From Squalus acanthias (Eukaryota), in the NCBI GenBank assembly GCA_030390025.1, contig CM059432.1:19408001-19472000 (forward strand): DNA of 64,000 bases. The letters run 5' to 3'. The notes beneath the pieces were generated by a model. The model saw nothing but the letters and a program-made list of their open reading frames with translations, had not been told where the DNA came from and ran no database searches. The translations under genes were made by a program, and so were the position numbers. Of the stretch, positions 1 to 64,000 are shown in pieces; positions within the stretch are counted from its first letter, which is position 1, and each line of letters starts with the position of its first letter.

Positions 1-1510
1 GGGAAAAACCTCACAGTCACAGAGACAAGACAGGCTGCAGAGGGATGTGGCGAGGCAGTGGACAGCTTTTGGGTATTGGGGCCCGTCAAGCTGTCTGGGA
101 AATGTTTGCACTGCAATCCAACCAGGGTGGAAGAGCCTCACCCAAAACCTCACATACACATCCAAAAATGAATAATCCAAGACCACTTTTGAAATCCCCA
201 GGCCTCGACAGGATGCTAGAAGCCTGAAAACAATAAAACATCCAGTACACCCATTACCCCATCAAAAAACAATTAGCCAAGTATCTACAGGGACAGATTA
301 ACAAGCCCGCCAAAAACCTAAGACAAAAGGGGCGAGATTTGGCGCGTAGATAAAGGTCCTGCCTTCATGGGAGACATCGGAAGCCATCAGGACAAGTAAA
401 CATAAAATTAAACCCATCAAACTTAACGAGCCCGTCAAAACCTAAGACAAAAGAATGAACAGGCCTCAACTGAAACCTAAATCACTTCAACACGAAACCA
501 ATTTAATAAAGCGGTTTTGGCGCGGAAAATACAATGGGCCTGAACGGTATAATTGAGGGCCTATTCCCCCAGCAAGACACAGCAAGTTACTCACTGCTAC
601 AGGAGCAAGAGGAGGAGAGAAGCAGCAAGGCCACGAGGCAGACCCGGGGCGAGATCGGAAGCAGGGACAGACAAGGCAGGCAAGGGCTAGAGCTGAGGCC
701 ACTGGGAGCGAGTCGGCATTGCTCAGTACACGGTCCAGCCCCAGGAGGTACCGCCCCGACAGGCTTCCAATGCAACAAATAGACGACCAGTGCCACCAAG
801 GGCTCCACGAGGTAGACCGCCACTCAAAAGTACCGCGGGGACCAAGGCCCCGCGCAACGACCAATCACCAGGCAACCACGACCTAAACCAGCCAACCAGG
901 GGAAACCCGAAGAAACGCCAACCCTACAACTACTCCTGGCTTACCCCTGGGTAAGACTTGCATGCAAAGACTCTAAACCTACAGCTAGAAGCAAAGAAAT
1001 CGGGTACTTACCTGATAAATCCACAACCACACCTTACCGCATCTGCGGACTCCACCCGACTGAGGAGCCTTCACAGATTCCACAGACCGGTACCACGTGG
1101 GGACGGCAGGCCCCAAAAAACATAAAGAGAGTACCCCAAAAACGCAATCAACTTACCTGGCTGGATTTCGAACTGTCAAAACCCCTGTTTGGTGAGCATT
1201 ATCCCTGATCTCCTGAAATCAAAACTTAGCTAGACAGTGGGATTGGGAGGGTAAGGTTTTTTTTGTATATTGTCCTTTCTCCCTCGCCTGTACCTGTGTG
1301 TTCCCAACCTGTTTAAGTGTTAAGTGTGTTTTAAGTTTGTTACCTTTTCTTTTAATAAAAGTCAAAATTCTTTCATCCAAACCTGTTGTCTACTGCACCT
1401 TTGTTCACAACTCCCAAATAAGTCCAAGGTCTAGAACCAGGGACGTGGGAGCGATTCGAACCGCTCACTGAGTCAGAGGTGAAGCTGACCCTACCACACC
1501 ATCCCCTACA
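1..1510 (+). mobile_element. LTR-like element (probable solo LTR, 5' end outside the window); same family as 10673-11580 and 61810-63185
   Basis: Ends ...CCCCTACA at 1510. The 3' ~350 bp (TTTGGTGAGCATTATCCCTG, AATAAA 1354-1359, TAAGTCCAAGG, GAGCGATTCGAACCGCTC) is shared with two complete copies that have TGTA...TACA ends and 4-bp TSDs. No tRNA primer-binding site follows it. Confidence 0.8.
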
Positions 1511-2004
1511 GTGAATAACAAATTACTCTATTTTAATTTTGAATGTGTCAGTTGAACTCGCACTCACAGTGCTTACTGACTGATTATTCCATACCTTACA
1601 GTGCTAAGTGTGAGAAGCTTGCTCCTTGAAAAGGAAGGAACAGCTAGACGAAGTACATTTTGTTCAACCCCATGAAATCAGACTGGCCTAGAAATTGATC
1701 CACGCAGTGTCCAATTCTCGGGCACTACTCGGACTACTAAGGCCCCAGAATGGCGGGCAGGATGTATGCGCACATTTCCATCTGGAATTGCACTGCCCGC
1801 CATATTGGACAAGGACAAAAAATATGCGTCCTTTACTCACGCCTAAAACAGGCATTAGATGCATTGCATATGCAAATAAGGTGCCTAATACCTGTTTGAA
1901 GCCCTCCCTCCAATATTAGTTTGCCTTGAGACGCATGCAACATTCAGTGAAACCAGGCCTGGGGATCACCTGCTCGGCCTAACCAAGAAGGCAAATAACC
2001 TCAA

Positions 2005-3545
2005 CCGATGATTCCCACCACCGTGGTTGACAGGCCCTCAACCGTGTCCATCCCATTTTGTGCACTTCTGCTCTCACCCCTTCTCCTCTCTTCCAGACCC
2101 AAGATAGGGTTCCTCTTGTCCTCACCATCCACCCCATCAGCCGCCACATTCAACGGATCATCCTCCTCCATTTCCACCACCTCCAGCTTGATCCCACCAC
2201 CAAACACATCTTCCCCCACCCTCCCCTTTCAGCATTCTGAAGGGACCGTTTCCTCTGTGACACCCTGGTCCACTCCTCAATCACCCTGAACAAGCCCTCC
2301 CCTTTGCACTGCATCTTCCCATGCAGGTACAGGAGATGCAACACCTGCCCTTTACCTCCTCCCTTCCCACCGACCAGGGCCCCAAACACTCCTTCCACGT
2401 GAAACATCGATTTACTTGTACTTCTTTCAGTTTAGTATACTGTATTCACTGCTCTACATTGGGAAAACCAAACGCAGATTGGGTGATCACTTTGCGGAAC
2501 ACCTCCACTCAGTCTGCAAGCGTGACCCTGAGCTTCTGGTCGCCTGTCATTTTAATTCTCCCCCCACTCCCACTCTGACCTCTCTGTAATTGGCCTCCTA
2601 CACTCTTCCAATAAGCTCAACGTAAGCTTGAGGAACAGCACCTCATCTTTCGATTAGGTACTTTACAACCTTCCATACTCAATATTGAGTTCAAATATTT
2701 CAGATCATAACCATTGCCCCCATTTTTCGGACAGCAGCTCTTAGTAATGATTCTGCTGTTCCCATTTATACCTCCTCTAGACCCATCTTTTGTTTCTTTA
2801 CTTGTCCCATTACCATCTCCTTTTGCCTTGCAGCATCATCCCTTTTGTCATTAATCTCTCCTGCCTTCCATCCTATCACGGACCTTCCCTTTTGTTCTTT
2901 TCCACCTCCCCCTTTCCCTGCCTCTGTACTTGCTTAAAACCTTTTTTTTTATTCGTTCCTGGGATGTGGGCGTCGCTGGCAAGGCCAGCTTTTATTGCCC
3001 ATTCCTAATTGCCCTTGAGAAGGTGGTGGTGAGCCGCCTACTTGAACCACTGCAGTCCATGTGGTGAAGGTACTCCCACAGTGCTGTTAGGGAAGGAGTT
3101 CCAGGATTTTGACCCTGCGACGATGAAGGATCGGCAATATATTTCCAAGTCAGGATGGTGTGTGACTTGGAGGGAAATTTGGAGGTGCTGGTGTTCCCAT
3201 TGCGCCTGCTGCCCTTGTCCTTCTAGGTGGAAGAGGTCGCGGGTTTGGGAGGTGCTGCCAGAGAAGCCTTGGCGAGTTGCTGCAGTGCATCTTGTAGATG
3301 GTACACACTGCAGCCACGGTACGCCGGTGGTGGAGGGAGTGAATATTTAAGGTGGTGGATGGGGTGCCAATCAAGCGGGCTGCTTTGTCCTGGATGGTGT
3401 TGAGCTTCTTCAGTGTTGTTGTTACATCTCTAGCTTTTTCCAGTTCTGCTGAAAGGTCATCAACCTGAAACGTTAACTTTGTTTCTCTCTCCACAGATGC
3501 TGCCTGACCTGTTGAGTATTTCCAGCATTTTCTGTTTTTATTTAA
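2005..3545 (+). mobile_element. Penelope-like element, degenerate 3' part (RT thumb/GIY-YIG remnant plus 3' pseudo-LTR)
   Basis: Remnant coding motifs DRVPLVLTIHP, FTCTSFSLVYCI and YIG(K)TKRRLGD. The 3' segment 3421-3545 has a hammerhead-like core (AGTT-CTGCTGA-AAGGT..ACCT-GAAACGTT-AACT, core mutated). Interrupted by a LINE at 2943-3420. Confidence 0.75.
2943..3420 (-). mobile_element. 3' fragment of the second non-LTR LINE family (as at 26757-28708)
   Basis: Minus-strand peptide TLKKLNTIQDKAARLIGTPSTTLNIHSLHHRRTVAAVCTIYKMHCSNSPRLL matches the 3' end of 26757-28708. T-run at 2943 is the poly(A) tail. Confidence 0.85.
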
Positions 3546-4940
3546 GTTAACTAACTTATCTGAATGTAGAGCCAGGAGGAGGAAGAGTGCTCCTCCCACT
3601 CCCACATTAAAGGAACTGATCGCTGCCACTCCCCCCGCCCCACCATCACCACCAGTCCTTCCCCTCACTTTGCCACCACTCCTGGCCCCGACCCCCGATT
3701 TCCCGGCCTCAATCCCCAGCCTGACTTAACCTTGATCCCAATCCCCGGACCAAACCCCTGGCTCCGAACCCTGGCCTGACCCGATCCCAGATCCAACCCC
3801 CAGCAAGGCCCCGACCAAACCGGTACCCAAACCACTGGAGCTACTTACCTGCGGGCCGCTGCGATGCTAGCAATGATCCGATCTTGCACTACTCTTCGGC
3901 GGCAGGCTCTGATGCCGCACCTGGCTCCATTACAATGAGGCACGCAGCCCAAAATCTGGTGATCCTCGGGCCTCACCATTCAGGCTCCGTACCCCACGAC
4001 TGCCCCCCCACCCCCCACCTACTGCCAAAAATGGGCATGCCAAATTTCTGGGCCACTGCTGGCAAAGTAGGTATCGTACCCAGCTGGTAGCACTTTTCCA
4101 CGGTCATGTGACTCTGGATTAGCTCCCAGGTCAGTCTAAAGTGACAAGTCCGACTAAAATTCCCTGGAACGGAAATGGCTTTTCTCATTGGGGATGTCAC
4201 TGGAGCAGCCAGGTTTTTATCCAGCCAGAAAATTCAATGTATTTTTTGTCAAACAGTGATGTAAATGCTTCGTAATTATTATATCTTTCTTGGATAAACA
4301 TTGGGGAAACACTTTGCAGAAAAAAATCGCAAAGACTTTCCTTCCTGAAACATTGTTTTATCAGCCTGTAATCATGTTGCTGATTATGTCCTCCTGGTTT
4401 TGCATAACAGACTTCTCCGCACACACTTAATCATAGAATCATAGAATCATTGAATGGTTACAGCACGGAAGAAGGCCATTCGGCCCGTTGAGCCCGTGCC
4501 GACTCTCAGCTAGTCCCACTCCCCCACCCTTTCCCCGTAGCCCTGCAAATTTCTTTCCTTCAGATACTTATCCAACCCCCTATTGAAAGCCACGATTGAG
4601 TCTGCCTCCACCACCCTTTCGGGCAGTGCATTCCAGATCTTAACCACTCGCTGCGTAAAAAAGTTTTTCTTACGTTGTGAAGGAATACATTATAACCTTT
4701 ATAGAAAAATATACTACATAAGATTAATACACTATAGCCTTTTTAGAAAAATACACCATATAACTTTTTTAAAGGAAGGCATGGCAAGCTGGATTTGGAA
4801 ATCCTACCTTCTGAAAGAATTCTGGCCTCGTTGAGATAAGACAGTGGTTAACCCTAAAGAGCACCTTATAAGGAACTCTACCTTATAAATTCTTTGGAAC
4901 ATAACAAACATTGGTTTGGAAATTTAGAAACCTAACTAAC

Positions 4941-6424
4941 CCATGGACTGGAGGGTAGCTAATGTAACCCCACTATTTAAAAAAGGTGGTAGAGAGAAAA
5001 CGGGGAATTATAGACCGGTAAGTCTGACATCGGTAGTGGGGAAAATGCTAGAGTCCATTATAAAAGATGTAATGGCAGAGCACTTGGAAAACAGTGACAG
5101 GATCGGACAAAGTCAACATGGATTTACAAAAGGTAAATCATGCTTGACTAATCTACTGGAATTTTTTGAGGATGTAACTGGTAGAATAGATGAGGGAGAA
5201 CCAGTGGATGTGGTGTATTTGGACTTTCAGAAGGCTTTCGATAAGGTCCCGCATAAGAGATTAGCGTGCAAAGCTAAAGCACATGGGATTGGGGGTAAGG
5301 TATTGTCTTGGATAGAGAACTGGTTGACAGACAGGAAGCAAAGAGTTGGAATAAACGGGTCTTTTTCCGAGTGCCAGGCAGTGACTAGTGGGGTACCGCA
5401 GGGCTCGGTGCTAGGACCCCAGCTATTCACAATATATATAAATGATCTAGACGAGGGAACTAGATGTAATATCTCCAAGTTTGCAGATGACACAAAGCTG
5501 GGTGGGCATGTGTGCAGTGAGGAGGATGCAGAGAAACTCCAGTATGATTTGGACAGGTTGGGTGATTGGGCAGATGCATGGCAAATGCAGTATAATGTGG
5601 ATAAATGTGAGGTTATCCACTTCGGTGGCAAAAATAGGAAGACAGATTATTATCTGAACGGCAATAGATTGGGAAAAGGGGAAGTGCAACGAGACCTGGG
5701 TGTCCTTGTGCACCAGTCGCTGAAGGTAAACATGCAGGTGCAGCAGGCGGTTAAGAAGGCAAATGGTATGTTGGCCTTCATAGTGAGAGGGTTCGAGTAC
5801 AGGAGCAAAGATGTCTTGCTGCAGTTGTACAGGGCCTTGGTGAGACCACACCTTGAGTATTGTGTGCAGTTTTGGTCACCTTATCTGAGGAAAGATGTTC
5901 TTGCCATGGAGAGAGTGCAGCGAAGATTCACTAGACTGATTCCTGGGATGGTAGGAATGACGTATGAGGAGAGATTGGGTCGATTAGGCTTATATTCGCT
6001 AGAGTTTAGAAGAATGAGAGGAGTTCTCATTGAAACTTATAAAATTCTAACAGGACTAGACAGACTAGATGCAGGGAGGATGTTCCTGATGGCGGGGGAG
6101 TCCAGAACCAGGGGTCACAGTTTAAGGATAAGGGGTAAGCCATTTAGGACTGAGATGAGGAGGAATTTCTTCACCCAGAGAGTAGTGAACCTGTGGAATT
6201 CTCTACCACACAAGGCAGTTGAGGCCAATTCATTAAATATATTCAAGAAGGAGTTAGATATATTTCTTAAGGCTAAAGGGATCAAGGGATCAAGGGATAT
6301 GGGGAGAAAGCAGGGACAGGGTACTGAATTTGGATGATCAGCCATGATCTCATTAAATGGCGGAACAGGCTCGAGGGGCTGAATGGCCTGCTCCTGCTCC
6401 TATCTTCTATGTTTCTATGTTTCT
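4941..6424 (+). mobile_element. Young CR1 (HER1-like) LINE, 5'-truncated
   Basis: Uninterrupted RT reading frame, CR1 3' UTR (GGCTCGAGGGGCTGAATGGCC) and (TTTCTATG)n tail. Confidence 0.92.
4943..6337 (+). pseudogene. CR1 ORF2 reverse transcriptase C-terminal 464 aa (no endonuclease domain)
   Basis: RT motifs NYRPVSLT, QHGF, YLDFQKAFDKVPH, GVPQGSVLGP, KFADD and DLGV. An 8-nt CAAGGGAT duplication near 6280 shifts the last codons relative to the sister copy at 40673-41316. Confidence 0.88.
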
Positions 6425-9400
6425 AAATAGCTATGAAAGAATACTGGCTATTGAAATAGGACAAGTTGTTGACCCTGAATAAATAACCTTATTGAAACAG
6501 AAGAATGGGTGGCCCTGAATGGGTAACCTTATTAAAACAAGACAATGGTCAGCCCTGGATGAATGATCTTGATTAAAACCTCTTGAGAATGACATGATGT
6601 AAGGTACATCTGCCCTTTGCCCACATATGGTAAACTCCCAATAGCTATTGATGATGTGGCAGTAAGAATTTCAGTAGGTCAGCTAAAGATGATTAGTGTT
6701 AATTAACTTGGATTAACAGAAACCTTATGAAAATAACTGAAAAAGAGGTATAAATATTGGAGTCTCGAATGAGAAAATCATACTCGTTTTAATCGAGCAA
6801 AGCGATTCTCGACTACAGGGCCGGCTCTGTAGTCCTTCACTCTTTTGTACCTCAGGGATCGAAGGTAATTTGATATTGATGGATATCCTGAATAGATACA
6901 TTTAAGAACTGTAATACTCTAGCGAAGTTAAGATTTAAAAGCACGATTCTCTGTTAAGAATAAGATTGTATTTTTTCTCTTTTAAAACTGTTAATGTTGC
7001 GATTGACTGATTCACCAACTCCAAATTGCATGTCTTTTTTTTAATAAATCTATATATATTTTTAGAATTGTCTCATATAAGTCTTCTGTATCAATAACTC
7101 GTGAACCCAATCTTTGTACACTCTTTGGTGAAGAGTTACAATTTCTGAAGGAAATCTCCGGACCCTCATAATATCCGAGACTTTACTGTCTGGCTAAACT
7201 TATTAAAAGTGCTATCTGGAGGACACTAACATTCTCGGGTTGTTCCTTTCCTTTAGGGAGAGATAACCCGGACCTTTAGACCTAGTTAAGCGTCTTTAGG
7301 ATTCGGCTACCTCGACCTTTAGTTGAAGGTGAACATCTGAGAAATACGCCTGATGTGGGATAGCCCCAAAGGGGCTAGGACAAGTAAAAATCCTTTCAAC
7401 GTCGCCTTTGGTTCTTTTGCCAATCACCTTAAATTTGTGTCCTCTTGTTCTTGACCCTTCCGCCAATGGGAACAGTTTCTCTCTATCTACTCTGTCCAGA
7501 CCCCTCATGATTTTGAACACCTCTATCAAATCTCCTCTCAATCTTCTCTGCTCCAAGGAGAACAACCCCAGCTTCTCCAGTCTATCAATGTAACTGAAGT
7601 CCATAATTCCTGGAATCATTCTCGTAAATCTTTTCTGCACCTTTTCTAAGGCCTTCACATCCTTCCTAAAGTGCGGTGCCCAGAATTGGACACAGTACTC
7701 TAGTTGGGGCCGAACCAGTGTTTTATACAGTTTCATCATAATTTCCACACTTTTGTACTCTATACCTCTATTTATGAAGCCCAGGATCCTGTAAGCCTTT
7801 TAACTGCTTTCTCAACCTGCCCTGCCACCTTCAACGATTTGTGTACATATGCCCCCCTGGTCTCTCTCTGTTCATGCACCCCCTTTAGGATTGTACCATT
7901 TAGTTTATATTTCCTCTCCTCATTCTTTCTACCAAAATGTATCACTTCACACTTTTCTGTGTTAAATTTCATCTGCCACGTGACTGCCCATTTCACCAAC
8001 CTGTTTATGTCTTCCTGAAGTCTATCACATTCCTCATCACTGTTCACTATATTTCCAAGTTTTGTGTCATCTGCAAATTTTGAAATTGTGCCCTGTATAC
8101 CCACATCCAAGTCATTAATATATATCAAGAAAAGCAGTGGTCCTAGAAGCGACCCCTGGGGAACACCACTGTATACCTTCCTCCAGTCCAAAAAAAAACG
8201 TTCACCACTACTCTCTGTTTCCTATCACTTAGCCAATTTTGTATCCATGCTGTCACTGTTCCTTTTATTCCATAGACTTCAACTTTGCTGGCGAGCCTAT
8301 TATGTGGCACTTTGTCGAACGCATTTTGGAAATCCATGTACACTATGTCAACTGCATTACCCTCATCAACCCTTTCTGTTACCTCATCAAAAAACTCGAT
8401 CAAGTTGGTTAAACACGATTTGCCTTTAACAAATCCATGCTGGCTTTCCTTAATTAATCCACCCTTATCCAAGTGACTGTTAATTTTGTCCCTGATTACT
8501 GTTTCTAAAAGCTTCCCCACTACCGAGGTTAAACTAACTGGCCTGTAGTTGCTGGGTTTATCTTTATACCCTTTTTTGAACAATGGTGTAACATTTGCAA
8601 TTCTCCAGTCCTCTGGCACCACCCCCGTATCTATGAAGGATTGGAATATTATGGCCAGTACCTCCGCGATTTCCGCCCTCAATTCCCTCAGCATCCTAGG
8701 ATATATCCCATCCGCTCCTGGTGATCTATCTACTTTAAGTACAGCCAGCCTTTCTCATACCTCTTCTTTATCAATTTTTGTCCTATTAAGTGTCTCCACT
8801 ACCTCCTCCTTCACTATGTCTATGGCAGCATCCTCTTCCTTGGTGAAGACAGATGCAAAGTACTCATTTAGAACCTCAACCATACCCTCTGCCTCCATGC
8901 ATAGGTCTCCTTTTTGTTCCCTAATCTTCCCCACCCCTCCTCTTACTACCAATTTACTTCGGGATTTAATATTTAAAAACCTCAGGGTAAATTGACAAGT
9001 GTGTGCCCCAAGCAGGGACCTGTGTCCAATGAGAGCACAGGTTGAGAATCAATGCATGCTACAGTGTTGTAGCCTTATCTCCGACTTACACTCTTTTCGA
9101 GTACAGCTCCCCACTGGGAGCACAGGATCAGTGAAGCGAGCCTTTTGTCTCAGCTCAGTCGTCTTCTTTGTTGATGGAAGCAGCTATGTCACTCCTCATA
9201 ACTAAATAACCTAAGGCCCCAAACCTTTCTTATTAACATTTATTCATCTATTTTATCTCAACATTTAAACATGGGGGTGGTGGGGGGCTATTAACTGCAC
9301 TGCATGATAATAAAACTCAGATTAAAAAGTGAACAAATTGGCAGAATGTTATCATCTATTGTTGGACAGATATTGAAGGGAAATCATTGACACTGTCTCA

Positions 9401-9469
9401 GAGGAGCGAGTGTGCCTGAGCAACACTTTGACAATCTGAAGCAAGGGAACAACTGGTGATGTGAGAAGC

Positions 9470-9572
9470 AGGTGGAGCACAAGAACAGGAGAGTGCTGAT
9501 GGTGGAAGATTCTATAGTCAGGGAAATAGACAACCTTTTTTTTGCAGCTGTGACCGGGAGTCCAGAATAGTA
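9470..9572 (+). pseudogene. CR1 ORF1 SGNH-esterase remnant
   Basis: Translates to RVLMVEDSIVREIDN..(frameshift)..CSCDRESRIV, resembling the GDSIVRG..R.FC..DR.SR.V motif of CR1 ORF1. Confidence 0.6.
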
Positions 9573-9574
9573 TA

Positions 9575-9680
9575 AAAGCAAAATACTCGAAACCTGAAAT
9601 AAAAACAGAAAATGCTGGAAATACTCAGCAGGTCAGGCAGCATCTGTGGAGAGAGAAACAGAGTTAATGTTTCGAGTCGA
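9575..9680 (-). mobile_element. Penelope pseudo-LTR fragment
   Basis: Reverse complement of 3455-3545 and similar to 44581-44714. Confidence 0.7.
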
Positions 9681-9941
9681 TTGTGGAGTCTGCATATTAC
9701 TTATATCCTATCATTAAACTCATCATAGATGCAGCAAGCTTAGCAACTTGAACCTACATTCTCCAGACTGTTACCTGATCATCTGCAACTTCTCTCTGAG
9801 ATTCTAACTCTTCTCCCTTTTCTTTTTAGTCTCGAACTTTCTCAACACCAAGAGGCTCCTGCACTGGAACAGACATCGGAGGAGGACAATCCCACTGATG
9901 AAGTAGCGTCAGGGGCTCTACACCTCCCAAGCTCCATCTCA

Positions 9942-12250
9942 TAGCAACATAGGAAAGTAGGAACAGGAGTAGGCCATTTAGACCCTCGAGCCTGTTCCGC
10001 CATTCAATGAGATCATGGCTGATCTGCGACCTAACTCCAAATGCCCGCCTTTGGCCCATATCCCTTAATACCTTTGGTTAACAAAAATCTATCAATCTCA
10101 GATTTAAAATTAACAATTGATCTAGCATCAATTGCCATTTGCGTAAGAGAGTTCCAAACTTCTACCACCCTTTGTGTGTAGAAGTGTTTCCTAATTTCAC
10201 TCCTGAAAGGTCTGGCTCTAATTTTTAGATGATGCCCCCTAGTCCTAGAATCCCCAACCAGCGGAAATAGTTTCTCTCTATCTAATCTATCTGTTCCCCT
10301 TAATATCTTGAAAACTTCGATCAAATCACCCCAGCCCTTAACCTTCTAAATTCTAGGGAATACAACCCTAATTTGTGTAATCTCTCCTCATAATTTAATT
10401 CTTAGAGTCTGGGTATCATTCTGGTAAATCTACGCTGCACTCCCTCCAAGGCCAATATATCCTTCCTAAGGTGTGGTACCCAGAACTGCTCACAGTACTC
10501 CAGGTTTGATCTAACCAGGGTTTTGTATAGCTGCAGCATAACTTCTACCCCTTGTAGTCTAGTCCTCTAGATATAAAAGTCAGCATTCCATTAGCATTTT
10601 TGATTATTTTCTGTACCTGTTCATGATATTTTAATAATCTTTGTGCCCGGATCCCCAAGTCTCTTTGGCCCTTGTAAAATTTCCAAAATTTGCAGTTCCC
10701 CAAAAATATATCGAAAGGAAAAAAATAAGGACTTTGGAACTTTAAAGGAAACATGTCTGGACATGTACGGCACGTGGATTGTCTGGGAATCCAAAGCCCA
10801 GCAAACATTAACATTTGGACAATAGGCCCTGGGAAAAGGCCGCCCCACCCAAAACACAGAGCCCATAGGAATGCTAGGCCCAGCAAGGAACCCAAAGCAT
10901 GAGAACAATGCAAGCTTCCATGGAACAACAGCGCAACAGGATGTAAGCCATTTGATTTGGTTTAGCATAGTTGAAAGCCCATCAAAATTTAACAAGACAA
11001 TGAACAGGCCTCACCTGAAAACTCACTGCATTACGAAACCAGTTTTCGTGAGGAGTTTTTTTGCGGGGGGGCGATAAAGGACTATATCTGCAGCAGGACC
11101 CAAGAGCTCTTTCTCTTTTGACTCGCCGACCACGCCGGAACCCTCCCTCTCAGCTCTGCCCAGAAGCCACATGGTAAAGGAAGACATTCGATGACCAGAA
11201 TCACCATCGACTTACCTGGCTGGATTTCGTACTGTTAATACCCCTGTTTGGTGAGCATTATCCCTGATCTCCTGAAACCAAAACCTAGCTAGAAGTGGGA
11301 TTTTTGGGAGGGATAAAGGTTTTTTTCTTGTATACTGTCATTTTTCCCTCGCCTGTAACCGTGTGTTCCCCAAACCTGTTTAAGTGTGAAGTGTGTTTAA
11401 GTTTGTTACCCTTTAATTTTAATAAAAGTTATAGTTCTTTTCATTGGAACCTGTTGTCTACTGCATCTTTATTCACAACCCCTAAATAAGTCCAAGTTTT
11501 GAACCTGGGGTGTGGGAGCGATTCGAACCGCTCACTGAGTCAGGGGAAAGGCTGACCCCTACCACAACCACCCCCCTACACCCTCCACTGCTTTTAGCTT
11601 TTTACCATTTAGAAAATACCCTGTTCTATCCTTTTTAGATCTAAAGTGGATGACCTCACATTTGCCTACATTGAAATCCATTTGCCAGAGTTTTGCCCAT
11701 TCACTTAGTCTATCGATATCCCTTTGTAATTTTATGCTTTCATCTACACTGCCTACAATGCCGCCTATCTTTGTGTCAGCGGCAAATTTGGATATATGGC
11801 TTTCTATCCCATCATCTAGGTCGTTAATAAATACTGTGAATAGTTGAAGCCCCAACACAGATCCCTGCGGGACACCACTAGTCACATCCTGCCAATTAGA
11901 GCATCTGCCCATTATCCCTACTCTTTCTCTCCTGCCGCTCAGCCAATTTCCTAACCTCAACTTTCAGTTAACAATCTCTTATGTGGGACTTTATCAAATG
12001 CCTTCTGGAAGTCCATATAAATAACATCCATAGACATTCCCCTGTCCACTACTTTAGTCACCTCCTCAAAACATTCAATCAAGTTTGTCAGACATGACCT
12101 ACTTTTCACAAATCCATGCTGGCTCTCTCTGATCAGCTGAAAATGTTCAAGGTGTTCAGTCATCCTATTCTTAATTATAGACTCTAGCAATTTCCCGACA
12201 ACAGATGTTAGGCTAACTGGTCTATAATTCCTTGGTTTCCCTCTCTCACC
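9942..12250 (-). mobile_element. CR1 LINE, truncated and internally deleted; interrupted by a solo LTR
   Basis: ORF2 pieces QHGFVKSRSCLTNL, PQGSVLG, KFAAD and IEVFKILRG, plus a CR1 3' tail. Flanked by a CCATCTCA duplication. Confidence 0.88.
10673..11580 (+). mobile_element. Solo LTR (908 bp)
   Basis: TGTA...TACA ends with perfect 4-bp TSD CCCT (10669-10672, 11581-11584). Removing it restores the CR1 sequence. AATAAA at 11421. Confidence 0.88.
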
Positions 12251-13009
12251 ATCTCAGACATTGTGACGCCACATGGGCTAGATGGCGAGCTAGAGGCTAG
12301 GACAGCAATTGATGGCAGAGACAGCACAGGAGAGATCTCGCTGGAGGGCAAGGCCCTCTCCCAGCTCTGTTGAGGATGACAGAGATGAGGACTTCCAGGG
12401 CTCAGGTATCTGAGGTATTGGAAGGTGTGCCAAGGAATTTCACCACTATGGCTGAGAGTGTGGAGGAGTCTGCAGTCAGCCTCTGTGGTGCCTGTGCAGT
12501 TGTTGTAAATTAGCCTTGTTCAGTTACTTTAAGAAAATCTACCTCTGACTAAAATTACTTGCTTTGCGTTTTCAAAAGTTCAAAATCTTAGGGGAAGCTA
12601 TCTGTATCCTGAATAAATAGAAGGCCTCCCCTTACACTAGCAACTGTACCATGAGGCTGGAAGAAAGATGGGAAGGACAACTCACAAGAGTTATAAAACA
12701 GCATTGGCATGGGGGAGACTACAGAGCTTTAAATATATATTGCTAGTGCATTGGCAAAAGAAAAATCTTATCCCAGTACTGGGAACTGTAAAGTTTATGA
12801 TGCATTGGATTAATTGAACTGCTGTACAGTTTAACAGCTTGATTAAGAGCTGACTGGCTTGACTGTGACCATACCGTATAAGATTAGGTAATATGAGCAA
12901 TGAGAGAACATTAAAAATTGAAATCACATCAGCCCATACTTTAATATGTCTGTCTCTATCTATCTGAATTGACTTCACAAACATTTTATCATTTATACTG
13001 GATAGCTCA

Positions 13010-13620
13010 CAGCTTATTCCTGTGTGGAACCAGCACTGTTTTTCAACAGTAATGCCTTCCATTCACTCAATGTTCAACTTGTTTGTGATCACAGGCTGCA
13101 AGTCATGCAGGTCTGTGCCCGGTTTCCTGGTAATTATGACGCTTTCATACTGCACCAGTTCTCAATTTGGCCTCTGTTCCACCCAGAAGATTGGGTGGCA
13201 GGTTGGCTGCTGGGGGACCAGGGTTACAAACTGGCTCGTGATTCCTCTCAGGAACCTGGCCACAGATGCGGAGCGTCGATATAATGAGAGCCATGCAACA
13301 GCAAGGGTTCTGATTAAGCAAACCATTGGCGCCCTGAAACACTTGTTCCTCTGTCTGGGCAGCTCGAGAGGAGTCATTCAGTACAGCCCAGAGCGAATGT
13401 GAAGATTCATAATTATTTGCTGCATGCTCCATAATTTTGCAATACGAACGAGAGTTACCATGGAGCTTCCTGAGGAGGAAGAAGTGGAGCAGGAAGATGA
13501 AGAAGGAGATGAGAAGCCGAAGGATGGAGAGGAAGAGGGCTAAAATTCAAAGAGCTGAAATGGGTGAGCTGCCTGTGGAGGCACGCCAGATGCCGGCAGA
13601 TCGGCAAACTTATCAAAATG
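13010..13620 (+). pseudogene. Decayed Harbinger (DDE_Tnp_4-type) transposase, C-terminal half
   Basis: FHSLNVQLVCDH, ARFPGNYDAFIL, WLLGDQGY, ERRYNESH, QTIGALK, QYSPER, CCMLHNFAI and an acidic tail, colinear with the intact transposase. Has frameshifts and stops. Confidence 0.85.
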
Positions 13621-14045
13621 ATTATTCTGCGGTGAACTCCTCCAACCCCACCATCACCTGTTTATCTCATACTCTAAGGAACACTAAGGGGGAAAAATTA
13701 GGTCGCGCCCCGTTTGGGGCGCAAATATCGTCTGGACGCAAATATTAGCGCCTGCCGCTAATTATTGCCACTGACTGGAAACTTCAATTTACCGCCCCAG
13801 GAGGTGAGTGGAGCGCTAAATCAGGCGCTGCACACCTGTCTTAAGGCGCAAAGGCCGAGCAGTGAGGCGCTAACTCAGCGCGCGAGCGCAGCGCAGGTGC
13901 TACCAGTTAGCGAGGGAACACAGACACACTGGCGCCGGCCAGTTCTTAAAGCGGGGGGGGGCAACTTGCTCCCCAGTCACACCCTGCTCATTGCAGCCTT
14001 GAATCTCAGCCTGGAGAGACTTGTGAATCCATTTTGCTGCCAAGG

Positions 14046-15919
14046 ATGGAGAGGGTGAGAGAACGAGCTCATCGCTTCACCGAGCGGGCCTTGGATGCTC
14101 TGGTTGGCGCGGTGGAGCGCAGAAGATGTATACTCTTCCCTGAGAGTGGCAGGAGGCCTTTGCCACGCGAGTACAGAAGAGTGTGGAGGGAGGTGGCTCA
14201 GAGCGTCTCCTCCAGGAGCATGGTGCCCAGGACCCATGTTCAATGCCGCAAAAAGTTCAACGACCTCACTCGGGTCGTCAGGGTGAGTGGCTTTTTCTCA
14301 ATACCTCTCCATCCCTCCATCTCAACCTCACTCTATGGCCAGAGGGTCTTAAAACCCCAATGCACAACACTCATCCAACACCTATGGCCCTTTCATGAAA
14401 CACACACACACATTCCACACTTTGCATACAGTAAGGGCTATTCACCTATGGCAGGCACATCAGGCAAGACCATGGCTGCATACAGTAAGGGCTATTCACC
14501 TATGGGAGGCACATCAGGCAAGACCATGGCTGTATACAGTAAGGGCTATTCACCTATGGGAGGCACATCAGGCAAGACCATGGCTGTATATTTACTCAGA
14601 TGCTGTCCTTTTTCTTGCAGGCCAAGCTGGCGCATAATAGGAGACAGCAGCAACGGACAGGTGGAGGGCGGCCTCAGCTGCAACCCCTCAGCGATCTTGA
14701 GGAGCGCGTCCACAGGATTGTGGCAAGCCGGGTGATCGGTCCCGTCGCCACTGGAGACGCCGACCCCGTTCTGGACAGCAATGGTAAGGTCATCACCTTT
14801 TTGTCCTCTGTCCTTCCACTTGTCCCTCACAACACCAGCCTTTGACACTTTCAATCCAACTTGCTAACTCGCTGCACTTATTCCTCCCTTACTGCCACCC
14901 TGTCCTCACGCTAAAGCCACTCTTGTACCTCCCTGCTTTCAGATGGTGATTCACCAGCTGAGGAGACGGGCCCTGAAGCTGCCACTGGGAGTGAAGCTGC
15001 AGCCGAGGAGGAAGAGGAAGCCGGAGCATCAGTGCCACCCTCTCCCGAGGAAGCCCATGCCCACACTGGGAACACGCCTTCCCTGGAGGGGAGCAGGGGG
15101 GAAGGGTCTGATGAGGGTGAAGCTCCAGGACCCAGTGGGCTGCAGCAACGCCATGGGGGTAGGGAAGAACGGGGGCCTTCTCCCCAGAGGGAGAGTATGC
15201 CAGAGACTCCTACTGCAATGGACGCAGAGGAGGAGCGGCTGATCGCAGAAATGAACACCCAGGCGGTGGGCATGCACACTGAGCTCATGGGTGCAGTGGG
15301 AAGGGTGCCCGAATGCATTGAGTCACTGGCAAGGAGTGTGGAGCACTTCGCTGTAGCACAGGCGGATGCCACACTAACGCTTAGTGCTGCAATTCAGTCA
15401 CTGACTGCCGTGATCCCATCTCTGACTGCTCTCATGCAGACTCAGATTGAGGCCACACGAGCACTGACTGCTGCCAACCTCGATGGTTCGTTCACATGTC
15501 CCCGGGGCTCTCACCACGCCGCAGCAGGCCAGCAATCTGTGCTCCAGCAGATTGCTCCGGATGCTGAAGTGCTGCCCCGTGGGAGTGCCAGTGTGTCGGG
15601 CGAGCAGGGAGTTGCTGTCCTCTCTCACGATGACAGCATTCCTGCTGCCAACACTGTCACTTCTCCACTGCACTTGCCACCGCCTGTAGGACAGACTGCT
15701 GCCGCCCATGCAGAGTTGGTGCAGTCTGCAGCCGGGCCCTCCAGGCCCAGAACTGGTCGAGGCCGTCCTTCAGGGGCATCTGCAGTGTCAGGGTTTGACG
15801 ATCAGCAGCCTTCCACCAGCCTTGCTGCAGCCACTGAGGTCCCATTACGAAGGAGCAGTAGGGTTAGAAGAGGGGAAGTGCGCAAGGGAAGGAGATCACA
15901 CTCGAAGGGCAAAAAGTAG
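14046..15919 (+). CDS. Harbinger Myb/SANT (trihelix-like) DNA-binding protein; 3 exons 14046-14282, 14621-14783, 14943-15919; ~458 aa
   Basis: Exon 1 encodes RFTERALDALV..W.EVA..VS....RT..QCRKKFNDL. Donors AGG|GTGAGT and G|GTAAGG; acceptors TTTTCTTGCAG| and CTGCTTTCAG|. Phases 0 and 1 join in frame (237+163+977=1377 nt). Exon 2 has KLAHNRRQQQRTGGG. Basic C-terminus RRGEVRKGRRSHSKGKK. Splicing is inferred. Confidence 0.85.
14423..14584 (+). repeat. 3 x 54-bp near-perfect tandem repeat in intron 1 of the Myb gene
   Basis: TGYATACAGTAAGGGCTATTCACCTATGGSAGGCACATCAGGCAAGACCATGGC starting at 14423, 14477 and 14531. Confidence 0.95.
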
Positions 15920-16231
15920 GAGGTGTGACAAAATGCTGGTCATTTTTTTATTAAAGGCCGAGGTTCGTGGTCCAACTTTTGTTTAGTGTTTTGGACATTA
16001 TCTCCAGGTTGTGAGAACCAGTTATGTTATTGACTGTTTTTTTGTGTTTATTTCTATGAGTTTGTCATGAGGAAATGACACACACAGAGTTTGTAAAATA
16101 AATAAGTTTCTGTATTCAAAATATACATGTTTGGTGTTTGGAATTATTGGTGCCTTGGCCGGCTTAGGGGTTGCGTGCTGGGTTCATTGATGTTGTTAGC
16201 AATGGCAGAAGCCATTTCCACAGCAGGGGCC

Positions 16232-17389
16232 CTAGAAGCGGCTTGCTATCAGCCGTTGACGGACGGCCCTTGCAGTTTCACCATTGTGGGCCGCCCTCCC
16301 GCCTTGGTGCTGCTGATGATCATCCTCCTCGTCCTCTTCCTCCTCTTCCTCCTCCTCTGGTGGTGCTCCAAGGCTTGGTGGCATTGGCTGGGTCCTGACG
16401 ATTGCCATGTTATGCAACATGCAGCACACAACTACGAAGTTGGATACTCGCTCAGGCGAGTACTGCAGGGCTCCTCCAGAATGGTCGAGACAGCGGAACC
16501 GTTGCTTCAGCACGCCGATTGTGCGCTCAATGATGTTCCTGGTAGCTTGATGGCTCTCATTGTACCGCAGCTCAGCAGGGGTGTTGGGCGTACGGAGCGG
16601 TGTCATCAGCCAGGTGCTCAATGGATACCCCTTGTCCCCGAGAAGCCAACCAACTGGCTGATGCGGTGCCTCGAAAAGTTCTGCCACAGTAGTCTGGCGC
16701 AGGATGAAAGCATCGTGGCAGCTGCCAGGATAGTGGGCATTGACAGCGAGTATCAGCTGTCTGTGGTCACAGACCAACTGAACATTCAAGGAATGGAACC
16801 CCTTTCTGTTCCGGAATTCCTCGGCATTCTCATGTGGAGCACGCAAAGCCACATGCGTGCAGTCAATGGCGCCCTGCACCATGGGGAAGCCCGCTATCCT
16901 CGCAAAGCCCAGAGCGCGGTCACGCTGCTTGTCTGGGGTCATGGGGAAAGAGATGAACTCTCGTCTCCTTTTAAAGAGGGCATTTGTGACCTGCCGGATG
17001 CAGCAATGCACCGTGAACTGGGAGATATTGGCGAGGTCCCCAGCAGCAGCTTGAAATGAGCCAGTAGCATAGAAGTTGAGAGCCACTGTGACCTTCACTG
17101 CCACCGACAGAGACGTCCTGGACCTCAGTTGAGGCTGCAGATCTGGCTGCAGCAGGTGGCAGAGCTCAGTGACCACCTCCTTGCTGAATCGCAGCCTTCG
17201 CAAACACAGCTCCTCAGACATATGAATGTAGGAGAGCTGTTCACGATATACCCTGGGAGGGTAAGCTCTCCTGTACATACGCCTGTTGGCCCTCCTCCGT
17301 CTGGCCATCATTGCCACTCTCTCTCTGCGTCTCTGTGTCCTCCGATTCAGCTGGAGCAGGACGACGCCCCCAATCAGTGCAGCCCCCAT
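16232..17389 (-). CDS. Harbinger DDE transposase (HARBI1-like family), single exon, 385 aa from the ATG at 17389
   Basis: Uninterrupted ORF with HTH-like region (KVTVALNFYATGSFQ..GD..ISQ.TV..CI) and catalytic motifs GAIDCTH, LLGDKGY and RNIIERTIGVLK, plus an acidic tail. The MGAAL start matches MGAVL in the sister copy at 39501. Confidence 0.93.
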   Translation of the reverse strand: MGAALIGGVVLLQLNRRTQRRRERVAMMARRRRANRRMYRRAYPPRVYREQLSYIHMSEELCLRRLRFSKEVVTELCHLLQPDLQPQLRSRTSLSVAVKVTVALNFYATGSFQAAAGDLANISQFTVHCCIRQVTNALFKRRREFISFPMTPDKQRDRALGFARIAGFPMVQGAIDCTHVALRAPHENAEEFRNRKGFHSLNVQLVCDHRQLILAVNAHYPGSCHDAFILRQTTVAELFEAPHQPVGWLLGDKGYPLSTWLMTPLRTPNTPAELRYNESHQATRNIIERTIGVLKQRFRCLDHSGGALQYSPERVSNFVVVCCMLHNMAIVRTQPMPPSLGAPPEEEEEEEEDEEDDHQQHQGGRAAHNGETARAVRQRLIASRF

Positions 17390-17583
17390 AGTCTCTTTGC
17401 AAGCAAAGTTATGAAGGACAGCAACCAAAGTAGCAGCGAAGTTAGGATCAGTAGGCAAAACTACCTCACAAAGCGTTGACTCAATGCAGAAGTCTCTCTT
17501 TCTCTCTCTCCGAATCTCTCTCTCTCTCTCAGAACGAGTGGTGCAAAAATGTCAACCACAGAAAAAGACAGGAAGAGGCCCCC

Positions 17584-17591
17584 TTTAAATA
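17584..17591 (-). promoter_or_regulatory. Candidate TATA box of the transposase gene
   Basis: TATTTAAA ~195 nt upstream of the ATG. The sister copy has TATATAAA at 39317-39324 in the same GCGCTA context and at similar spacing. Confidence 0.5.
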
Positions 17592-18149
17592 GCGCCCCCC
17601 CCCCAGCCCCACAGCGATTGATAGCGTTCCAGTCTTCTGGTCGTTAGATGCGCCAGGCGGTAAGGCAGGGGGCACCACTCAATTTCTGCTCCGGGGCGCC
17701 ACAAGGGCGTTGCACCATGGAATGACGTCACAATCTGCGCGCGCAGGTGGTCGCGGCGGTAAAGTTTAGCGCCGCCGCACAATGTCTAGTTAAGTTCCTG
17801 AGCGGCGCAAACATCGCTGCGCCCGGGCGCTAGCGGCTTTGCGCCCCATTAGCGCCCTCTTAAGGCACTAACGGGAGGCGCAACCAACTGAATTTTTACC
17901 CTTAAGCTTTTAAACAGATACATTTTCAATTGTTCTTCTCAACATTTTTCTCTTGTTCCTCCTGAGGTCTCCTAACACAACTTCTTGATTGAACTCCTCT
18001 TTACAACCTTCTGCTAGAATCAGTTTGGCTTAGTTGGTAGCACTGTTGCCTTTGAGTTAGAAGATTGTGGATCCAACAGATGAATTACACTAACACATCA
18101 GTGTAAAACTGAAGGAATTCGGCATTGTTGAAGGTGGTGTCTTTGGATA

Positions 18150-18612
18150 GAAAGACTAGCATTTATATAGCCCTTTCACGACCACCGGACGTCACAAAGC
18201 ACTTTACAGCCAATGAAGTACTTTTGAAATGTAGTCACTGTTGTAATGTAGGAAACGCAGCAGCCAATTTGCACACAGCAAGCTCCCACACACAGCACTG
18301 TGATAATGACCAGATAATCTGTTTTTGTTATCTTGATTGAGGTCTAAATATTGGCCAGGACACGGGGATAACTTGCCTGCTCTTCTTCGAAATAGTGTCA
18401 TGGGATCTTTTACGTCCACCTGAGAGAGCAGACGGGGCCTCGGTTTAACATCTCATCCAAAAGACAGCACCTGCTGACAGCACAGCGCTCCCTCAGCACT
18501 GCACTGGAGTGTCAGCCTAGATTTTTGAGCTCAAGCTCCTGGAGTGGGACTTGAACCCACAACCTACTGACGCAGAGGTGAGTGTGCTGCCCACTGAGCC
18601 ACGGCTGACACA
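18150..18612 (-). mobile_element. tRNA-derived SINE with Deu domain (SacSINE1-like)
   Basis: A box TGGCTCAGTGG (18591-18601), B box GGTTCAAGTCC (18547-18557), central GGATGAGATGTTAAACCGAGG..GGACGTAAAAGATCCCATG, and an L2-like tail. Confidence 0.8.
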
Positions 18613-19447
18613 AGTAGGCTCAATGGTTTCATCCGTCAACCCAACTCATTTCTAATTTCCCCAGTGCAGTGCAATTAGGTGTTTTTTATTTGTAATACCG
18701 AAGATTCAGTTTTCGAAAGGTCTTAGAATAACTAAAAATATGGATCCATACATTATCTTAACAAATGAAAAACAAACAGTATCATGAAATCTATTATCAC
18801 AGTCAAGCTGAGCGGAGCAATTTAATCGTGATTGGTGTCCTAATTTTAGCATTCAAGAATGCAGTCATCTGTTCAGCCATTATTTTCAATATTGAGCAAA
18901 TAAGAAGAATTAATATTGTGTAATAATTATTAATGCCTTGTATATTTCTAGATCCAGACAATGGAATTGCTTTCAAATATCTCCAGCTATTGGGAATATG
19001 AGCGGTAATAATAAAAATCTGATTATGTGCATTAATGCGTTTCATAATATAAGGATATGCTGAGGCTAATAATTGGACATTCAAATTGTCCGTATCAGTT
19101 ACATTTGAATATCTGTGATTGTTTATTACCTGGGAGACCCTAGGTCTGATTTTATGTCTGAATATTAGCACTCAAGTAGAAAATTGGTATTTTACATGGA
19201 AGTGCTTGTATTAATCAGCACTGCCTTTTGAATATATATAAAAATGAAAGTTTTCATTAATATCCAGCATTACTACTATATGTAGCTGTGGAAATGTTCA
19301 CCAAAATAAAACAATTGCAGACATATTTCTTTTTCCCTCTATATTGTATGCGTTAAAATTATTTTTATAACTTCAAATGCTTTTAAAGACTCAGCAGGGT
19401 TGAGGCACCGAAATTCTGATGTTTCGGTCGGGTAAAAACCCAGCAGA

Positions 19448-19905
19448 TTTTTTTTTTAATTCGCTTATGGGATCTGGGCGTCGCTGGCAAGGCCAGCATT
19501 TATTGCCCATCCTTAGTTGCCCTCGAGAAGGTGGTGGTGAGCCGCCTTCTTGAACCGCTGCAGTCCGTGTGGTGAAGGTACTCCCACAGTGCTGTTAGGG
19601 AGGGAGTTCCAGGATTTTGACCCAGCGACAATGAAGGAACAACGATATACTTGTAAATCAGGATGGTGTGTGACTTGGAGGGGAACTTGGAGGTGGTGAT
19701 GTTCCCATGCGCCTGCTGCCCTTGTCCTTCTAGGTGGAAGAAGTCGCGAGTTTGGGAGGTGCTGCCGAAGAAGCCTTGGCGAGTTGCTGCAGTGCATCTT
19801 GTAGATGGTACACACTGCAGCCACGGTACGCCTGGTGGTGGAGGGAGTGAATGTTTAAGGTGGTGGATGGGGTGCCAATCAAACGGGCTGCTTTGTCCTG
19901 GATGG
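19448..19905 (-). mobile_element. 3' fragment of the second LINE family
   Basis: AAVCTIYKMHCSNSPRLLRQHLPN peptide and poly(T); near-identical to 2943-3395. Confidence 0.85.
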
Positions 19906-19939
19906 TCCGGGTGGTTCAGAGATCGATCACATGCCTAGT

Positions 19940-20935
19940 TGGAGAACAGGAGAAGATTCTGAGACAGAGGAACAGGAGTATTCCATTCAACCCCTCGAGC
20001 ATGTTCCACCATTCAAATAGTCGATCTGTACCTCAAGTCCATTTACCCGCCTTTGATCCCTATCCCTTGATACCCTTACCTAATAAAAAAGCTGTTGATC
20101 TCAGTCTTGAAAATTTCAACGGACCCAGCATCCACAGGCTTTTTGGGGACAGGGTTCCAGATTTCCACTTGCCTTTGTGTGGAAAAAGTTCTTCCTGATT
20201 TCAATCCTGAATGGCCTAGCTTGAATTTTGAGATTGTGCCCCCTTGTTTTGGATTTCCCCACCAGAGGAAATAGCTTCTCTGTATCTACCCGATCAAATC
20301 CTTTCATCATTTTAAATACCTCAATTAGATCACCCCTCAACCATCTAAAACTGAGGGAACACAAGCCAAGTTTATGCAACCTATCCTCATAATTTAACCC
20401 TTTAAGCCATTGTATAATTCTGGAGAATCTGCGTTGTACCCTCTCCAAGGCCAATGTATCCTCCCTAAGGTGCGGTATCCAACAACAACTGGCATTTATA
20501 TAGCGCATTTAATGTAGTAAAAACGCTCCAAGGTGCTTCACAGGAGTGTTATCAAACACAATTTTGCCACTGAGCCACATAAAGAAATATTAGGACAGTG
20601 CCAAAAGTTGGTCAAAGAGGTAGGTCTTAAGGAGTGACTTAAAGAAGGAGAAAGAGGTAGAGAGGAGGAGAGATTTAAGGAGCGAATTCCAGAGCTTAGG
20701 GCCTCGGTAGCTGAAAGCACAGCCGCCAATGGTGAAGTGCCAAAATGAACACAGTACTCAAAATGGGGTCTGACTAAGACTCTCTACAACTGAAGTATTA
20801 CTTCCTCACCTTTGCGTTACAATTTACTTGAGCTAAAGGCCAACATTCCATGAGCCTTCGGATTACTCTTTGTATCTGTGCACTGGCTTTCAGTGATTTG
20901 TGTGCACGGACACCCAGATCTCTTTGCTTCTCCAC
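19940..20935 (-). mobile_element. Old CR1 3' fragment with an L2 3' fragment inserted (~20485-20732)
   Basis: LERVQRRF..LRGDLIEVFKMMKG and QRDLGV peptides. The inserted piece has an L2-type end (CTCCTTAAGACCTACCTCTTTGACC..GCGCTATATAAATGC on the minus strand). Confidence 0.7.
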
Positions 20936-21250
20936 AGGCTCCTCGGCAAAAGGGAGTGCAGTGGAAGGCCCGTGAATTTGCCTGGAACTCAGAAAACACG
21001 GGGTTCCAGCCTGTGCTGCCAGTATCCGCAGGGCCATTTTTTGGGGGTGATATCTCTTTGCATTTTCAGTTCTCAGTATTTCTAGGAAGCAAAATCGCTG
21101 GATATTACAGCACAAACCCATAACATGCTTGCATGAATTTCCTTGATTGTTTTTTTTAATCAGAGGAATTAACCCATTTATTTTAAAGAGGTTAACACCT
21201 CTGTTAAAATAGCAGACACAGGAAGTTCAGATGAAGGCAGTAAACGTTCA

Positions 21251-21712
21251 GGGGTAAAAATTGGGTAGCGCCCCGAAAAAGTTAGCGCCCCCGTGGCCGA
21301 TTTTCCCACATTGCGCCCCGAGAGGGAGGAGGGGCGCTACTGGAAGCACCCCGTGTCCCTCTTGGGGCGCTGCGAGGCAATATTGCGGCACTATGTGCCG
21401 CGGTACTGCAGGCCTTCCTCCCCTTATTAAAGGGGAGGGGCCTGGCGCAGCGCGTCCCGGCGCCCAGCTGGGCCACCAGGGATCGGGAGTGCCGGCAAAC
21501 AAGCCTGGCACTCAAGGGGAGTGCCGGGCTCACGGAGAGCAGCCGGCACCCCACGGGGGGACTTCACGGGGGGCTGGGGACAGCAACGGGGGCAGGTGCT
21601 GGCAGGCGGACAGCAACAAAAATGGCCGCCCGCCACCTCCCCTTTAACTAGCGCCGCCCCGGCCACAGGTAGGGCGCTAACGGGAGGCGCAAATCAACCG
21701 AATTTAGCCCCC
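21251..21712. mobile_element. Harbinger-type MITE related to the intact element
   Basis: Ends GGGGTAAAAATT / AATTTAGCCCCC with flanks TCA/TTA. Right subterminus GGCGCTAACGGGAGGCGCAA is shared with 17864-17883. Confidence 0.75.
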
Positions 21713-21942
21713 TTATACTCCAGCATCGCATAATGAAATTTCATCCCATTAATGCATTTTTAAAATGCAGATTTTAATTTGAAATCTTCGCAAATGAAAA
21801 AAATCACATCTGAAGTTTTAAGGACAGTCAAACTGATCCTGATCTGCCAGAAATGTATTGAAATGACATTTGACAAAATGATCTGACTCGCTTAAATTAG
21901 GGTTTTGATTTTAATTTTCTGTGACCCAATCCCAATTATATT

Positions 21943-22045
21943 GCTCTGATGAAGAGTTAACTTGTTTGTTCTCTCCACAGATGCTGCCTGACTGGCTGAG
22001 TGAGTCCAGCATTTTCTGTTTTCGATTTCTAGCTTCTGCAGTATT
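21943..22045 (+). mobile_element. Penelope pseudo-LTR fragment
   Basis: CTGATGAAGAGTTAAC..CTCTCCACAGATGCTGCCTGAC matches 3445-3545. Confidence 0.65.
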
Positions 22046-22595
22046 TGATTTAGAGAATATGCAGGGGAAGAGGGAGAAACTGCTCTCTCTGCCCTGTCTC
22101 CCCATTAATAAGGTACCCAATTTTTCTAGTTGCTTGGGCCATTGCTACTGGATGACTAATCTATTGTAACGGTCTAGTGTCATTACTAGTGGGTGAAAAC
22201 ATGCCTTCATTACACAATGGAATGCCATGGATGTTATCTAAGCTGCAATATTCTCATCACCACATGTGTTGATTCACCATTACTCAGACTAGCCAGTCTT
22301 CCATGTGATTGGCAATATGAATTGGGAGTGTTTGTTCGGCCGTTGTTTCTGTCATTAATGGTATTGCTCAGGTGAGTTAAAATCTTTTGCATCAGTTGAA
22401 CGACCACTGAAAGGGGGAGAAAGATTTTGACCAAAGTTACACAAATAGGAAATCATATGCTAAAATGAGTTCTGGAAAATTGATAATGAAATTTCCTTGC
22501 ATCATGATTGCAAATGGAAGACTGCGAAAAAAGAAGTTAAGAATGGTCTGGTAATTTATTGGATAATTAGCACTTTTTGCAGGCTATTTGATCAA

Positions 22596-23343
22596 GGGCT
22601 AGAAATTCCCCTCGAGCCCCGTTTGGGGCGCTAATTCAGAAAGGCTGGAAATGTTAGCGCCAGACGCTAGCCTCTTCCAGCCTTTCTAAAATTCCCACTT
22701 TATAAGAGTGAAGTGGAGAGCTAAATCAAGCGCTCCACTTCCTTCTTGGAGCGCAAGAGGGGGGGAAGTTCACGACCCAGGGCGCACGGCTCAGGAGCGC
22801 CACGCACTGGGGCGCTGACACGTTGCAGGGGCTCTTCCCTGAATTAAAGGGAAGGGTCCCACACTGCAAACTCTGCAGTTCTTTTTATAACTTACCTGCA
22901 GCACTGGAGAGCTGGGGTGCCGCGCGACCAGCCCGACACTCAAGCAGTGTGCCGGGCTGACCGACCACAGCACGGATCCCGCGTCCGGAGCAAAAAATAC
23001 ATTTTTTAAAAAAGCCGACATTGTTTTCAGGGTGGCTGGCCACCTCACCTTTAACTTCCGTCCCGCTAGCGGCCAGCCGCCCTGCTCGCGTCCCCTGCCA
23101 TCGCCCAGCGCTGCTGCAGGGGGCGAAGGGAAATTTATCTGCCAGACGCTACCGGGGTGATGCGCCCGGAGATGACATCATGATCTCTGGACGCATGAGA
23201 TCGGGGCGCACCCCGGTAGCGCCGCCGCTAACCTCCCGCGGAATTTGGCGGGAGGAACGCTCAGCGCCGCGGCTGGGCAAATAGGCCTTTGTGTCCCATT
23301 AGTGCCCCCCAAGGGAGGCGCAAAGGAGGGGAATTTCTCCCCC
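22596..23343. mobile_element. Harbinger-type MITE related to the intact element
   Basis: 18-bp imperfect TIR GGGCTAGAAATTCCCCTC / GAGGGGAATTTCTCCCCC. Left CCCCGTTTGGGGCGC and right GGGAGGCGCAA are shared with 13688-17902. Confidence 0.78.
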
Positions 23344-24127
23344 AAAGTGTTGGTTTGCTGTATCCCTGCAGTGCTTAAATAATCCAGCTCCAAAAAATGG
23401 GGATTTAATTATTCATATATTCAGCAGAAGTCTTGTAACCCAATTGATTTTGGTTGTCGTCCTTCAGACCTTGCACTTCTATGTGTGTTTGATGCTATCA
23501 AGCATGTTGAATTATTTAAAATACAATTTGTTCCCAGTGACAATGACCAATACTATAGAACTACTCCTCAAGGCTGCTTTACCCACTTTGTCTGTTGTCA
23601 GCCTGCCCTTATTGGGTTATACAGACTTGCTAATGTGTTTATGAGTGACAGGTATTGATCAGGGAGTTATTCAGCTAAATAAATGTTTGACAACTTGAAT
23701 TGCAAGTCTTCAAGCAACACATTGATGTTATTTATTCAAACTATTCCGTGTGTTGCAAAGATTTTATCGATAATGCACTTGAGGATTGCTGTTGTGTCTC
23801 AGAGATGTTTTGCAGTCCAATAATTATATTGAGGAGCCAAGTACGAGCTCGAGCATTTTTGTATCAGCAAAACAAAGCAGCTAATGAAGCAAGTGTGACG
23901 TGTCAGAAAGTAATTGTCTTAACTCAAGTTTTGCCGAACTCAACAATGTAAACTAGACCAGATGCCCTCTTACTGTATGTAATTCCATTCTTCTACAAGT
24001 GTATGGCTTTTCTTGATAAAAGTATAAGTTCTACTATGGCATAGGGTTGAATACTATACAATGTTTTGTAAACTAGGTGGCAGCAACACACCTAGTTTAC
24101 AAACAATTGAGGAGCTTGGAGAAAATA

Positions 24128-25067
24128 GATATGAATGTAGGAGGTATGATCAGTAAGTTCGCAGATGACACGAAAATTGGTGGAGTGGTAAATAGCGAGG
24201 AGGGAAGCCTCAGGCTACAGGACAATATAGACGGGATGGTCAGATGGGCAGAACAGTGGCAAATGGAATTTAACCCTGAAAAGTGTGAGGTGATGCATTT
24301 TGGGAGGACTAACAAGGCAAGGGAATACACAATGAATGGTAGGATCCGAGGAAGGACAGAGGATCAGAGGGACCTTGGTGTGCATGTACATAGATCCCTG
24401 AAGGCAGCAGGACAGGTAGATAAGGTGGTTAAAAAGGCATATGGGATACTTGCCTTCATTAGCCGAGGCATAGAATATAAGAGCAGGGAGGTTATGATGG
24501 AGCTGTACAAAACGCTAGTTAGGCCACAGCTGGAATACTGTGTGCAGTTCTGGTCGCCACACTATAGGAAGGATGTGATTGCATTGGAGAGGGTGCAGAG
24601 GAGATTCACCAGGATGTTACCTGGGCTGGAGCGCTTCAGCTATGAAGAGAGACTGGACAGGCTGGGGTTGTTTTCCTTAGAGCAGAGAAGGCTGAGGGGG
24701 GACCTGATTGAGGTGTACAAAATTATGAGGGGCATAGATAGGGTAGATAGAAAGGAACTTTTCCCCTTAGTAGAGGAGTCAATAACCAGGGGGCATAGTT
24801 TCAAGGTATGGGCAGGAGGTTTAGAGGGGATTTGAGGAAAAACTTTTTCACCCAGAGGGTGGTTGGAATCTCGAACTCACTGCCCGAAAGGGTGATAGAG
24901 GCAGGAACCCTCACAACATTCAAGAAGCATTTAGATGAGCACTTGAAACGCCATAGCATACAAGGCTACGGACCAAGTGCTGGAAAATGGGATTAGAATA
25001 GACAGGGCTTGATGGCCGGCGCAGACACGATGGGCCGAAGGGCCTCTTTCTGTGCTGTATAACTCTA
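24128..25067 (+). mobile_element. CR1 LINE 3' fragment
   Basis: ISKFADD..YCVQFWSPH..GDLIEVYKIM with a frameshift near 24808, followed by a CR1 3' UTR. Confidence 0.9.
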
Positions 25068-25815
25068 AAAAGGGGAGCGGTTAGAGATAGGATGGTAATT
25101 AGGGAGGACAACGAGGTCAAGGGTCAGCTTATTGATGGGGGCGCAACATTAACAATTTTGAAGGGCAGGGCATCTAGCCTGAGTAAGGAGATCAATTCCC
25201 AATGTTAATAGGCATTGAGGCAATGAACAAAAAATATTTAAAATGCATTTGGAATTGTTATGAAGGCAGAAACAATAAAAGCAATTTTTTGGTGGGGAGA
25301 GGGGCAACTCGGGTTCAGCCTCTTCATGCCAGAAACGTGCCAACAACATGCAGAAAAGTATTGGGGAAGCGTGGGGCTTATGCTGCTCCAGGACATTAAC
25401 CTCATTTTAATTGCAAAACTGAATGAAACAAAGGCAAGGCTTCCCTACTCTCCATTCTCCATTGGCTTGTTTCAGTAGCACAATGTTATTGCAGTGCAGC
25501 TGTATAAATGAGACATGCTTACATCCTGACCTCCAGGACTGTAGGTAAAAACTCCCTAAAGCTGTAATGTCCCTTGTTATTGTAAGAGACAAAGGAGTAC
25601 AATTTTTTTTGTACTTTTCAGTTATTTACTGTTGTCTTTCTGAACTTTTGCTTGGATTTTAGGCCAATTCTGATTTGAATCCTGATTATTTAGGTTATTT
25701 TCCATGTTTGCACCTACTGTTTTGGAGAGTTGGCCTCTACATAGTATGGGCAGCCCTTTGAAAATCCTTATTTGAGAGACCCGTGCCTACCTATGCTGGT
25801 AGATGTATAGACAAT

Positions 25816-26578
25816 GGGCCAAAAATTCGGCACTTGCCGGGTGAGTACGCACTGTGTACTCACCCGTAAGGCCTCCTGAAGTGCTGGTTTCCTGCATGCA
25901 CTGCGCATGCGCGGGAAACCGGAACTTCCGGTCTCGTGAAGGGAGCGGTTCAGAGGTGAACCGTGTGCGCAGTAGAGGCTGCGCGCACGCAGCAAACTTG
26001 TGTTTTTTTTCAGGTTTCTCCGGGAGGGTAAGTATGGAAGAACCTGTGCTTTTAAAAAGGAGGCACAAGACCCGTTTTCAACAAGGTAAGTGGTTAATTA
26101 ATTATAATTAAAAAAAATGTCAACAGATTTATCTTTTTTAGATACTTTAAAGAAAGGTAAGTTTATTTTTAGCACTGTTAAAAAGTATTTTAATTTTTTC
26201 AAAAATTTAAATTTTTGTTTAAAGTAGTTAATTTATTTAATTTATAGTTATTTTTAAAATGTGATGTTTTTTTAAAATTTATTTGAAGTTTAGCTGTTGT
26301 TTTGGGACCGATTTCAATTCATAGATTTGACAGGTCTTCCTGTCAAATCTATGAATGAAAGATGGTCTGCTGCCATTGGCTCTCCATGGCCCACGTGATC
26401 CCAGGGGACGCATCGCACTAACTACGCCCCTGGGACACGCAAGCACTGCACGCCGGCAGTTAGGGCAGGCCCAGGAGCTGAAGTCCCCGTGGGCCAGAAG
26501 CAGAACGGCAGACGTGGTAGGTAAGTGCGCGCGCGATCCTTACCCCCGCGGCAAGCCGGAGAGGTGAATTTCTGGGCC
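25816..26578. mobile_element. Harbinger-type MITE
   Basis: Ends GGGCCAAAAATTC / GAATTTCTGGGCC with perfect TSD AAT (25813-25815, 26579-26581). Confidence 0.78.
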
Positions 26579-26756
26579 AATGTCACTGTTATTTGGAATG
26601 TCCAAGGAGCTCTGTCTACACTGCTTATGCTTTACTTGGGAGGCCGTCTTGGAACTTTGACATGTCTTCCAGCCAGACCTGGTTCAATAAGGAGTGTAGA
26701 AGAGCATGCCAGGAGCAGCACCAGGCGTACTTAAAAATAAATTAAAAATTAAAAAT

Positions 26757-28708
26757 AAGGTGCCAACCTGGGGAAGCTGCAACACAGGACTACATGCATG
26801 CTAAAAAGTGGAAGCAGCATGCTATTGGCAGGGCTAAGCGATCCCACAATCAACGATCAGATCAAAGCTCTGCAGTCCTGCCACATCCAGTCGTGAATGG
26901 TGGTGAACCATTAAACAACTAACGGGAGGAGGAGGCTCCATGAATATCCCCATCCTCAATGATAGTGGAGCCCAGCATGTGAGTGCAAAAGACAAGGCTG
27001 AAACATTTGCAACCATCTTCAGCCAGAAGTGCCGAGTGGATGATCCATATTGGCCTACTCTTGAGGTCCCCACCATCACAGAAGCCAGTCTTCAGCCAAT
27101 TCAATTCAGTCCACGTGATATCAAGAAACGGCTGAGCGCACTGGATACAGCAAAGGCTATGGGCCCCGACAACATACATGCTATCGTGCTGAAGACTTGT
27201 GCTCCAGAACTAGCCGCACCTCTAGCCAAGCTGTTCCAGTACAGCTACAACACTGGCATCTTACCGACAATATGGAAAACTGCCCAGGTATGTCCTGTCC
27301 ACAAAAAAGGCAGGACAAATCCAACCCGGCCAATTACCACCCCATCAGTCTACTCTCAATCATCAGCAAAGTGATGGAAGGTGTTATCGACAGTGCTATC
27401 AAGCAGCACTGACTCACCAATAGCCTGCTCACTGATGCCCAGTTTGGGTTCCGCCAAGACCACTCGGCTACCGACCTCATTACAGCCTTGGTCCAAAAAT
27501 GGACAAAGGAGCTGAATTCCAGAGGTGAGGTGAGAGTAACTGCCCTTGACTTCAAGGCAGCATTTGACCGAGTGTGGCATCAAGGAGCCCTAGTAAAACT
27601 GAAGTCAATGGGATTCGGGGGGAAAACACTCCATTGGCTGGAGTCATACCTAGCACAAAGGAAAATGGTTGTGGTGGTTGAAGTTCAATTATCACATCCC
27701 CAGGACATCGCTGCAGGACTTCCTCAGGGTAGTGTCCTAGGCCCAACCATCTTCAGCTGCTTCATCAATGACCTTCCTTCCAACATAAGGTCAGAAATGG
27801 GGATGTTCGCTGATGACTGCACAGTGTTCAGCGCCATTCACAACTCCTCAAATAATGAAGCAGTCCATGCCCACATGCAACAAGACCTGGACGACGTTCA
27901 GGCTTGGGCTGATAAGTGGCAGGTAACATTCGCGCCACAGAAGTGCCAATCAATGACTATCTGCAACAAGCGAGAGTCTAACCACCTCCACTTGACATTC
28001 AACGGTATTACCATCACCGAATCCCCCACCATCAACATCCTGGGGGTTACCATTGACTAGAAACTTAACTGGACCAGCCACATAAATACTGTGGCAAATA
28101 GCAGGTCTGAGGCTAGGTATTCTGCGGCAAGTGTCTCACCTCCTGACTCCCCAAAGCCTTTCCACCATTTACAAGGCACAAGTAAGGAGTGTGATGGAAT
28201 ACCCTCCACTTTCCTGGATGAGTGCAGCTTCAACAACACTCAAGAAGCTCGACACCATCCAGGAGAAAGCAGCCCGCTTGATTGGCACCCCATCCACCAC
28301 CTTAAACTTTCACTCTCTCCACCACCGGCGTACCGTGGCTGCAGTGTGTACCATCTACAAGATGCACTGCAGCAACTCGCCAAGGTTTCTTCGGCAGCAC
28401 CTCCCAAACCCGTGACCTCTACCACCTGGAAGGACAAGGGCAGCAGGAGCATGGGAACACCACCACTTCCAAGTTCCCCTCCAAGTCACACACCATCCTG
28501 ACTTAGAAGTATATCGCCGATCCTTCATCGTCGCTGGGCCAAAATCCTGGAACTCCCTCCCGAACAGCACTGTGGGAGTACCTTCACCACACGGACTGCA
28601 GTGGTTCAAGAAGGCGGCTCACCACCACCTTCTCAAGGGCAATTAGGGATGGGCAATAAATGCTGGTCTTGCCAGCGACGCCCACATCCCATAAACGAAT
28701 AAAAATTA
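26757..28708 (+). mobile_element. Second non-LTR LINE family (CR1/Jockey-group RT, clade unresolved), 5'-truncated and frameshifted
   Basis: KAMGPDNI, NYHPISLLS, QFGFR, ALDFKAAFDRVWH, PQGSVLGP and MFADD, ending in an A-rich tail. Confidence 0.88.
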
Positions 28709-28974
28709 AACCTCCAGACTTTCAGGCTTGATTCCTTCAAGCAAGAGCTGGATCTGTGTCTGTACCTGTCATACAAAAGGCAGGTACCGTGTGGCATTAT
28801 CAGGGCCAGAGTGATCTCCTGGACTACTTTTGATGTCCTAAGCCTCTCCCAGGAGATCAAATGGATTCGGGTGGTATGTATTGTGATACACAAGGCATCG
28901 CAATTGTATGGGACAGGCTGGATGGACCATTGGATCTTTTCCTGTCCGTCATTGTTTATATGTTCGTACTTCCT

Positions 28975-29500
28975 GCTGGGATGCCTTTGCGCACAGCGGT
29001 GAAAGGCATAACTGCTTTACACTTCTCTGCAGTGACTCCTTTCATGCTGGCTCACGGGACGTCTGTCAGATCAGACACTCTGCAGGCCACTGCTGCATAG
29101 ATCAGACCGATGCTGCATTGTTTGCCAGCGAGTTAATTAGTTTTCCTATGGATAATGGCCAACAGCAATAGATGGCTCTTCACTCTTTCAGAGTGCAGGG
29201 CCTCATCCATAGAATCCATGGGCTTCTCCCACCAATGCTGTGACATTTATGGACAGGCCGGGCTTGCCTTCTATCCACGTCCAGGTTTTATGTAATGTAG
29301 GTAGATACTCGTTACCCTGGAAGCTGCAGTGCCGCATTTATTCAAGGTCCGTCTACAGTCTCATTATTATTTCAAGGCATTTCTGCCCTGGATGAAGGCC
29401 TCTTTGATAACCAGGCGTAGCTGATCAGAGCTGATCCGCCGTAGCTGATGATACCAGTGCAGAATCCAAGATATGCAGCAGAGAGAATATCCAATAAGGC
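28975..29500 (+). pseudogene. Strongly decayed Harbinger transposase
   Basis: VKGITALHF..SFHAGSRDVCQI..AGHCCI..ALF..ISFPM and LMIPVQNPRYAAER align with VKVTVALNF..SFQAAAGD..HCCI..ALF..ISFPM and LMTPLRTPNTPAELR. Confidence 0.65.
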
Positions 29501-29864
29501 ACACAAATTCACAAGGGTATAAATGTAGGGGGTGAATTTCCGCAGGGTTGCTCCTGCTTATCCACCCTAACTTTGACAGAAGTGCCGTGGACGTCCCTGA
29601 AAAAGGTATAAAGAGAGCTTACGCTGTTTTTGGGGGTTTCCGTGGCTTTTCTGCCGAAGGTACAGTGGACGATTGGGAGACACCCCGTAGAAATCCCACC
29701 CCCCCCACCCCCCCACCCAGTATTCAACAGACATACCAAAACAAAGACTCCACTCTCTGGATAGGTCTGAGTCAGTCCTGCAGTACAAGCCCAGAAAGAT
29801 CTCCTAAATGATAAGGGCGTGCTATCTGCTGCCTTATTATACTAACAGGGTAGAATATATGAAG

Positions 29865-30205
29865 AAAGAAAGTACTTGCATTTATACAGCACCTTTAACA
29901 ACTTCAGGACTTACCAAAGCACTTTACAGCCAATGAAGTATTTTTGAAGTGCAGTCAATGTTGTAATGTAGCGAAATGCGGCAGCTAATTTGCGCACAGC
30001 AATGAGATAACTGCCTATGTTGGTTGAGGGACAAATATTGGCCAGGACACCGGTAGAACTCCTCTGCTCTTCTTCAAAATAGTGCCGGCCTTGATGTCAA
30101 AATGGATCTTTTATGTCCACCTGAAGGGGCAGACGTCTAATCCGAAAGACGGCACCTCCAGCAGTGCAGCACCTCCTCAGTACTGCACTGAAGAGTCAGC
30201 CTAGA
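29865..30205 (-). mobile_element. SacSINE1-like SINE, 5'-truncated
   Basis: Colinear with 18150-18520. Confidence 0.75.
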
Positions 30206-30401
30206 TATTCAGGAAGGGCCTGAAGAAGATGTAAACAATCAACCCTCAGTGAATATGAAAAGCGAGCAGTTTCTATAACAGCCCGACTGATTTCCAATGC
30301 CAGCTTTACACCCGAGTGGCAAGTTGAAAATCTACCTGTGTTTTTTGCTCTGGTGCTTCCCGTTAGTAATTGTGTGTGGTGAATGTCCTCTACTACTTAA
30401 G

Positions 30402-31050
30402 TTAGTGCTCTCCTTGTAGAGAAGGAAGTGAGCTGGTTGGCTGCTGGATGTCCCAAGGGGCTTCCTGGGATTGTGGTGGCTCTGTACCTCCTTCTGCAAG
30501 GCGATAAGGTGGCCCTGCCTCTGCAGGCACCGTGGCTGATACTGTGGTGGCTTCAGGTTTTCTAGCTGTGGGTGGGTTATTTTGAGGATGGAGAGTGACC
30601 CTGGCAGACAGCTGTCTCATCCATGCCGACTCTTGCTGTACTCCTGTTGCTGGGCACTCCCCTCAGTTGCTGGGCACTGCAATCTGCATGGAGACAGACT
30701 GCCGTGAAGACATTGAAGTCCTGTATTAGGGTAGACAATTCCCCAACACAGTAAATTCAGACCGAACCAACTCATGGACACTGGAGTTCGAGGTCTCTAC
30801 AGCATCAGACATCAAATTCCCCAGAGAATCCACAGCTGTGCACAGGAATTCTGTTAAGGAAATCTGTTCAAGGGGGAATTCCAGTTCTTTGAAGCCATTA
30901 CTGCACAGATGCTGGCTGTCACATCTTGCAGGGTGTTTTGGACACTCTCAACTGACAGTGCCCAGAAATGACATTCTTTTATAGGAATTCCTGATGGCGC
31001 CAATCCCAGAACTCAGCAAGCAAAGGTGGTCTGGAGCTGAACCTCTGGCC
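30402..31050 (-). pseudogene. Possible decayed Harbinger Myb-gene last exon
   Basis: AEAGPPYR..DIQQPTSSL resembles SAAGPSRP..DDQQPSTSL. It is convergent with the transposase remnant at 28975, as in the intact element. Confidence 0.4.
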
Positions 31051-31804
31051 TACCGCTTCCTGTCCCTTTTACGTAGAAATACATAGAAGTTGCAACATGG
31101 AAACAGGCCATTCAGGCCAACCAGTCTGCATTGGTGTTTACCCTGCACGCAAGCAATTTGTGTTTTCTAATTAATAGTTGTCATCGTTCCAAACTGCACT
31201 TTTGCCTCCTATCTTCAAATAAAGATTATATAACAAGACAGCATAGATTGCAGAAGATGCATTGCACACCATCTCATAGTTTAATTTCATCCAAGGATAA
31301 GCTCTGTTCTGGTAAACTATTCATACAGTGAATGTCTGAACACTTAATTCTTAATAGGCCTAATTTCCCAGGGCTGTCATTAGCATCTGCAAGGAAACAT
31401 AAAAGGTGCAGGCAAAAAAGTTGCCTGTTAGTTAACGTATCACTGCTCTGCATAATTAAGAGTGAAGTGTACGTTTAAATAATTAATTACAGTTTAAAGC
31501 TTTTAATTCCCTTTGCGAGAACACTGAAAATCAAGGAAGTTAAACAAGATTTTAGCTAAAATGCATTGACTTTCTTCTGTATGTCAAATAATAGTACTGG
31601 GGAAAATTAGGATTGGACAATCAGGTCACCTTGGGCTCTTATGAGGTTTTCATACTTTTCTTTTAATTACATTTCTGGAAACGTGACATTAGAAACTTAA
31701 GATTATAACATAAAGTTACAATACATACAGTTTTCAAAGAATATTATCCACCAGTGTGTAATGGCAATAAAAAGAGACAAGTGAGTGTGTGAGAATATAT
31801 CTCA

Positions 31805-32433
31805 TAGGATTTTGTCTTGAGGTCGGGTTGGGGTCGTGTAATCCGCATTTCGTGTTTCCCCCCGACTCCAGATTAATGTGGATCCCTGATGCAATTTTCA
31901 CTTAATTGGGCAATTGAGTTGGAGCATGTGGGAACCCATGAACTAATTAGTGTTGTCAGTCTGAAAGTCGCCTCTGATGATGTCATCATTGCTGACTGCC
32001 TAGTCTCAGAGACTGTTGGTGAGAGAGGACCTGCCTGGCTTGCTTTTGATGTGACTGGACCTGTACTAGTACTACTACTACTACTACCTTCATCACATCT
32101 CCGTTGTAATAGTGGACCTGCAGCCGATAGTCAGCTATCCACTTGTGCTCCCGCCAGGTTTCACTGGAGTGTTTCACACCAGGCGTGCTTCACGTCAGAA
32201 GAGGGTTAAACTAGCTACAGCATTTCAAAATGGCATTACAGAGCCAATTTAGAGCTTGTTAAGGGCTTTAATGGCCTCTCCTGCCTCTTGAAGGCGGGAC
32301 AGAGTCGGGAACCCCGCGACTGATTCTGTCAAAATTGCGTGGAGGCGGGATGGAGTCGGAAACCCCGACCCTGCAAATTTAACCCCCCACACGCCTCCAA
32401 ACCCGACTCCATGGGTCATTCAAAATCCAGCCC
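31805..32433. mobile_element. MITE of the GGGCTGGATTTT family (left end decayed)
   Basis: Right end AAAATCCAGCCC. Both subtermini are homologous to 52720-53559. Confidence 0.65.
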
Positions 32434-32584
32434 ATAGATTTTGTGCAAATTTGTATGGTGCACAGTGTGTACACACAATTGGTTTCTGCTCAGATTAAAA
32501 CGGAAACCCTTTTACATGATCGCTGTGTCTGCCTCCAGTCCTGTTCATGTTACTGTTCAACATTACTTGTTTGTCCTCGCTTGC

Positions 32585-33222
32585 TTTTTAATTCATTCTT
32601 GAGATGTGGGCGTCGCTGGCAAGGCCAGCATTTATTGCCCATCCGTAATTGCCCTTGAGAAGTTGGTAGTAGGCCTTCTTCTTCAACTGCTGCAGTCCGT
32701 ATGGCGAAGGTGCTCCCACAGTGCTGTTAGGTAGGGAGTCCCAGGATTTTGACCCAGCGACGATGAAGGAACAGCGATATATTTCCAAGTCAGAATGGTG
32801 CGTAACTTGGAGGGGAACCTGGAGATGATGGTGTTCCCATGCATCTACTGCCCTTGTCCTTCTATGGGGGTGGACGTTGTGGATTTGGGAGGTGCTGTCG
32901 AAGAAGCCTTGGTGAGTTGCTGTAGTGAATCCTGTAGATAGTGCACAATGCAACCATGCTATGCTGATGGTGGAGGGAGTGGATAATTAAGCCAGTGGAT
33001 GAGGTACCAATCAAGCAGACTACATTGTCCTGGATAGTGTCGAGCTTCTTGAGTGTTGATAGAGCTGCGCCCATCCTGGCAAGTAGAGAATATTCCATCA
33101 CACTCCTAACTTGTACCTTGTAAGTGGTGGAAAGGCTTTGGGGAGTCAGGAGGTGAGACACTCACCGCAGAATACCAAGCCTCTCGCCTGATGTAGTAGC
33201 TACAGTATTTATATGGCTGGTC
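32585..33222 (-). mobile_element. 3' fragment of the second LINE family
   Basis: SHLLTPQSLSTTYKVQVRSVMEYS..LKKLDTIQ peptide. Confidence 0.85.
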
Positions 33223-33609
33223 TTAAGACTTCGTCTACTAATATCACCAACAGTAATTTCTAGGCTTGAGTATTTTCCATTCCACAATTACACAGATTTC
33301 CTCACAATCTGCAAACTATTTGCAAGATGCAGAAACTGATCTAATGCAGTGCCACAACCCCCTTCTGGGAATTAATTCATATGATACCTCTTCAATGAGC
33401 ACTCAGGATAGAGTAGTCATGTAAGAAATCCCAGGTCTGTCATTCTGCGGATCGCTACAGAGCACTTTAAGTACCTCACACTACTGCCTTCTCTCTTTTC
33501 TCATCAAACTGTTACAGCCCTGGATTTAGTCCCCCAAAATTCAGCACAGACTATGTAAAAGCTGGTAACTGGGAGCTGCGATGTCGCCGAAGCCCTTCAG
33601 CGATCTCCC

Positions 33610-33984
33610 CTCAGCCTTGATGACCGATGGCGAAATGCTTGGAAGAACTGCGACATATGGAATGGATTCCTTATAGAGGACCCCACAGTATAACCTGAAG
33701 GATCAAACCTGCCTCGCAAACAGTGGACAACCATCAATCGCCTCAGAACCGGTCATGGTAGATGCTGCCACCTTCTCCATAGATGGAAAATTAAAGCATC
33801 CCCATCATGCGACTGTGGAGCTCCTAATCAGACCCTGGAGCACATCATTGAGCACTGCCCTCAGAGGAAATTCGCAGGCAGCCTACAAGATACCCACGCT
33901 GTTACACTGGAAGCTTTGGCCTGGATATCCTACTTAGATATTGACATCTGATTTGCTTTGCTACTACCATACGACAGAAGAAGA
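33610..33984 (+). mobile_element. Vingi/Ingi-like LINE 3' end
   Basis: My translation reads LPRKQWTTINRLRTGHGRC..HRW..SPSCDCGAPNQTLEHIIEHCP (CCHC knuckle), with a stop at 33949-33951, a very short 3' UTR and a CCATACGAC-AGAAGAAGA tail. Confidence 0.7.
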
Positions 33985-36539
33985 CCAGGTGCTTTCTTTC
34001 ATTTCTCTCACCTCCTGAAGGTACTGAGGTCTGCTGAGGTACCACAGATGCCACATCCTGGGGTGCCTCATCCAAGTGGCCACTCATCTGATATGCGCTT
34101 TGGTAATCAGTCAACAAGTTATTGGTCCATGTAAGGGAGGGGAAGGAGTTGTCACAGCCCATCCTGAACGTCCAAGGATTAGGATACTCGGGTATCCTTG
34201 TTGATTTTAATTCATAGGCACTGACACTCATTGGAGTATCCTAGTAATTCCCTTATTGAGAACAGCTGTCTCATCACAGACCAGTAACTGAACCTGTGAT
34301 CTTCTTCTGGACTGTATTGCTGAGGTCTACACTGGACAGTGCACTTCCCAACTGAGGCACTGGAGAGACCCTTAATGCTATTTGTACAGCAAACATACAT
34401 TATTCAATTGTGAGCCCTGTTCCTATAAAGGAAAAGGAATAAATGTTACCAAGTGCTCTCAAACTTCAACTACAAGATGATGATGGACATACAATGCATT
34501 TAGCACTGAACATGTACAAGGGTTGTCAGTGATACACACCTGAGCCATACACTACTAGATATGAGCGAATTACTCAGGTTTATATATTTATTTCATGCGA
34601 TATTCAATACAATGAACACAGCAAGTTTTTAAGCATTATTTGATTTTGTGTGAGAGCTACCGTGCCCCCAGAGACTTTGTAATCTTTTTCCAAGTAGTCA
34701 GTGTGACACCCATGCAAAAAGTGTCTGTTTATAAAGATCCATCAATGTTGATGGATTATAAATATCGTTGCTGCAGCAAGTTATTTTGATTCAGAAAAAT
34801 CAAGCAAAAGAAAGTGGTGCTGTCACTCACAATGACACCAGAGCTCACAGCATGTTTCACTTTACAAAAAAACAGGATTTTTGTCCATTATGATTGGCAG
34901 TCAGTCCGATTTTAAGTCTTGAACAATCATCAAAAGAAAATTGCTGCAAAAAATTAACTTAATGGATATTCATCTGTGCTAGTGGTGCATCGTGGAGGTC
35001 AACGGTCAAACGCATCCATCTTTTAAACTATCATTACACTGCACACAAAAAAGACCATCACAGCTCTTAAAATTTCATTGGATTTTTAGGTATTGGATTT
35101 TCAGTCCCTTTGTGAAGTTCTTAGCTTTGTGGAGATTTTTTTTTAAATTAAGGAGCTTTGGAACAACTCACTGTTAAGTTATTCATCTGTCTTTGTACTT
35201 TAGTGCTTAATAGCTTGAACTGAAAAATTACCTCAGTGGGGGTTACTGTTGCAAATTGGGTTCTGCCATAGATACCTTCTTGAGTTTGGTCAGTCCCATA
35301 AGCAGTCTGAGCATCTCATTATATAAGAGTTGGCTCACACTGCCCTACATCTATCTCTATGATAGCGTAACCAGGGGCTGTAATAATAGGATCCTCTTGT
35401 GACCTAGACTGGATATTAATGTCTTTCACTCGTGTAATTCTTTGATCTCTCTGAAGGCAACCAAGCAAATACTTGGTGAGGTGAGGCTTGATAAGTATCT
35501 TTAAGCTGGTTTATTTCATAATGAGTGAACACACAGAGCAATAGTTACCAGCAGATTCACTTTGTTTAAGTAATACAACCTAAATTCACATAATGGTACA
35601 AAATACAGAACATGCCATGGTTTCTCACCTCAGTCGGTCATCTTACTTGATTTGAACAAGTTGGCTTAGAAATTCCTGGGGCCCCGCTCCACTGGTGTAA
35701 GTGCGCTGGAGCAGAACGCTCACCCATCCTGGCTCAAGATCAAAGTCTTCATCCCAAATTCTGGGATCATTTGCTTAGCTGAGGCAAGCTTCTCGAAGGT
35801 GCAGGTGTTTCACAGCTCTCTACACCAGCCAAAAAAAATAACCACTTTACAACACTAAACTGCATTATTAAGTTTATTTGAAAAAAAATAACAAAAAACA
35901 CAAACACGCAAATTGTATAAATAGAATGTTTCTTTCACTTGTGAAGGAAACACCTGTAGCTCACGCAGTTAGCAACCCACAATGTGCTATGTTTTTGAGT
36001 AAGGATTGCCAAATAGGTTAAATACAATTGCAGTGATTTAATGAATTGGTATCTTCACTGATGAAGCAGATTGTTTTGTTCTTTAAATAAGGCTTTGCAG
36101 CCTTAATTTGAAATTAGTGGAGTGTTTATCCACTGCTATCGCATTGCTATGTTAATACATGGGTTTGAGATTTGGTTCAAACTGACCCTGTAATTTGCAA
36201 AGTGGTAATTAATACTTTGCCAGCCATTATTTAATCCCTGCTAAAACTAGGGAAAAAGTCAATGCTAATCGAATCAGACTGAAATATTTTCTGATGCATT
36301 TTTACATCACGTTCTTCATCGTATCCTGCCCCTCTCTGATGATGCTGCTTTCTCAAACTGTTGCTGCTCCCCTTTCTTCAATATTGTCCTTAGCTGAGGC
36401 TGCTAAAGCCAACCTCCCCCAGCCAACAACACTCACTGCTGGACTCCAATTCAATGGTATCAGTGCCTTGGAAGACATTGCCATTTTCTCCGTGTCCTCT
36501 ATTCAAATCGCCAGTAACTGATTTTTAAAATATCTCTGC

Positions 36540-36946
36540 ATCGTCGCTGGGGTGGAGGGGTGGAATGCCTGGGGGGGAGGGGGGGGGTCTCCGATCACGG
36601 GGGTGGGTTAGGTGGGGACCCTGGATCCAGCAGGTAGGTATAAAGGCACTTACCTCCTGGAGCCAGCAGTCCCTGCCTTGCTGTAACTGCCGGGTTTCAC
36701 GAATTGTGTAAAACCTGTCCACATGCAGTTATAAAAGAGGTTTTCAGCCTCATTATAATATTTAAATTGATGTCCCGCCCCCTGGCAGTGTGTTGGTCAC
36801 CGCCCCCCCCCCCCCCCACGCCCCCCCCCGTCCCACCTCTGTTAAAACCGGAAGTGGGTGGATTGGAGGCGGGTTCAGGTCGGGAATCTGATTTAACTAC
36901 CCCCACGCTCCAAACCCACCTGTTTTTTTTGGTTAAAATTCCCCCC
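36540..36946. mobile_element. Partial MITE (one terminus)
   Basis: Ends AAAATTCCCCCC|TTA. Has GGAGGCGGGTT and CTCCAAACCC subterminal motifs as in the GGGCTGGATTTT family. Confidence 0.5.
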
Positions 36947-36949
36947 TTA

Positions 36950-37645
36950 GAGAGGCGGAGAATTTTAGGGAGGTAATTCCAGAGCCAATAGTGCAGTGAT
37001 TAATATTGGGGTTGCGCAAGAGCCTAGAATTGGAAGAGCACAGAGATCGTGAAGGGTTGTAGGGCTGGAGGAGGTTACGGAGATAGGGAGTGGTGAGGGC
37101 ATGGAGGGATTTGTCAATAAGGATGAGAATTTTAAAATCGAGGTGTTGCCGGACTAGATTACTGAGCACAGGGGCAATGGGTGAACAGGGCTTGGTGCGA
37201 GTTAGGATATGGGCAAGAGAGTTTTGGATGCCTTAATTTTATGGAGAGTGGAAGATGGGAACCTGATTAGAGAGCATTGGAATAGGCAAGTCTAGAGGTA
37301 ACAAAGGCATGGATGAGGGTTTCAGCAGCAGATAAGCTGAGGCAGGGGCGGAGTCGGGCGATGTTACGGAGGTGGAAGTAGGCGGTCTTGGTGATGGAGC
37401 GGATATGTGGTCGGAAACTCATCTCAGGGCCAAACACAACACCAAGGTTGCAAACAGTCTGGATCAACCTCAGACAGTTGCCAGGGAGAAGGATGGAATC
37501 GGTGGTGAGGGAACGGAGTTTGTGGCAGGGACCGAAGACAATGGCTTCGGTGTTCCCAATATTTAATAGGAGGAAATTTCTGCTCATCCAGTACTGGATG
37601 TCAGACAAGCAGTGTGACAAATCAGAGACCGTGGAGGGGCCGAGA
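36950..37645 (-). mobile_element. L2 LINE fragment
   Basis: CLSDIQYWMSRNFLLLNIGNTE..NLGVVF..TAYFHLRNIARLRP..ETLIHAFVTSRL and DFKILIL..KSLH peptides. Confidence 0.85.
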
Positions 37646-37647
37646 GA

Positions 37648-37860
37648 TTGGCAAGTTTCCCATAGATTCAAGGAACAGTTGATGGGCTGCATGTGGCATT
37701 CAAAGTCTCATAAGAGAGTTCTTTCAATTTTGTGAAAGGGAAAGGATTTCATTCCATTAATGTGCAGCAGGTGTGTGACACCAATCACTTTATTCTGCAT
37801 GTGAATGCCCACTACCCTGTCGTGACACTTGCATCATTTGCCAATCCACCATACCTTCCC
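37648..37860 (+). pseudogene. Decayed Harbinger transposase fragment
   Basis: My translation: ASFP*IQGTVDGLHVAFK..KGFHSINVQQVCDTNHFILHVNAHYP. Confidence 0.75.
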
Positions 37861-39019
37861 TGATGACTGCCCACACCACGAGCCTGTCAATGTCCTCCTG
37901 CATTATTACTCAAAGTCTGTCATGGCTCCTGATTTGGAGTCATCAGCAAACTTCAATATCATTCTCCTTGCGCCATCTGTCCAAATATTCGTATAAATGG
38001 AAAACAGAAAAGGTTCTAGCACCGATCCCTGAAGCACCACTCTACCCGCAATCCAAAAATAATCCGGTTTCGTCCTACTCTTTGTTTTCTATCGCCCTAG
38101 CCATCTCTCCAACCACGCAGCTATTTTCGCTTTGCTATCACCTCTGCGATGTGGATTTAAATCCAGCCAAGACTGATAAAATGAAAATCTCACTGTCTAT
38201 AACAATCCTACGTTTGGGCGCCCTCAATTCTCATGGGCATCTAGTTGAAATTAAATTATAAATCTGAGCCAGATTAGCTGGTGGAGGAAATGGTAAAAAA
38301 AAAGTCACTGGTTCACTGGAGACGTTGTTCTGAACTCGGAGCTGCCGCACTTTGTTGGGCAGAGTTGGGGGGCAAGATTTCTTCGCTTTCTAACCTCGCT
38401 ATTCTTGACCTGGGAATGTTTGATGCTGACATTTTTTTTTTGCATGAAATGAAACATTCTGCTTGATCGGCACAATATTCACAAAAAAGGTCAAAGCATT
38501 CCTGTGTTGCAGCAAGCTTCAAACATAGCTTCAAAGCAGCCACGTTTCACTTCCAGCTTTGAGTAGTTCCAATGGCCCAGTGAAGGCTCAGGGGTTTTAA
38601 ATGAAATATTTATAAACAAGATAAGTCGCACCAACAAAAAGGCCAACCATAACATCAGTGTGACCACCCTCAAACTCCTGGTCGGTGTTAATCTCTGCCG
38701 ATTGAGTCTGTGCCTGTTGATGGCATCCCTGCCACCTTGTGTCTTTGTGACAATGGACTTTTCATAGAATCTCACAACACAGAAGGAGGCCATTTGGCCC
38801 ACCTCGCCTCTTTGAAAGAGCTATCCAATTCGTCCCACTCCCCTGCTCTCTCGCCATAGCCCTGCAAATGTTTTCCTTTCTCTGTATTGAATTGTCCGTG
38901 CCACCTAACTACCCTGTCAATGACTTACAGAAATATTTAAAATGAATTCTTGAAATTCAATTTTCTAGGAAAAGGGAACCAGTGTTCCTTTTGCAGGTGA
39001 GGAACTATTAAGGGATAGT

Positions 39020-40532
39020 GGGGAGAAATTGGGCATCTTCGCGCCTCCCGTTAGCGCCTCCCGTTGGCGCTAACGGCTTTGCGACTGGGCGCAGCGATAG
39101 TACCGACGCCTGCGAAATTGAGGTGGAAGTTTGCGGCGGCGGTAACTACTAGCGCCACGATCTCTTGCACCCGGAGATCGTGATGTCATCCGGGTGCACA
39201 GCGCCCCGGTAGCGCCCCGGCTCTGAAATTCACTCTCGCCCCCTGCCTGAGCGCCTGCCGTTAGCAACGACAGGCAGAGGAGGCGGTATGCAATCGGATG
39301 AGCGCTGGAGGAGCGCTATATAAAGGCATCAACTTCTGTTCTTTTTTAGTCTGCAAAGAATGCGGCCTTGTCAGTTTGACAAAAGCAAACAGGCGCTTTG
39401 AGCGATTTGAGCATTCTCAACTTGAAGGAGTATTCTGGCTGAGAAAACTTTATCACTTTCATTTGGGTTACATTTGATAGTGCAACATTTCCATCATTTA
39501 ATGGGGGCTGTACTGGCACGGGACCTCGCCCTCCAGCTTCACAGTCGGAGGCAGCAGAGGCAGAGAGAAAGATTGCAAAATATGGCCAGAGGGAGGAGGG
39601 TCAACAGAGTTCTCAACAGGAGGCCTCACCCTCCCAGGGTATTCCGGCAGCATTTCTCCTACATCAATCTCACTGAGGAGCAGTGTCTTAGAAGGCTCCG
39701 CTTCACCAAGGACGTGGTCACAGAGCTCTGTCACCTCCTGCAGCCAGACCTCGAGCCTCACATCAGGAGCACCACGTCTCTCTCAGTGGCAGTCAAGGTC
39801 ACCGTCGCCCTCAATTTCTACGCCAGCGGATCCTTCCAGTGTGCAACATGAGACGTATCTAACATATCGCAGTTCGCCGTCCATTGCTGCATCTGCGAGG
39901 TCACAGATACTCTCTACAGAAGGAGAAGGGACTGCATTTCCTTCCCCATCACAGAGAGAAGCAGCGCAAGCGTGCATGTGGCTTTGCCAGGATAGCGGGC
40001 TTCCCCATGGTGGAGGGCGCCATTGACTGCACTCACGTCGCTTTGCAGACACCTCATAACAATCCTGAGGTATTCCGTAACCACAAAGGCTACCATTCAT
40101 TTAATGTGCAGTTGATGTGCGACCACACACAGCGCATCCTCACCATCAATGCCCGCTATCCTGGCAGCAGCCACGATACCTTCACCCTGCACCAGACCGG
40201 TGTGCCAGCTCTGTTCCAGCCACCATATCAAGCTAACGGCCGGCTGCTGGGAGACAAGGGTTATCCGCTCTCCACCTAGCTCATGACTCCCCTCCGCAAC
40301 CCCAGCACTCGTGCCCAGCACTCATACAATGAGAGACATGCAGCCACCAGAAGCATCATTGAGCAGACCATCGGAGTGCTCAAGCAACGGTTCCGCTGCA
40401 TTGACCGTTCGGGAGGAGCCCTGCAGTACTCAGCTGAGCGGGTGTCCCTTTTTGTCATCGTCTGCTGCATGCTGCACAACTTGGCCATCATGAGGGCCCA
40501 GCCATTGCCACCAGGCATAGCTGCAGCACCTC
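39020..40532 (+). mobile_element. Truncated Harbinger sister element (transposase-side terminus plus transposase)
   Basis: Terminus GGGGAGAAATT followed by GCGCCTCCCGTTAGCGCC, the reverse complement of the intact element's right end. Cut off by CR1 tails at 40533. Confidence 0.85.
39501..40530 (+). pseudogene. Harbinger transposase pseudogene
   Basis: Clearly homologous to the 16232-17389 protein along its length. In-frame stops at 39849-39851 and 40277-40279 and a frameshift near 39950. Confidence 0.9.
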
Positions 40533-40672
40533 ATAAGAACATAAGAAATAGGAGCAGGAGTAGGCCACTTGGCCCTTCGGGCCTGTTCCGCCATTCAATA
40601 AGATCATGTAAAAGAATACAAATGCTTACTCTGGGAGTTGAAGCGTGGCCATGCTGATGTAATGGTTGTTGT

Positions 40673-41316
40673 AGAATCATAGAAGATAGGAGCAGGAGTA
40701 GGCCATTTGGCCCCTCTAGCTTGCTCCGCCATTCAATGCGATCATGGCTGATCATCCAAATTCAGTACCCTGTCCCTGCTTTCTCCCCATATCCCTTGAT
40801 CCCTTTAGCCTTAAGAAATATATCCAACTCCTTCTTGAATCTATTTAATGAATTGGCCTCCACTGCATTCTGTGGCAGAGAATTCCACAGGTTCACCACT
40901 CTCTGGGTGAAGAAATTCCTCCTCATTTCTGTCCTAAATGGCTTACCCCTTATCCTTAGACTGTGACCCCTGGTTCTGGACTCCCCAACCATCGGGAACA
41001 TCCTTCCTGCATCTAGTTTGTCCTGTCCTTTCAGAATTTTATAAGTTTCAATGAGATCCCCTCTCATTCTTCTAAAATCAAGCGAGTATAAGTCCAATCG
41101 ACCCAATCTCTCTTCATACGTCATTCCTGCCATCCCAGGTATCAGCCTTGTGAATCTTCGCTGAACTCCTTCCATGGCAAGAACATCCTTCCTCAGATAA
41201 GGTGACCAAAACTGCACACAGTACTCAAGGTGTGGTCTCACCAAGGCCCTGTACAACCGCAGCAAGACATCCTTGTTCCTGTACTCAAACCCTCTCGCTA
41301 TGAAGGCCAACATACC
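40673..41316 (-). mobile_element. CR1 3' fragment, same subfamily as 4941-6424
   Basis: MLAFIARGFEY..KAKGIKGYGEKAGTGY is nearly identical to the C-terminus of 4943-6337. Confidence 0.9.
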
Positions 41317-42831
41317 TAGGAATTGTCTGTTCCTTTGATATTTTCCTTCCAATAATGTAAAGCACATTAGGATGTTTACTATGTTAAAGATTTTATATAA
41401 ATGCAAATTGTTGTTAAAAACAAAACAACTCTCCAAATTTTAAGTAACAGTGATTTTCTGTAATCTCCCACTTACCTCCCAAGCTTCCATTCTTCGTCTC
41501 CTCCTGCTCTGAAAGTGATGACTCATTCTGCAGTACAGTTCCACAGATTCCACTGCCATCCAAGGCTTCACCCACAGGGCAATTCTACATGTGAGAATCT
41601 TGATAGCATTGAGTGTCAACAGGCTATTCATGTGTGAAGGGTATCACAGTCAAATCTGACCCTGTGCTCATCCAATGTCCACACATGCGCATTCTCCAGC
41701 ATGGATCATTGATAGCAATAAGGAACAAGTACCCTGGCTGTTTTTGGCCCTCTTCAGTGCAGTGGCCAATTGTTGTGTCTAGCTACCTCCTCAGCTGAGG
41801 TAAACTAGCTCAGCACAGATGGGAGATCAAACCTGGGAGTTGAACCATCAAGCCCATCCCTTCCACAGTTCCCTATCATGGGCCGTTCCCCTCCTGGTTA
41901 ATCTCCCAAAATGATGTTTTTGTTGTAAATATTCCGTGATCACCAAAGGTAAGTCCAAAATATTCTCCCATGCTCACATCAGCCCTAGCCTGCTGTCTCT
42001 CATAGACAATACTCTGTCCCCAGTCTCAGTGGCAGAGGATCATCCTGCCCTGAGGAACATTTGATCATCTTAGTCCATAGGGTAAAATTTGCAAGGTCAC
42101 TTGATGGGAAAGCAGAACATTTCTGCACAAATTAGTACAAAGGTCATTTTCATGACGCAGTTTACTTATAATGAGCAGTCCTACGCATTGCCATTTATAA
42201 CAATACACTTAGGCACATATATTGCTGCTGATGGTGCTTACTGGAGACTTTCTTTTGTATTCTTCCATTGAGATATTAATTCTTAAGTACAGGAAGGAGT
42301 CCAGAGAAAGCACTCTCCACATAATTGCAAGCACCTCTGTATGATTATGACATTTTCAGAAATCATTCTTTGTTTGGTAAAGTTTTTTTTCTTCAGAATA
42401 ATTTCCTCTCCTGGCCTGATAAGGATAAATACAAATGAGGAAGGCCACTCAGCCCATCTAGTAACTTATGATTTCCCCTGATCACAGTATCTAACTTCCT
42501 CTTGAATGACTCCAGAATTAATTCTATTGAAAGTACTGCCTGCGTGCGGGTGTGCAGTTCCACAAGTGGCAGGTACCCCTTGATACCTTGCCCATTATTT
42601 GTGATTGAGCCTTAACAGATTAACAGAAGGTTATCAAGGCAAAATAGATATAAGATTAAATGTAAGAGATTTAGGATAGAGAGTAGGAGAATTTTTTTTT
42701 ACACAAGGGGTTCTGAGGCGGTGAAATTCACTATCAGAGTTAGTGACCATGTCAACATTAAAGGTAGGTGGTTGAAGGAAAGGGGATTAATGGAATATTG
42801 CTGTAATTTCTATGCAATTCTATATAGTCAC

Positions 42832-44518
42832 TGTAGAATTCGCAATATATCGCGATTTTATAAATAAGGAGGAAAACACATAGTTTCGTTCAAACAGCTT
42901 TTATTTCAGCAGAATGCTGTCAGGTTTTCAAAGTGGACACAAGCAGCTTGTAAAATGGCCGCCACGCCTCGTGGCAGAACATTCTAGACTTTGACAGGCA
43001 GACAAGATGGCGTTCCAATAAACATTTGTGCAAGATCGATCAAGACTCAGCACATTTAAGATAATACACGAGACATCATGGGTTTGCAGTATACACATAA
43101 ATACTGAAATCGGTCTCCCAGGTGCGAATAAGGGCTATTGTACCAAGTAATCAAGAACCCATCCAAAGACATTAATATGCAAAATCCCAACGACTCTACG
43201 ATGAGAGAGCCGTTAGCGGGTAGTTACAGTAAACATTTGGGAGCCCCAAAACCCCTCCAGGGAAAACACCGACCGATTAAACAATGGGAGAAATATTAAC
43301 AGGTACTCAGACAATTACGAGTATCCCCGAAACCCATTAAAACGGAGATCACCCTATACAAGAAATTTGAGCGCCAAACCCTAACAAAAGAAAAGACATT
43401 AAGGTTGGGCGGGAAAAGGAAGATTTTGCACTATAACTGCAAGCTCCAACCGTCCATCTTTCTCTTATCCTCTTATCCTGCTGGCGTTTATCCTGGTGGC
43501 TGCTCTTGACTCGCCGTCTTGTTCCTGCTTGCCTCGTGTCTCTTTTCAAAAAGACTGTTGAACTTTACGATCCGCCAGGATCTACCTCGTGGCGTGCCGC
43601 GAAGATCTGTGTGGAACTGGGCTGTGAAGCCTTGAAACAGGCGCACCATCCCGAGAAGTCGGTAAACGGTGTTGGAACCGAAGGCCCGAGATGAGATGAG
43701 ATGAGAAGAGAAGAAGACCATACGTATCGCCACGGTCAGTAAGCTCCGACCGCGCCTGTAGGTCGAATAGACACTTTTCCTTGCCCAGAAAGACCATTTT
43801 TTGAGTTCTACAGAACTGGCAGGAAGACTATTCTTCGAATTTTATCGTATCAGTGCGAGGGCACAGGAAGACTCTTCTTTGAGTAGTATCAGAACTCCGA
43901 GGACAACACAGATCTTCATGACAACAGACGTTCCAGCCTGCTAGCCGGAGCAGAAACGAGTAAACAAGTGGGGTACAGAGACCCCTGATCGACACGTGGG
44001 TGATCAGGTGCTGCGGTGAAAAACATCCGATCAGAGTTTTCGGAATTCTCCGAGTTATCACGAGTGGTGAGCATGAGTCTCGATCCTACAAGTCTAGTTT
44101 AGAGCAGATATTGATAGGGGAGGGTTCAAGTTTTAAGGATAATTGTAATGTGTGCCCCCATTTACGATGTGTCGTTCGTTCCTCGTTTCCCTGAAATTAG
44201 CTACATAACTGCGTGTAAGATTGTACTGTCATTAATCTGTGCTTATGACATGTATTTCGTAATCTTAAATAATATGCAATAAAGATTTTCCATTTCGTAC
44301 CATTCAACCGGGTCTACCTGAGTTTTATCTCCATTACTGCTCTCGCATCTAAGTCCAGTGTCAGAACCGTAAGGGCGAGTGGGTCGAACCACTCACAGGT
44401 GTCTAGTGCTCTCAGACTGGCTGGAGACCAGAACAGGCAACAAGGCCTAACCTCGCACTAACATCCAGGCTGCACAGAGCCACACGAATCTCACAGGTTC
44501 AGAGAGAAAACCCTTACA
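42832..44518 (+). mobile_element. Long solo LTR (1687 bp), distant relative of the TGTA...TACA family
   Basis: TGTA...TACA ends, perfect 4-bp TSD TCAC (42828-42831, 44519-44522), AATAAA 44278-44283, TAAGTCCA..AGAACC and the U5 palindrome. CpG-rich. Confidence 0.85.
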
Positions 44519-44580
44519 TCACAGCCAAGCTTATTCCTGTCCTCACCCAATAGCCACACACATGTACTTGCAGCAGATAT

Positions 44581-44714
44581 AAAAGCAAAATACTGCGGAT
44601 GCTGGAATTCTGAAATAAAAACAGAAAATGCTGGATATACTCAGCAGGTCAGGCAGCATCTGTAGAGAGAGAAACAGAGTTAACGTTTCAGGTCGATGAA
44701 CCTTCGTCAGAATT
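44581..44714 (-). mobile_element. Penelope pseudo-LTR fragment with hammerhead core (44678-44714)
   Basis: Minus strand reads AATT-CTGACGA-AGGT-TCATCG-ACCT-GAAACGTT-AACT. Confidence 0.72.
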
Positions 44715-45264
44715 TCGTCAGCAGGCTTGCTGAATAGCTATCAGAAGCAGTAACCTTGGCCAGACCTCCCCTCCCTAATCTAGGAGAACTGAGCCTATTG
44801 TAGTGCCCCTACTACAAGTCTGGTTGAACAGACCAGGGATCAAACCTGGAAATTTGCAAGTCTGTATGCTTCAGCTTACACACTGCAATTATCTGTTGTT
44901 TCATAGTCAAAAGTCCCTTGACATTGGCAGAGTTTGTTGTCAATACCGGCCCTAACAGTGGGTTTACAATAGCAGAAACTCAGTGTTGTATGACTTGGTG
45001 ATAAGCCAGCAACTATGGACCATCTGCTCCACTGACAACTTCTATCTGTGTCCTGCAATGCTAATGAACTAGTCATATACAATGATAATGACAAGGCATT
45101 TATAGCCTTGTGGCAGAGAAGATTGTGAAGATACGATATGACAATGAGCTACACACTGCCTTAACTAGTTGAACATTGATGCGGAGATGCCGGTGTTGGA
45201 CTGGGGTGGACAAAAATGAGAAGTCGCACAACACCAGGTTATAGTCCAACAGTTTTATTTGAAA

Positions 45265-45301
45265 TTACGAGCTTTCAGAGCGCTGCTCCTTCGTCAGGTA
45301 A
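45265..45301 (-). ncRNA. Minimal type I hammerhead ribozyme motif in the Penelope 3' pseudo-LTR
   Basis: TTAC-CTGACGA-A-GGAGC-AGC-GCTCT-GAA-AGCT-C-GTAA. Confidence 0.7.
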
Positions 45302-45564
45302 AGTGAGGGAATACAAATCAGTTACAAAGCATATATAGACAGAGAACAATGTGTCTGCAGAGATACAATCCGTCAGGGAGGCATTACATGAAAGACACAG
45401 CAGAATACAGCTAAGACAATAAGGTGGGGTCACAGGGGGTCCAACATGTCAAATGCTGCAGTCTGCAGTCTGCAGTTAAGCTTTTTACTTTTTTTTAAAA
45501 CTGGAAATCACATCTGTGAACAAGACAACAATGACTCTAGTCTGGACTCTAGTCTGGACTCTAG

Positions 45565-47566
45565 TCACGTCCTGTAGCGTGACATGAATCCGAGATCCCG
45601 GTTGAGGCCGTCCTCATTGATGCGTAACTTGGCTATCAGTTTCTGCTCGATGATTTTGCGTTGTCGTGTGTCTCGAAGGCCGCCTTGGAGAACGCTAACC
45701 CGCAGATCCGAGGCTGAATGTCCTTGACTGCTGAAGTGTTCCCCGACTGGGAGGTAACAATCCTGCCTGGCGATTGTTGCGCAGTGTCCGTTCATACGTT
45801 GTCTCAGTGTCTGCATGGTCTCGCCGATGTACCATGCTGCGGTGCATTCTTTCCTGCAACGTATGAGGTAGACAACGTTGGCCGAGTCACATGAGTATGT
45901 ACCATGTACCTGGTGGGTGGTGTCCTCACGTGTGATGATGGTATCTGTGTTGATGATCTGGCATGTCTTGCAGAGGTTGCCGTGGCAGGGTTGTGTGGTG
46001 TCATGTTCGCTGTTCTCCTGACAGCTGGGTAATTTGCTGCGAACGATGGTACTTTTGAGGTTAGGCGGCTGCTTGAAGGTGAGTAGTGGAGGCGTGGGGA
46101 TGGCCTTAGCAAGGTGTTCGTCGTCATCGATGACATGTTGAAGGCTGCGAAGAACATGGCATAGTTTCTCCACTCCGGGGAAGTACTGGACGACGTAGGG
46201 TACTCTGTTGGTTGTGTCCCGTGTTCGCCTTCTGAGGAGGTCTATGCGGTTTTTCGCTGTGGCCCGTCGGAACTGTCGATCGATGAGTCGAGCGTCATAT
46301 CCCGTTCTTACGAGGGCGTCTTTCAGCGTCCGTAGGTGTCCATCGTGTTCCTCCTCATCTGAGCAGATCCTCTGTATTCGCAGGGCTTGTCCATAGGGGA
46401 TGGCTTCTTTAACATGGTTAGGGTGGAAGCTGGAGAAGTGGAGCATCGTGAGGTTGTCCGTGGGCTTGCGGTAGAGTGAAGTGCTGAGGTGTCCATCTTT
46501 GATGGAGATTCGTGTGTGCAAGAATGAAACCGATTCTGAGGAGTAGTCCATGGTGAGTTTGATGGTGGGATGGAACCTGTTGATGTTATCATGTAGTCCT
46601 TTCAGTGATCCTTCGCCGTGGGTCCAAAGGAAGAAAATGTCGTTGATGTATCTGGTGTACAGCGTTGGTTGGAGGTCCTGTGCAGCGAAGAAGTCTGCTC
46701 GAACTTGTGCATGAAGATGTTGGCGTATTGGGGTGCGAATTTGGTCCCCATGGCTGTTCCGTGTGTTTGGGTAAAAAACTGTTGTTGAAGGTGAAGACAT
46801 TGTGGTCAAGGATGAAGCGGATGAGTTGTAGGATGGCGTCTAGAGATTGGCTGTTGTTGGTGTTGAGTACTGAGGCTGTCGCAGCGATGCTGTCATCATG
46901 GGGGATACTGGTGTAGAGTGCCGATACGTCCATCGTGGCGAGGAGTGTTCCTGGTTCAACTGGTCCATGGGTGCTGAGTTTCTGTAAGAAGTCTGTAGTG
47001 TCGCGACAGAAGCTGGGGGTTCCCTGTACGATGGGTTTCAGGATGCCCTTGACGTACCCAGAGAGGTTCTCACACAGGGTTCCGTTGCCTGATACGATAG
47101 GACGCCCGGGTGTGTTGGCTTTGTGTATCTTTGGGAGGCAGTAGAAGTCTCCCACGCGAGGAGTACGTGGGATGAGAGCGCGCTGGATGCTTTGAAGGTC
47201 TGGATCGACGGTCTTGATCAGTCTATTGAGTTGGCGGGTGTGTTCTTTGGTCAGATCTGCGGGTAACTGTCTGTAGTGTTCCAGGTTGTTCAGTTGTCGG
47301 TATGCTTCTTTGCAGTAGTCCATTCTGTTCTGTATGACGATGGCTCCTCCTTTGTCCACTGGTTTGATGACGATGTTGCGGTTGGTCTTGAGAGCATGGA
47401 TGGCGTTGCGTTGTGCTCGGGTGACATTCTGGACTGTCTTGTGAGTGTGGCTGATGAATCTGGCGTTGATGCATTTCCTGACAGCTTGAGCATACATGTC
47501 AAGCTTAGGGCAGCGACCCTCCGGAGGGGTCCAATTTGACTCTTTCTTCTTCGGTTGCTGCACTGC
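45565..47566 (-). pseudogene. Penelope RT / zinc-finger linker / GIY-YIG endonuclease ORF, 5'-truncated, two frameshifts
   Basis: IKPVDKGG, FYCLPKIHK, GRPIVS, TMDVSALYTSIPH, RYINDIF (catalytic YIDD changed to YIND), linker PCHGNLCKTC and VVYLIRC..WYIGET..RMNGH. Frameshifts near 46775 and 46697. Confidence 0.9.
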
Positions 47567-47636
47567 GGATTGTATCTCTGCAGACACATTGTTCTCTGTC
47601 TATATATGCTTTGTAACTGATTTGTATTCCCTCACT

Positions 47637-47673
47637 TTACCTGACGAAGGAGCAGCGCTCCGAAAGCTCGTAA
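47637..47673 (+). ncRNA. Minimal type I hammerhead ribozyme motif in the inverted pseudo-LTR
   Basis: Stem I TTAC/GTAA, core CTGACGA and GAAA, stem II GGAGC/GCTCC, palindromic stem III AGCT. Confidence 0.75.
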
Positions 47674-48109
47674 TTTCAAATAAAACTGTTGGACTATAAC
47701 CTGGTGTTGTGCGACTTCTCATAGTTGAACATTGAGGGAGCTTGAGAAAGTAGTCCAAGAGAAAGCAGTCTAGCAACAGCAGAGGCAACAGCCTTGAAAT
47801 AACTGGACGAACTGTTAATGCAGTGATGACATGCTATTAAGCATGGGTGTTAACCCATATAAAATAATGGGTTATTGCATGTGTGAAAGTAGACGACAGA
47901 AGAATATCATAATAACAGTAAGGCCCTGATATTTACCGGGATGTGGGGAGGGTGCGGGTGAGGTCAAAATCGTCCGAAGAACCCGGCAAGGCCAGGGATG
48001 TGGAGGTCCTGCCGATCTTAATGGCAGTTCCTCAATTGCACCTTGTAGGGCCAGCTCCAGCCGGGCAGATAACCAAATGAACAGCCTGGCCTGCGGGCGG
48101 ATGGACAGG

Positions 48110-48500
48110 AGCTGAGGAAGCCCACAGTCAGGAGGCCTGGGGAGAGGAGACCTGGGATCAAGAAGGCTGGGGGGGGGGGCGGAGACCTGGGATCAGGAGG
48201 GATGAGGGGAAGGAGGTTGGAGACCAGGATGGCTAGGGGAAGGAGGCTGAAGATTGGGATGGTTGGGGGGTTAGGCCCGAGATCGGGAGGGCTGTGGGGT
48301 GGAGGCCCGCGATCAGAAGGGCTGGGGGCAGGAGACCTGGGATCAGGAGGGCTGAGGGGAAGGACGCTGGAGATCGGGAGGGCTGGAGGAGGAGGCCTGA
48401 GATCGGGGCTGGGGGAGGGAGGCTGGAGATTGGGGCTGAGGGGAGGAAGGTTGGAGATCGGGGCTGGGGGAAGGAGGCTGGAGATAGGGGCTGGAGGAGG
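48110..48500 (+). repeat. Imperfect G-rich minisatellite (GGAGGCTGGAGATCGGGGCTGGGGGA-like units)
   Basis: Visible repetition of GGAGGCTG/GAGATCGGG units. It accounts for the Pro- and Gly/Arg-rich ORFs at this position. Confidence 0.85.
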
Positions 48501-48653
48501 TCGAAGGCTTCCTTGAGGGACCTGGGTGGAGCACTCCTGCTCCTCCTGGCCTACAAGAAGTAGTAAAAGAGCCACTTACCTTGGGGAACCGGCAGCTCAC
48601 ACCTCAGTTCAGCTTCTGGAAATTCCATAGCTCAGGCCTTTCCCTCACTTTCT

Positions 48654-49860
48654 CAGTATTGCCAACTTTCACGAATTAATCGCGAAACACGCGATTTTAA
48701 TGAAAATTTACCCCAACTCGCGATCTCATGATTCAACTGTGAAAAGTCATTATTTTTTTCCTACTTAATTAATCTTCATTACGCCTGCTGGTGATTGGAT
48801 GCTCTGGGACACGTGGGTTAGGTCAGGCCGGGGGAGGGGGGGGCGGTCCACAGCCCCCTAGATGTCCGCAGGAAGATTTCAGGGGGTCCGCGAGTTGGTT
48901 TGTCCCATTACTAGTCTGCTTTTCCCATCAGTAGTCTCCCCTGCTCCCCCGTGTATTGAGATGATTTGGAATAGTCTCAGCCTGTGCATGCGTAGTTCTC
49001 GCTGTTCTGTTGGACACCATTTATTGCAACGTGGTTGGGCGAGTTCACTGGCTTGTACGGATTTATCTCGGCAAGTTTTTTTTTGATTGCTTCTACATTC
49101 AGCCCACCCACTGCTTTTAACTATTAAATAAAATAGAGGGAGTTGGAACTTCTTGCAATCTGAGTTGGGGGTGCGATAATCAGTGATGTTACTGCCATCC
49201 TAGCTCAGATCTGGTCACTCAGCATACTTCACCTGAGGAAGGAGCGATAGTTCCGAAAGCTTGTGATTTCAAATAAAACTGTTGGACTATAACCTGGTGT
49301 TGTGCGACCTCTCAATTTTTTTCACTCAGCATAGACCAGGGATCGAACCCAGGCACCTTCCTGCTCTTACATTAAGTAAGGAAAACAAAAATAATAAATA
49401 TATATCCTTAATTGTATAACCAATTTTTATACTCAGGGGGTTCCCAAATTTTTTATAACACGTGAGGGGGGCCTCAGAAGCAAGAGGCCCGAGGAGTGAG
49501 AGAAAACAGTGCTCGGGCCACATATGCATACTTGGGGGCGAGCTGCCAACACTGATCGTGCCTCCACAGGCAGCTTGCTCGAGCGAAGACATCAATGCCA
49601 GCACCAGCCCTCAGGCAAGTCCTAGGAGGGGGATTAGATTGGCTTGGGAGTGGGAAGGTTTTTGTAAAGCATTTTCAGATGCAGTAATACAGTTTTTGCA
49701 AAGAGCTGTGACCTGTTAGAGATTAATAAAGACACCAATGAGGTTTATAAACCAACTGTTTATGTTTGAAACAAAAATCAACTCCTGATTTCTGTACCAA
49801 ATCTCATGATTTTTAAGAGTTTTCCTCCTGATTTATGAGGCGGTGGGGTTGGCAATACTG
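48654..49860. mobile_element. Non-autonomous TIR DNA transposon (hAT- or P-like ends) with 6-bp TSD
   Basis: Perfect 13-bp TIR CAGTATTGCCAAC / GTTGGCAATACTG, with CTTTCT directly on both sides (48648-48653, 49861-49866). Confidence 0.75.
49229..49323 (+). mobile_element. Penelope pseudo-LTR fragment with hammerhead motif (49229-49266)
   Basis: TCAC-CTGAGGA-A-GGAGC-GATA-GTTCC-GAAAGCTT-GTGA, followed by sequence nearly identical to 47674-47720. Confidence 0.8.
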
Positions 49861-50789
49861 CTTTCTGTTAAATTTAAGTTGCAGCGCCGATGATGTCATC
49901 AGGCCGCAATTTGGTATGTTAATTAGGCCCCTGTCTACCTTTTGCAGGAGCCTTACCCTTGGCCTGGATTCTGCACTTTAAAATTTAAAGGGGTGGGAAT
50001 GAAGTTGGGTTGCCCGATCCTGATATTTTAACCCTCCCTCCAGACCCTCTCCCGCCTGTTGGGATGGGGGTAAAATTGAGGCCTAAGTGTTTGTCTGCAA
50101 TATCACCAGGGGTCATTTCTAGGCTTATATGTGGGTTAATACGTGTCATATATAATGATAGATTGAGCAGTGGAATGACCCCGATGTAATGTTTTAAAAA
50201 CATTCTCAAGTGCTGAACATTGAGTCAGACGGTTGCCATGGAAATACGACACATCCAGCTTTGGGATATGTGTTCCTCTTGGCCAGTGAGGTTTTTCTAA
50301 CATCATAAAATGGCCCTTCTGGTTGACCAGGACTGAAGAAATTACTCATAATGCAAAGCAGAGCAGGTAATTGTACCAGTCCTGCATTGTCCACTGAATC
50401 ATACTGCCTGTGAAAGTGAAATGCCACATTCAGACACTGCTGACAGTCTGGTTACTCTTGGCGACAGTGAAATGTGTCATTTCAGTGCAATATTATCCTT
50501 GGCTACATGTACTCATGAGTTAAAATTAAAAAGACAACATGTTCCTCTCTCATTCCTCCTGTCATTCTGCAGTACTATAGGACTATTTATCTATTCTACT
50601 GAAATTCACTCTTATTTTACTGATTCATCGAGTTGTTAGGGTTTAATGGAATAGGGTCTTTCTTTTCAGTCTTTTCTTTTTTCAGTTTTCTCCATTGTTC
50701 ACCTGAAGGTGCTATTTATTTGCTGGAGTATGATGCTATAGGTTACAACAGCCTTCCAGTACCTCACCTACATTTCTAAAAATATGTCC

Positions 50790-51120
50790 ACAGGATGTGG
50801 GCGATATTGGCTAGGCCGCATTTTTGGTATTCCCTAGTTACCTTGAGATGGTGTTGGTGGGCCTTCTCCTTTAACCGCTGTAATCAGCGTAGTAATGGCA
50901 CTTCCACAATGGCATTAGGTATGGAACTCTGAGATATTGCCCCAGAATAACAAAGGAATGACAATGTATGTGTGGTGTGTGATTGGGAGGTGAACCTGGA
51001 AGTGATGGTGCTCCCAGATCATTTCTACCCTAGTCCTTCTCACCGGTGCAGGTCTGGGAGGCGTTGTTGAAGTAACCTTGGTGAGTTGCTGCAGTGCGTC
51101 CCATAGATCATACATACAGT
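50790..51120 (-). mobile_element. Old 3' fragment of the second LINE family
   Basis: Diverged match to 19470-19810. Confidence 0.6.
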
Positions 51121-51965
51121 TCACTCGGGATGGATGTGCCGCTCTTTGTTCACAATGACTCCCAGTAGGCTACATGTTCACAGAGGACATCACGACAGGG
51201 TCAAATCCTGGCCTCGCCCGACCTTCATACATGGGAAATCTGCAGGAGCCATTAGATAGTGATTAGGAGAAGGAAGCCTTCCTGCTTTTTCTCCGTTCTA
51301 GACCAGGGACACCGATCCACATTGTGACACTTGAACTGCTGAGCCAGCTAAGATCAACTAATTCACTACTGGCTGGGAATGGATCCTGGTACCTCCATGG
51401 TTAGTAACACTCTGGGCAGTGGAATTACATCAAGGAGGCTACAAAGAGATAAATTTCCCTCTTTAATATCCTCCCTTCTGCTCCTCTCCGAAAGGTGTTG
51501 ACTTTTTTACTGAAATATAACGATGGTCACCGTTATTCGTGTATGAGCTTTGTCAGCGGGCCATCTGACTCTAACTGACAGCACAAGCGAACGCAAACCT
51601 GTTCTCGCTCATTCTTCACCCTTGTGCAATTCAGCCAAGGGTTGTTGTATAGCAACCCACAATGGGAAATCCCGGCCAGTTTGTCCTTCCCTAACCCCGG
51701 GGCCACTGAGACCAATTATGTGGCCAACCTGCATAGAAATGAAGTTCTGGTCATTAAGATATTGCTCTAACACTGTATAAGAAAGACTAGAGGAACACTG
51801 TGCTACAGCTGAATTATACATTCAAAGTAAAATCACTGCTAGCGCACCAATTCTAAATCGTACAATTTAAGTGTATTGCTTGTGAATTAATCAATTTACT
51901 GGTAAAAAATATTGCCAATATTTTACTGTATATGTGTTGAGAAAGTGTATCCTTTAGAAATCTGT

Positions 51966-52703
51966 GGCCTAGAAATTCGAGCACGCCCAGAAATGGCCTA
52001 ATAGGCATCACCAGGCAGCTCGCTGACGAAGAGGAATTGAAGATCGGGGCCACTGGAATGCCAGCGCCGGCCCTCAGGTAAAGAGGACCGGAAAGGGAGG
52101 GTGATCGGAAAGTAGCGGCAACCTGGTCGAGAGAGAGGGCGATCAGATTGGGATGGTTGTGGTGGCCGGGAGGGCGTGGTCAGCGATGATTGGAATAGTT
52201 GGGTAGCAGCAGCGATCGAGGGGGGAGGTCAAGATCGTGATGGAGGGGGGAGGTGCATTGGCCGGCAGCAGCCTGTGTGGCTTGAACCCTGTGGGGTTTG
52301 GAGGACACTCCTGCTCCTCCCGGCTCCACATTCAGTATATTTTAAACACTTACCTTGTTGGTTGCAGCCTGCAGCGATCCCTTTAAGGACTGACTACCTG
52401 TTAGGCCTCATGTTGGCCTGGTTTTCTTTGAACGCAGTCGGCCTGGTGCCAGCTGCATTTAGAGCAAACCAATATTGCAGAGGGGGGCTTCAAACATCGT
52501 TGTGCCCCTTATTTGAATATGCAAACGGCCTAAGCGCCTGTTTCAACCGTGGGCCCTGGATGCCACTTTTTGTGACGACACAAATATGGCGGGCTGTGTA
52601 CTTCTGGCTCGTAAGGAGTGGGCGCTCCTTCCCCGCCATATTGGAGGCGTAGTGGCCTTTTAGCGCCCAAAATACAGTGGCTGCGTGGTCAAATTTCTAG
52701 GCC
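51966..52703. mobile_element. Harbinger-type MITE
   Basis: Perfect 12-bp TIR GGCCTAGAAATT / AATTTCTAGGCC. Homologous to 1685-4054. TSD not preserved. Confidence 0.75.
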
Positions 52704-52719
52704 TTCTTTTTAATGCTAT

Positions 52720-53559
52720 GGGCTGGATTTTGAAGTTGGAGTCGGGTTGGGGTCAGGAATCACACATTCTGGCTTGTGAACCCGCCTCCATCGAGATGTG
52801 GCCAACCCACTGTATTTTCCCTTGATTGACCTTGTTGAGCCCGCCCAGCGAGCTCAGCAGGCCAATTAAGGGCCACCCGGCAACAGGTGACGTCACAGAC
52901 TGACATTTCATCTGTCAAGAGCTTTTGACAGATGAAATATCAGCGTTTGACAGCTCTGTGAAGCTGTCAAAAATTCACAATATGATTTCTAACTTCAGTC
53001 CTTCCTCTCAGGCTGAGTTAGAAATCATTCCAGCACAGAAAACAGAAGGCTGCAGGTTTTGACAGAACCACGGCTTTCCTGCTTTCTGTGCCGGTGAGAT
53101 TTCTAACTCCCGAGAACTGAAGGGCTGACACCTGCAGGAGGAAGTTAAGGTAAGTAAAACTTTTTCCAACACTTAGCACTTACCATACACACTTACCTCT
53201 GCACACATGCACCCATCACTCACCTGCCCACCGGACATATCGACCCCGCCAACCCCTGCAGACCCACGGTCTGACCCGATAACTTGGAGTGGTTGCCACC
53301 TGTCGGGAAGCCCACAGTTTTCTTTTTAAAATAGGGATTATGTAAAAAACTGCTTGTTAACTACCTGTTAGCAGGCAGTTAATTGTCACTAATCCCTTCC
53401 CGCCTCGGGGAGTCGGGTCTCAGAACAGGTCGGGTACCCGCCGCCAGAGAAACTGGCATGGAGGCGGGTTGGAGTCGGGATGGGGTCGGGACCCCCGAAT
53501 CTGCAACTTTAACCCCCCCACCCGCCTCCAAACCCGACTCCACGGGTCATTGAAAACCC
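52720..53559. mobile_element. MITE of the GGGCTGGATTTT family with an internal hairpin array
   Basis: Left end GGGCTGGATTTT. Right subterminus nearly identical to 32340-32425. Confidence 0.72.
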
Positions 53560-54302
53560 ATGTCTGTAATCACATACAGAGAGAACCAATATAGCGAACT
53601 GCTTCCTATGTTAAAAAGCAAACCTTCTTGCAAGAGTTTAAGGCAGCTGCTCCACACTTCTTTATTAACATCCGGCTCCCTCCACCATGGCAAGTCAATG
53701 CTTCTTCTGCTCTGTGGCACAATGTTCCCCTGGCAACAGCCACTGCCACTGCAACCAGTGGATCCCGAGCTGGGACGCACAGGATATCACACTGCAATCT
53801 TTGGACTTGCACAAGTAGGTACCAAATGAAAACAGATTTTACTCTTACAATAATCACTTATTCAAAACAGTAAATTGATCATTATTGAAACAGACATAAC
53901 ATACGCAGAAATTATTTTACACGTGAACAACTGTGTAACTCATTCACGACTTCGGTCCTCAAGGTTATATCTACTCATGAAATATTCCCACAGAGATATG
54001 CACCATTTGGTTTCATAGATGCCTTTCAGGGGAAGCTAGGGAGGGAGAAAGGAATAGAAGGATTTGCAGATAGGGTTAGATGAAGTAGGGTGGGAGGAGG
54101 CTGGTGTGGAGCATAAACACTGGCGTAGACCAGTTGGGCCGAATGGCCTGATTCTGTGCTGTAAATTCTATGCAATTCTATTTAAGATACTCAGATACAG
54201 AAATTACAACAGAGTTACTGTGGCTCAGACCTAGTTTCTTCAAGGGTTACACTAGTTGCCATGACAGCTGAGCAACAAGCCTTCACAGTTCAAAATGGAC
54301 CA

Positions 54303-56278
54303 GGAACATAGGAACAGGAGTAGGCCATTCAGCCCCTCGATCCTGTTCCGCCATTCAATGAGATCATGGCTGATCTGTATCCTCACTCCATTACCCGCCT
54401 TGGTTTCGTAACACTTAATACCCTTGCCTAGCAAAAATCTAACAAGCACAGTTTTGAAATTTTCAATCGACCTAGCCTCAACAGCTTATTGTGGCAGAGA
54501 GTTCCAGATTTCCACTACCTTTGGTGTGAAGAAGTGATTTCAGACATCACCCGTGAACAGCCTAGCTCTAATTATAAGTGCCCCCTTGTGGTGGACTCAC
54601 CCACCAGAGGAAATAGTTTCTCTCTATCTACCCTATCAAATCCTTTAATCATCTTAAACACTTTAATTAGATTACCCATTAATCTTCTCTATTCAAGGGA
54701 ATACAAGTCTAGTCTATGCAACCAGTCCTCATAATTTAACCATTTTAGCCCCAGTATCATTCTGGTGAATCTGCGCTGCACCCTCTTCAAAGCCAATATA
54801 TCCTTCCTGAGGTGCGGTGCCCAGAACTGAATGCAGTGCTCCAGATGGGGGCTAACCAGAGCTCTGTCCAGCTTTAACATAACTTTCATCCCTTTGTATT
54901 CCAGCCCTCCTAAGATAAAGGCCAACATTCCATTAGCCTTTTAATTTATATCATAGCTTTTAGTGATTTCTCTATTTGGATCCCTAAATCTCACTGCTCA
55001 TTCCCAGTTCCTAACTTCTCACCATTTAGAAAATACTCTGATCCATGTTTCTTGGGGCCAAATTTGATGACCTCACACTTTCCCACATTGAGCACCATCT
55101 ACCACAGTTTTGCCCACTCACTGGACGGATTCTTACCTGGAAGGCCGAGTTCGAGACGGGACTGCTGGTTTTCGGGTTCTAGTCCCGCCCCCAGTGGCGT
55201 CTGACGAGCTGACACTATTTTCCCCTGATAGGCCTTGTTAAGCCTGCCCTGCGGGCTTGCCGGCCAATTAAGGGAAAGCCGGTGTCAGATGACATCAGTT
55301 GATGACGCTTCATCTGCCGGTTTTCTTAAAGGCATATGCACCACACTTGTTTGACAGTGTTTGACAGCATTGAGGTGCTGTCAAACACTGATAATCACTG
55401 TCCAAAGGTGAGCCCTTGCACCCAGGCGCTCCAGTTACTCTCTCCTTAGGATAAAACAGATGGCAGCTGCAGCTGAGATTGCAGAAGCCTTCTGTCACTT
55501 CTCCCGATGAGATGAGGCTACACAAACACTTCACAGCTTGTCACCTGCAGAAACATCTAACCACATTAAAAATTACTTTCATAACTTTTCCTTACCTCTG
55601 ATACTCACCAGTGTCCCATTGAATCCTTTAAACCACTTCTGCAGCTGTCATCAATACACAAAAATTACAGTAGACCCACATCACGCCTCACTTACCCTGG
55701 CGGGGTTCCCTGATGTCGGGAAGCTCGCAGCAGCAGTCGAAAAATTGGAAAAAGCCTCTTAACTGCCTATTAACTAGCTGTTAACAAGCAGTTAAGTGAC
55801 TGTAAACTTCTTCCCGCCTCCAGGAGTCGGGACCCTGCGCAAATCGGGGACCCTACTCCCGGGAAGATTGGTTGGAAGCAGGTTGGGAGCAGCTTTGGGA
55901 CCTGCTCCCATTTTGGGGGATTTTCCCAGCAGTCCCGCCTCCAAACCCGCCTCCTCAGGGCTGGTAAAATCCAGCCCACTTAGTCTATCAATGTTCCTTT
56001 GCTGTGAAAAGCTGTGGCCCCAGTACAGATCCCTGCAGGACACCATTAGTCACATCCTGACAATTTGAGTACATGCCCATCATCCCTACTCTCTGTCTCC
56101 TACTTCCTAACCAATTCCCTATCCAAGCCAATAGGTTGCCTCCAATTCCATGTGCTCTCATTTTTGTTAACAATCTCTTGTGTGGAACCTTGTTGAATGC
56201 CTTCTGGAAGTCCATATAAATAACATCCATAGACACTCCCTTAATGACCACGTTATTTACCTCCTCAAAAACTTCAAC
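54303..56278 (-). mobile_element. CR1 LINE fragment interrupted by a MITE
   Basis: YMDFQKAFNKVPH, VLQGSVLGP and HCIQFWAPH peptides plus a CR1 tail. Confidence 0.85.
55123..55977. mobile_element. MITE of the GGGCTGGATTTT family
   Basis: Ends GGACGGATTCTTACC / GGTAAAATCCAGCCC with TSD ACT. Removal restores the CR1 sequence GCCCACTCACTTAGTCTATC (compare 11694-11715). Confidence 0.82.
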
Positions 56279-57329
56279 TAGTTAAAAATAAGTCTTACTG
56301 CATTACATGTAGCAGTTGTACACCAAAGATTGCAGTCTGATGACAAATTTTTACCCTGCTCAAGAATTTGGAACCGAAGTTACAGGTGTTCCTCCAATGG
56401 CATAGTAGGTAAATGCACTGTCCAGTGTAGACTTGGGCCATATGCAGAAGAACACCAGATTGAATCCTGGGCAGTGCTGATCTTAGCCAGGGTGCCTCAG
56501 CATAGAATCATACAGCACAGAAGGAGGCCATTTGGCCCATCGTGCCTGTGCTGGCTCTTTGAAAGAGCTATCCGATTAATCCCACTCACCTGACTAGGGA
56601 GCATGTCTGGGCTAGGGAGGGAAAAAACGAGCTAGGTTTCCCACTCATGATTGCTAATTGTGACAAGAAAACGCATGTCTGTGAACCTCAGATGAAGACA
56701 GATTTGGGAGAGTAGGGGAGAAAAGAGGGAAAAAAGAACCTTAAGTTGGCACTTCACATTCATAATAGCCAAGGCTAGGAGATGAACCATCAGGGAAAGT
56801 CCACAAACCACTGCCTCTTAGACGACCTGAGAAACTTCCCTTCAAATTGTACTTTCTTAGAAATATACAGTGAGCCAATGTTTGTGCTTGAGTGTGTGTC
56901 TAAGGGGGAAAAGAAATAACTAAAGCAGGATGGTACTAGCTTTGAGTTTGGGGACAGGCTCTGACTTTATCCTCCCCCACTCTCTACACCCTTCGTCCCA
57001 CTGATTCTGATCACCATGTGCTCAAGGACTTCAAATTTTGGCACCCTCCTCGCATTCTGGTCTGCTTTCTTATGTTATGAGCCACTCTGTCCTGCAAGGA
57101 GAGAAGTAGTCTTTAGACACTGGAAGAACAAAGACAATGATGCTTAAATGCCCATGCTGCATTCTAGCATTTGTGAGAATAAATGAACATGCATCATGGT
57201 TTGGTTGGAAGAACTGTTTGGCCTAGAAATTCATTCACATGTCCTGCTGGCACAAACTGGGCATAGGGAGAGATCCACCATGTGCCTGAATCCGTTCCCC
57301 TCACTGGCTGCTCACTCAGGCTGATCTCA

Positions 57330-58175
57330 ACAGTGTGCAACCTCTGTGCCCTGTTTGATCCTGAACTGAGCTTCGATCCCCACCTTGTAACCACTATCAA
57401 AGACTTTCTAATTCTACCTCTATGACATCACCCACTCCACCCCCACCTTACACCCACTGCCACTGAAACCACATTCACAACTTCATCATCTCCAGGCTCG
57501 ACTTATTCCAAAGCTCTTCTTATTGTGCTCCCAAGATCCAACCTACATTAATTGCAACTTATATAAAACTCTGCTGCCTTCACCCTATCCAACAGTAAGT
57601 CTTGCTTCCTTATCACACCTGTCGTTGCCAATCTCTATTGGGAATCTTGCCCCGATGAATTCTCAAACCATTTTCTTCATCTATGAGTCCCACCATGGCC
57701 TCTCCCCTTGCTATTTCTGCAAATTCCTCAAGCCAAGGAACATGCAAGCACTGTTTCAACTCCAGCTTATTCTCTCTGCTCCACCTTCAGTGACAGACCC
57801 TTCAGTGGTCTTGGTCCCACATTTTTGGAATGCTCTCCTTAAACCCATTTGCTTTGCTGCACCTCTCTGCCTCAAAAGCAACGTCAAACCCTACCATTTG
57901 ACTCTGCTCCCTGTCACCTTCTCTAACTTTTCACCACGACTCGATATTCATCTTCAGCCCTGTGAAGTGATTTTAGAAGCATCACAAAAACAGATTATCT
58001 GGTCATTATCTCATTGCTGTTTGTGGGACCTGGCTGTGTGCAAATTGGCTGCCGTGTTCCCTACATCACAACAGTGGTTACACTTCAAAAGTACTTCCTT
58101 GGCTGTAAAGCACTTTGGGACGTCCTGAGGTTGTGAAAGGCGCTATATAAACGCAAGTCTTTCTTTTTTCTTTTT
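57330..58175 (+). mobile_element. Old L2 fragment followed by a SacSINE1-like 3' half (~57985-58175)
   Basis: Diverged match to the reverse complement of 36950-37450. The last 190 bp match the reverse complement of 18150-18325. Confidence 0.62.
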
Positions 58176-59519
58176 GATCATATAGCAGTACTGCACTATT
58201 ACTGAACTAGGTCTGAAGTACATATCAATAACAGATGATGAGGAAACAGTGCATTAAAATCTCTTCCATGTGCAATGTGCTTAAATCTTTAACTGTCTTA
58301 CTGCTCAGCAAGTCCACTCGAAAGATATCTTGAATGTAAATTATTTGTTTTGCAACAGATCTTCAACACTGGTTAAGGATAGGTTTCAACTGTGATATTT
58401 TAATCCAGACATTAAACTACTGATAATAGTTACAGTGGCTCTCAAACATGTAAAATCCTTAATTTTCCATTCTACAGAAAACCACAGGCCTGCACCAAAC
58501 ACCAACTTAAATTCTACCCTTGCTGCACGTTACAGGTTCAGAGATATACTTTCACCCACCTGTCAATTGACCTTCAAATGGATGTCTCCTTAAAGCAGAC
58601 TATTACTGAATTTGCTACTTTAGTGACAAGCATTCCAGACATCACAATAGAAGCTTGGTGGGCTGGGATCATAAGAAGGACAGAGCTTGAATAGATGTCT
58701 AAATTAAAGCTGAAATAAGTAAGTTTAAAAAAAAATTACTGTCTCATTATAACTGTCCCGAAATAATAAGTGACCCTTTGTAATGGTGTTTTATCTATAG
58801 AGACCTTGAATGCTTGCATCTTCCCATTGTTTATGTCTTATTAAATAAAGCCGCATTCCACCCAAGTAGAACAGTTCACTAAACAGAGGCTATTAGGATT
58901 TAGCCTCCTTGAAGATCAGATAGCATGGAACGATTATTCAGAATGTCAGATGGGATTTATAAATTATGTATGCAATTCACTCACAAAACCATTATCAAAC
59001 AAAGCTTCTTAGAGTGGCAAATACACACTGGGAGAGATTGAGTACACTGAAGGATTAGCAGGTTTAGCAACAATGTTTTTTTTAATCAAATTTTTTTTTA
59101 CACTGGCTATAATTTATACTTTTGGAAAACAAGATGTTAGTCTCCTCATTGTTTGTACAATTAAGCAGCAACAAATTAAAATGATGCCTCATCATCTCCA
59201 CTATTCTTTCCATGATTTCAGGAAATGTGTTTGTCAGGGATACCACTGGAAACTAAGACAAACTCAATATACCTGTAAAAATGCTCATTTCTCACTTCTC
59301 TAATTGATTAACAGCCACTTAACTGGTATAAGCAATGCCAAAGGTAATTGATTTTGTACGGAATAACCTATTTGGTGCTGCACAAGAACAACAACCCTGA
59401 CAATGTGGAGAAATTGCATTGCAAAATGTCAAAGACCAGTCTCCACGTGGCATAGAACGGGAAGGCGGTCCTGAACTGGAAGAAGCATAACGGTATCACA
59501 TTAAGCTAGCTTCAGAAGT

Positions 59520-60210
59520 CAGACATGGAGAGGATGGGGGGTGGCAATATAAACTAAACGGTACAATTTTAAAGGGGGTGCAGGAACAGAGAGATCTGGG
59601 GGTGTATGTACACAAATCTTTGAAGGTGCAGGACACGTTGAGAAGGTTGTTAAAAAAGCGCATGGGATCCTTGGCTTTATAAATAGAGGCATAGAGGACA
59701 AAAGCAAGGAAGTTATGCTAAAAGTTTATAAAACGCCGGTTAGGCCTCAGCTGGGGTATTGTGTCAATTCTGGGCACTGCACTTTAGAAAGGATGTCAAG
59801 GCCTTAGAGAGTGTGCAGAGGAGATTTACTAGAATGGTGCCAGAGATGAGGGACTTCAGTTGTGTGGACAGACCAGAGAAGCTGAGATTGTTCTCCTTAG
59901 AGCAGAGAAGATTAAGAGGAGATTTGATAGAGGTGTTTAAAATCATGAATGGTTTTGACAGAGTAAGTAAGGAGAAACTGTTTCCAGTGGCAGAAGGGTC
60001 AGTAACCAGAGGACACAGATTTAAGGTGATTGGCAAAAGAACCAGAGGCGACATGAGGGAAAAAAAATTATGCACAGACTTGTTGTGATTTGGAATGCAC
60101 TGCCTGAAAGGGTGGTGGAAGTAGATTCGATAATAACTTCAAAAGGGAATTGGATAAATATTTGAAGGGAAAAATGTACAGGACTATGCTGTATCATTCT
60201 CTGATTCTAT
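59520..60210 (+). mobile_element. CR1 3' fragment
   Basis: QFWALHFRKDVKALESVQRRF..GDLIEVFKIM, ending in an ATTCTATGAT tail. Confidence 0.85.
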
Positions 60211-60859
60211 GATATGGAAAGGAAATGCATTTTTTTAAATTAATGTACAGTTGATACAGAATCTTTAGAAAAATATGTGTTTTTGCAATTTCTCTGGACA
60301 ATAGCCAACAATTTGCATAAGCTATCTATGTACCCATGTATAGAAAAGATGCTGTTACAACTCATCATTTTGTCCCAAAGTCTTTGTGTGGAAAAGTACT
60401 GTGAATGAATACACAATTGAAACAGATCTTTTAAAATGGCGAAGATGGTATAAGTGGAGCAAACTTAAACGGATTTGCTTTTTCACTGAGAACAAGAAAA
60501 ATAGATTAGGCTTCCCCAAAAATACCATTAGCTTTCTTTACAGATGAAGGAGAGCCAGCACATCCCAGAGTTCAGCTACTCACCATAGCAACACTCATCG
60601 CCCTCTCTGACGCCAAGCACCAGCTCAGACACTGGCAGTCCAGAATTCTCAGTTAGTTCTGTAGAGGAGGAATCACCAGGTGAAGGATCAGGTGTTCACG
60701 AGAAAGACATCCCACTGCAAGTTTGGAAGGTGTATCAGAATCTGAGAGGAGGCCCAGCCTGCTGCGTGCCACTCCTCAGCTATGTATAGATGCAGACGTC
60801 ATGGACCCAGTTTTTAATCAGAGGATACCGTAACATGTGCCGGCTGTTGAGGAGTCACT

Positions 60860-61753
60860 GGGGGAAAAATTCAGTCGCGCCCCATTTGGGGCGCAAATAT
60901 CGTCCGGGCGCAAAGATTAGTGCCTGGCGCTAATTATCGCCACTGACTGGAAACTTCACTTTTAACGCCCCGGGAGGTGATTGGAGTGCTAAATCAGGCG
61001 CTGCACACCTGTCTTAAGGCGCAAAGGCCGAGGAGTGAGGCGCTAACTCAGAGCGCTGGCGAAGCTCATGTAATGTCAGCCAGCAATGGAACACACACAC
61101 AATGGCACGGGCCAGTTCTTAAAGGGGATGGTTGATCTTGCTTTCCATTCACATCCTGCTAATTGCAGCCTTGAATCTCGGCCTGGAGAGACCTGCATAT
61201 CAAATCTGCTGGAAAGAACAATGGAGAGTACCAGGCAAAGAGCTCAGAGTGCAGCCCCCACAGTCTCTTCTAAATCGATACAAGGAATGGCAAATCAAAA
61301 TGAACCTGCAAAGTGCTGCTAAGTAGCCAAAACTCCTTCACACAACGTTGAATCTCTCCAGAAGTCTCTCTCACTCTCTCTCAGAATGCGTAGTTTAAAA
61401 ATGGCACCAACAATAAAAGGCAGGAAGCGGTCACCTTTAAATAGCGCTCCCCCTTTCCCTTCATGACAGAAGAACGCTCCTATCAACCTGTCATTGCTAG
61501 CGTCAGGCGGTAAGGCAGGGGGCGCCACTCAATATCCGCTCCGGGGCGATACCGGGGCGTTGCACACTCGTCTGACGTCACGATCTGCCGGCGCAGGAGA
61601 TCATGGCGGTAGTGTTTAGCGCCGCCGCAAAATGTCTAGTTAATTTCGTGAGCGGCGCAAACTTCGCCGCGCCCGGGCATTATGCTGCTTTGCGTCCCAT
61701 TAGCGCCCTCTTAAGGCGCTAACGGGAGGCGCAACCAACTGAATTTTTCCCCC
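60860..61753. mobile_element. Non-autonomous internal-deletion derivative of the 13688-17902 Harbinger family (894 bp)
   Basis: Perfect 16-bp TIR GGGGGAAAAATTCAGT and TSD ACT. Left part aligns with 13688-14071 and right part with 17376-17902. Confidence 0.92.
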
Positions 61754-61809
61754 ACTAGGTTTTATACTAACAATGTTGGATGATGATCTTTGTGGCTTGG
61801 TGCTTACGG

Positions 61810-63185
61810 TGTAAGATTCTCAACATTCACAGATCCCCCAAAACCTGAAGACAAACCATAAGGAAAAAGACTTTGGACTCTTTCCTAACTATTTCAGGGT
61901 GGTGAAATACATTGGGCCTAACCGAAGGACATTTTAGGGCAAAAACCAAGATTTGGTATTTTAAAAGACATGTCTGGACTTGTAAGGGAGAAAAGGCTGT
62001 AAAGGAAGGTGGGGTCAACCTCTGTAAAGACAGTTTGGATATTGGAGTTAATGAAAACTGTCTGGGGAACCGCATGACCTCGCTTGGGATTAAATCGGCC
62101 CCTATCAGACATTAACATCCTAACAATAGATCCACGGAAGAGCAGCCCTCACCCAATTTACAGAACCCATCCAAACATGCATAAAACAGATCACTTCTGC
62201 CCACTCTTTAGAAATCCCAGGCCCAGTCAAGAAACTCACAACGTGAGAACAATCAACTACACTTAAGCAGCAGATCGACAGGATGGAGCTATCCCTGAAA
62301 CCACTTCGCACATTCACAAACAGGTTACTGTTAACGAGCCCTCCAAAATCTTACAATAAACCGGGACTGATTAGGAGGCCCCAATTAGTATAATTGAGGG
62401 CCTGTTTTCTCAAGAAGTCAGTTCAGCAGTTACAACAAGTTCTCTACAAGTTCAAGGGTGGAGCAGTTACACAGTTACAACAGAAAGGAGTTCTCGAGTA
62501 CAACCGTACACAGTTCAACAGAAACAAGTTCAACAAGCAAACAGCAAGGAGTTCAGCAAGCAGCAAGGAAGCAGCTCTCCAGTACAACCGTTCAGCAGTT
62601 ACGTGTCCAGCCAGGAGGTCGACAGCTCGAAAACAAGACCGTTCAACAAAGGAGGCCAACAGCTCCAGAAGTAGGCCGACACGCAAGAAGAGACCAGAGC
62701 GACCGCCTCAGTGACCATCGGACACCTCGCGGCAACAAGGGCCTTACGAATCTTTTTACTTAAAAAGACTCTAAACCCTACCTCTGACCAAGGAAAAGTG
62801 GGTACTCACCCGATAAATCCAATCCAGCGAACCCCGAAACCGCGAACCAACTCAACTGTCAAGGATTCGTTTGGTGAGCATTATCCCTGGTCCTCTACAG
62901 CCCAACTTAGCTAGTAAAGTGGGATTGGGAGGGGTGAGGTATTCTTCTAATGTGATTTCCCTCGTATGTACCGCAGTGTTCCCCATTTTATTAGAGTGTT
63001 AAGATTGTTGTGTTATGTTTTACTCTCTTGAATAAAGATCAAAGTTCTTGCATCAAAACCAGTTGTCTGCTGCACTTTTTGTCACAACCCCCAAATAAGT
63101 CCAAGGTCTAGAACCAAGGGTGTGGGAGCGATTCAAACCGCTCAGAAGTCAGAGGTGAAGCTGGCACACACCGCCACCCCCTACA
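61810..63185 (+). mobile_element. Solo LTR (1376 bp)
   Basis: TGTA...TACA ends, flanks ACGG/ACTG (4-bp TSD with one mismatch), AATAAA at 63031. 3' part homologous to 1190-1510. Internal GTTCAGCAG/GTTACAAC repeats at 62410-62650. Confidence 0.83.
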
Positions 63186-63769
63186 ACTGCCATCTCACAT
63201 ACGACTGATGTGATTCAACAGTTGTCTGCACTGCAACGGAGCTAAGTGCCACCAGCTGCAGTATCTGCAGAGGCAACGTACACAGGCCACGGGCACAGCA
63301 GAAGCACGTCTTATGAAAGCTTATGATGCTGCTATGGATACTAAACATCACTACCATTGTTAGTGATGGCAGGGGGCAATTATAAAGGTCAGATTCAGAG
63401 CACTCATAGATAACCAGGGTTCTCTGCTTTCAGAGAACAGTGGGCATCAGTTGTGAAAAGTAGATGACCTGTTCCAGTGCCTCATATACACACCCACTTA
63501 GTTGACTAATTTATACATGCACGGCTAATCCTGAAAAAAATCTTCCTTTCACACAAATATAAAATGAAGTAAAATTTCAACGAATTCTAATGTCACAAAA
63601 TATCAAACTAAACTTGAATACTTGTATCACCCATTTTATTTTGGTGTCTGAAATATCCAAAACAGATTGAACAGGAAACTACACGCTGGGAGACATGGCC
63701 AATGATACGGTTACTTGTGTAGAAACGCAACTAGCTTATTGTGTCAACATATCAGCAACAATAAGAGAC

Positions 63770-63995
63770 AACATCACCTGCAGGGTCCCCTCCAAGACAC
63801 AGACCATCCTGACTTGGGCATACATCGTCTTTCCTTCATTGTTGCTGAGTCAAAATCCTGGAATTCCTCACCTAACATCATTGTAGGAGCACCAGCACCA
63901 CAAGGACTGCAGTGGTTCAAGAAGGAGACCCACCATCACCTTCTCAGGATAACTTGGGATGTGCAATCAATGTGGCCGTACCAGTGTCGTCCACA
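63770..63995 (+). mobile_element. Old 3' fragment of the second LINE family
   Basis: Diverged match to 28455-28690. Confidence 0.65.
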
Positions 63996-64000
63996 TTCGG

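Follow-up and report, generated by a model that had tools for sequence, protein, structure and literature searches.

A 4,215-bp element at positions 13688-17902 of a 64,000-nucleotide stretch of the Squalus acanthias genome (the window) is a full-length copy, with both genes open, of a Harbinger transposon family of more than 3,000 copies whose spread, with a probability of roughly three in four, ended or all but ended millions of generations back. The similar copies, over 3,000 in all, mutate without selection, so the element probably survives in good condition from an earlier burst and is not one that jumps today. A first-pass annotation of this DNA had recognised a two-component Harbinger in a shark-like host and suggested that it might be naturally functional: the identity and the host hold, transposase and Myb partner both being open and all top homologues being elasmobranch proteins, while any special status is lost on comparison with the rest of the family.

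Structure and coding capacity

The element carries the hallmarks used to define the Harbinger superfamily (PMC9179366): an ORF for a DDE transposase (Pfam DDE_Tnp_4, E 3.3e-40, with D176, D252 and E288 placed by a fold model), a second ORF with a Myb/SANT-like domain (PF13873) and an open spliced frame, a target-site duplication (TSD) of 3 bp and terminal inverted repeats (TIRs). It is a genuine, full-length two-component cut-and-paste transposon with both genes unbroken (Table 1). The coordinates that the annotation gave for the element are exact, with TAA on either side, and the uninterrupted transposase and intact convergent Myb gene that it described were both recovered.

Table 1. Features of the element and its flanks (positions in the window)
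Feature	Position	Strand	Basis or remark
Left TSD, TAA	13685..13687	+	flank sequence
Left TIR, 12 bp	13688..13699	+	matches right TIR at 10/12 positions in this copy
Subterminal 8-mer GGCG[CG][AT]AA, five copies	13718..13873		putative Myb-binding sites
Myb gene exon 1 (Myb/SANT-like domain)	14046..14282	+	Pfam PF13873, E 6.3e-10
Three 54-bp tandem units, Myb intron 1	14423..14590	+	sequence repeats
Myb gene exon 2	14621..14783	+	open spliced frame; alignment to homologue P0008
Myb gene exon 3, including stop	14943..15919	+	basic, low-complexity C-terminus; GT..AG joint in presumed-RNA runs
Harbinger DDE transposase, 385 aa (D176, D252, E288)	16232..17389	-	ORF, Pfam and fold model
Subterminal 8-mer, six copies	17656..17856		motif count
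Right TIR	17891..17902	-	last base T in this copy, C in nearly all others
Right TSD, TAA	17903..17905	+	flank sequence

The transposase retains the motifs GAIDCTH, LGDKGY and IERTIG. Its fold model is confident (mean pLDDT 83.8) and sets D176 within a strand, D252 just past a strand and E288 inside a long helix; across the family, E288 is kept in 144 of 144 copies and D176 in 142. The best homologues in a protein database search are all elasmobranch proteins, headed by one of Pristiophorus japonicus at 67% identity, and no transposase entry in that search exceeded this value. Comparison with PDB sequences gave 0 matches, and a Foldseek search of the PDB with the model gave none at E <= 0.001; its best hits, all weak, are DDE transposases and integrases.

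Spliced at GT-AG sites, the three Myb exons encode 458 amino acids with 0 internal stops. The domain in exon 1 is Myb_DNA-bind_5, and the junction of exons 1 and 2 is spanned by the alignment to P0008 (amino acids 5-113, 47% identity). The tandem units of intron 1 vary in number, with two in 83 and three in 36 of 150 copies. A joint skipping the 159 bases of intron 2 occurs in both of two presumed-RNA sequencing runs, from two organisms, and in neither of two DNA runs; none of the runs containing the family is recorded as RNA, and the RNA status of these two is a guess. They also hold unspliced contigs, the intron-1 joint is absent among the joints listed, and a transcript of the intronless transposase gene is indistinguishable from DNA. 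If the guess is right, the family would be transcribed and Myb intron 2 spliced. Contigs about 99% identical are present in a sequencing run of another organism.

Ends and target sites

The family TIR is 12 bp long with one family-wide mismatch, and extends to a perfect 16 bp in several copies of older subfamilies. It is shorter than the 'usual' 25-50 bp and lies within the 5-1042 bp range given in the available text of PMC4482050. The two TIRs of the window copy do differ from each other, as had been noted, and its terminal base 17902 carries a change absent from 29 of 29 other top copies. The subterminal 8-mer, a motif picked after k-mer enrichment had been seen, is missing from the 3.6-kb interior (0 copies); six is its commonest count at the left end of young copies. 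These 8-mers are likely candidate Myb-binding sites. Ten copies also occur in the element at 60860-61753, which the annotation had taken for a derivative of the one described here. It is only 83% and 75% identical to the two ends of 13688-17902, so it is a MITE of a sister family and not a deletion derivative.

The ends were also described as CpG-rich with little decay. The richness stands: observed/expected CpG is 0.78 and 0.90 at the ends, while the remaining window has 0.40-0.46. The little decay reflects the youth of the family and not protection: across copies CpG decay per site is 3.8% and 5.0% at the ends and 4.5% in the transposase gene, about 4-5% against 0.34% elsewhere. The spread of CpG decay along the entire element points to germ-line methylation.

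Among 115 copies with clean ends, 94 have a perfect 3-bp TSD, where random pairing gives 7%; the clean-end requirement left out 26 of 110 copies in one set and 29 of 144 in the other. TAA, the duplication noted at first, is not fixed in the family: of 68 perfect TSDs, TAA/TTA accounts for 16, ATA/TAT for 15, AAA/TTT for 10 and ATG/CAT for 7. At these 68 sites the flanks favour A at -5 (0.90), T at +5 (0.88), C at -2 (0.76) and G at +2 (0.63). These sites show that the duplication lies within a palindromic target some 15 bp long, an extended preference of the kind described for vertebrates in the accessible part of PMC2836001. The family strictly fits neither of the TSD-defined groups in the available text of PMC4482050, since TWA, the strict PIF/Harbinger form, makes up 16 of 68 and TNA 18 of 68, the latter despite the favoured C and G (76% and 63%) that recall the NuwaII target C|TNA|G. 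TSDs with a single-base mismatch are about 7-fold too many (16 observed, 2.1 expected).

Copy number, decay and activity

Exact genome matches number 3,571 for a 24-mer of the end and 3,008 for a 24-mer of the transposase, with 0 for reversed controls. Of the first 80 transposase matches on C1, 78 are at least 3.8 kb long, and the family makes up at least about 0.35% of the genome, reckoned as 3,008 copies of 4.2 kb in 3.71 Gb. When 80 copies were taken in genome order, the transposase frame was open in 45, the Myb frame in 49 and both in 28, of which 22 also have clean ends. This corresponds to an estimated 740-1,400 copies with both frames open genome-wide, and roughly 800 natural copies with clean ends as well.

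Copy ages are spread, with a median terminal branch of 0.62% and a younger tail near 0.25%. At a shark mutation rate of 7e-10 per site per generation (PMC10587355), the burst probably petered out millions of shark generations before the present; the rate behind this dating was measured in another species and its confidence range is tenfold. The tail is close to the 0.2% nucleotide diversity reported for another shark, and it may therefore include some insertions that are polymorphic even now. A search of the assembly for an allelic empty site, with the left flank as query, retrieved nothing beyond the window itself and older relatives at 74-81%, and there was no empty-site joint among the 15 joints listed from sequencing-run contigs.

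The annotation had proposed a search for near-identical copies. Close copies abound, but near-identical copies at independent sites were not found among about 150 of the more than 3,000 copies (36-40 candidates scored per genome search; five re-fetched duplicates excluded, six further loci added to the pairwise comparison), a sample that could overlook an active sub-lineage of small size. Only 2 of 11,175 pairs are less than 0.4% apart. L040 and L041 have both flanks in common; L083 and L099, the latter without the left third of the element, agree in the right flank except for 4 mismatches over about 1.7 kb. Both were rejected as fresh insertions and are, judged by their flanks, segmental duplications, and L041 and L099 were excluded from the selection and amino-acid tallies. 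When the three least-mutated copies served as queries, the best match to a copy other than the query lay about 0.5-0.6% away.

These distances bear on whether low-rate transposition continues in the germ line, some of the family's hundreds of open copies supplying both proteins in trans. The doubly open copies, clean-ended or not, offer ample raw material, and the spliced Myb joint, the younger tail and the retention of D176 and E288 agree with the idea; we nevertheless hold it unlikely, given the absence, among 150 copies, of any independent pair below 0.4%, even around the least-mutated queries, the methylation-like CpG decay, and the count of 0 in 142 copies having clean ends and no rare amino-acid change in the transposase and Myb amino acids 1-110.

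Still less credit can be given to the view that the window copy is itself an active autonomous element, able to excise and reinsert. It has open frames, a confidently modelled transposase and unchanged catalytic residues. The transposase differs by two substitutions, A126T in a column with A, S or T among homologues and G339S in the variable tail, plus one lost Glu, and the Myb protein by three substitutions, all outside the Myb domain. Against it stand 27 substitutions relative to the column majority of the 30 top copies; 12 are CpG transitions, and one alters the last base of the right TIR. The left end has five subterminal motifs and not six, and the copy has no daughters, its nearest relative among about 150 lying 1.07% away. 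With 28 of 80 copies equally open, a state that neutral decay of a young family produces, and the terminal change lacking in 29 of 29 others, there is no support for its being special or currently active.

Substitution ratios show purifying selection on both genes between subfamilies (pN/pS 0.38-0.45 for the transposase, 0.11-0.28 for Myb amino acids 1-110; p 0.0003-0.025) and neutral change within copies. Singleton synonymous, nonsynonymous and stop changes in 93 young copies number 77/228/11 in the transposase (neutral 80/226/10) and 108/270/13 in Myb (neutral 109/271/11), so that omega for private changes is about 1.0 and stops are at the neutral count. Incipient domestication, with host selection keeping the frames open, might be read into those frames and the name 'putative nuclease HARBI1' of homologues, but is largely refuted by these neutral counts, the thousands of copies, the retained TIRs and TSD and the typical terminal branch (0.67%), HARBI1 and NAIF1 being single-copy genes under purifying selection with TIRs and TSD absent.

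Even in a family that has probably all but ceased to spread, some natural copies may still encode working proteins. In the superfamily as described in PMC2836001, transposition requires both proteins and excision is precise. On the model of Harbinger3_DR in zebrafish and Ping/Pong in rice, the Myb protein would bind the element ends, likely at the subterminal 8-mers, and carry the transposase into the nucleus; the DDE enzyme would excise the element and insert it at a preferred target, in trans and on whichever copies have good ends. The proteins of the window copy may still be working, and because its terminal-base change likely impairs the right end, it would be at best a protein donor. We propose, at slightly worse than even odds, that some of the roughly 800 open, clean-ended copies encode a working transposase-Myb pair, a native vertebrate Harbinger that works without reconstruction and has its own 15-bp target preference, and that the mismatched TSDs are traces of error-prone repair when the 3-base gaps left at integration are filled.

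Relation to known Harbinger systems

Harbingers are little described in cartilaginous fish: a survey found none in elephant shark (PMC9179366), and we found no such elasmobranch family by title or abstract, where supplements of TE surveys could list it. In the literature covered, which takes in few subscription papers and no bioRxiv supplements, titles and abstracts likewise report no assay performed on a native Harbinger of a vertebrate. Thousands of full-length, barely decayed copies offer ready material when natural Harbinger proteins are wanted for transposition assays or structural work. They also carry a warning: where mutation is as slow as in sharks, open frames together with 99% identity need not signal present activity. 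In the available text of PMC4482050, 88 and 22 families are labelled 'potential active' from two intact ORFs alone. Elasmobranch entries named 'putative nuclease HARBI1' by automatic annotation fall in the same transposase clade, the transposase here being 47-66% identical to many further shark and ray proteins; many of these entries probably represent copies of transposons.

Vertebrate Harbingers that are intact in nature and transcribed have been published before. According to the accessible text of PMC8437027, Harbinger-Snek of sea kraits has hundreds of them (269 in L. colubrina), and shares with the shark family a two-gene structure, a burst in a marine vertebrate and hundreds of intact copies. 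Harbinger-Snek has reads over both coding regions; like the shark family it has few near-identical copies, and its expansion is judged to have slowed. Harbinger-Snek, however, came by horizontal transfer and occupies 8-12% of the genome, whereas the shark family occupies about 0.35%, is mostly full length and has its best protein matches in other elasmobranchs. NuwaII and PIF/Harbinger groups (PHIS), as covered in the same part of PMC4482050, resemble it in having two ORFs, TIRs beginning GG and a length of about 4.1-4.7 kb, NuwaII also in the C before and G after the TSD. Zebrafish Harbinger3_DR, in the available text of PMC3016246 and PMC2836001, likewise combines a transposase, a Myb partner and a 15-bp palindromic target, and its AAACAC-CWG-GTCTTT resembles the shark flanks (A at -7/-5, C at -2, G at +2, T at +5/+7), although the central triplet is CWG there and loosely A/T-rich in the shark. 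The Harbinger3_DR proteins were rebuilt from a consensus and shown to be active, whereas the shark copies are natural and open, and known from sequence alone.

Structure and lesions of the element at 13688

The element at 13688 is a real, intact-looking Harbinger with two genes, a DDE transposase and a Myb gene. In an AlphaFold model of the transposase (23 homologues as input; mean pLDDT 83.8), D176 falls within a strand, D252 immediately follows a strand and E288 belongs to a long helix, a predicted layout that matches the description of these transposases in PMC4482050. The junction between Myb exons 1 and 2 is spanned by the alignment of a database protein, and a GT..AG joint corresponding to the second junction was seen in both sequencing runs presumed to be RNA, a status that is guessed, and in neither of two DNA runs.

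Features of the Harbinger element and of its relatives in the window
Feature	Position	Strand	Description
Harbinger element	13688-17902		4,215 bp; bounded by a TAA triplet on each side
DDE transposase ORF	16232-17389	minus	385 aa; Pfam DDE_Tnp_4, E 3.3e-40
Myb gene, three exons	14046-14282, 14621-14783, 14943-15919	plus	open frame, 458 aa; Myb/SANT-like domain
Tandem repeat in Myb intron 1	14423-14590		54-bp unit; 1 to 8 units across family copies
Harbinger-like MITE	60860-61753		894 bp, non-coding; perfect 16-bp TIRs, ACT duplication
Related Harbinger transposase	39041-40540	plus	older; 66-69% amino-acid identity; one frameshift, two stops
Decayed Harbinger transposase fragment	13039-13444		immediately left of the element; older family, many 74-81% relatives in the genome
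Further decayed Harbinger transposase fragments	26454-26681, 29013-29516, 37624-37818		

The 8-mer GGCG[CG][AT]AA, picked after k-mer counts had been viewed, occurs five times in the left end, six times in the right end and nowhere in the 3.6-kb interior. The MITE at 60860 holds 10 occurrences, and six left plus six right form the commonest pattern in copies of the young subfamily. The motif is a putative Myb site.

Against the column majority of the 30 top copies, this copy has 27 differing bases, of which 12 are CpG transitions. The resulting protein changes (A126T, G339S and the loss of one Glu from the acidic tract in the transposase; R325H, S418F and P453H, all outside the Myb domain, in the Myb protein) leave the catalytic residues untouched. 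The first-pass annotation had expressed caution about the unequal TIRs, a caveat that proves half lesion and half normal: the terminal base of the right TIR, T here and C in the other 29 top copies (87 C, 2 T and 4 gaps among 93 young copies), is a lesion of this copy, while the second mismatch is characteristic of the family (68 of 93 copies).

Family size, selection and age

The assembly holding the window (3.71 Gb) contains 3,571 exact matches to a left-end 24-mer and 3,008 to a transposase 24-mer, with none for either reversed control, so that the close copies the first-pass annotation had proposed to look for are numerous. Our sample comprised the first 80 transposase matches on contig C1, not picked by full-length likeness to the 13688 copy. 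Nearly all (78) reach at least 3.8 kb; the transposase is open in 45, the Myb gene in 49 and both in 28, 22 of these with clean ends. Scaling to 3,008 gives about 1,050 doubly open copies genome-wide (95% range 740-1,400), about 830 of them with clean ends. The 13688 copy is thus ordinary within its family.

Among 93 young-subfamily copies, singleton coding changes, stop codons included, fit the neutral expectation in both genes (omega 1.05 and 1.01), and fixed differences between subfamilies show constraint, with pN/pS of 0.38-0.45 in the transposase and 0.11-0.28 in Myb residues 1-110. Both proteins were therefore required during the family's expansion, and its copies have since decayed without constraint. 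Decay at CpG amounts to about 4-5% per site, alike in ends and genes, and to 0.34% at other sites. At transposase codon 289, directly after the catalytic Glu, 22 of 144 copies encode His and 8 encode Cys; His289 is present in all 15 older-subfamily copies and arises again at this CpG codon in younger ones.

The anatomy, the target rule, the selection pattern and one splice joint were obtained directly. Harbinger transposition depends on both proteins: the element ends are bound by the Myb protein, which also takes the transposase to the nucleus, and the element is usually excised precisely (PMC2836001, PMC9179366). Here the two proteins would act in trans, so that broken and open copies would spread and decay alike, and methylation may now hold the family mostly quiet.

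Terminal branches have a median of 0.62% (0.67% for the 13688 copy). Genome searches for a living sub-lineage, seeded with three of the least-mutated copies, gave overlapping match lists whose best non-self matches were about 0.5-0.6% away. When all 150 distinct copies were compared, which covered only about 5% of the family, 2 of 11,175 pairs were less than 0.4% apart, and both are segmental duplications rather than fresh insertions, since their members share flanking DNA. The duplication linking L083 and L099 (62.59 and 83.42 Mb on contig C1) spans the right two thirds of the element together with 1.7 kb or more of flanking DNA that includes a tandem repeat. With no independent pair below 0.4% among these copies, current activity of the 13688 copy is not supported.

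At the mutation rate of another species, the epaulette shark (7e-10 per site per generation, 95% CI 1.4-14.1e-10; PMC10587355), divergences of 0.34-0.62% would take 5-9 million generations to accumulate; with the upper-bound rate the figure is 2.4-4.4 million. Contigs from a second organism's sequencing run are about 99% identical (4 differences in 750 bases), which fits a burst predating the split if that organism is a distinct species. Weighing against an old burst, the youngest copies, at about 0.25%, are near the nucleotide diversity of the epaulette shark (0.2%; PMC10587355), and some insertion sites may therefore be polymorphic.

Target sites and mismatched duplications

A perfect 3-bp duplication borders 94 of the 115 copies with clean ends, the triplet being A/T-rich and loosely specified. 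Across 68 sites the flanking bases are palindromic, with A at -5 and C at -2 mirrored by G at +2 and T at +5, much like the Harbinger3_DR consensus quoted in PMC3016246, and an octamer repeat lies within 9 of the 68 sites. Independent insertions in both orientations hit one site of an unnamed repeat (loci L009, L040, L050 and L085). A single base position within one unnamed repeat family took up several insertions independently, again in both orientations, at L009, L040, L045, L050, L062, L085, L120, L127 and L134.

Exactly one mismatch separates the duplicated triplets in 16 of the 115 copies (among loci L002-L149), where the element's own rates predict 2.1, a roughly sevenfold excess (the prediction is 5.1 if the G/C rate is applied to every base). 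The mismatches are mainly C/T, A/G and A/T. Mixing of flanks between copies would yield mostly two or three mismatches. At L007, L102 and L115 both flanks come from the same repeat as the flanks of another copy, so that the mismatches at these three loci, at least, arose locally. As the simplest guess, the excess would stem from error-prone repair of the 3-base gaps at insertion.

Relatives and known systems

All of the best 77 protein matches listed are shark or ray proteins, with 67% identity for the top match, which supports the suggested shark-like host and a long-standing elasmobranch clade. Within the window, the MITE at 60860 shares 83% and 75% identity with the two ends of the 13688 element. 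The left end of the MITE is of the older-subfamily type, and a further copy of it adjoins L007.

In the features tested, the family agrees with the Harbinger superfamily; it fits neither TSD-defined subgroup described in PMC4482050, where 88 PIF/Harbinger families are rated potentially active on two intact ORFs. Among animals, a naturally mobile PIF/Harbinger has been reported from a nematode (PMC13668399). In sea kraits, Harbinger-Snek is represented by 269 intact copies in one species, and both of its genes are covered by RNA reads in another (PMC8437027). The 13688 element is of a known kind, intact vertebrate Harbingers being already published.

What the first reader, a model, noticed from the sequence alone, without database searches (positions are those of the whole stretch)
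14046..15919. Hidden three-exon Myb/SANT gene that the ORF track shows as three unrelated ORFs
Seen: canonical GT-AG introns at 14283-14620 and 14784-14942 join the 14034, 14600 and 15032 ORFs into one 1377-nt frame (458 aa). The product has a SANT/trihelix domain, a RTGGG motif, an acidic low-complexity linker, an amphipathic helical segment (LARSVEHFAVAQADATLTLSAAIQSLTAVI..LTALMQ) and a basic NLS-like tail. Inference: the helical segment may mediate oligomerisation or transposase binding.
Basis: partly seen in the sequence, partly recalled or inferred. Interest (0 to 1): 0.7.

Follow-up and report, generated by a model that had tools for sequence, protein, structure and literature searches.

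The report
Shark Harbinger transposon's Myb helper gene
This is a real three-exon gene, but it is the usual DNA-binding helper of a two-gene jumping element, here in an apparently intact copy probably from a shark or ray, so it is a new example of a known kind.

Summary
The splice model holds: GT-AG introns 14283-14620 and 14784-14942 give a 1377-nt frame (458 aa), and exon 1 matches Pfam Myb_DNA-bind_5 (E 6e-10). An open frame alone is weak, since 65,077 of 263,270 in-phase splice combinations are also open. Stronger support: the spliced form beats intron read-through against 65 of 69 relatives, relatives' annotated isoforms break at both junctions, and one contig joins exon 2 to exon 3.

The gene is the Myb-like partner of a 4,215-bp PIF/Harbinger element (13688-17902) with 12-bp inverted ends, a TAA duplication and a convergent 385-aa DDE transposase with an intact triad. 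A GGCGCWAA motif crowds its ends and those of related short elements (26 matches against 2 expected). The closest relatives are from sharks and rays.

The helical segment is longer than first reported (aa 228-313) and has heptad periodicity, so it is a likely coiled coil; its partner is inferred. Verdict: a new member of a known kind, in a lineage where such elements are poorly described.

The parts
13685..13687 (.). Left copy of the 3-bp target-site duplication TAA, preceded by C
13688..17902 (.). Full-length PIF/Harbinger-type element, 4,215 bp, with two convergent genes
13688..13699 (+). Left terminal inverted repeat (12 bp; 10 of 12 match the right end, 12 of 16 when extended)
13718..13873 (.). 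Four left subterminal GGCGCWAA motifs (13718, 13745, 13845, 13866); candidate Myb binding sites (inferred)
13946..13951 (+). TATA-like TTAAAG about 100 nt before the Myb ATG, also seen in related left ends (promoter role inferred)
14046..14282 (+). Myb gene exon 1 (aa 1-79): Myb/SANT-like trihelix domain
   Evidence: no ATG upstream inside the element
14283..14620 (+). Intron 1 (338 nt, phase 0, GT-AG)
14423..14590 (.). 54-bp tandem repeat, 3.1 copies, inside intron 1; some contigs carry a short unrelated stretch in place of 14463-14606
   Evidence: joints
14621..14783 (+). Exon 2 (aa 80-133 plus one base): end of the long third helix, RTGGG, and a conserved L..LEE helix
   Evidence: the model of relative P0005 has helix 124-152 crossing junction 1
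14784..14942 (+). Intron 2 (159 nt, phase 1, GT-AG)
   Evidence: exon 2-exon 3 loose end in run X1
14943..15919 (+). Exon 3 (aa 134-458, stop): acidic disordered linker, long helix, Pro/Ala/Ser linker, basic tail
15224..15481 (+). Predicted 86-residue helix (aa 228-313) with 3.5-residue hydrophobic period; likely coiled coil; a short helix (aa 323-337) follows at 15509-15553
15842..15916 (+). Basic tail (aa 434-458, 12 K+R), candidate nuclear localisation signal (inferred)
16047..16102 (.). Convergent poly(A)-signal candidates: AATAAA on + at 16097 and on - at 16047-16052 (a further candidate on each strand near 15950)
16232..17389 (-). Harbinger/HARBI1-like transposase, one open frame of 385 aa; DDE triad D176, D226, E288
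17584..17596 (-). TATA-like TATTTAAA overlapped by a GGCGCTA motif upstream of the transposase; kept in two related right ends (promoter role inferred)
17766..17856 (.). Four right subterminal GGCGCWAA motifs (17766, 17804, 17838, 17849)
17891..17902 (-). Right terminal inverted repeat; differs from the left end at positions 1 and 5
17903..17905 (.). Right copy of the target-site duplication TAA, followed by G
60860..61753 (.). 894-bp non-coding relative made of the element's two ends (83% and 75% identical), with 12-bp TIRs and a perfect ACT duplication

Best explanation
The three-exon gene encodes the Myb-like accessory protein of an autonomous-type PIF/Harbinger cut-and-paste transposon at 13688-17902, probably in a shark or ray genome. 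Shown here: the gene model by homology, the convergent transposase with its DDE triad, the inverted ends, the TAA duplication, the repeated subterminal motif and related non-coding elements. Inferred from the known family: the N-terminal trihelix domain binds the GGCGCWAA motifs at both ends, the protein binds the transposase and carries it into the nucleus with its basic tail, and the transposase cuts the element out and inserts it at a new site with a 3-bp duplication; the same two proteins move the short non-coding relatives. Inferred from sequence: the aa 228-313 helix forms a coiled coil, most likely self-association that lets the protein bind several motifs or bridge the two ends, and it may also carry the transposase contact.
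For: Gene model: Pfam Myb hit. The spliced form scores higher than read-through for 65 of 69 relatives that aligned to both (73 tested, 4 aligned to neither), and 60 of 69 align to aa 100 or beyond. Exon 2 alone is 48% identical to P0005 and starts at the residue after its Myb domain. P0005 aligns over aa 5-444 at 38%. Annotated isoforms of relatives diverge at the junction-1 position (P0200) and at about the junction-2 position (P0196 versus P0009; P0002, P0003). The 11 loose letters before 14942 in run X1 equal 14772-14782 and occur once in the window. Element: TIRs and TAA duplication; transposase PF13359 E 3.3e-40 with D176, D226, E288; GGCGCWAA 26 times against 2.05 expected, 0 of 100 shuffles reaching it, 25 of 26 inside Harbinger-type ends; laid contigs span a range of identities (X1: 107/184/251/97 of 639 at 99+/95-99/90-95/under 90), as a multicopy family would. 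All 6 indel rows listed fall outside both reading frames. Host: the 77 best transposase relatives all carry shark or ray names, and the transposase nests among them in a quick tree of 38 rows. Helix: pLDDT 77-95 over most of it, period 3.5, 0 of 500 shuffles. Mechanism in relatives: PMC9710019, PMC9392472, PMC5339849.
Against: No read evidence for junction 1; junction 2 rests on one contig end; no joint row matches either intron, and several contigs are unspliced, so the RNA evidence is thin and the runs may hold DNA. Only 24 of 370 loose-end rows and 40 of 276 difference rows were shown. Acceptor 14620 is not uniquely best by my rough score. Exon 3 alone found no relative in the 5.8-billion search and only 9 of 85 relatives at E<=0.01 in a local comparison. 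The right TIR differs from the left at its terminal base, and of 15 displayed coding differences between this copy and the laid contigs 10 change an amino acid and 5 do not, so this copy may be drifting and need not be mobile. DNA binding, nuclear import and transposition were not measured.
Confidence: 0.9

Rival explanations
1. A domesticated host gene pair (like NAIF1 with HARBI1, or an MSANTD gene) that no longer moves and works as a transcription or chromatin factor.
For: Both frames are intact. Harbinger Myb genes were domesticated repeatedly in vertebrates (PMC9392472). Some relatives look fixed in their hosts: P0009, P0196 and P0197 are 96-99% identical across three ray genera.
Against: TIRs, a perfect duplication and subterminal motifs are still present. 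A close non-coding derivative lies in the same window. Contigs of several identity classes cover the element. Amino-acid-changing differences outnumber silent ones 10 to 5 among those shown.
Confidence: 0.04
2. The element is real but this copy is silent or dead; the three-exon structure is inherited from the active ancestor, and the locus yields mostly unspliced or no transcript.
For: Most contigs shown at the splice sites are unspliced. The right terminus has a mismatch, and the copy differs at several sites from what all four runs read. Three other transposase relics in the window are broken.
Against: Neither frame has a stop or frameshift, the triad is intact, and one spliced contig end exists, though it may come from another copy. 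This rival concerns activity only and is compatible with the identity given in the best explanation.
Confidence: 0.45
3. The gene is real but spliced differently, or it is only exon 1 with read-through into intron 1 (229 aa), and the three-exon join is chance.
For: A quarter of in-phase splice combinations keep an open frame. Exon 1 does read through to 14735. No read spans junction 1.
Against: Read-through scores higher for only 2 of 69 relatives (P0059, P0067), with 2 ties. Homology stops at the donor in the read-through form and continues in the spliced form. The long third helix needs exon 2. Relatives' isoforms break at the same places.
Confidence: 0.04

Closest known systems
PIF/Harbinger (PHIS) autonomous elements, e.g. 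zebrafish Harbinger3_DR
   Same: Two genes (DDE transposase plus Myb/SANT protein), short TIRs beginning with G or A, a 3-bp duplication, about 4.2 kb (mean about 4.1 kb in PMC4482050), and a repeated subterminal motif like the 9-bp site bound by the Harbinger3_DR Myb protein (PMC9710019).
   Different: The Myb protein is longer (458 aa against about 300-400 aa in PMC9710019) and carries an 86-residue heptad helix; searches found no paper describing such a helix in Harbinger Myb proteins. TIRs are shorter than the usual 25-50 bp (PMC9179366). Activity is untested.
NuwaII group of PHIS elements (PMC4482050)
   Same: The target reads C|TAA|G, matching C|TNA|G; DDE_Tnp_4 plus Myb/SANT; no separate HTH Pfam hit. 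By eye, the DDE blocks and their 23-residue spacer resemble the NuwaII-4_XTro and NuwaI-2_DRer rows of the paper's Figure S3.
   Different: The closest non-coding relative in the window has a perfect ACT duplication, which is not TNA. TAA also fits the TWA rule of PIF/Harbinger proper. No tree with Nuwa references was built. The paper lists no shark host.
Shark and ray proteins annotated 'putative nuclease HARBI1' and 'MYPOP-like' or uncharacterized (e.g. Pristiophorus P0074, P0005, P0004; Heptranchias P0008, P0016)
   Same: Transposase up to 67% identical. The Myb relatives share the whole layout: trihelix, TGGG, acidic linker, long helix, low-complexity tail.
   Different: They are annotated as host genes with no element context in the tools. 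This protein's helical region is shorter than that of P0005 and P0004.
Domesticated pairs NAIF1/HARBI1, MSANTD1-4, Arabidopsis HDP1/HDP2
   Same: Same two protein families. In HDP2 the C-terminal region binds the N-terminal region of the transposase-derived HDP1 (PMC5339849).
   Different: Those are fixed, syntenic host genes (PMC9392472); this pair sits between TIRs with a duplication and has mobile-type relatives.

Membership tests
PIF/Harbinger (PHIS) autonomous element | DDE_Tnp_4 transposase with the catalytic D, D, E | tested here: met
   PF13359 E 3.3e-40; D176, D226, E288, the commonest residue in each column of a 51-row alignment (43, 33 and 29 of 51)
PIF/Harbinger (PHIS) autonomous element | Second gene encoding a Myb/SANT-like protein | tested here: met
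   PF13873 E 6.3e-10 on exon 1; whole-length relatives
PIF/Harbinger (PHIS) autonomous element | Terminal inverted repeats | tested here: met
   12 bp, 10 of 12 matching; the same ends on the 894-bp relative
PIF/Harbinger (PHIS) autonomous element | 3-bp target-site duplication | tested here: met
   TAA/TAA; the 894-bp relative has ACT/ACT; two more distant units are imperfect (TCA/TTA, CAA/AAA), so 2 of 4 are perfect
PIF/Harbinger (PHIS) autonomous element | Repeated subterminal motif bound by the Myb protein | tested here: inconclusive
   Motif enrichment shown (26 against 2.05 expected; the motif was chosen from these ends, so part of the excess is by construction); binding itself not testable
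PIF/Harbinger (PHIS) autonomous element | Both proteins required for excision and insertion; Myb-dependent nuclear import | not testable with these tools
   Known for Harbinger3_DR and the rice elements at second hand
NuwaII group | C|TNA|G target preference across copies | tested here: inconclusive
   This copy C|TAA|G; closest relative C|ACT|A; only four bounded units available
NuwaII group | Transposase falls in the Nuwa clade | not tested
   Only a by-eye resemblance to Figure S3 of PMC4482050; the tree held no Nuwa reference
Domesticated Harbinger Myb gene (NAIF1/MSANTD type) | Loss of transposon ends; fixed single locus | tested here: not met
   TIRs, duplication, motifs and a close non-coding derivative are present
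Domesticated Harbinger Myb gene (NAIF1/MSANTD type) | Conserved synteny and purifying selection across species | not testable with these tools
   No genome held for the window; no eukaryote loci available

The most novel reading that the evidence does not exclude
A young, still competent Harbinger family of sharks and rays has spread almost unchanged across several host species, possibly by horizontal transfer: 14 runs under 7 organism labels in 7 studies hold 58-71% of the sampled words, and laid pieces of 150-670 nt are mostly 98-100% alike. Its ends accept both TNA and ANT targets, blurring the duplication-based split of PHIS groups, and its Myb partner uses a long coiled coil, not found described for this superfamily in my searches, to pair the two ends. 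It would be a natural intact vertebrate Harbinger for structural and transposition work. How related the 7 hosts are is unknown, and slow shark evolution could give the same identities.
Probability: 0.15. Interest if true: 0.6.

Novelty: new member of a known kind. Interest (0 to 1): 0.3.

Why it matters
The gene type and its mechanism are known. Its modest value lies in the host and the completeness. A 2015 survey called PHIS elements absent from sharks, though its genome list appears to include the elephant shark as the cartilaginous fish (PMC4482050), and a 2022 paper asked for other cartilaginous fishes to be tested (PMC9179366). Genome papers have since listed PIF-Harbinger in whale shark and grey reef shark by repeat class only (PMC8455134, PMC12498223). 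This window gives a defined element with ends, duplication, both genes, intron positions and a candidate binding motif. It also suggests that many shark and ray 'HARBI1' and 'MYPOP-like' gene models are transposon copies. No solved structure matched either protein by sequence, so an intact natural pair is a usable substrate.

Tried and rejected
Complex prediction of transposase aa 1-340 with the exon-3 helix (Myb aa 224-342): no answer, score 0.00 in both runs, alignments not used, controls not folded; no evidence either way. The single job went to this pair, so self-association of the helix was not folded.

Read depth and flank cover: cover is low or absent in the two flank bins and higher at the element's ends, but contigs cannot show absence or level, so I did not use this for boundaries, copy number or horizontal transfer.

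Exon 3 against 5.8 billion proteins: 0 hits among 8,000 candidates. ESM Atlas on the helix: best score 0.83, below the level worth weight. Foldseek of the P0005 model: no match at E<=0.001, only generic long helices and weak Myb-like folds. PDB by sequence: nothing meaningful for either protein. Rfam: 0 matches. The sigma-70 scan is irrelevant to a eukaryote. More copies for target-site statistics: none in metagenome or viral contigs, and no genome is held. Earlier findings: 3 look-ups, nothing. The careful tree did not finish; the quick tree of 37 of the 120 listed relatives plus the query is used. A 5-bp duplication reading (CTAAG/TTAAG) was considered: it needs one mismatch here and one in the 894-bp relative, where the 3-bp reading is perfect, so 3 bp is preferred. 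PMC7998251 proved irrelevant.

Full report
Observation. The introns and the 458-aa frame are as described. Exon 1 matches Myb_DNA-bind_5 above its curated cut-off; exons 2 and 3 match nothing in Pfam. Frame continuity is weak evidence, because 65,077 of 263,270 in-phase two-intron combinations also stay open. By a rough score built from recalled frequencies, the chosen donors rank first and second of 48, and the acceptors first and joint second of 104.

Homology test. Exon 1 found 73 relatives among 1.84 billion representatives. Of these, 69 aligned to both the spliced and the read-through product; the spliced form scored higher in 65, lower in 2 and equal in 2, and 60 alignments reached aa 100 or beyond. 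The best, P0005 from a sawshark, aligns over aa 5-444 at 38%. In its model one helix (124-152) crosses the position of intron 1. Annotated isoforms of relatives break where these introns lie: P0200 jumps into the residue that starts exon 2, P0196 has an insertion relative to P0009 at about junction 2, and P0002 and P0003 switch continuation there. These are gene models, not my own read evidence.

Reads. Fourteen of 20 listed runs hold at least half of the sampled words. I laid 4 of the 20. One loose end in X1 before 14942 equals the last letters of exon 2 and occurs once in the window, which is junction 2. Against this, no joint row matches either intron, and contigs of X1, X2 and X3 run unspliced into or across the introns. 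The RNA label of these runs is a guess, and most loose-end rows (346 of 370) were not shown. Junction 1 therefore rests on homology and splice signals.

Context. A 385-aa transposase lies on the minus strand at 16232-17389, converging on the Myb gene, with D176, D226 and E288 in place. The pair is bounded by 12-bp inverted repeats at 13688 and 17902 and a TAA duplication in the setting C|TAA|G. GGCGCWAA occurs four times near each end and 26 times in the window against 2.05 expected; 25 of the 26 lie in the ends of this element or of related units at 21251-21712, 22596-23343, from 39020 on, and 60860-61753. The motif was picked from this element's ends, so its recurrence in the other units is the fairer evidence: 17 of the 18 remaining matches. 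The 894-bp unit is simply the two ends joined, with a perfect ACT duplication. Laid contigs fall into several identity classes, as expected of a multicopy family, and the 6 indels listed are all outside the reading frames.

Host. The 77 best transposase relatives carry shark or ray names, up to 67% identical, and a quick tree places the query among them. The window's long frames outside the element look like LINE-type retroelement fragments (recognised from recalled motifs). A shark or ray host is an inference from relatives.

Protein anatomy. Trihelix domain (aa 1-92), RTGGG, a conserved short helix (about aa 104-116), an acidic disordered linker (134-227), a long helix (228-313) plus a short one (323-337), a low-complexity linker and a basic tail (434-458). 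The long helix has a 3.5-residue hydrophobic period (0 of 500 shuffles; 3.54 across the 16-row alignment), strongest in aa 228-270. Three heptad columns are hydrophobic, a pattern that from general knowledge favours trimers or tetramers over dimers; this is inference.

Mechanism. From Harbinger3_DR, cited at second hand because the original paper is not held: the Myb-like protein binds a subterminal motif through its trihelix, binds the transposase's N-terminal end and brings it into the nucleus, and both genes are needed (PMC9710019, PMC9392472, PMC3158080). In HDP1/HDP2 the Myb protein's C-terminal region makes the contact (PMC5339849). I carry this over to the present element (about 0.9 for identity and general working). 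For the long helix I put self-association at about 0.65 and a direct transposase contact at about 0.45; the two are not exclusive. Whether this copy can still move is open (about even): both frames are whole, but the right end has a terminal mismatch, and 10 of 15 displayed coding differences change a residue (40 of 276 rows were shown).

Comparison and novelty. The element meets the testable marks of an autonomous PIF/Harbinger element. NuwaII membership is open: this target fits, the closest relative's does not, and no reference tree was built. It is not a domesticated MSANTD/NAIF1-type gene. Searches for a described shark or ray Harbinger element returned only repeat-class mentions and the two absence statements; searches for a coiled coil in Harbinger Myb proteins returned nothing relevant. 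The library lacks most subscription papers, Repbase and Dfam were not available, and the genome papers' repeat supplements were not read, so the family may already be catalogued.

Papers seen. PMC9179366: first of six parts and passages. PMC9392472: passages and Introduction. PMC9710019: passages and Background. PMC4482050: passages, parts 2 and 3 of 4, a search of three supplements and supplement 2 whole. PMC12498223, PMC8455134, PMC5381603, PMC13668399, PMC5339849, PMC3158080, PMC7998251: passages only. Sinzelle 2008 and Smith 2012: not seen.

Verdict. Observation confirmed; interpretation partly supported; new member of a known kind; interest 0.3.

Noticed in passing
proteins P0096, P0097, P0140; P0118, P0119; P0084, P0085; P0077, P0078: Several HARBI1-like groups are 84-90% identical between distant sharks and rays (for example sawfish, catshark and bamboo shark at 88-90%). 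They may be cartilaginous-fish-specific domesticated transposases, or transferred elements; synteny was not testable.
   Followed up: partly
proteins P0009, P0196, P0197: A Myb relative of this gene is 96-99% identical across three ray genera, each listed on one contig, with several annotated isoforms: a candidate domesticated Harbinger Myb gene in rays.
   Followed up: partly
window 13039-13540 (+): Broken older Harbinger transposase (48-54% identical in pieces) ending about 150 bp before the element's left end; the young element may have inserted into or beside an older one.
   Followed up: partly
window 39020-40540 (+): Truncated relative: one TIR-like end, subterminal motifs, a TATA box and a transposase about 70% identical with stops and a frameshift; no Myb gene detected.
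   Followed up: partly
window 21251-21712 and 22596-23343: Two more non-coding units (462 and 748 bp) with the same type of end and motif and imperfect 3-bp duplications.
   Followed up: partly
window 26454-26681, 29013-29831, 37624-37818: Further small Harbinger transposase fragments.
   Followed up: no
window 17584-17596 (-): A GGCGCTA motif overlaps the TATA-like box of the transposase gene, and a similar arrangement is kept in two related ends; the Myb protein might regulate its own transposase.
   Followed up: no
window 15919-16232: The two genes' 3' regions converge and their poly(A) signal candidates overlap by about 50 nt, which could give double-stranded RNA.
   Followed up: no
proteins P0081, P0002, P0003: Public gene models that fuse a Myb domain to a transposase (P0081) or chain several Myb exon pairs (P0002, P0003); probably annotation across neighbouring copies.
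   Followed up: no
window 4940-6337, 7772-8754, 11559-12253, 24077-24835, 27413-28060, 40762-41439, 45565-47599: Long frames that look like reverse-transcriptase retroelement fragments by recalled motifs; not searched.
   Followed up: no
window 48139-48500: G-rich tandem array with a period of about 27-30 nt.
   Followed up: no
window 52660-52667: The one GGCGCWAA match outside a recognised element end.
   Followed up: no
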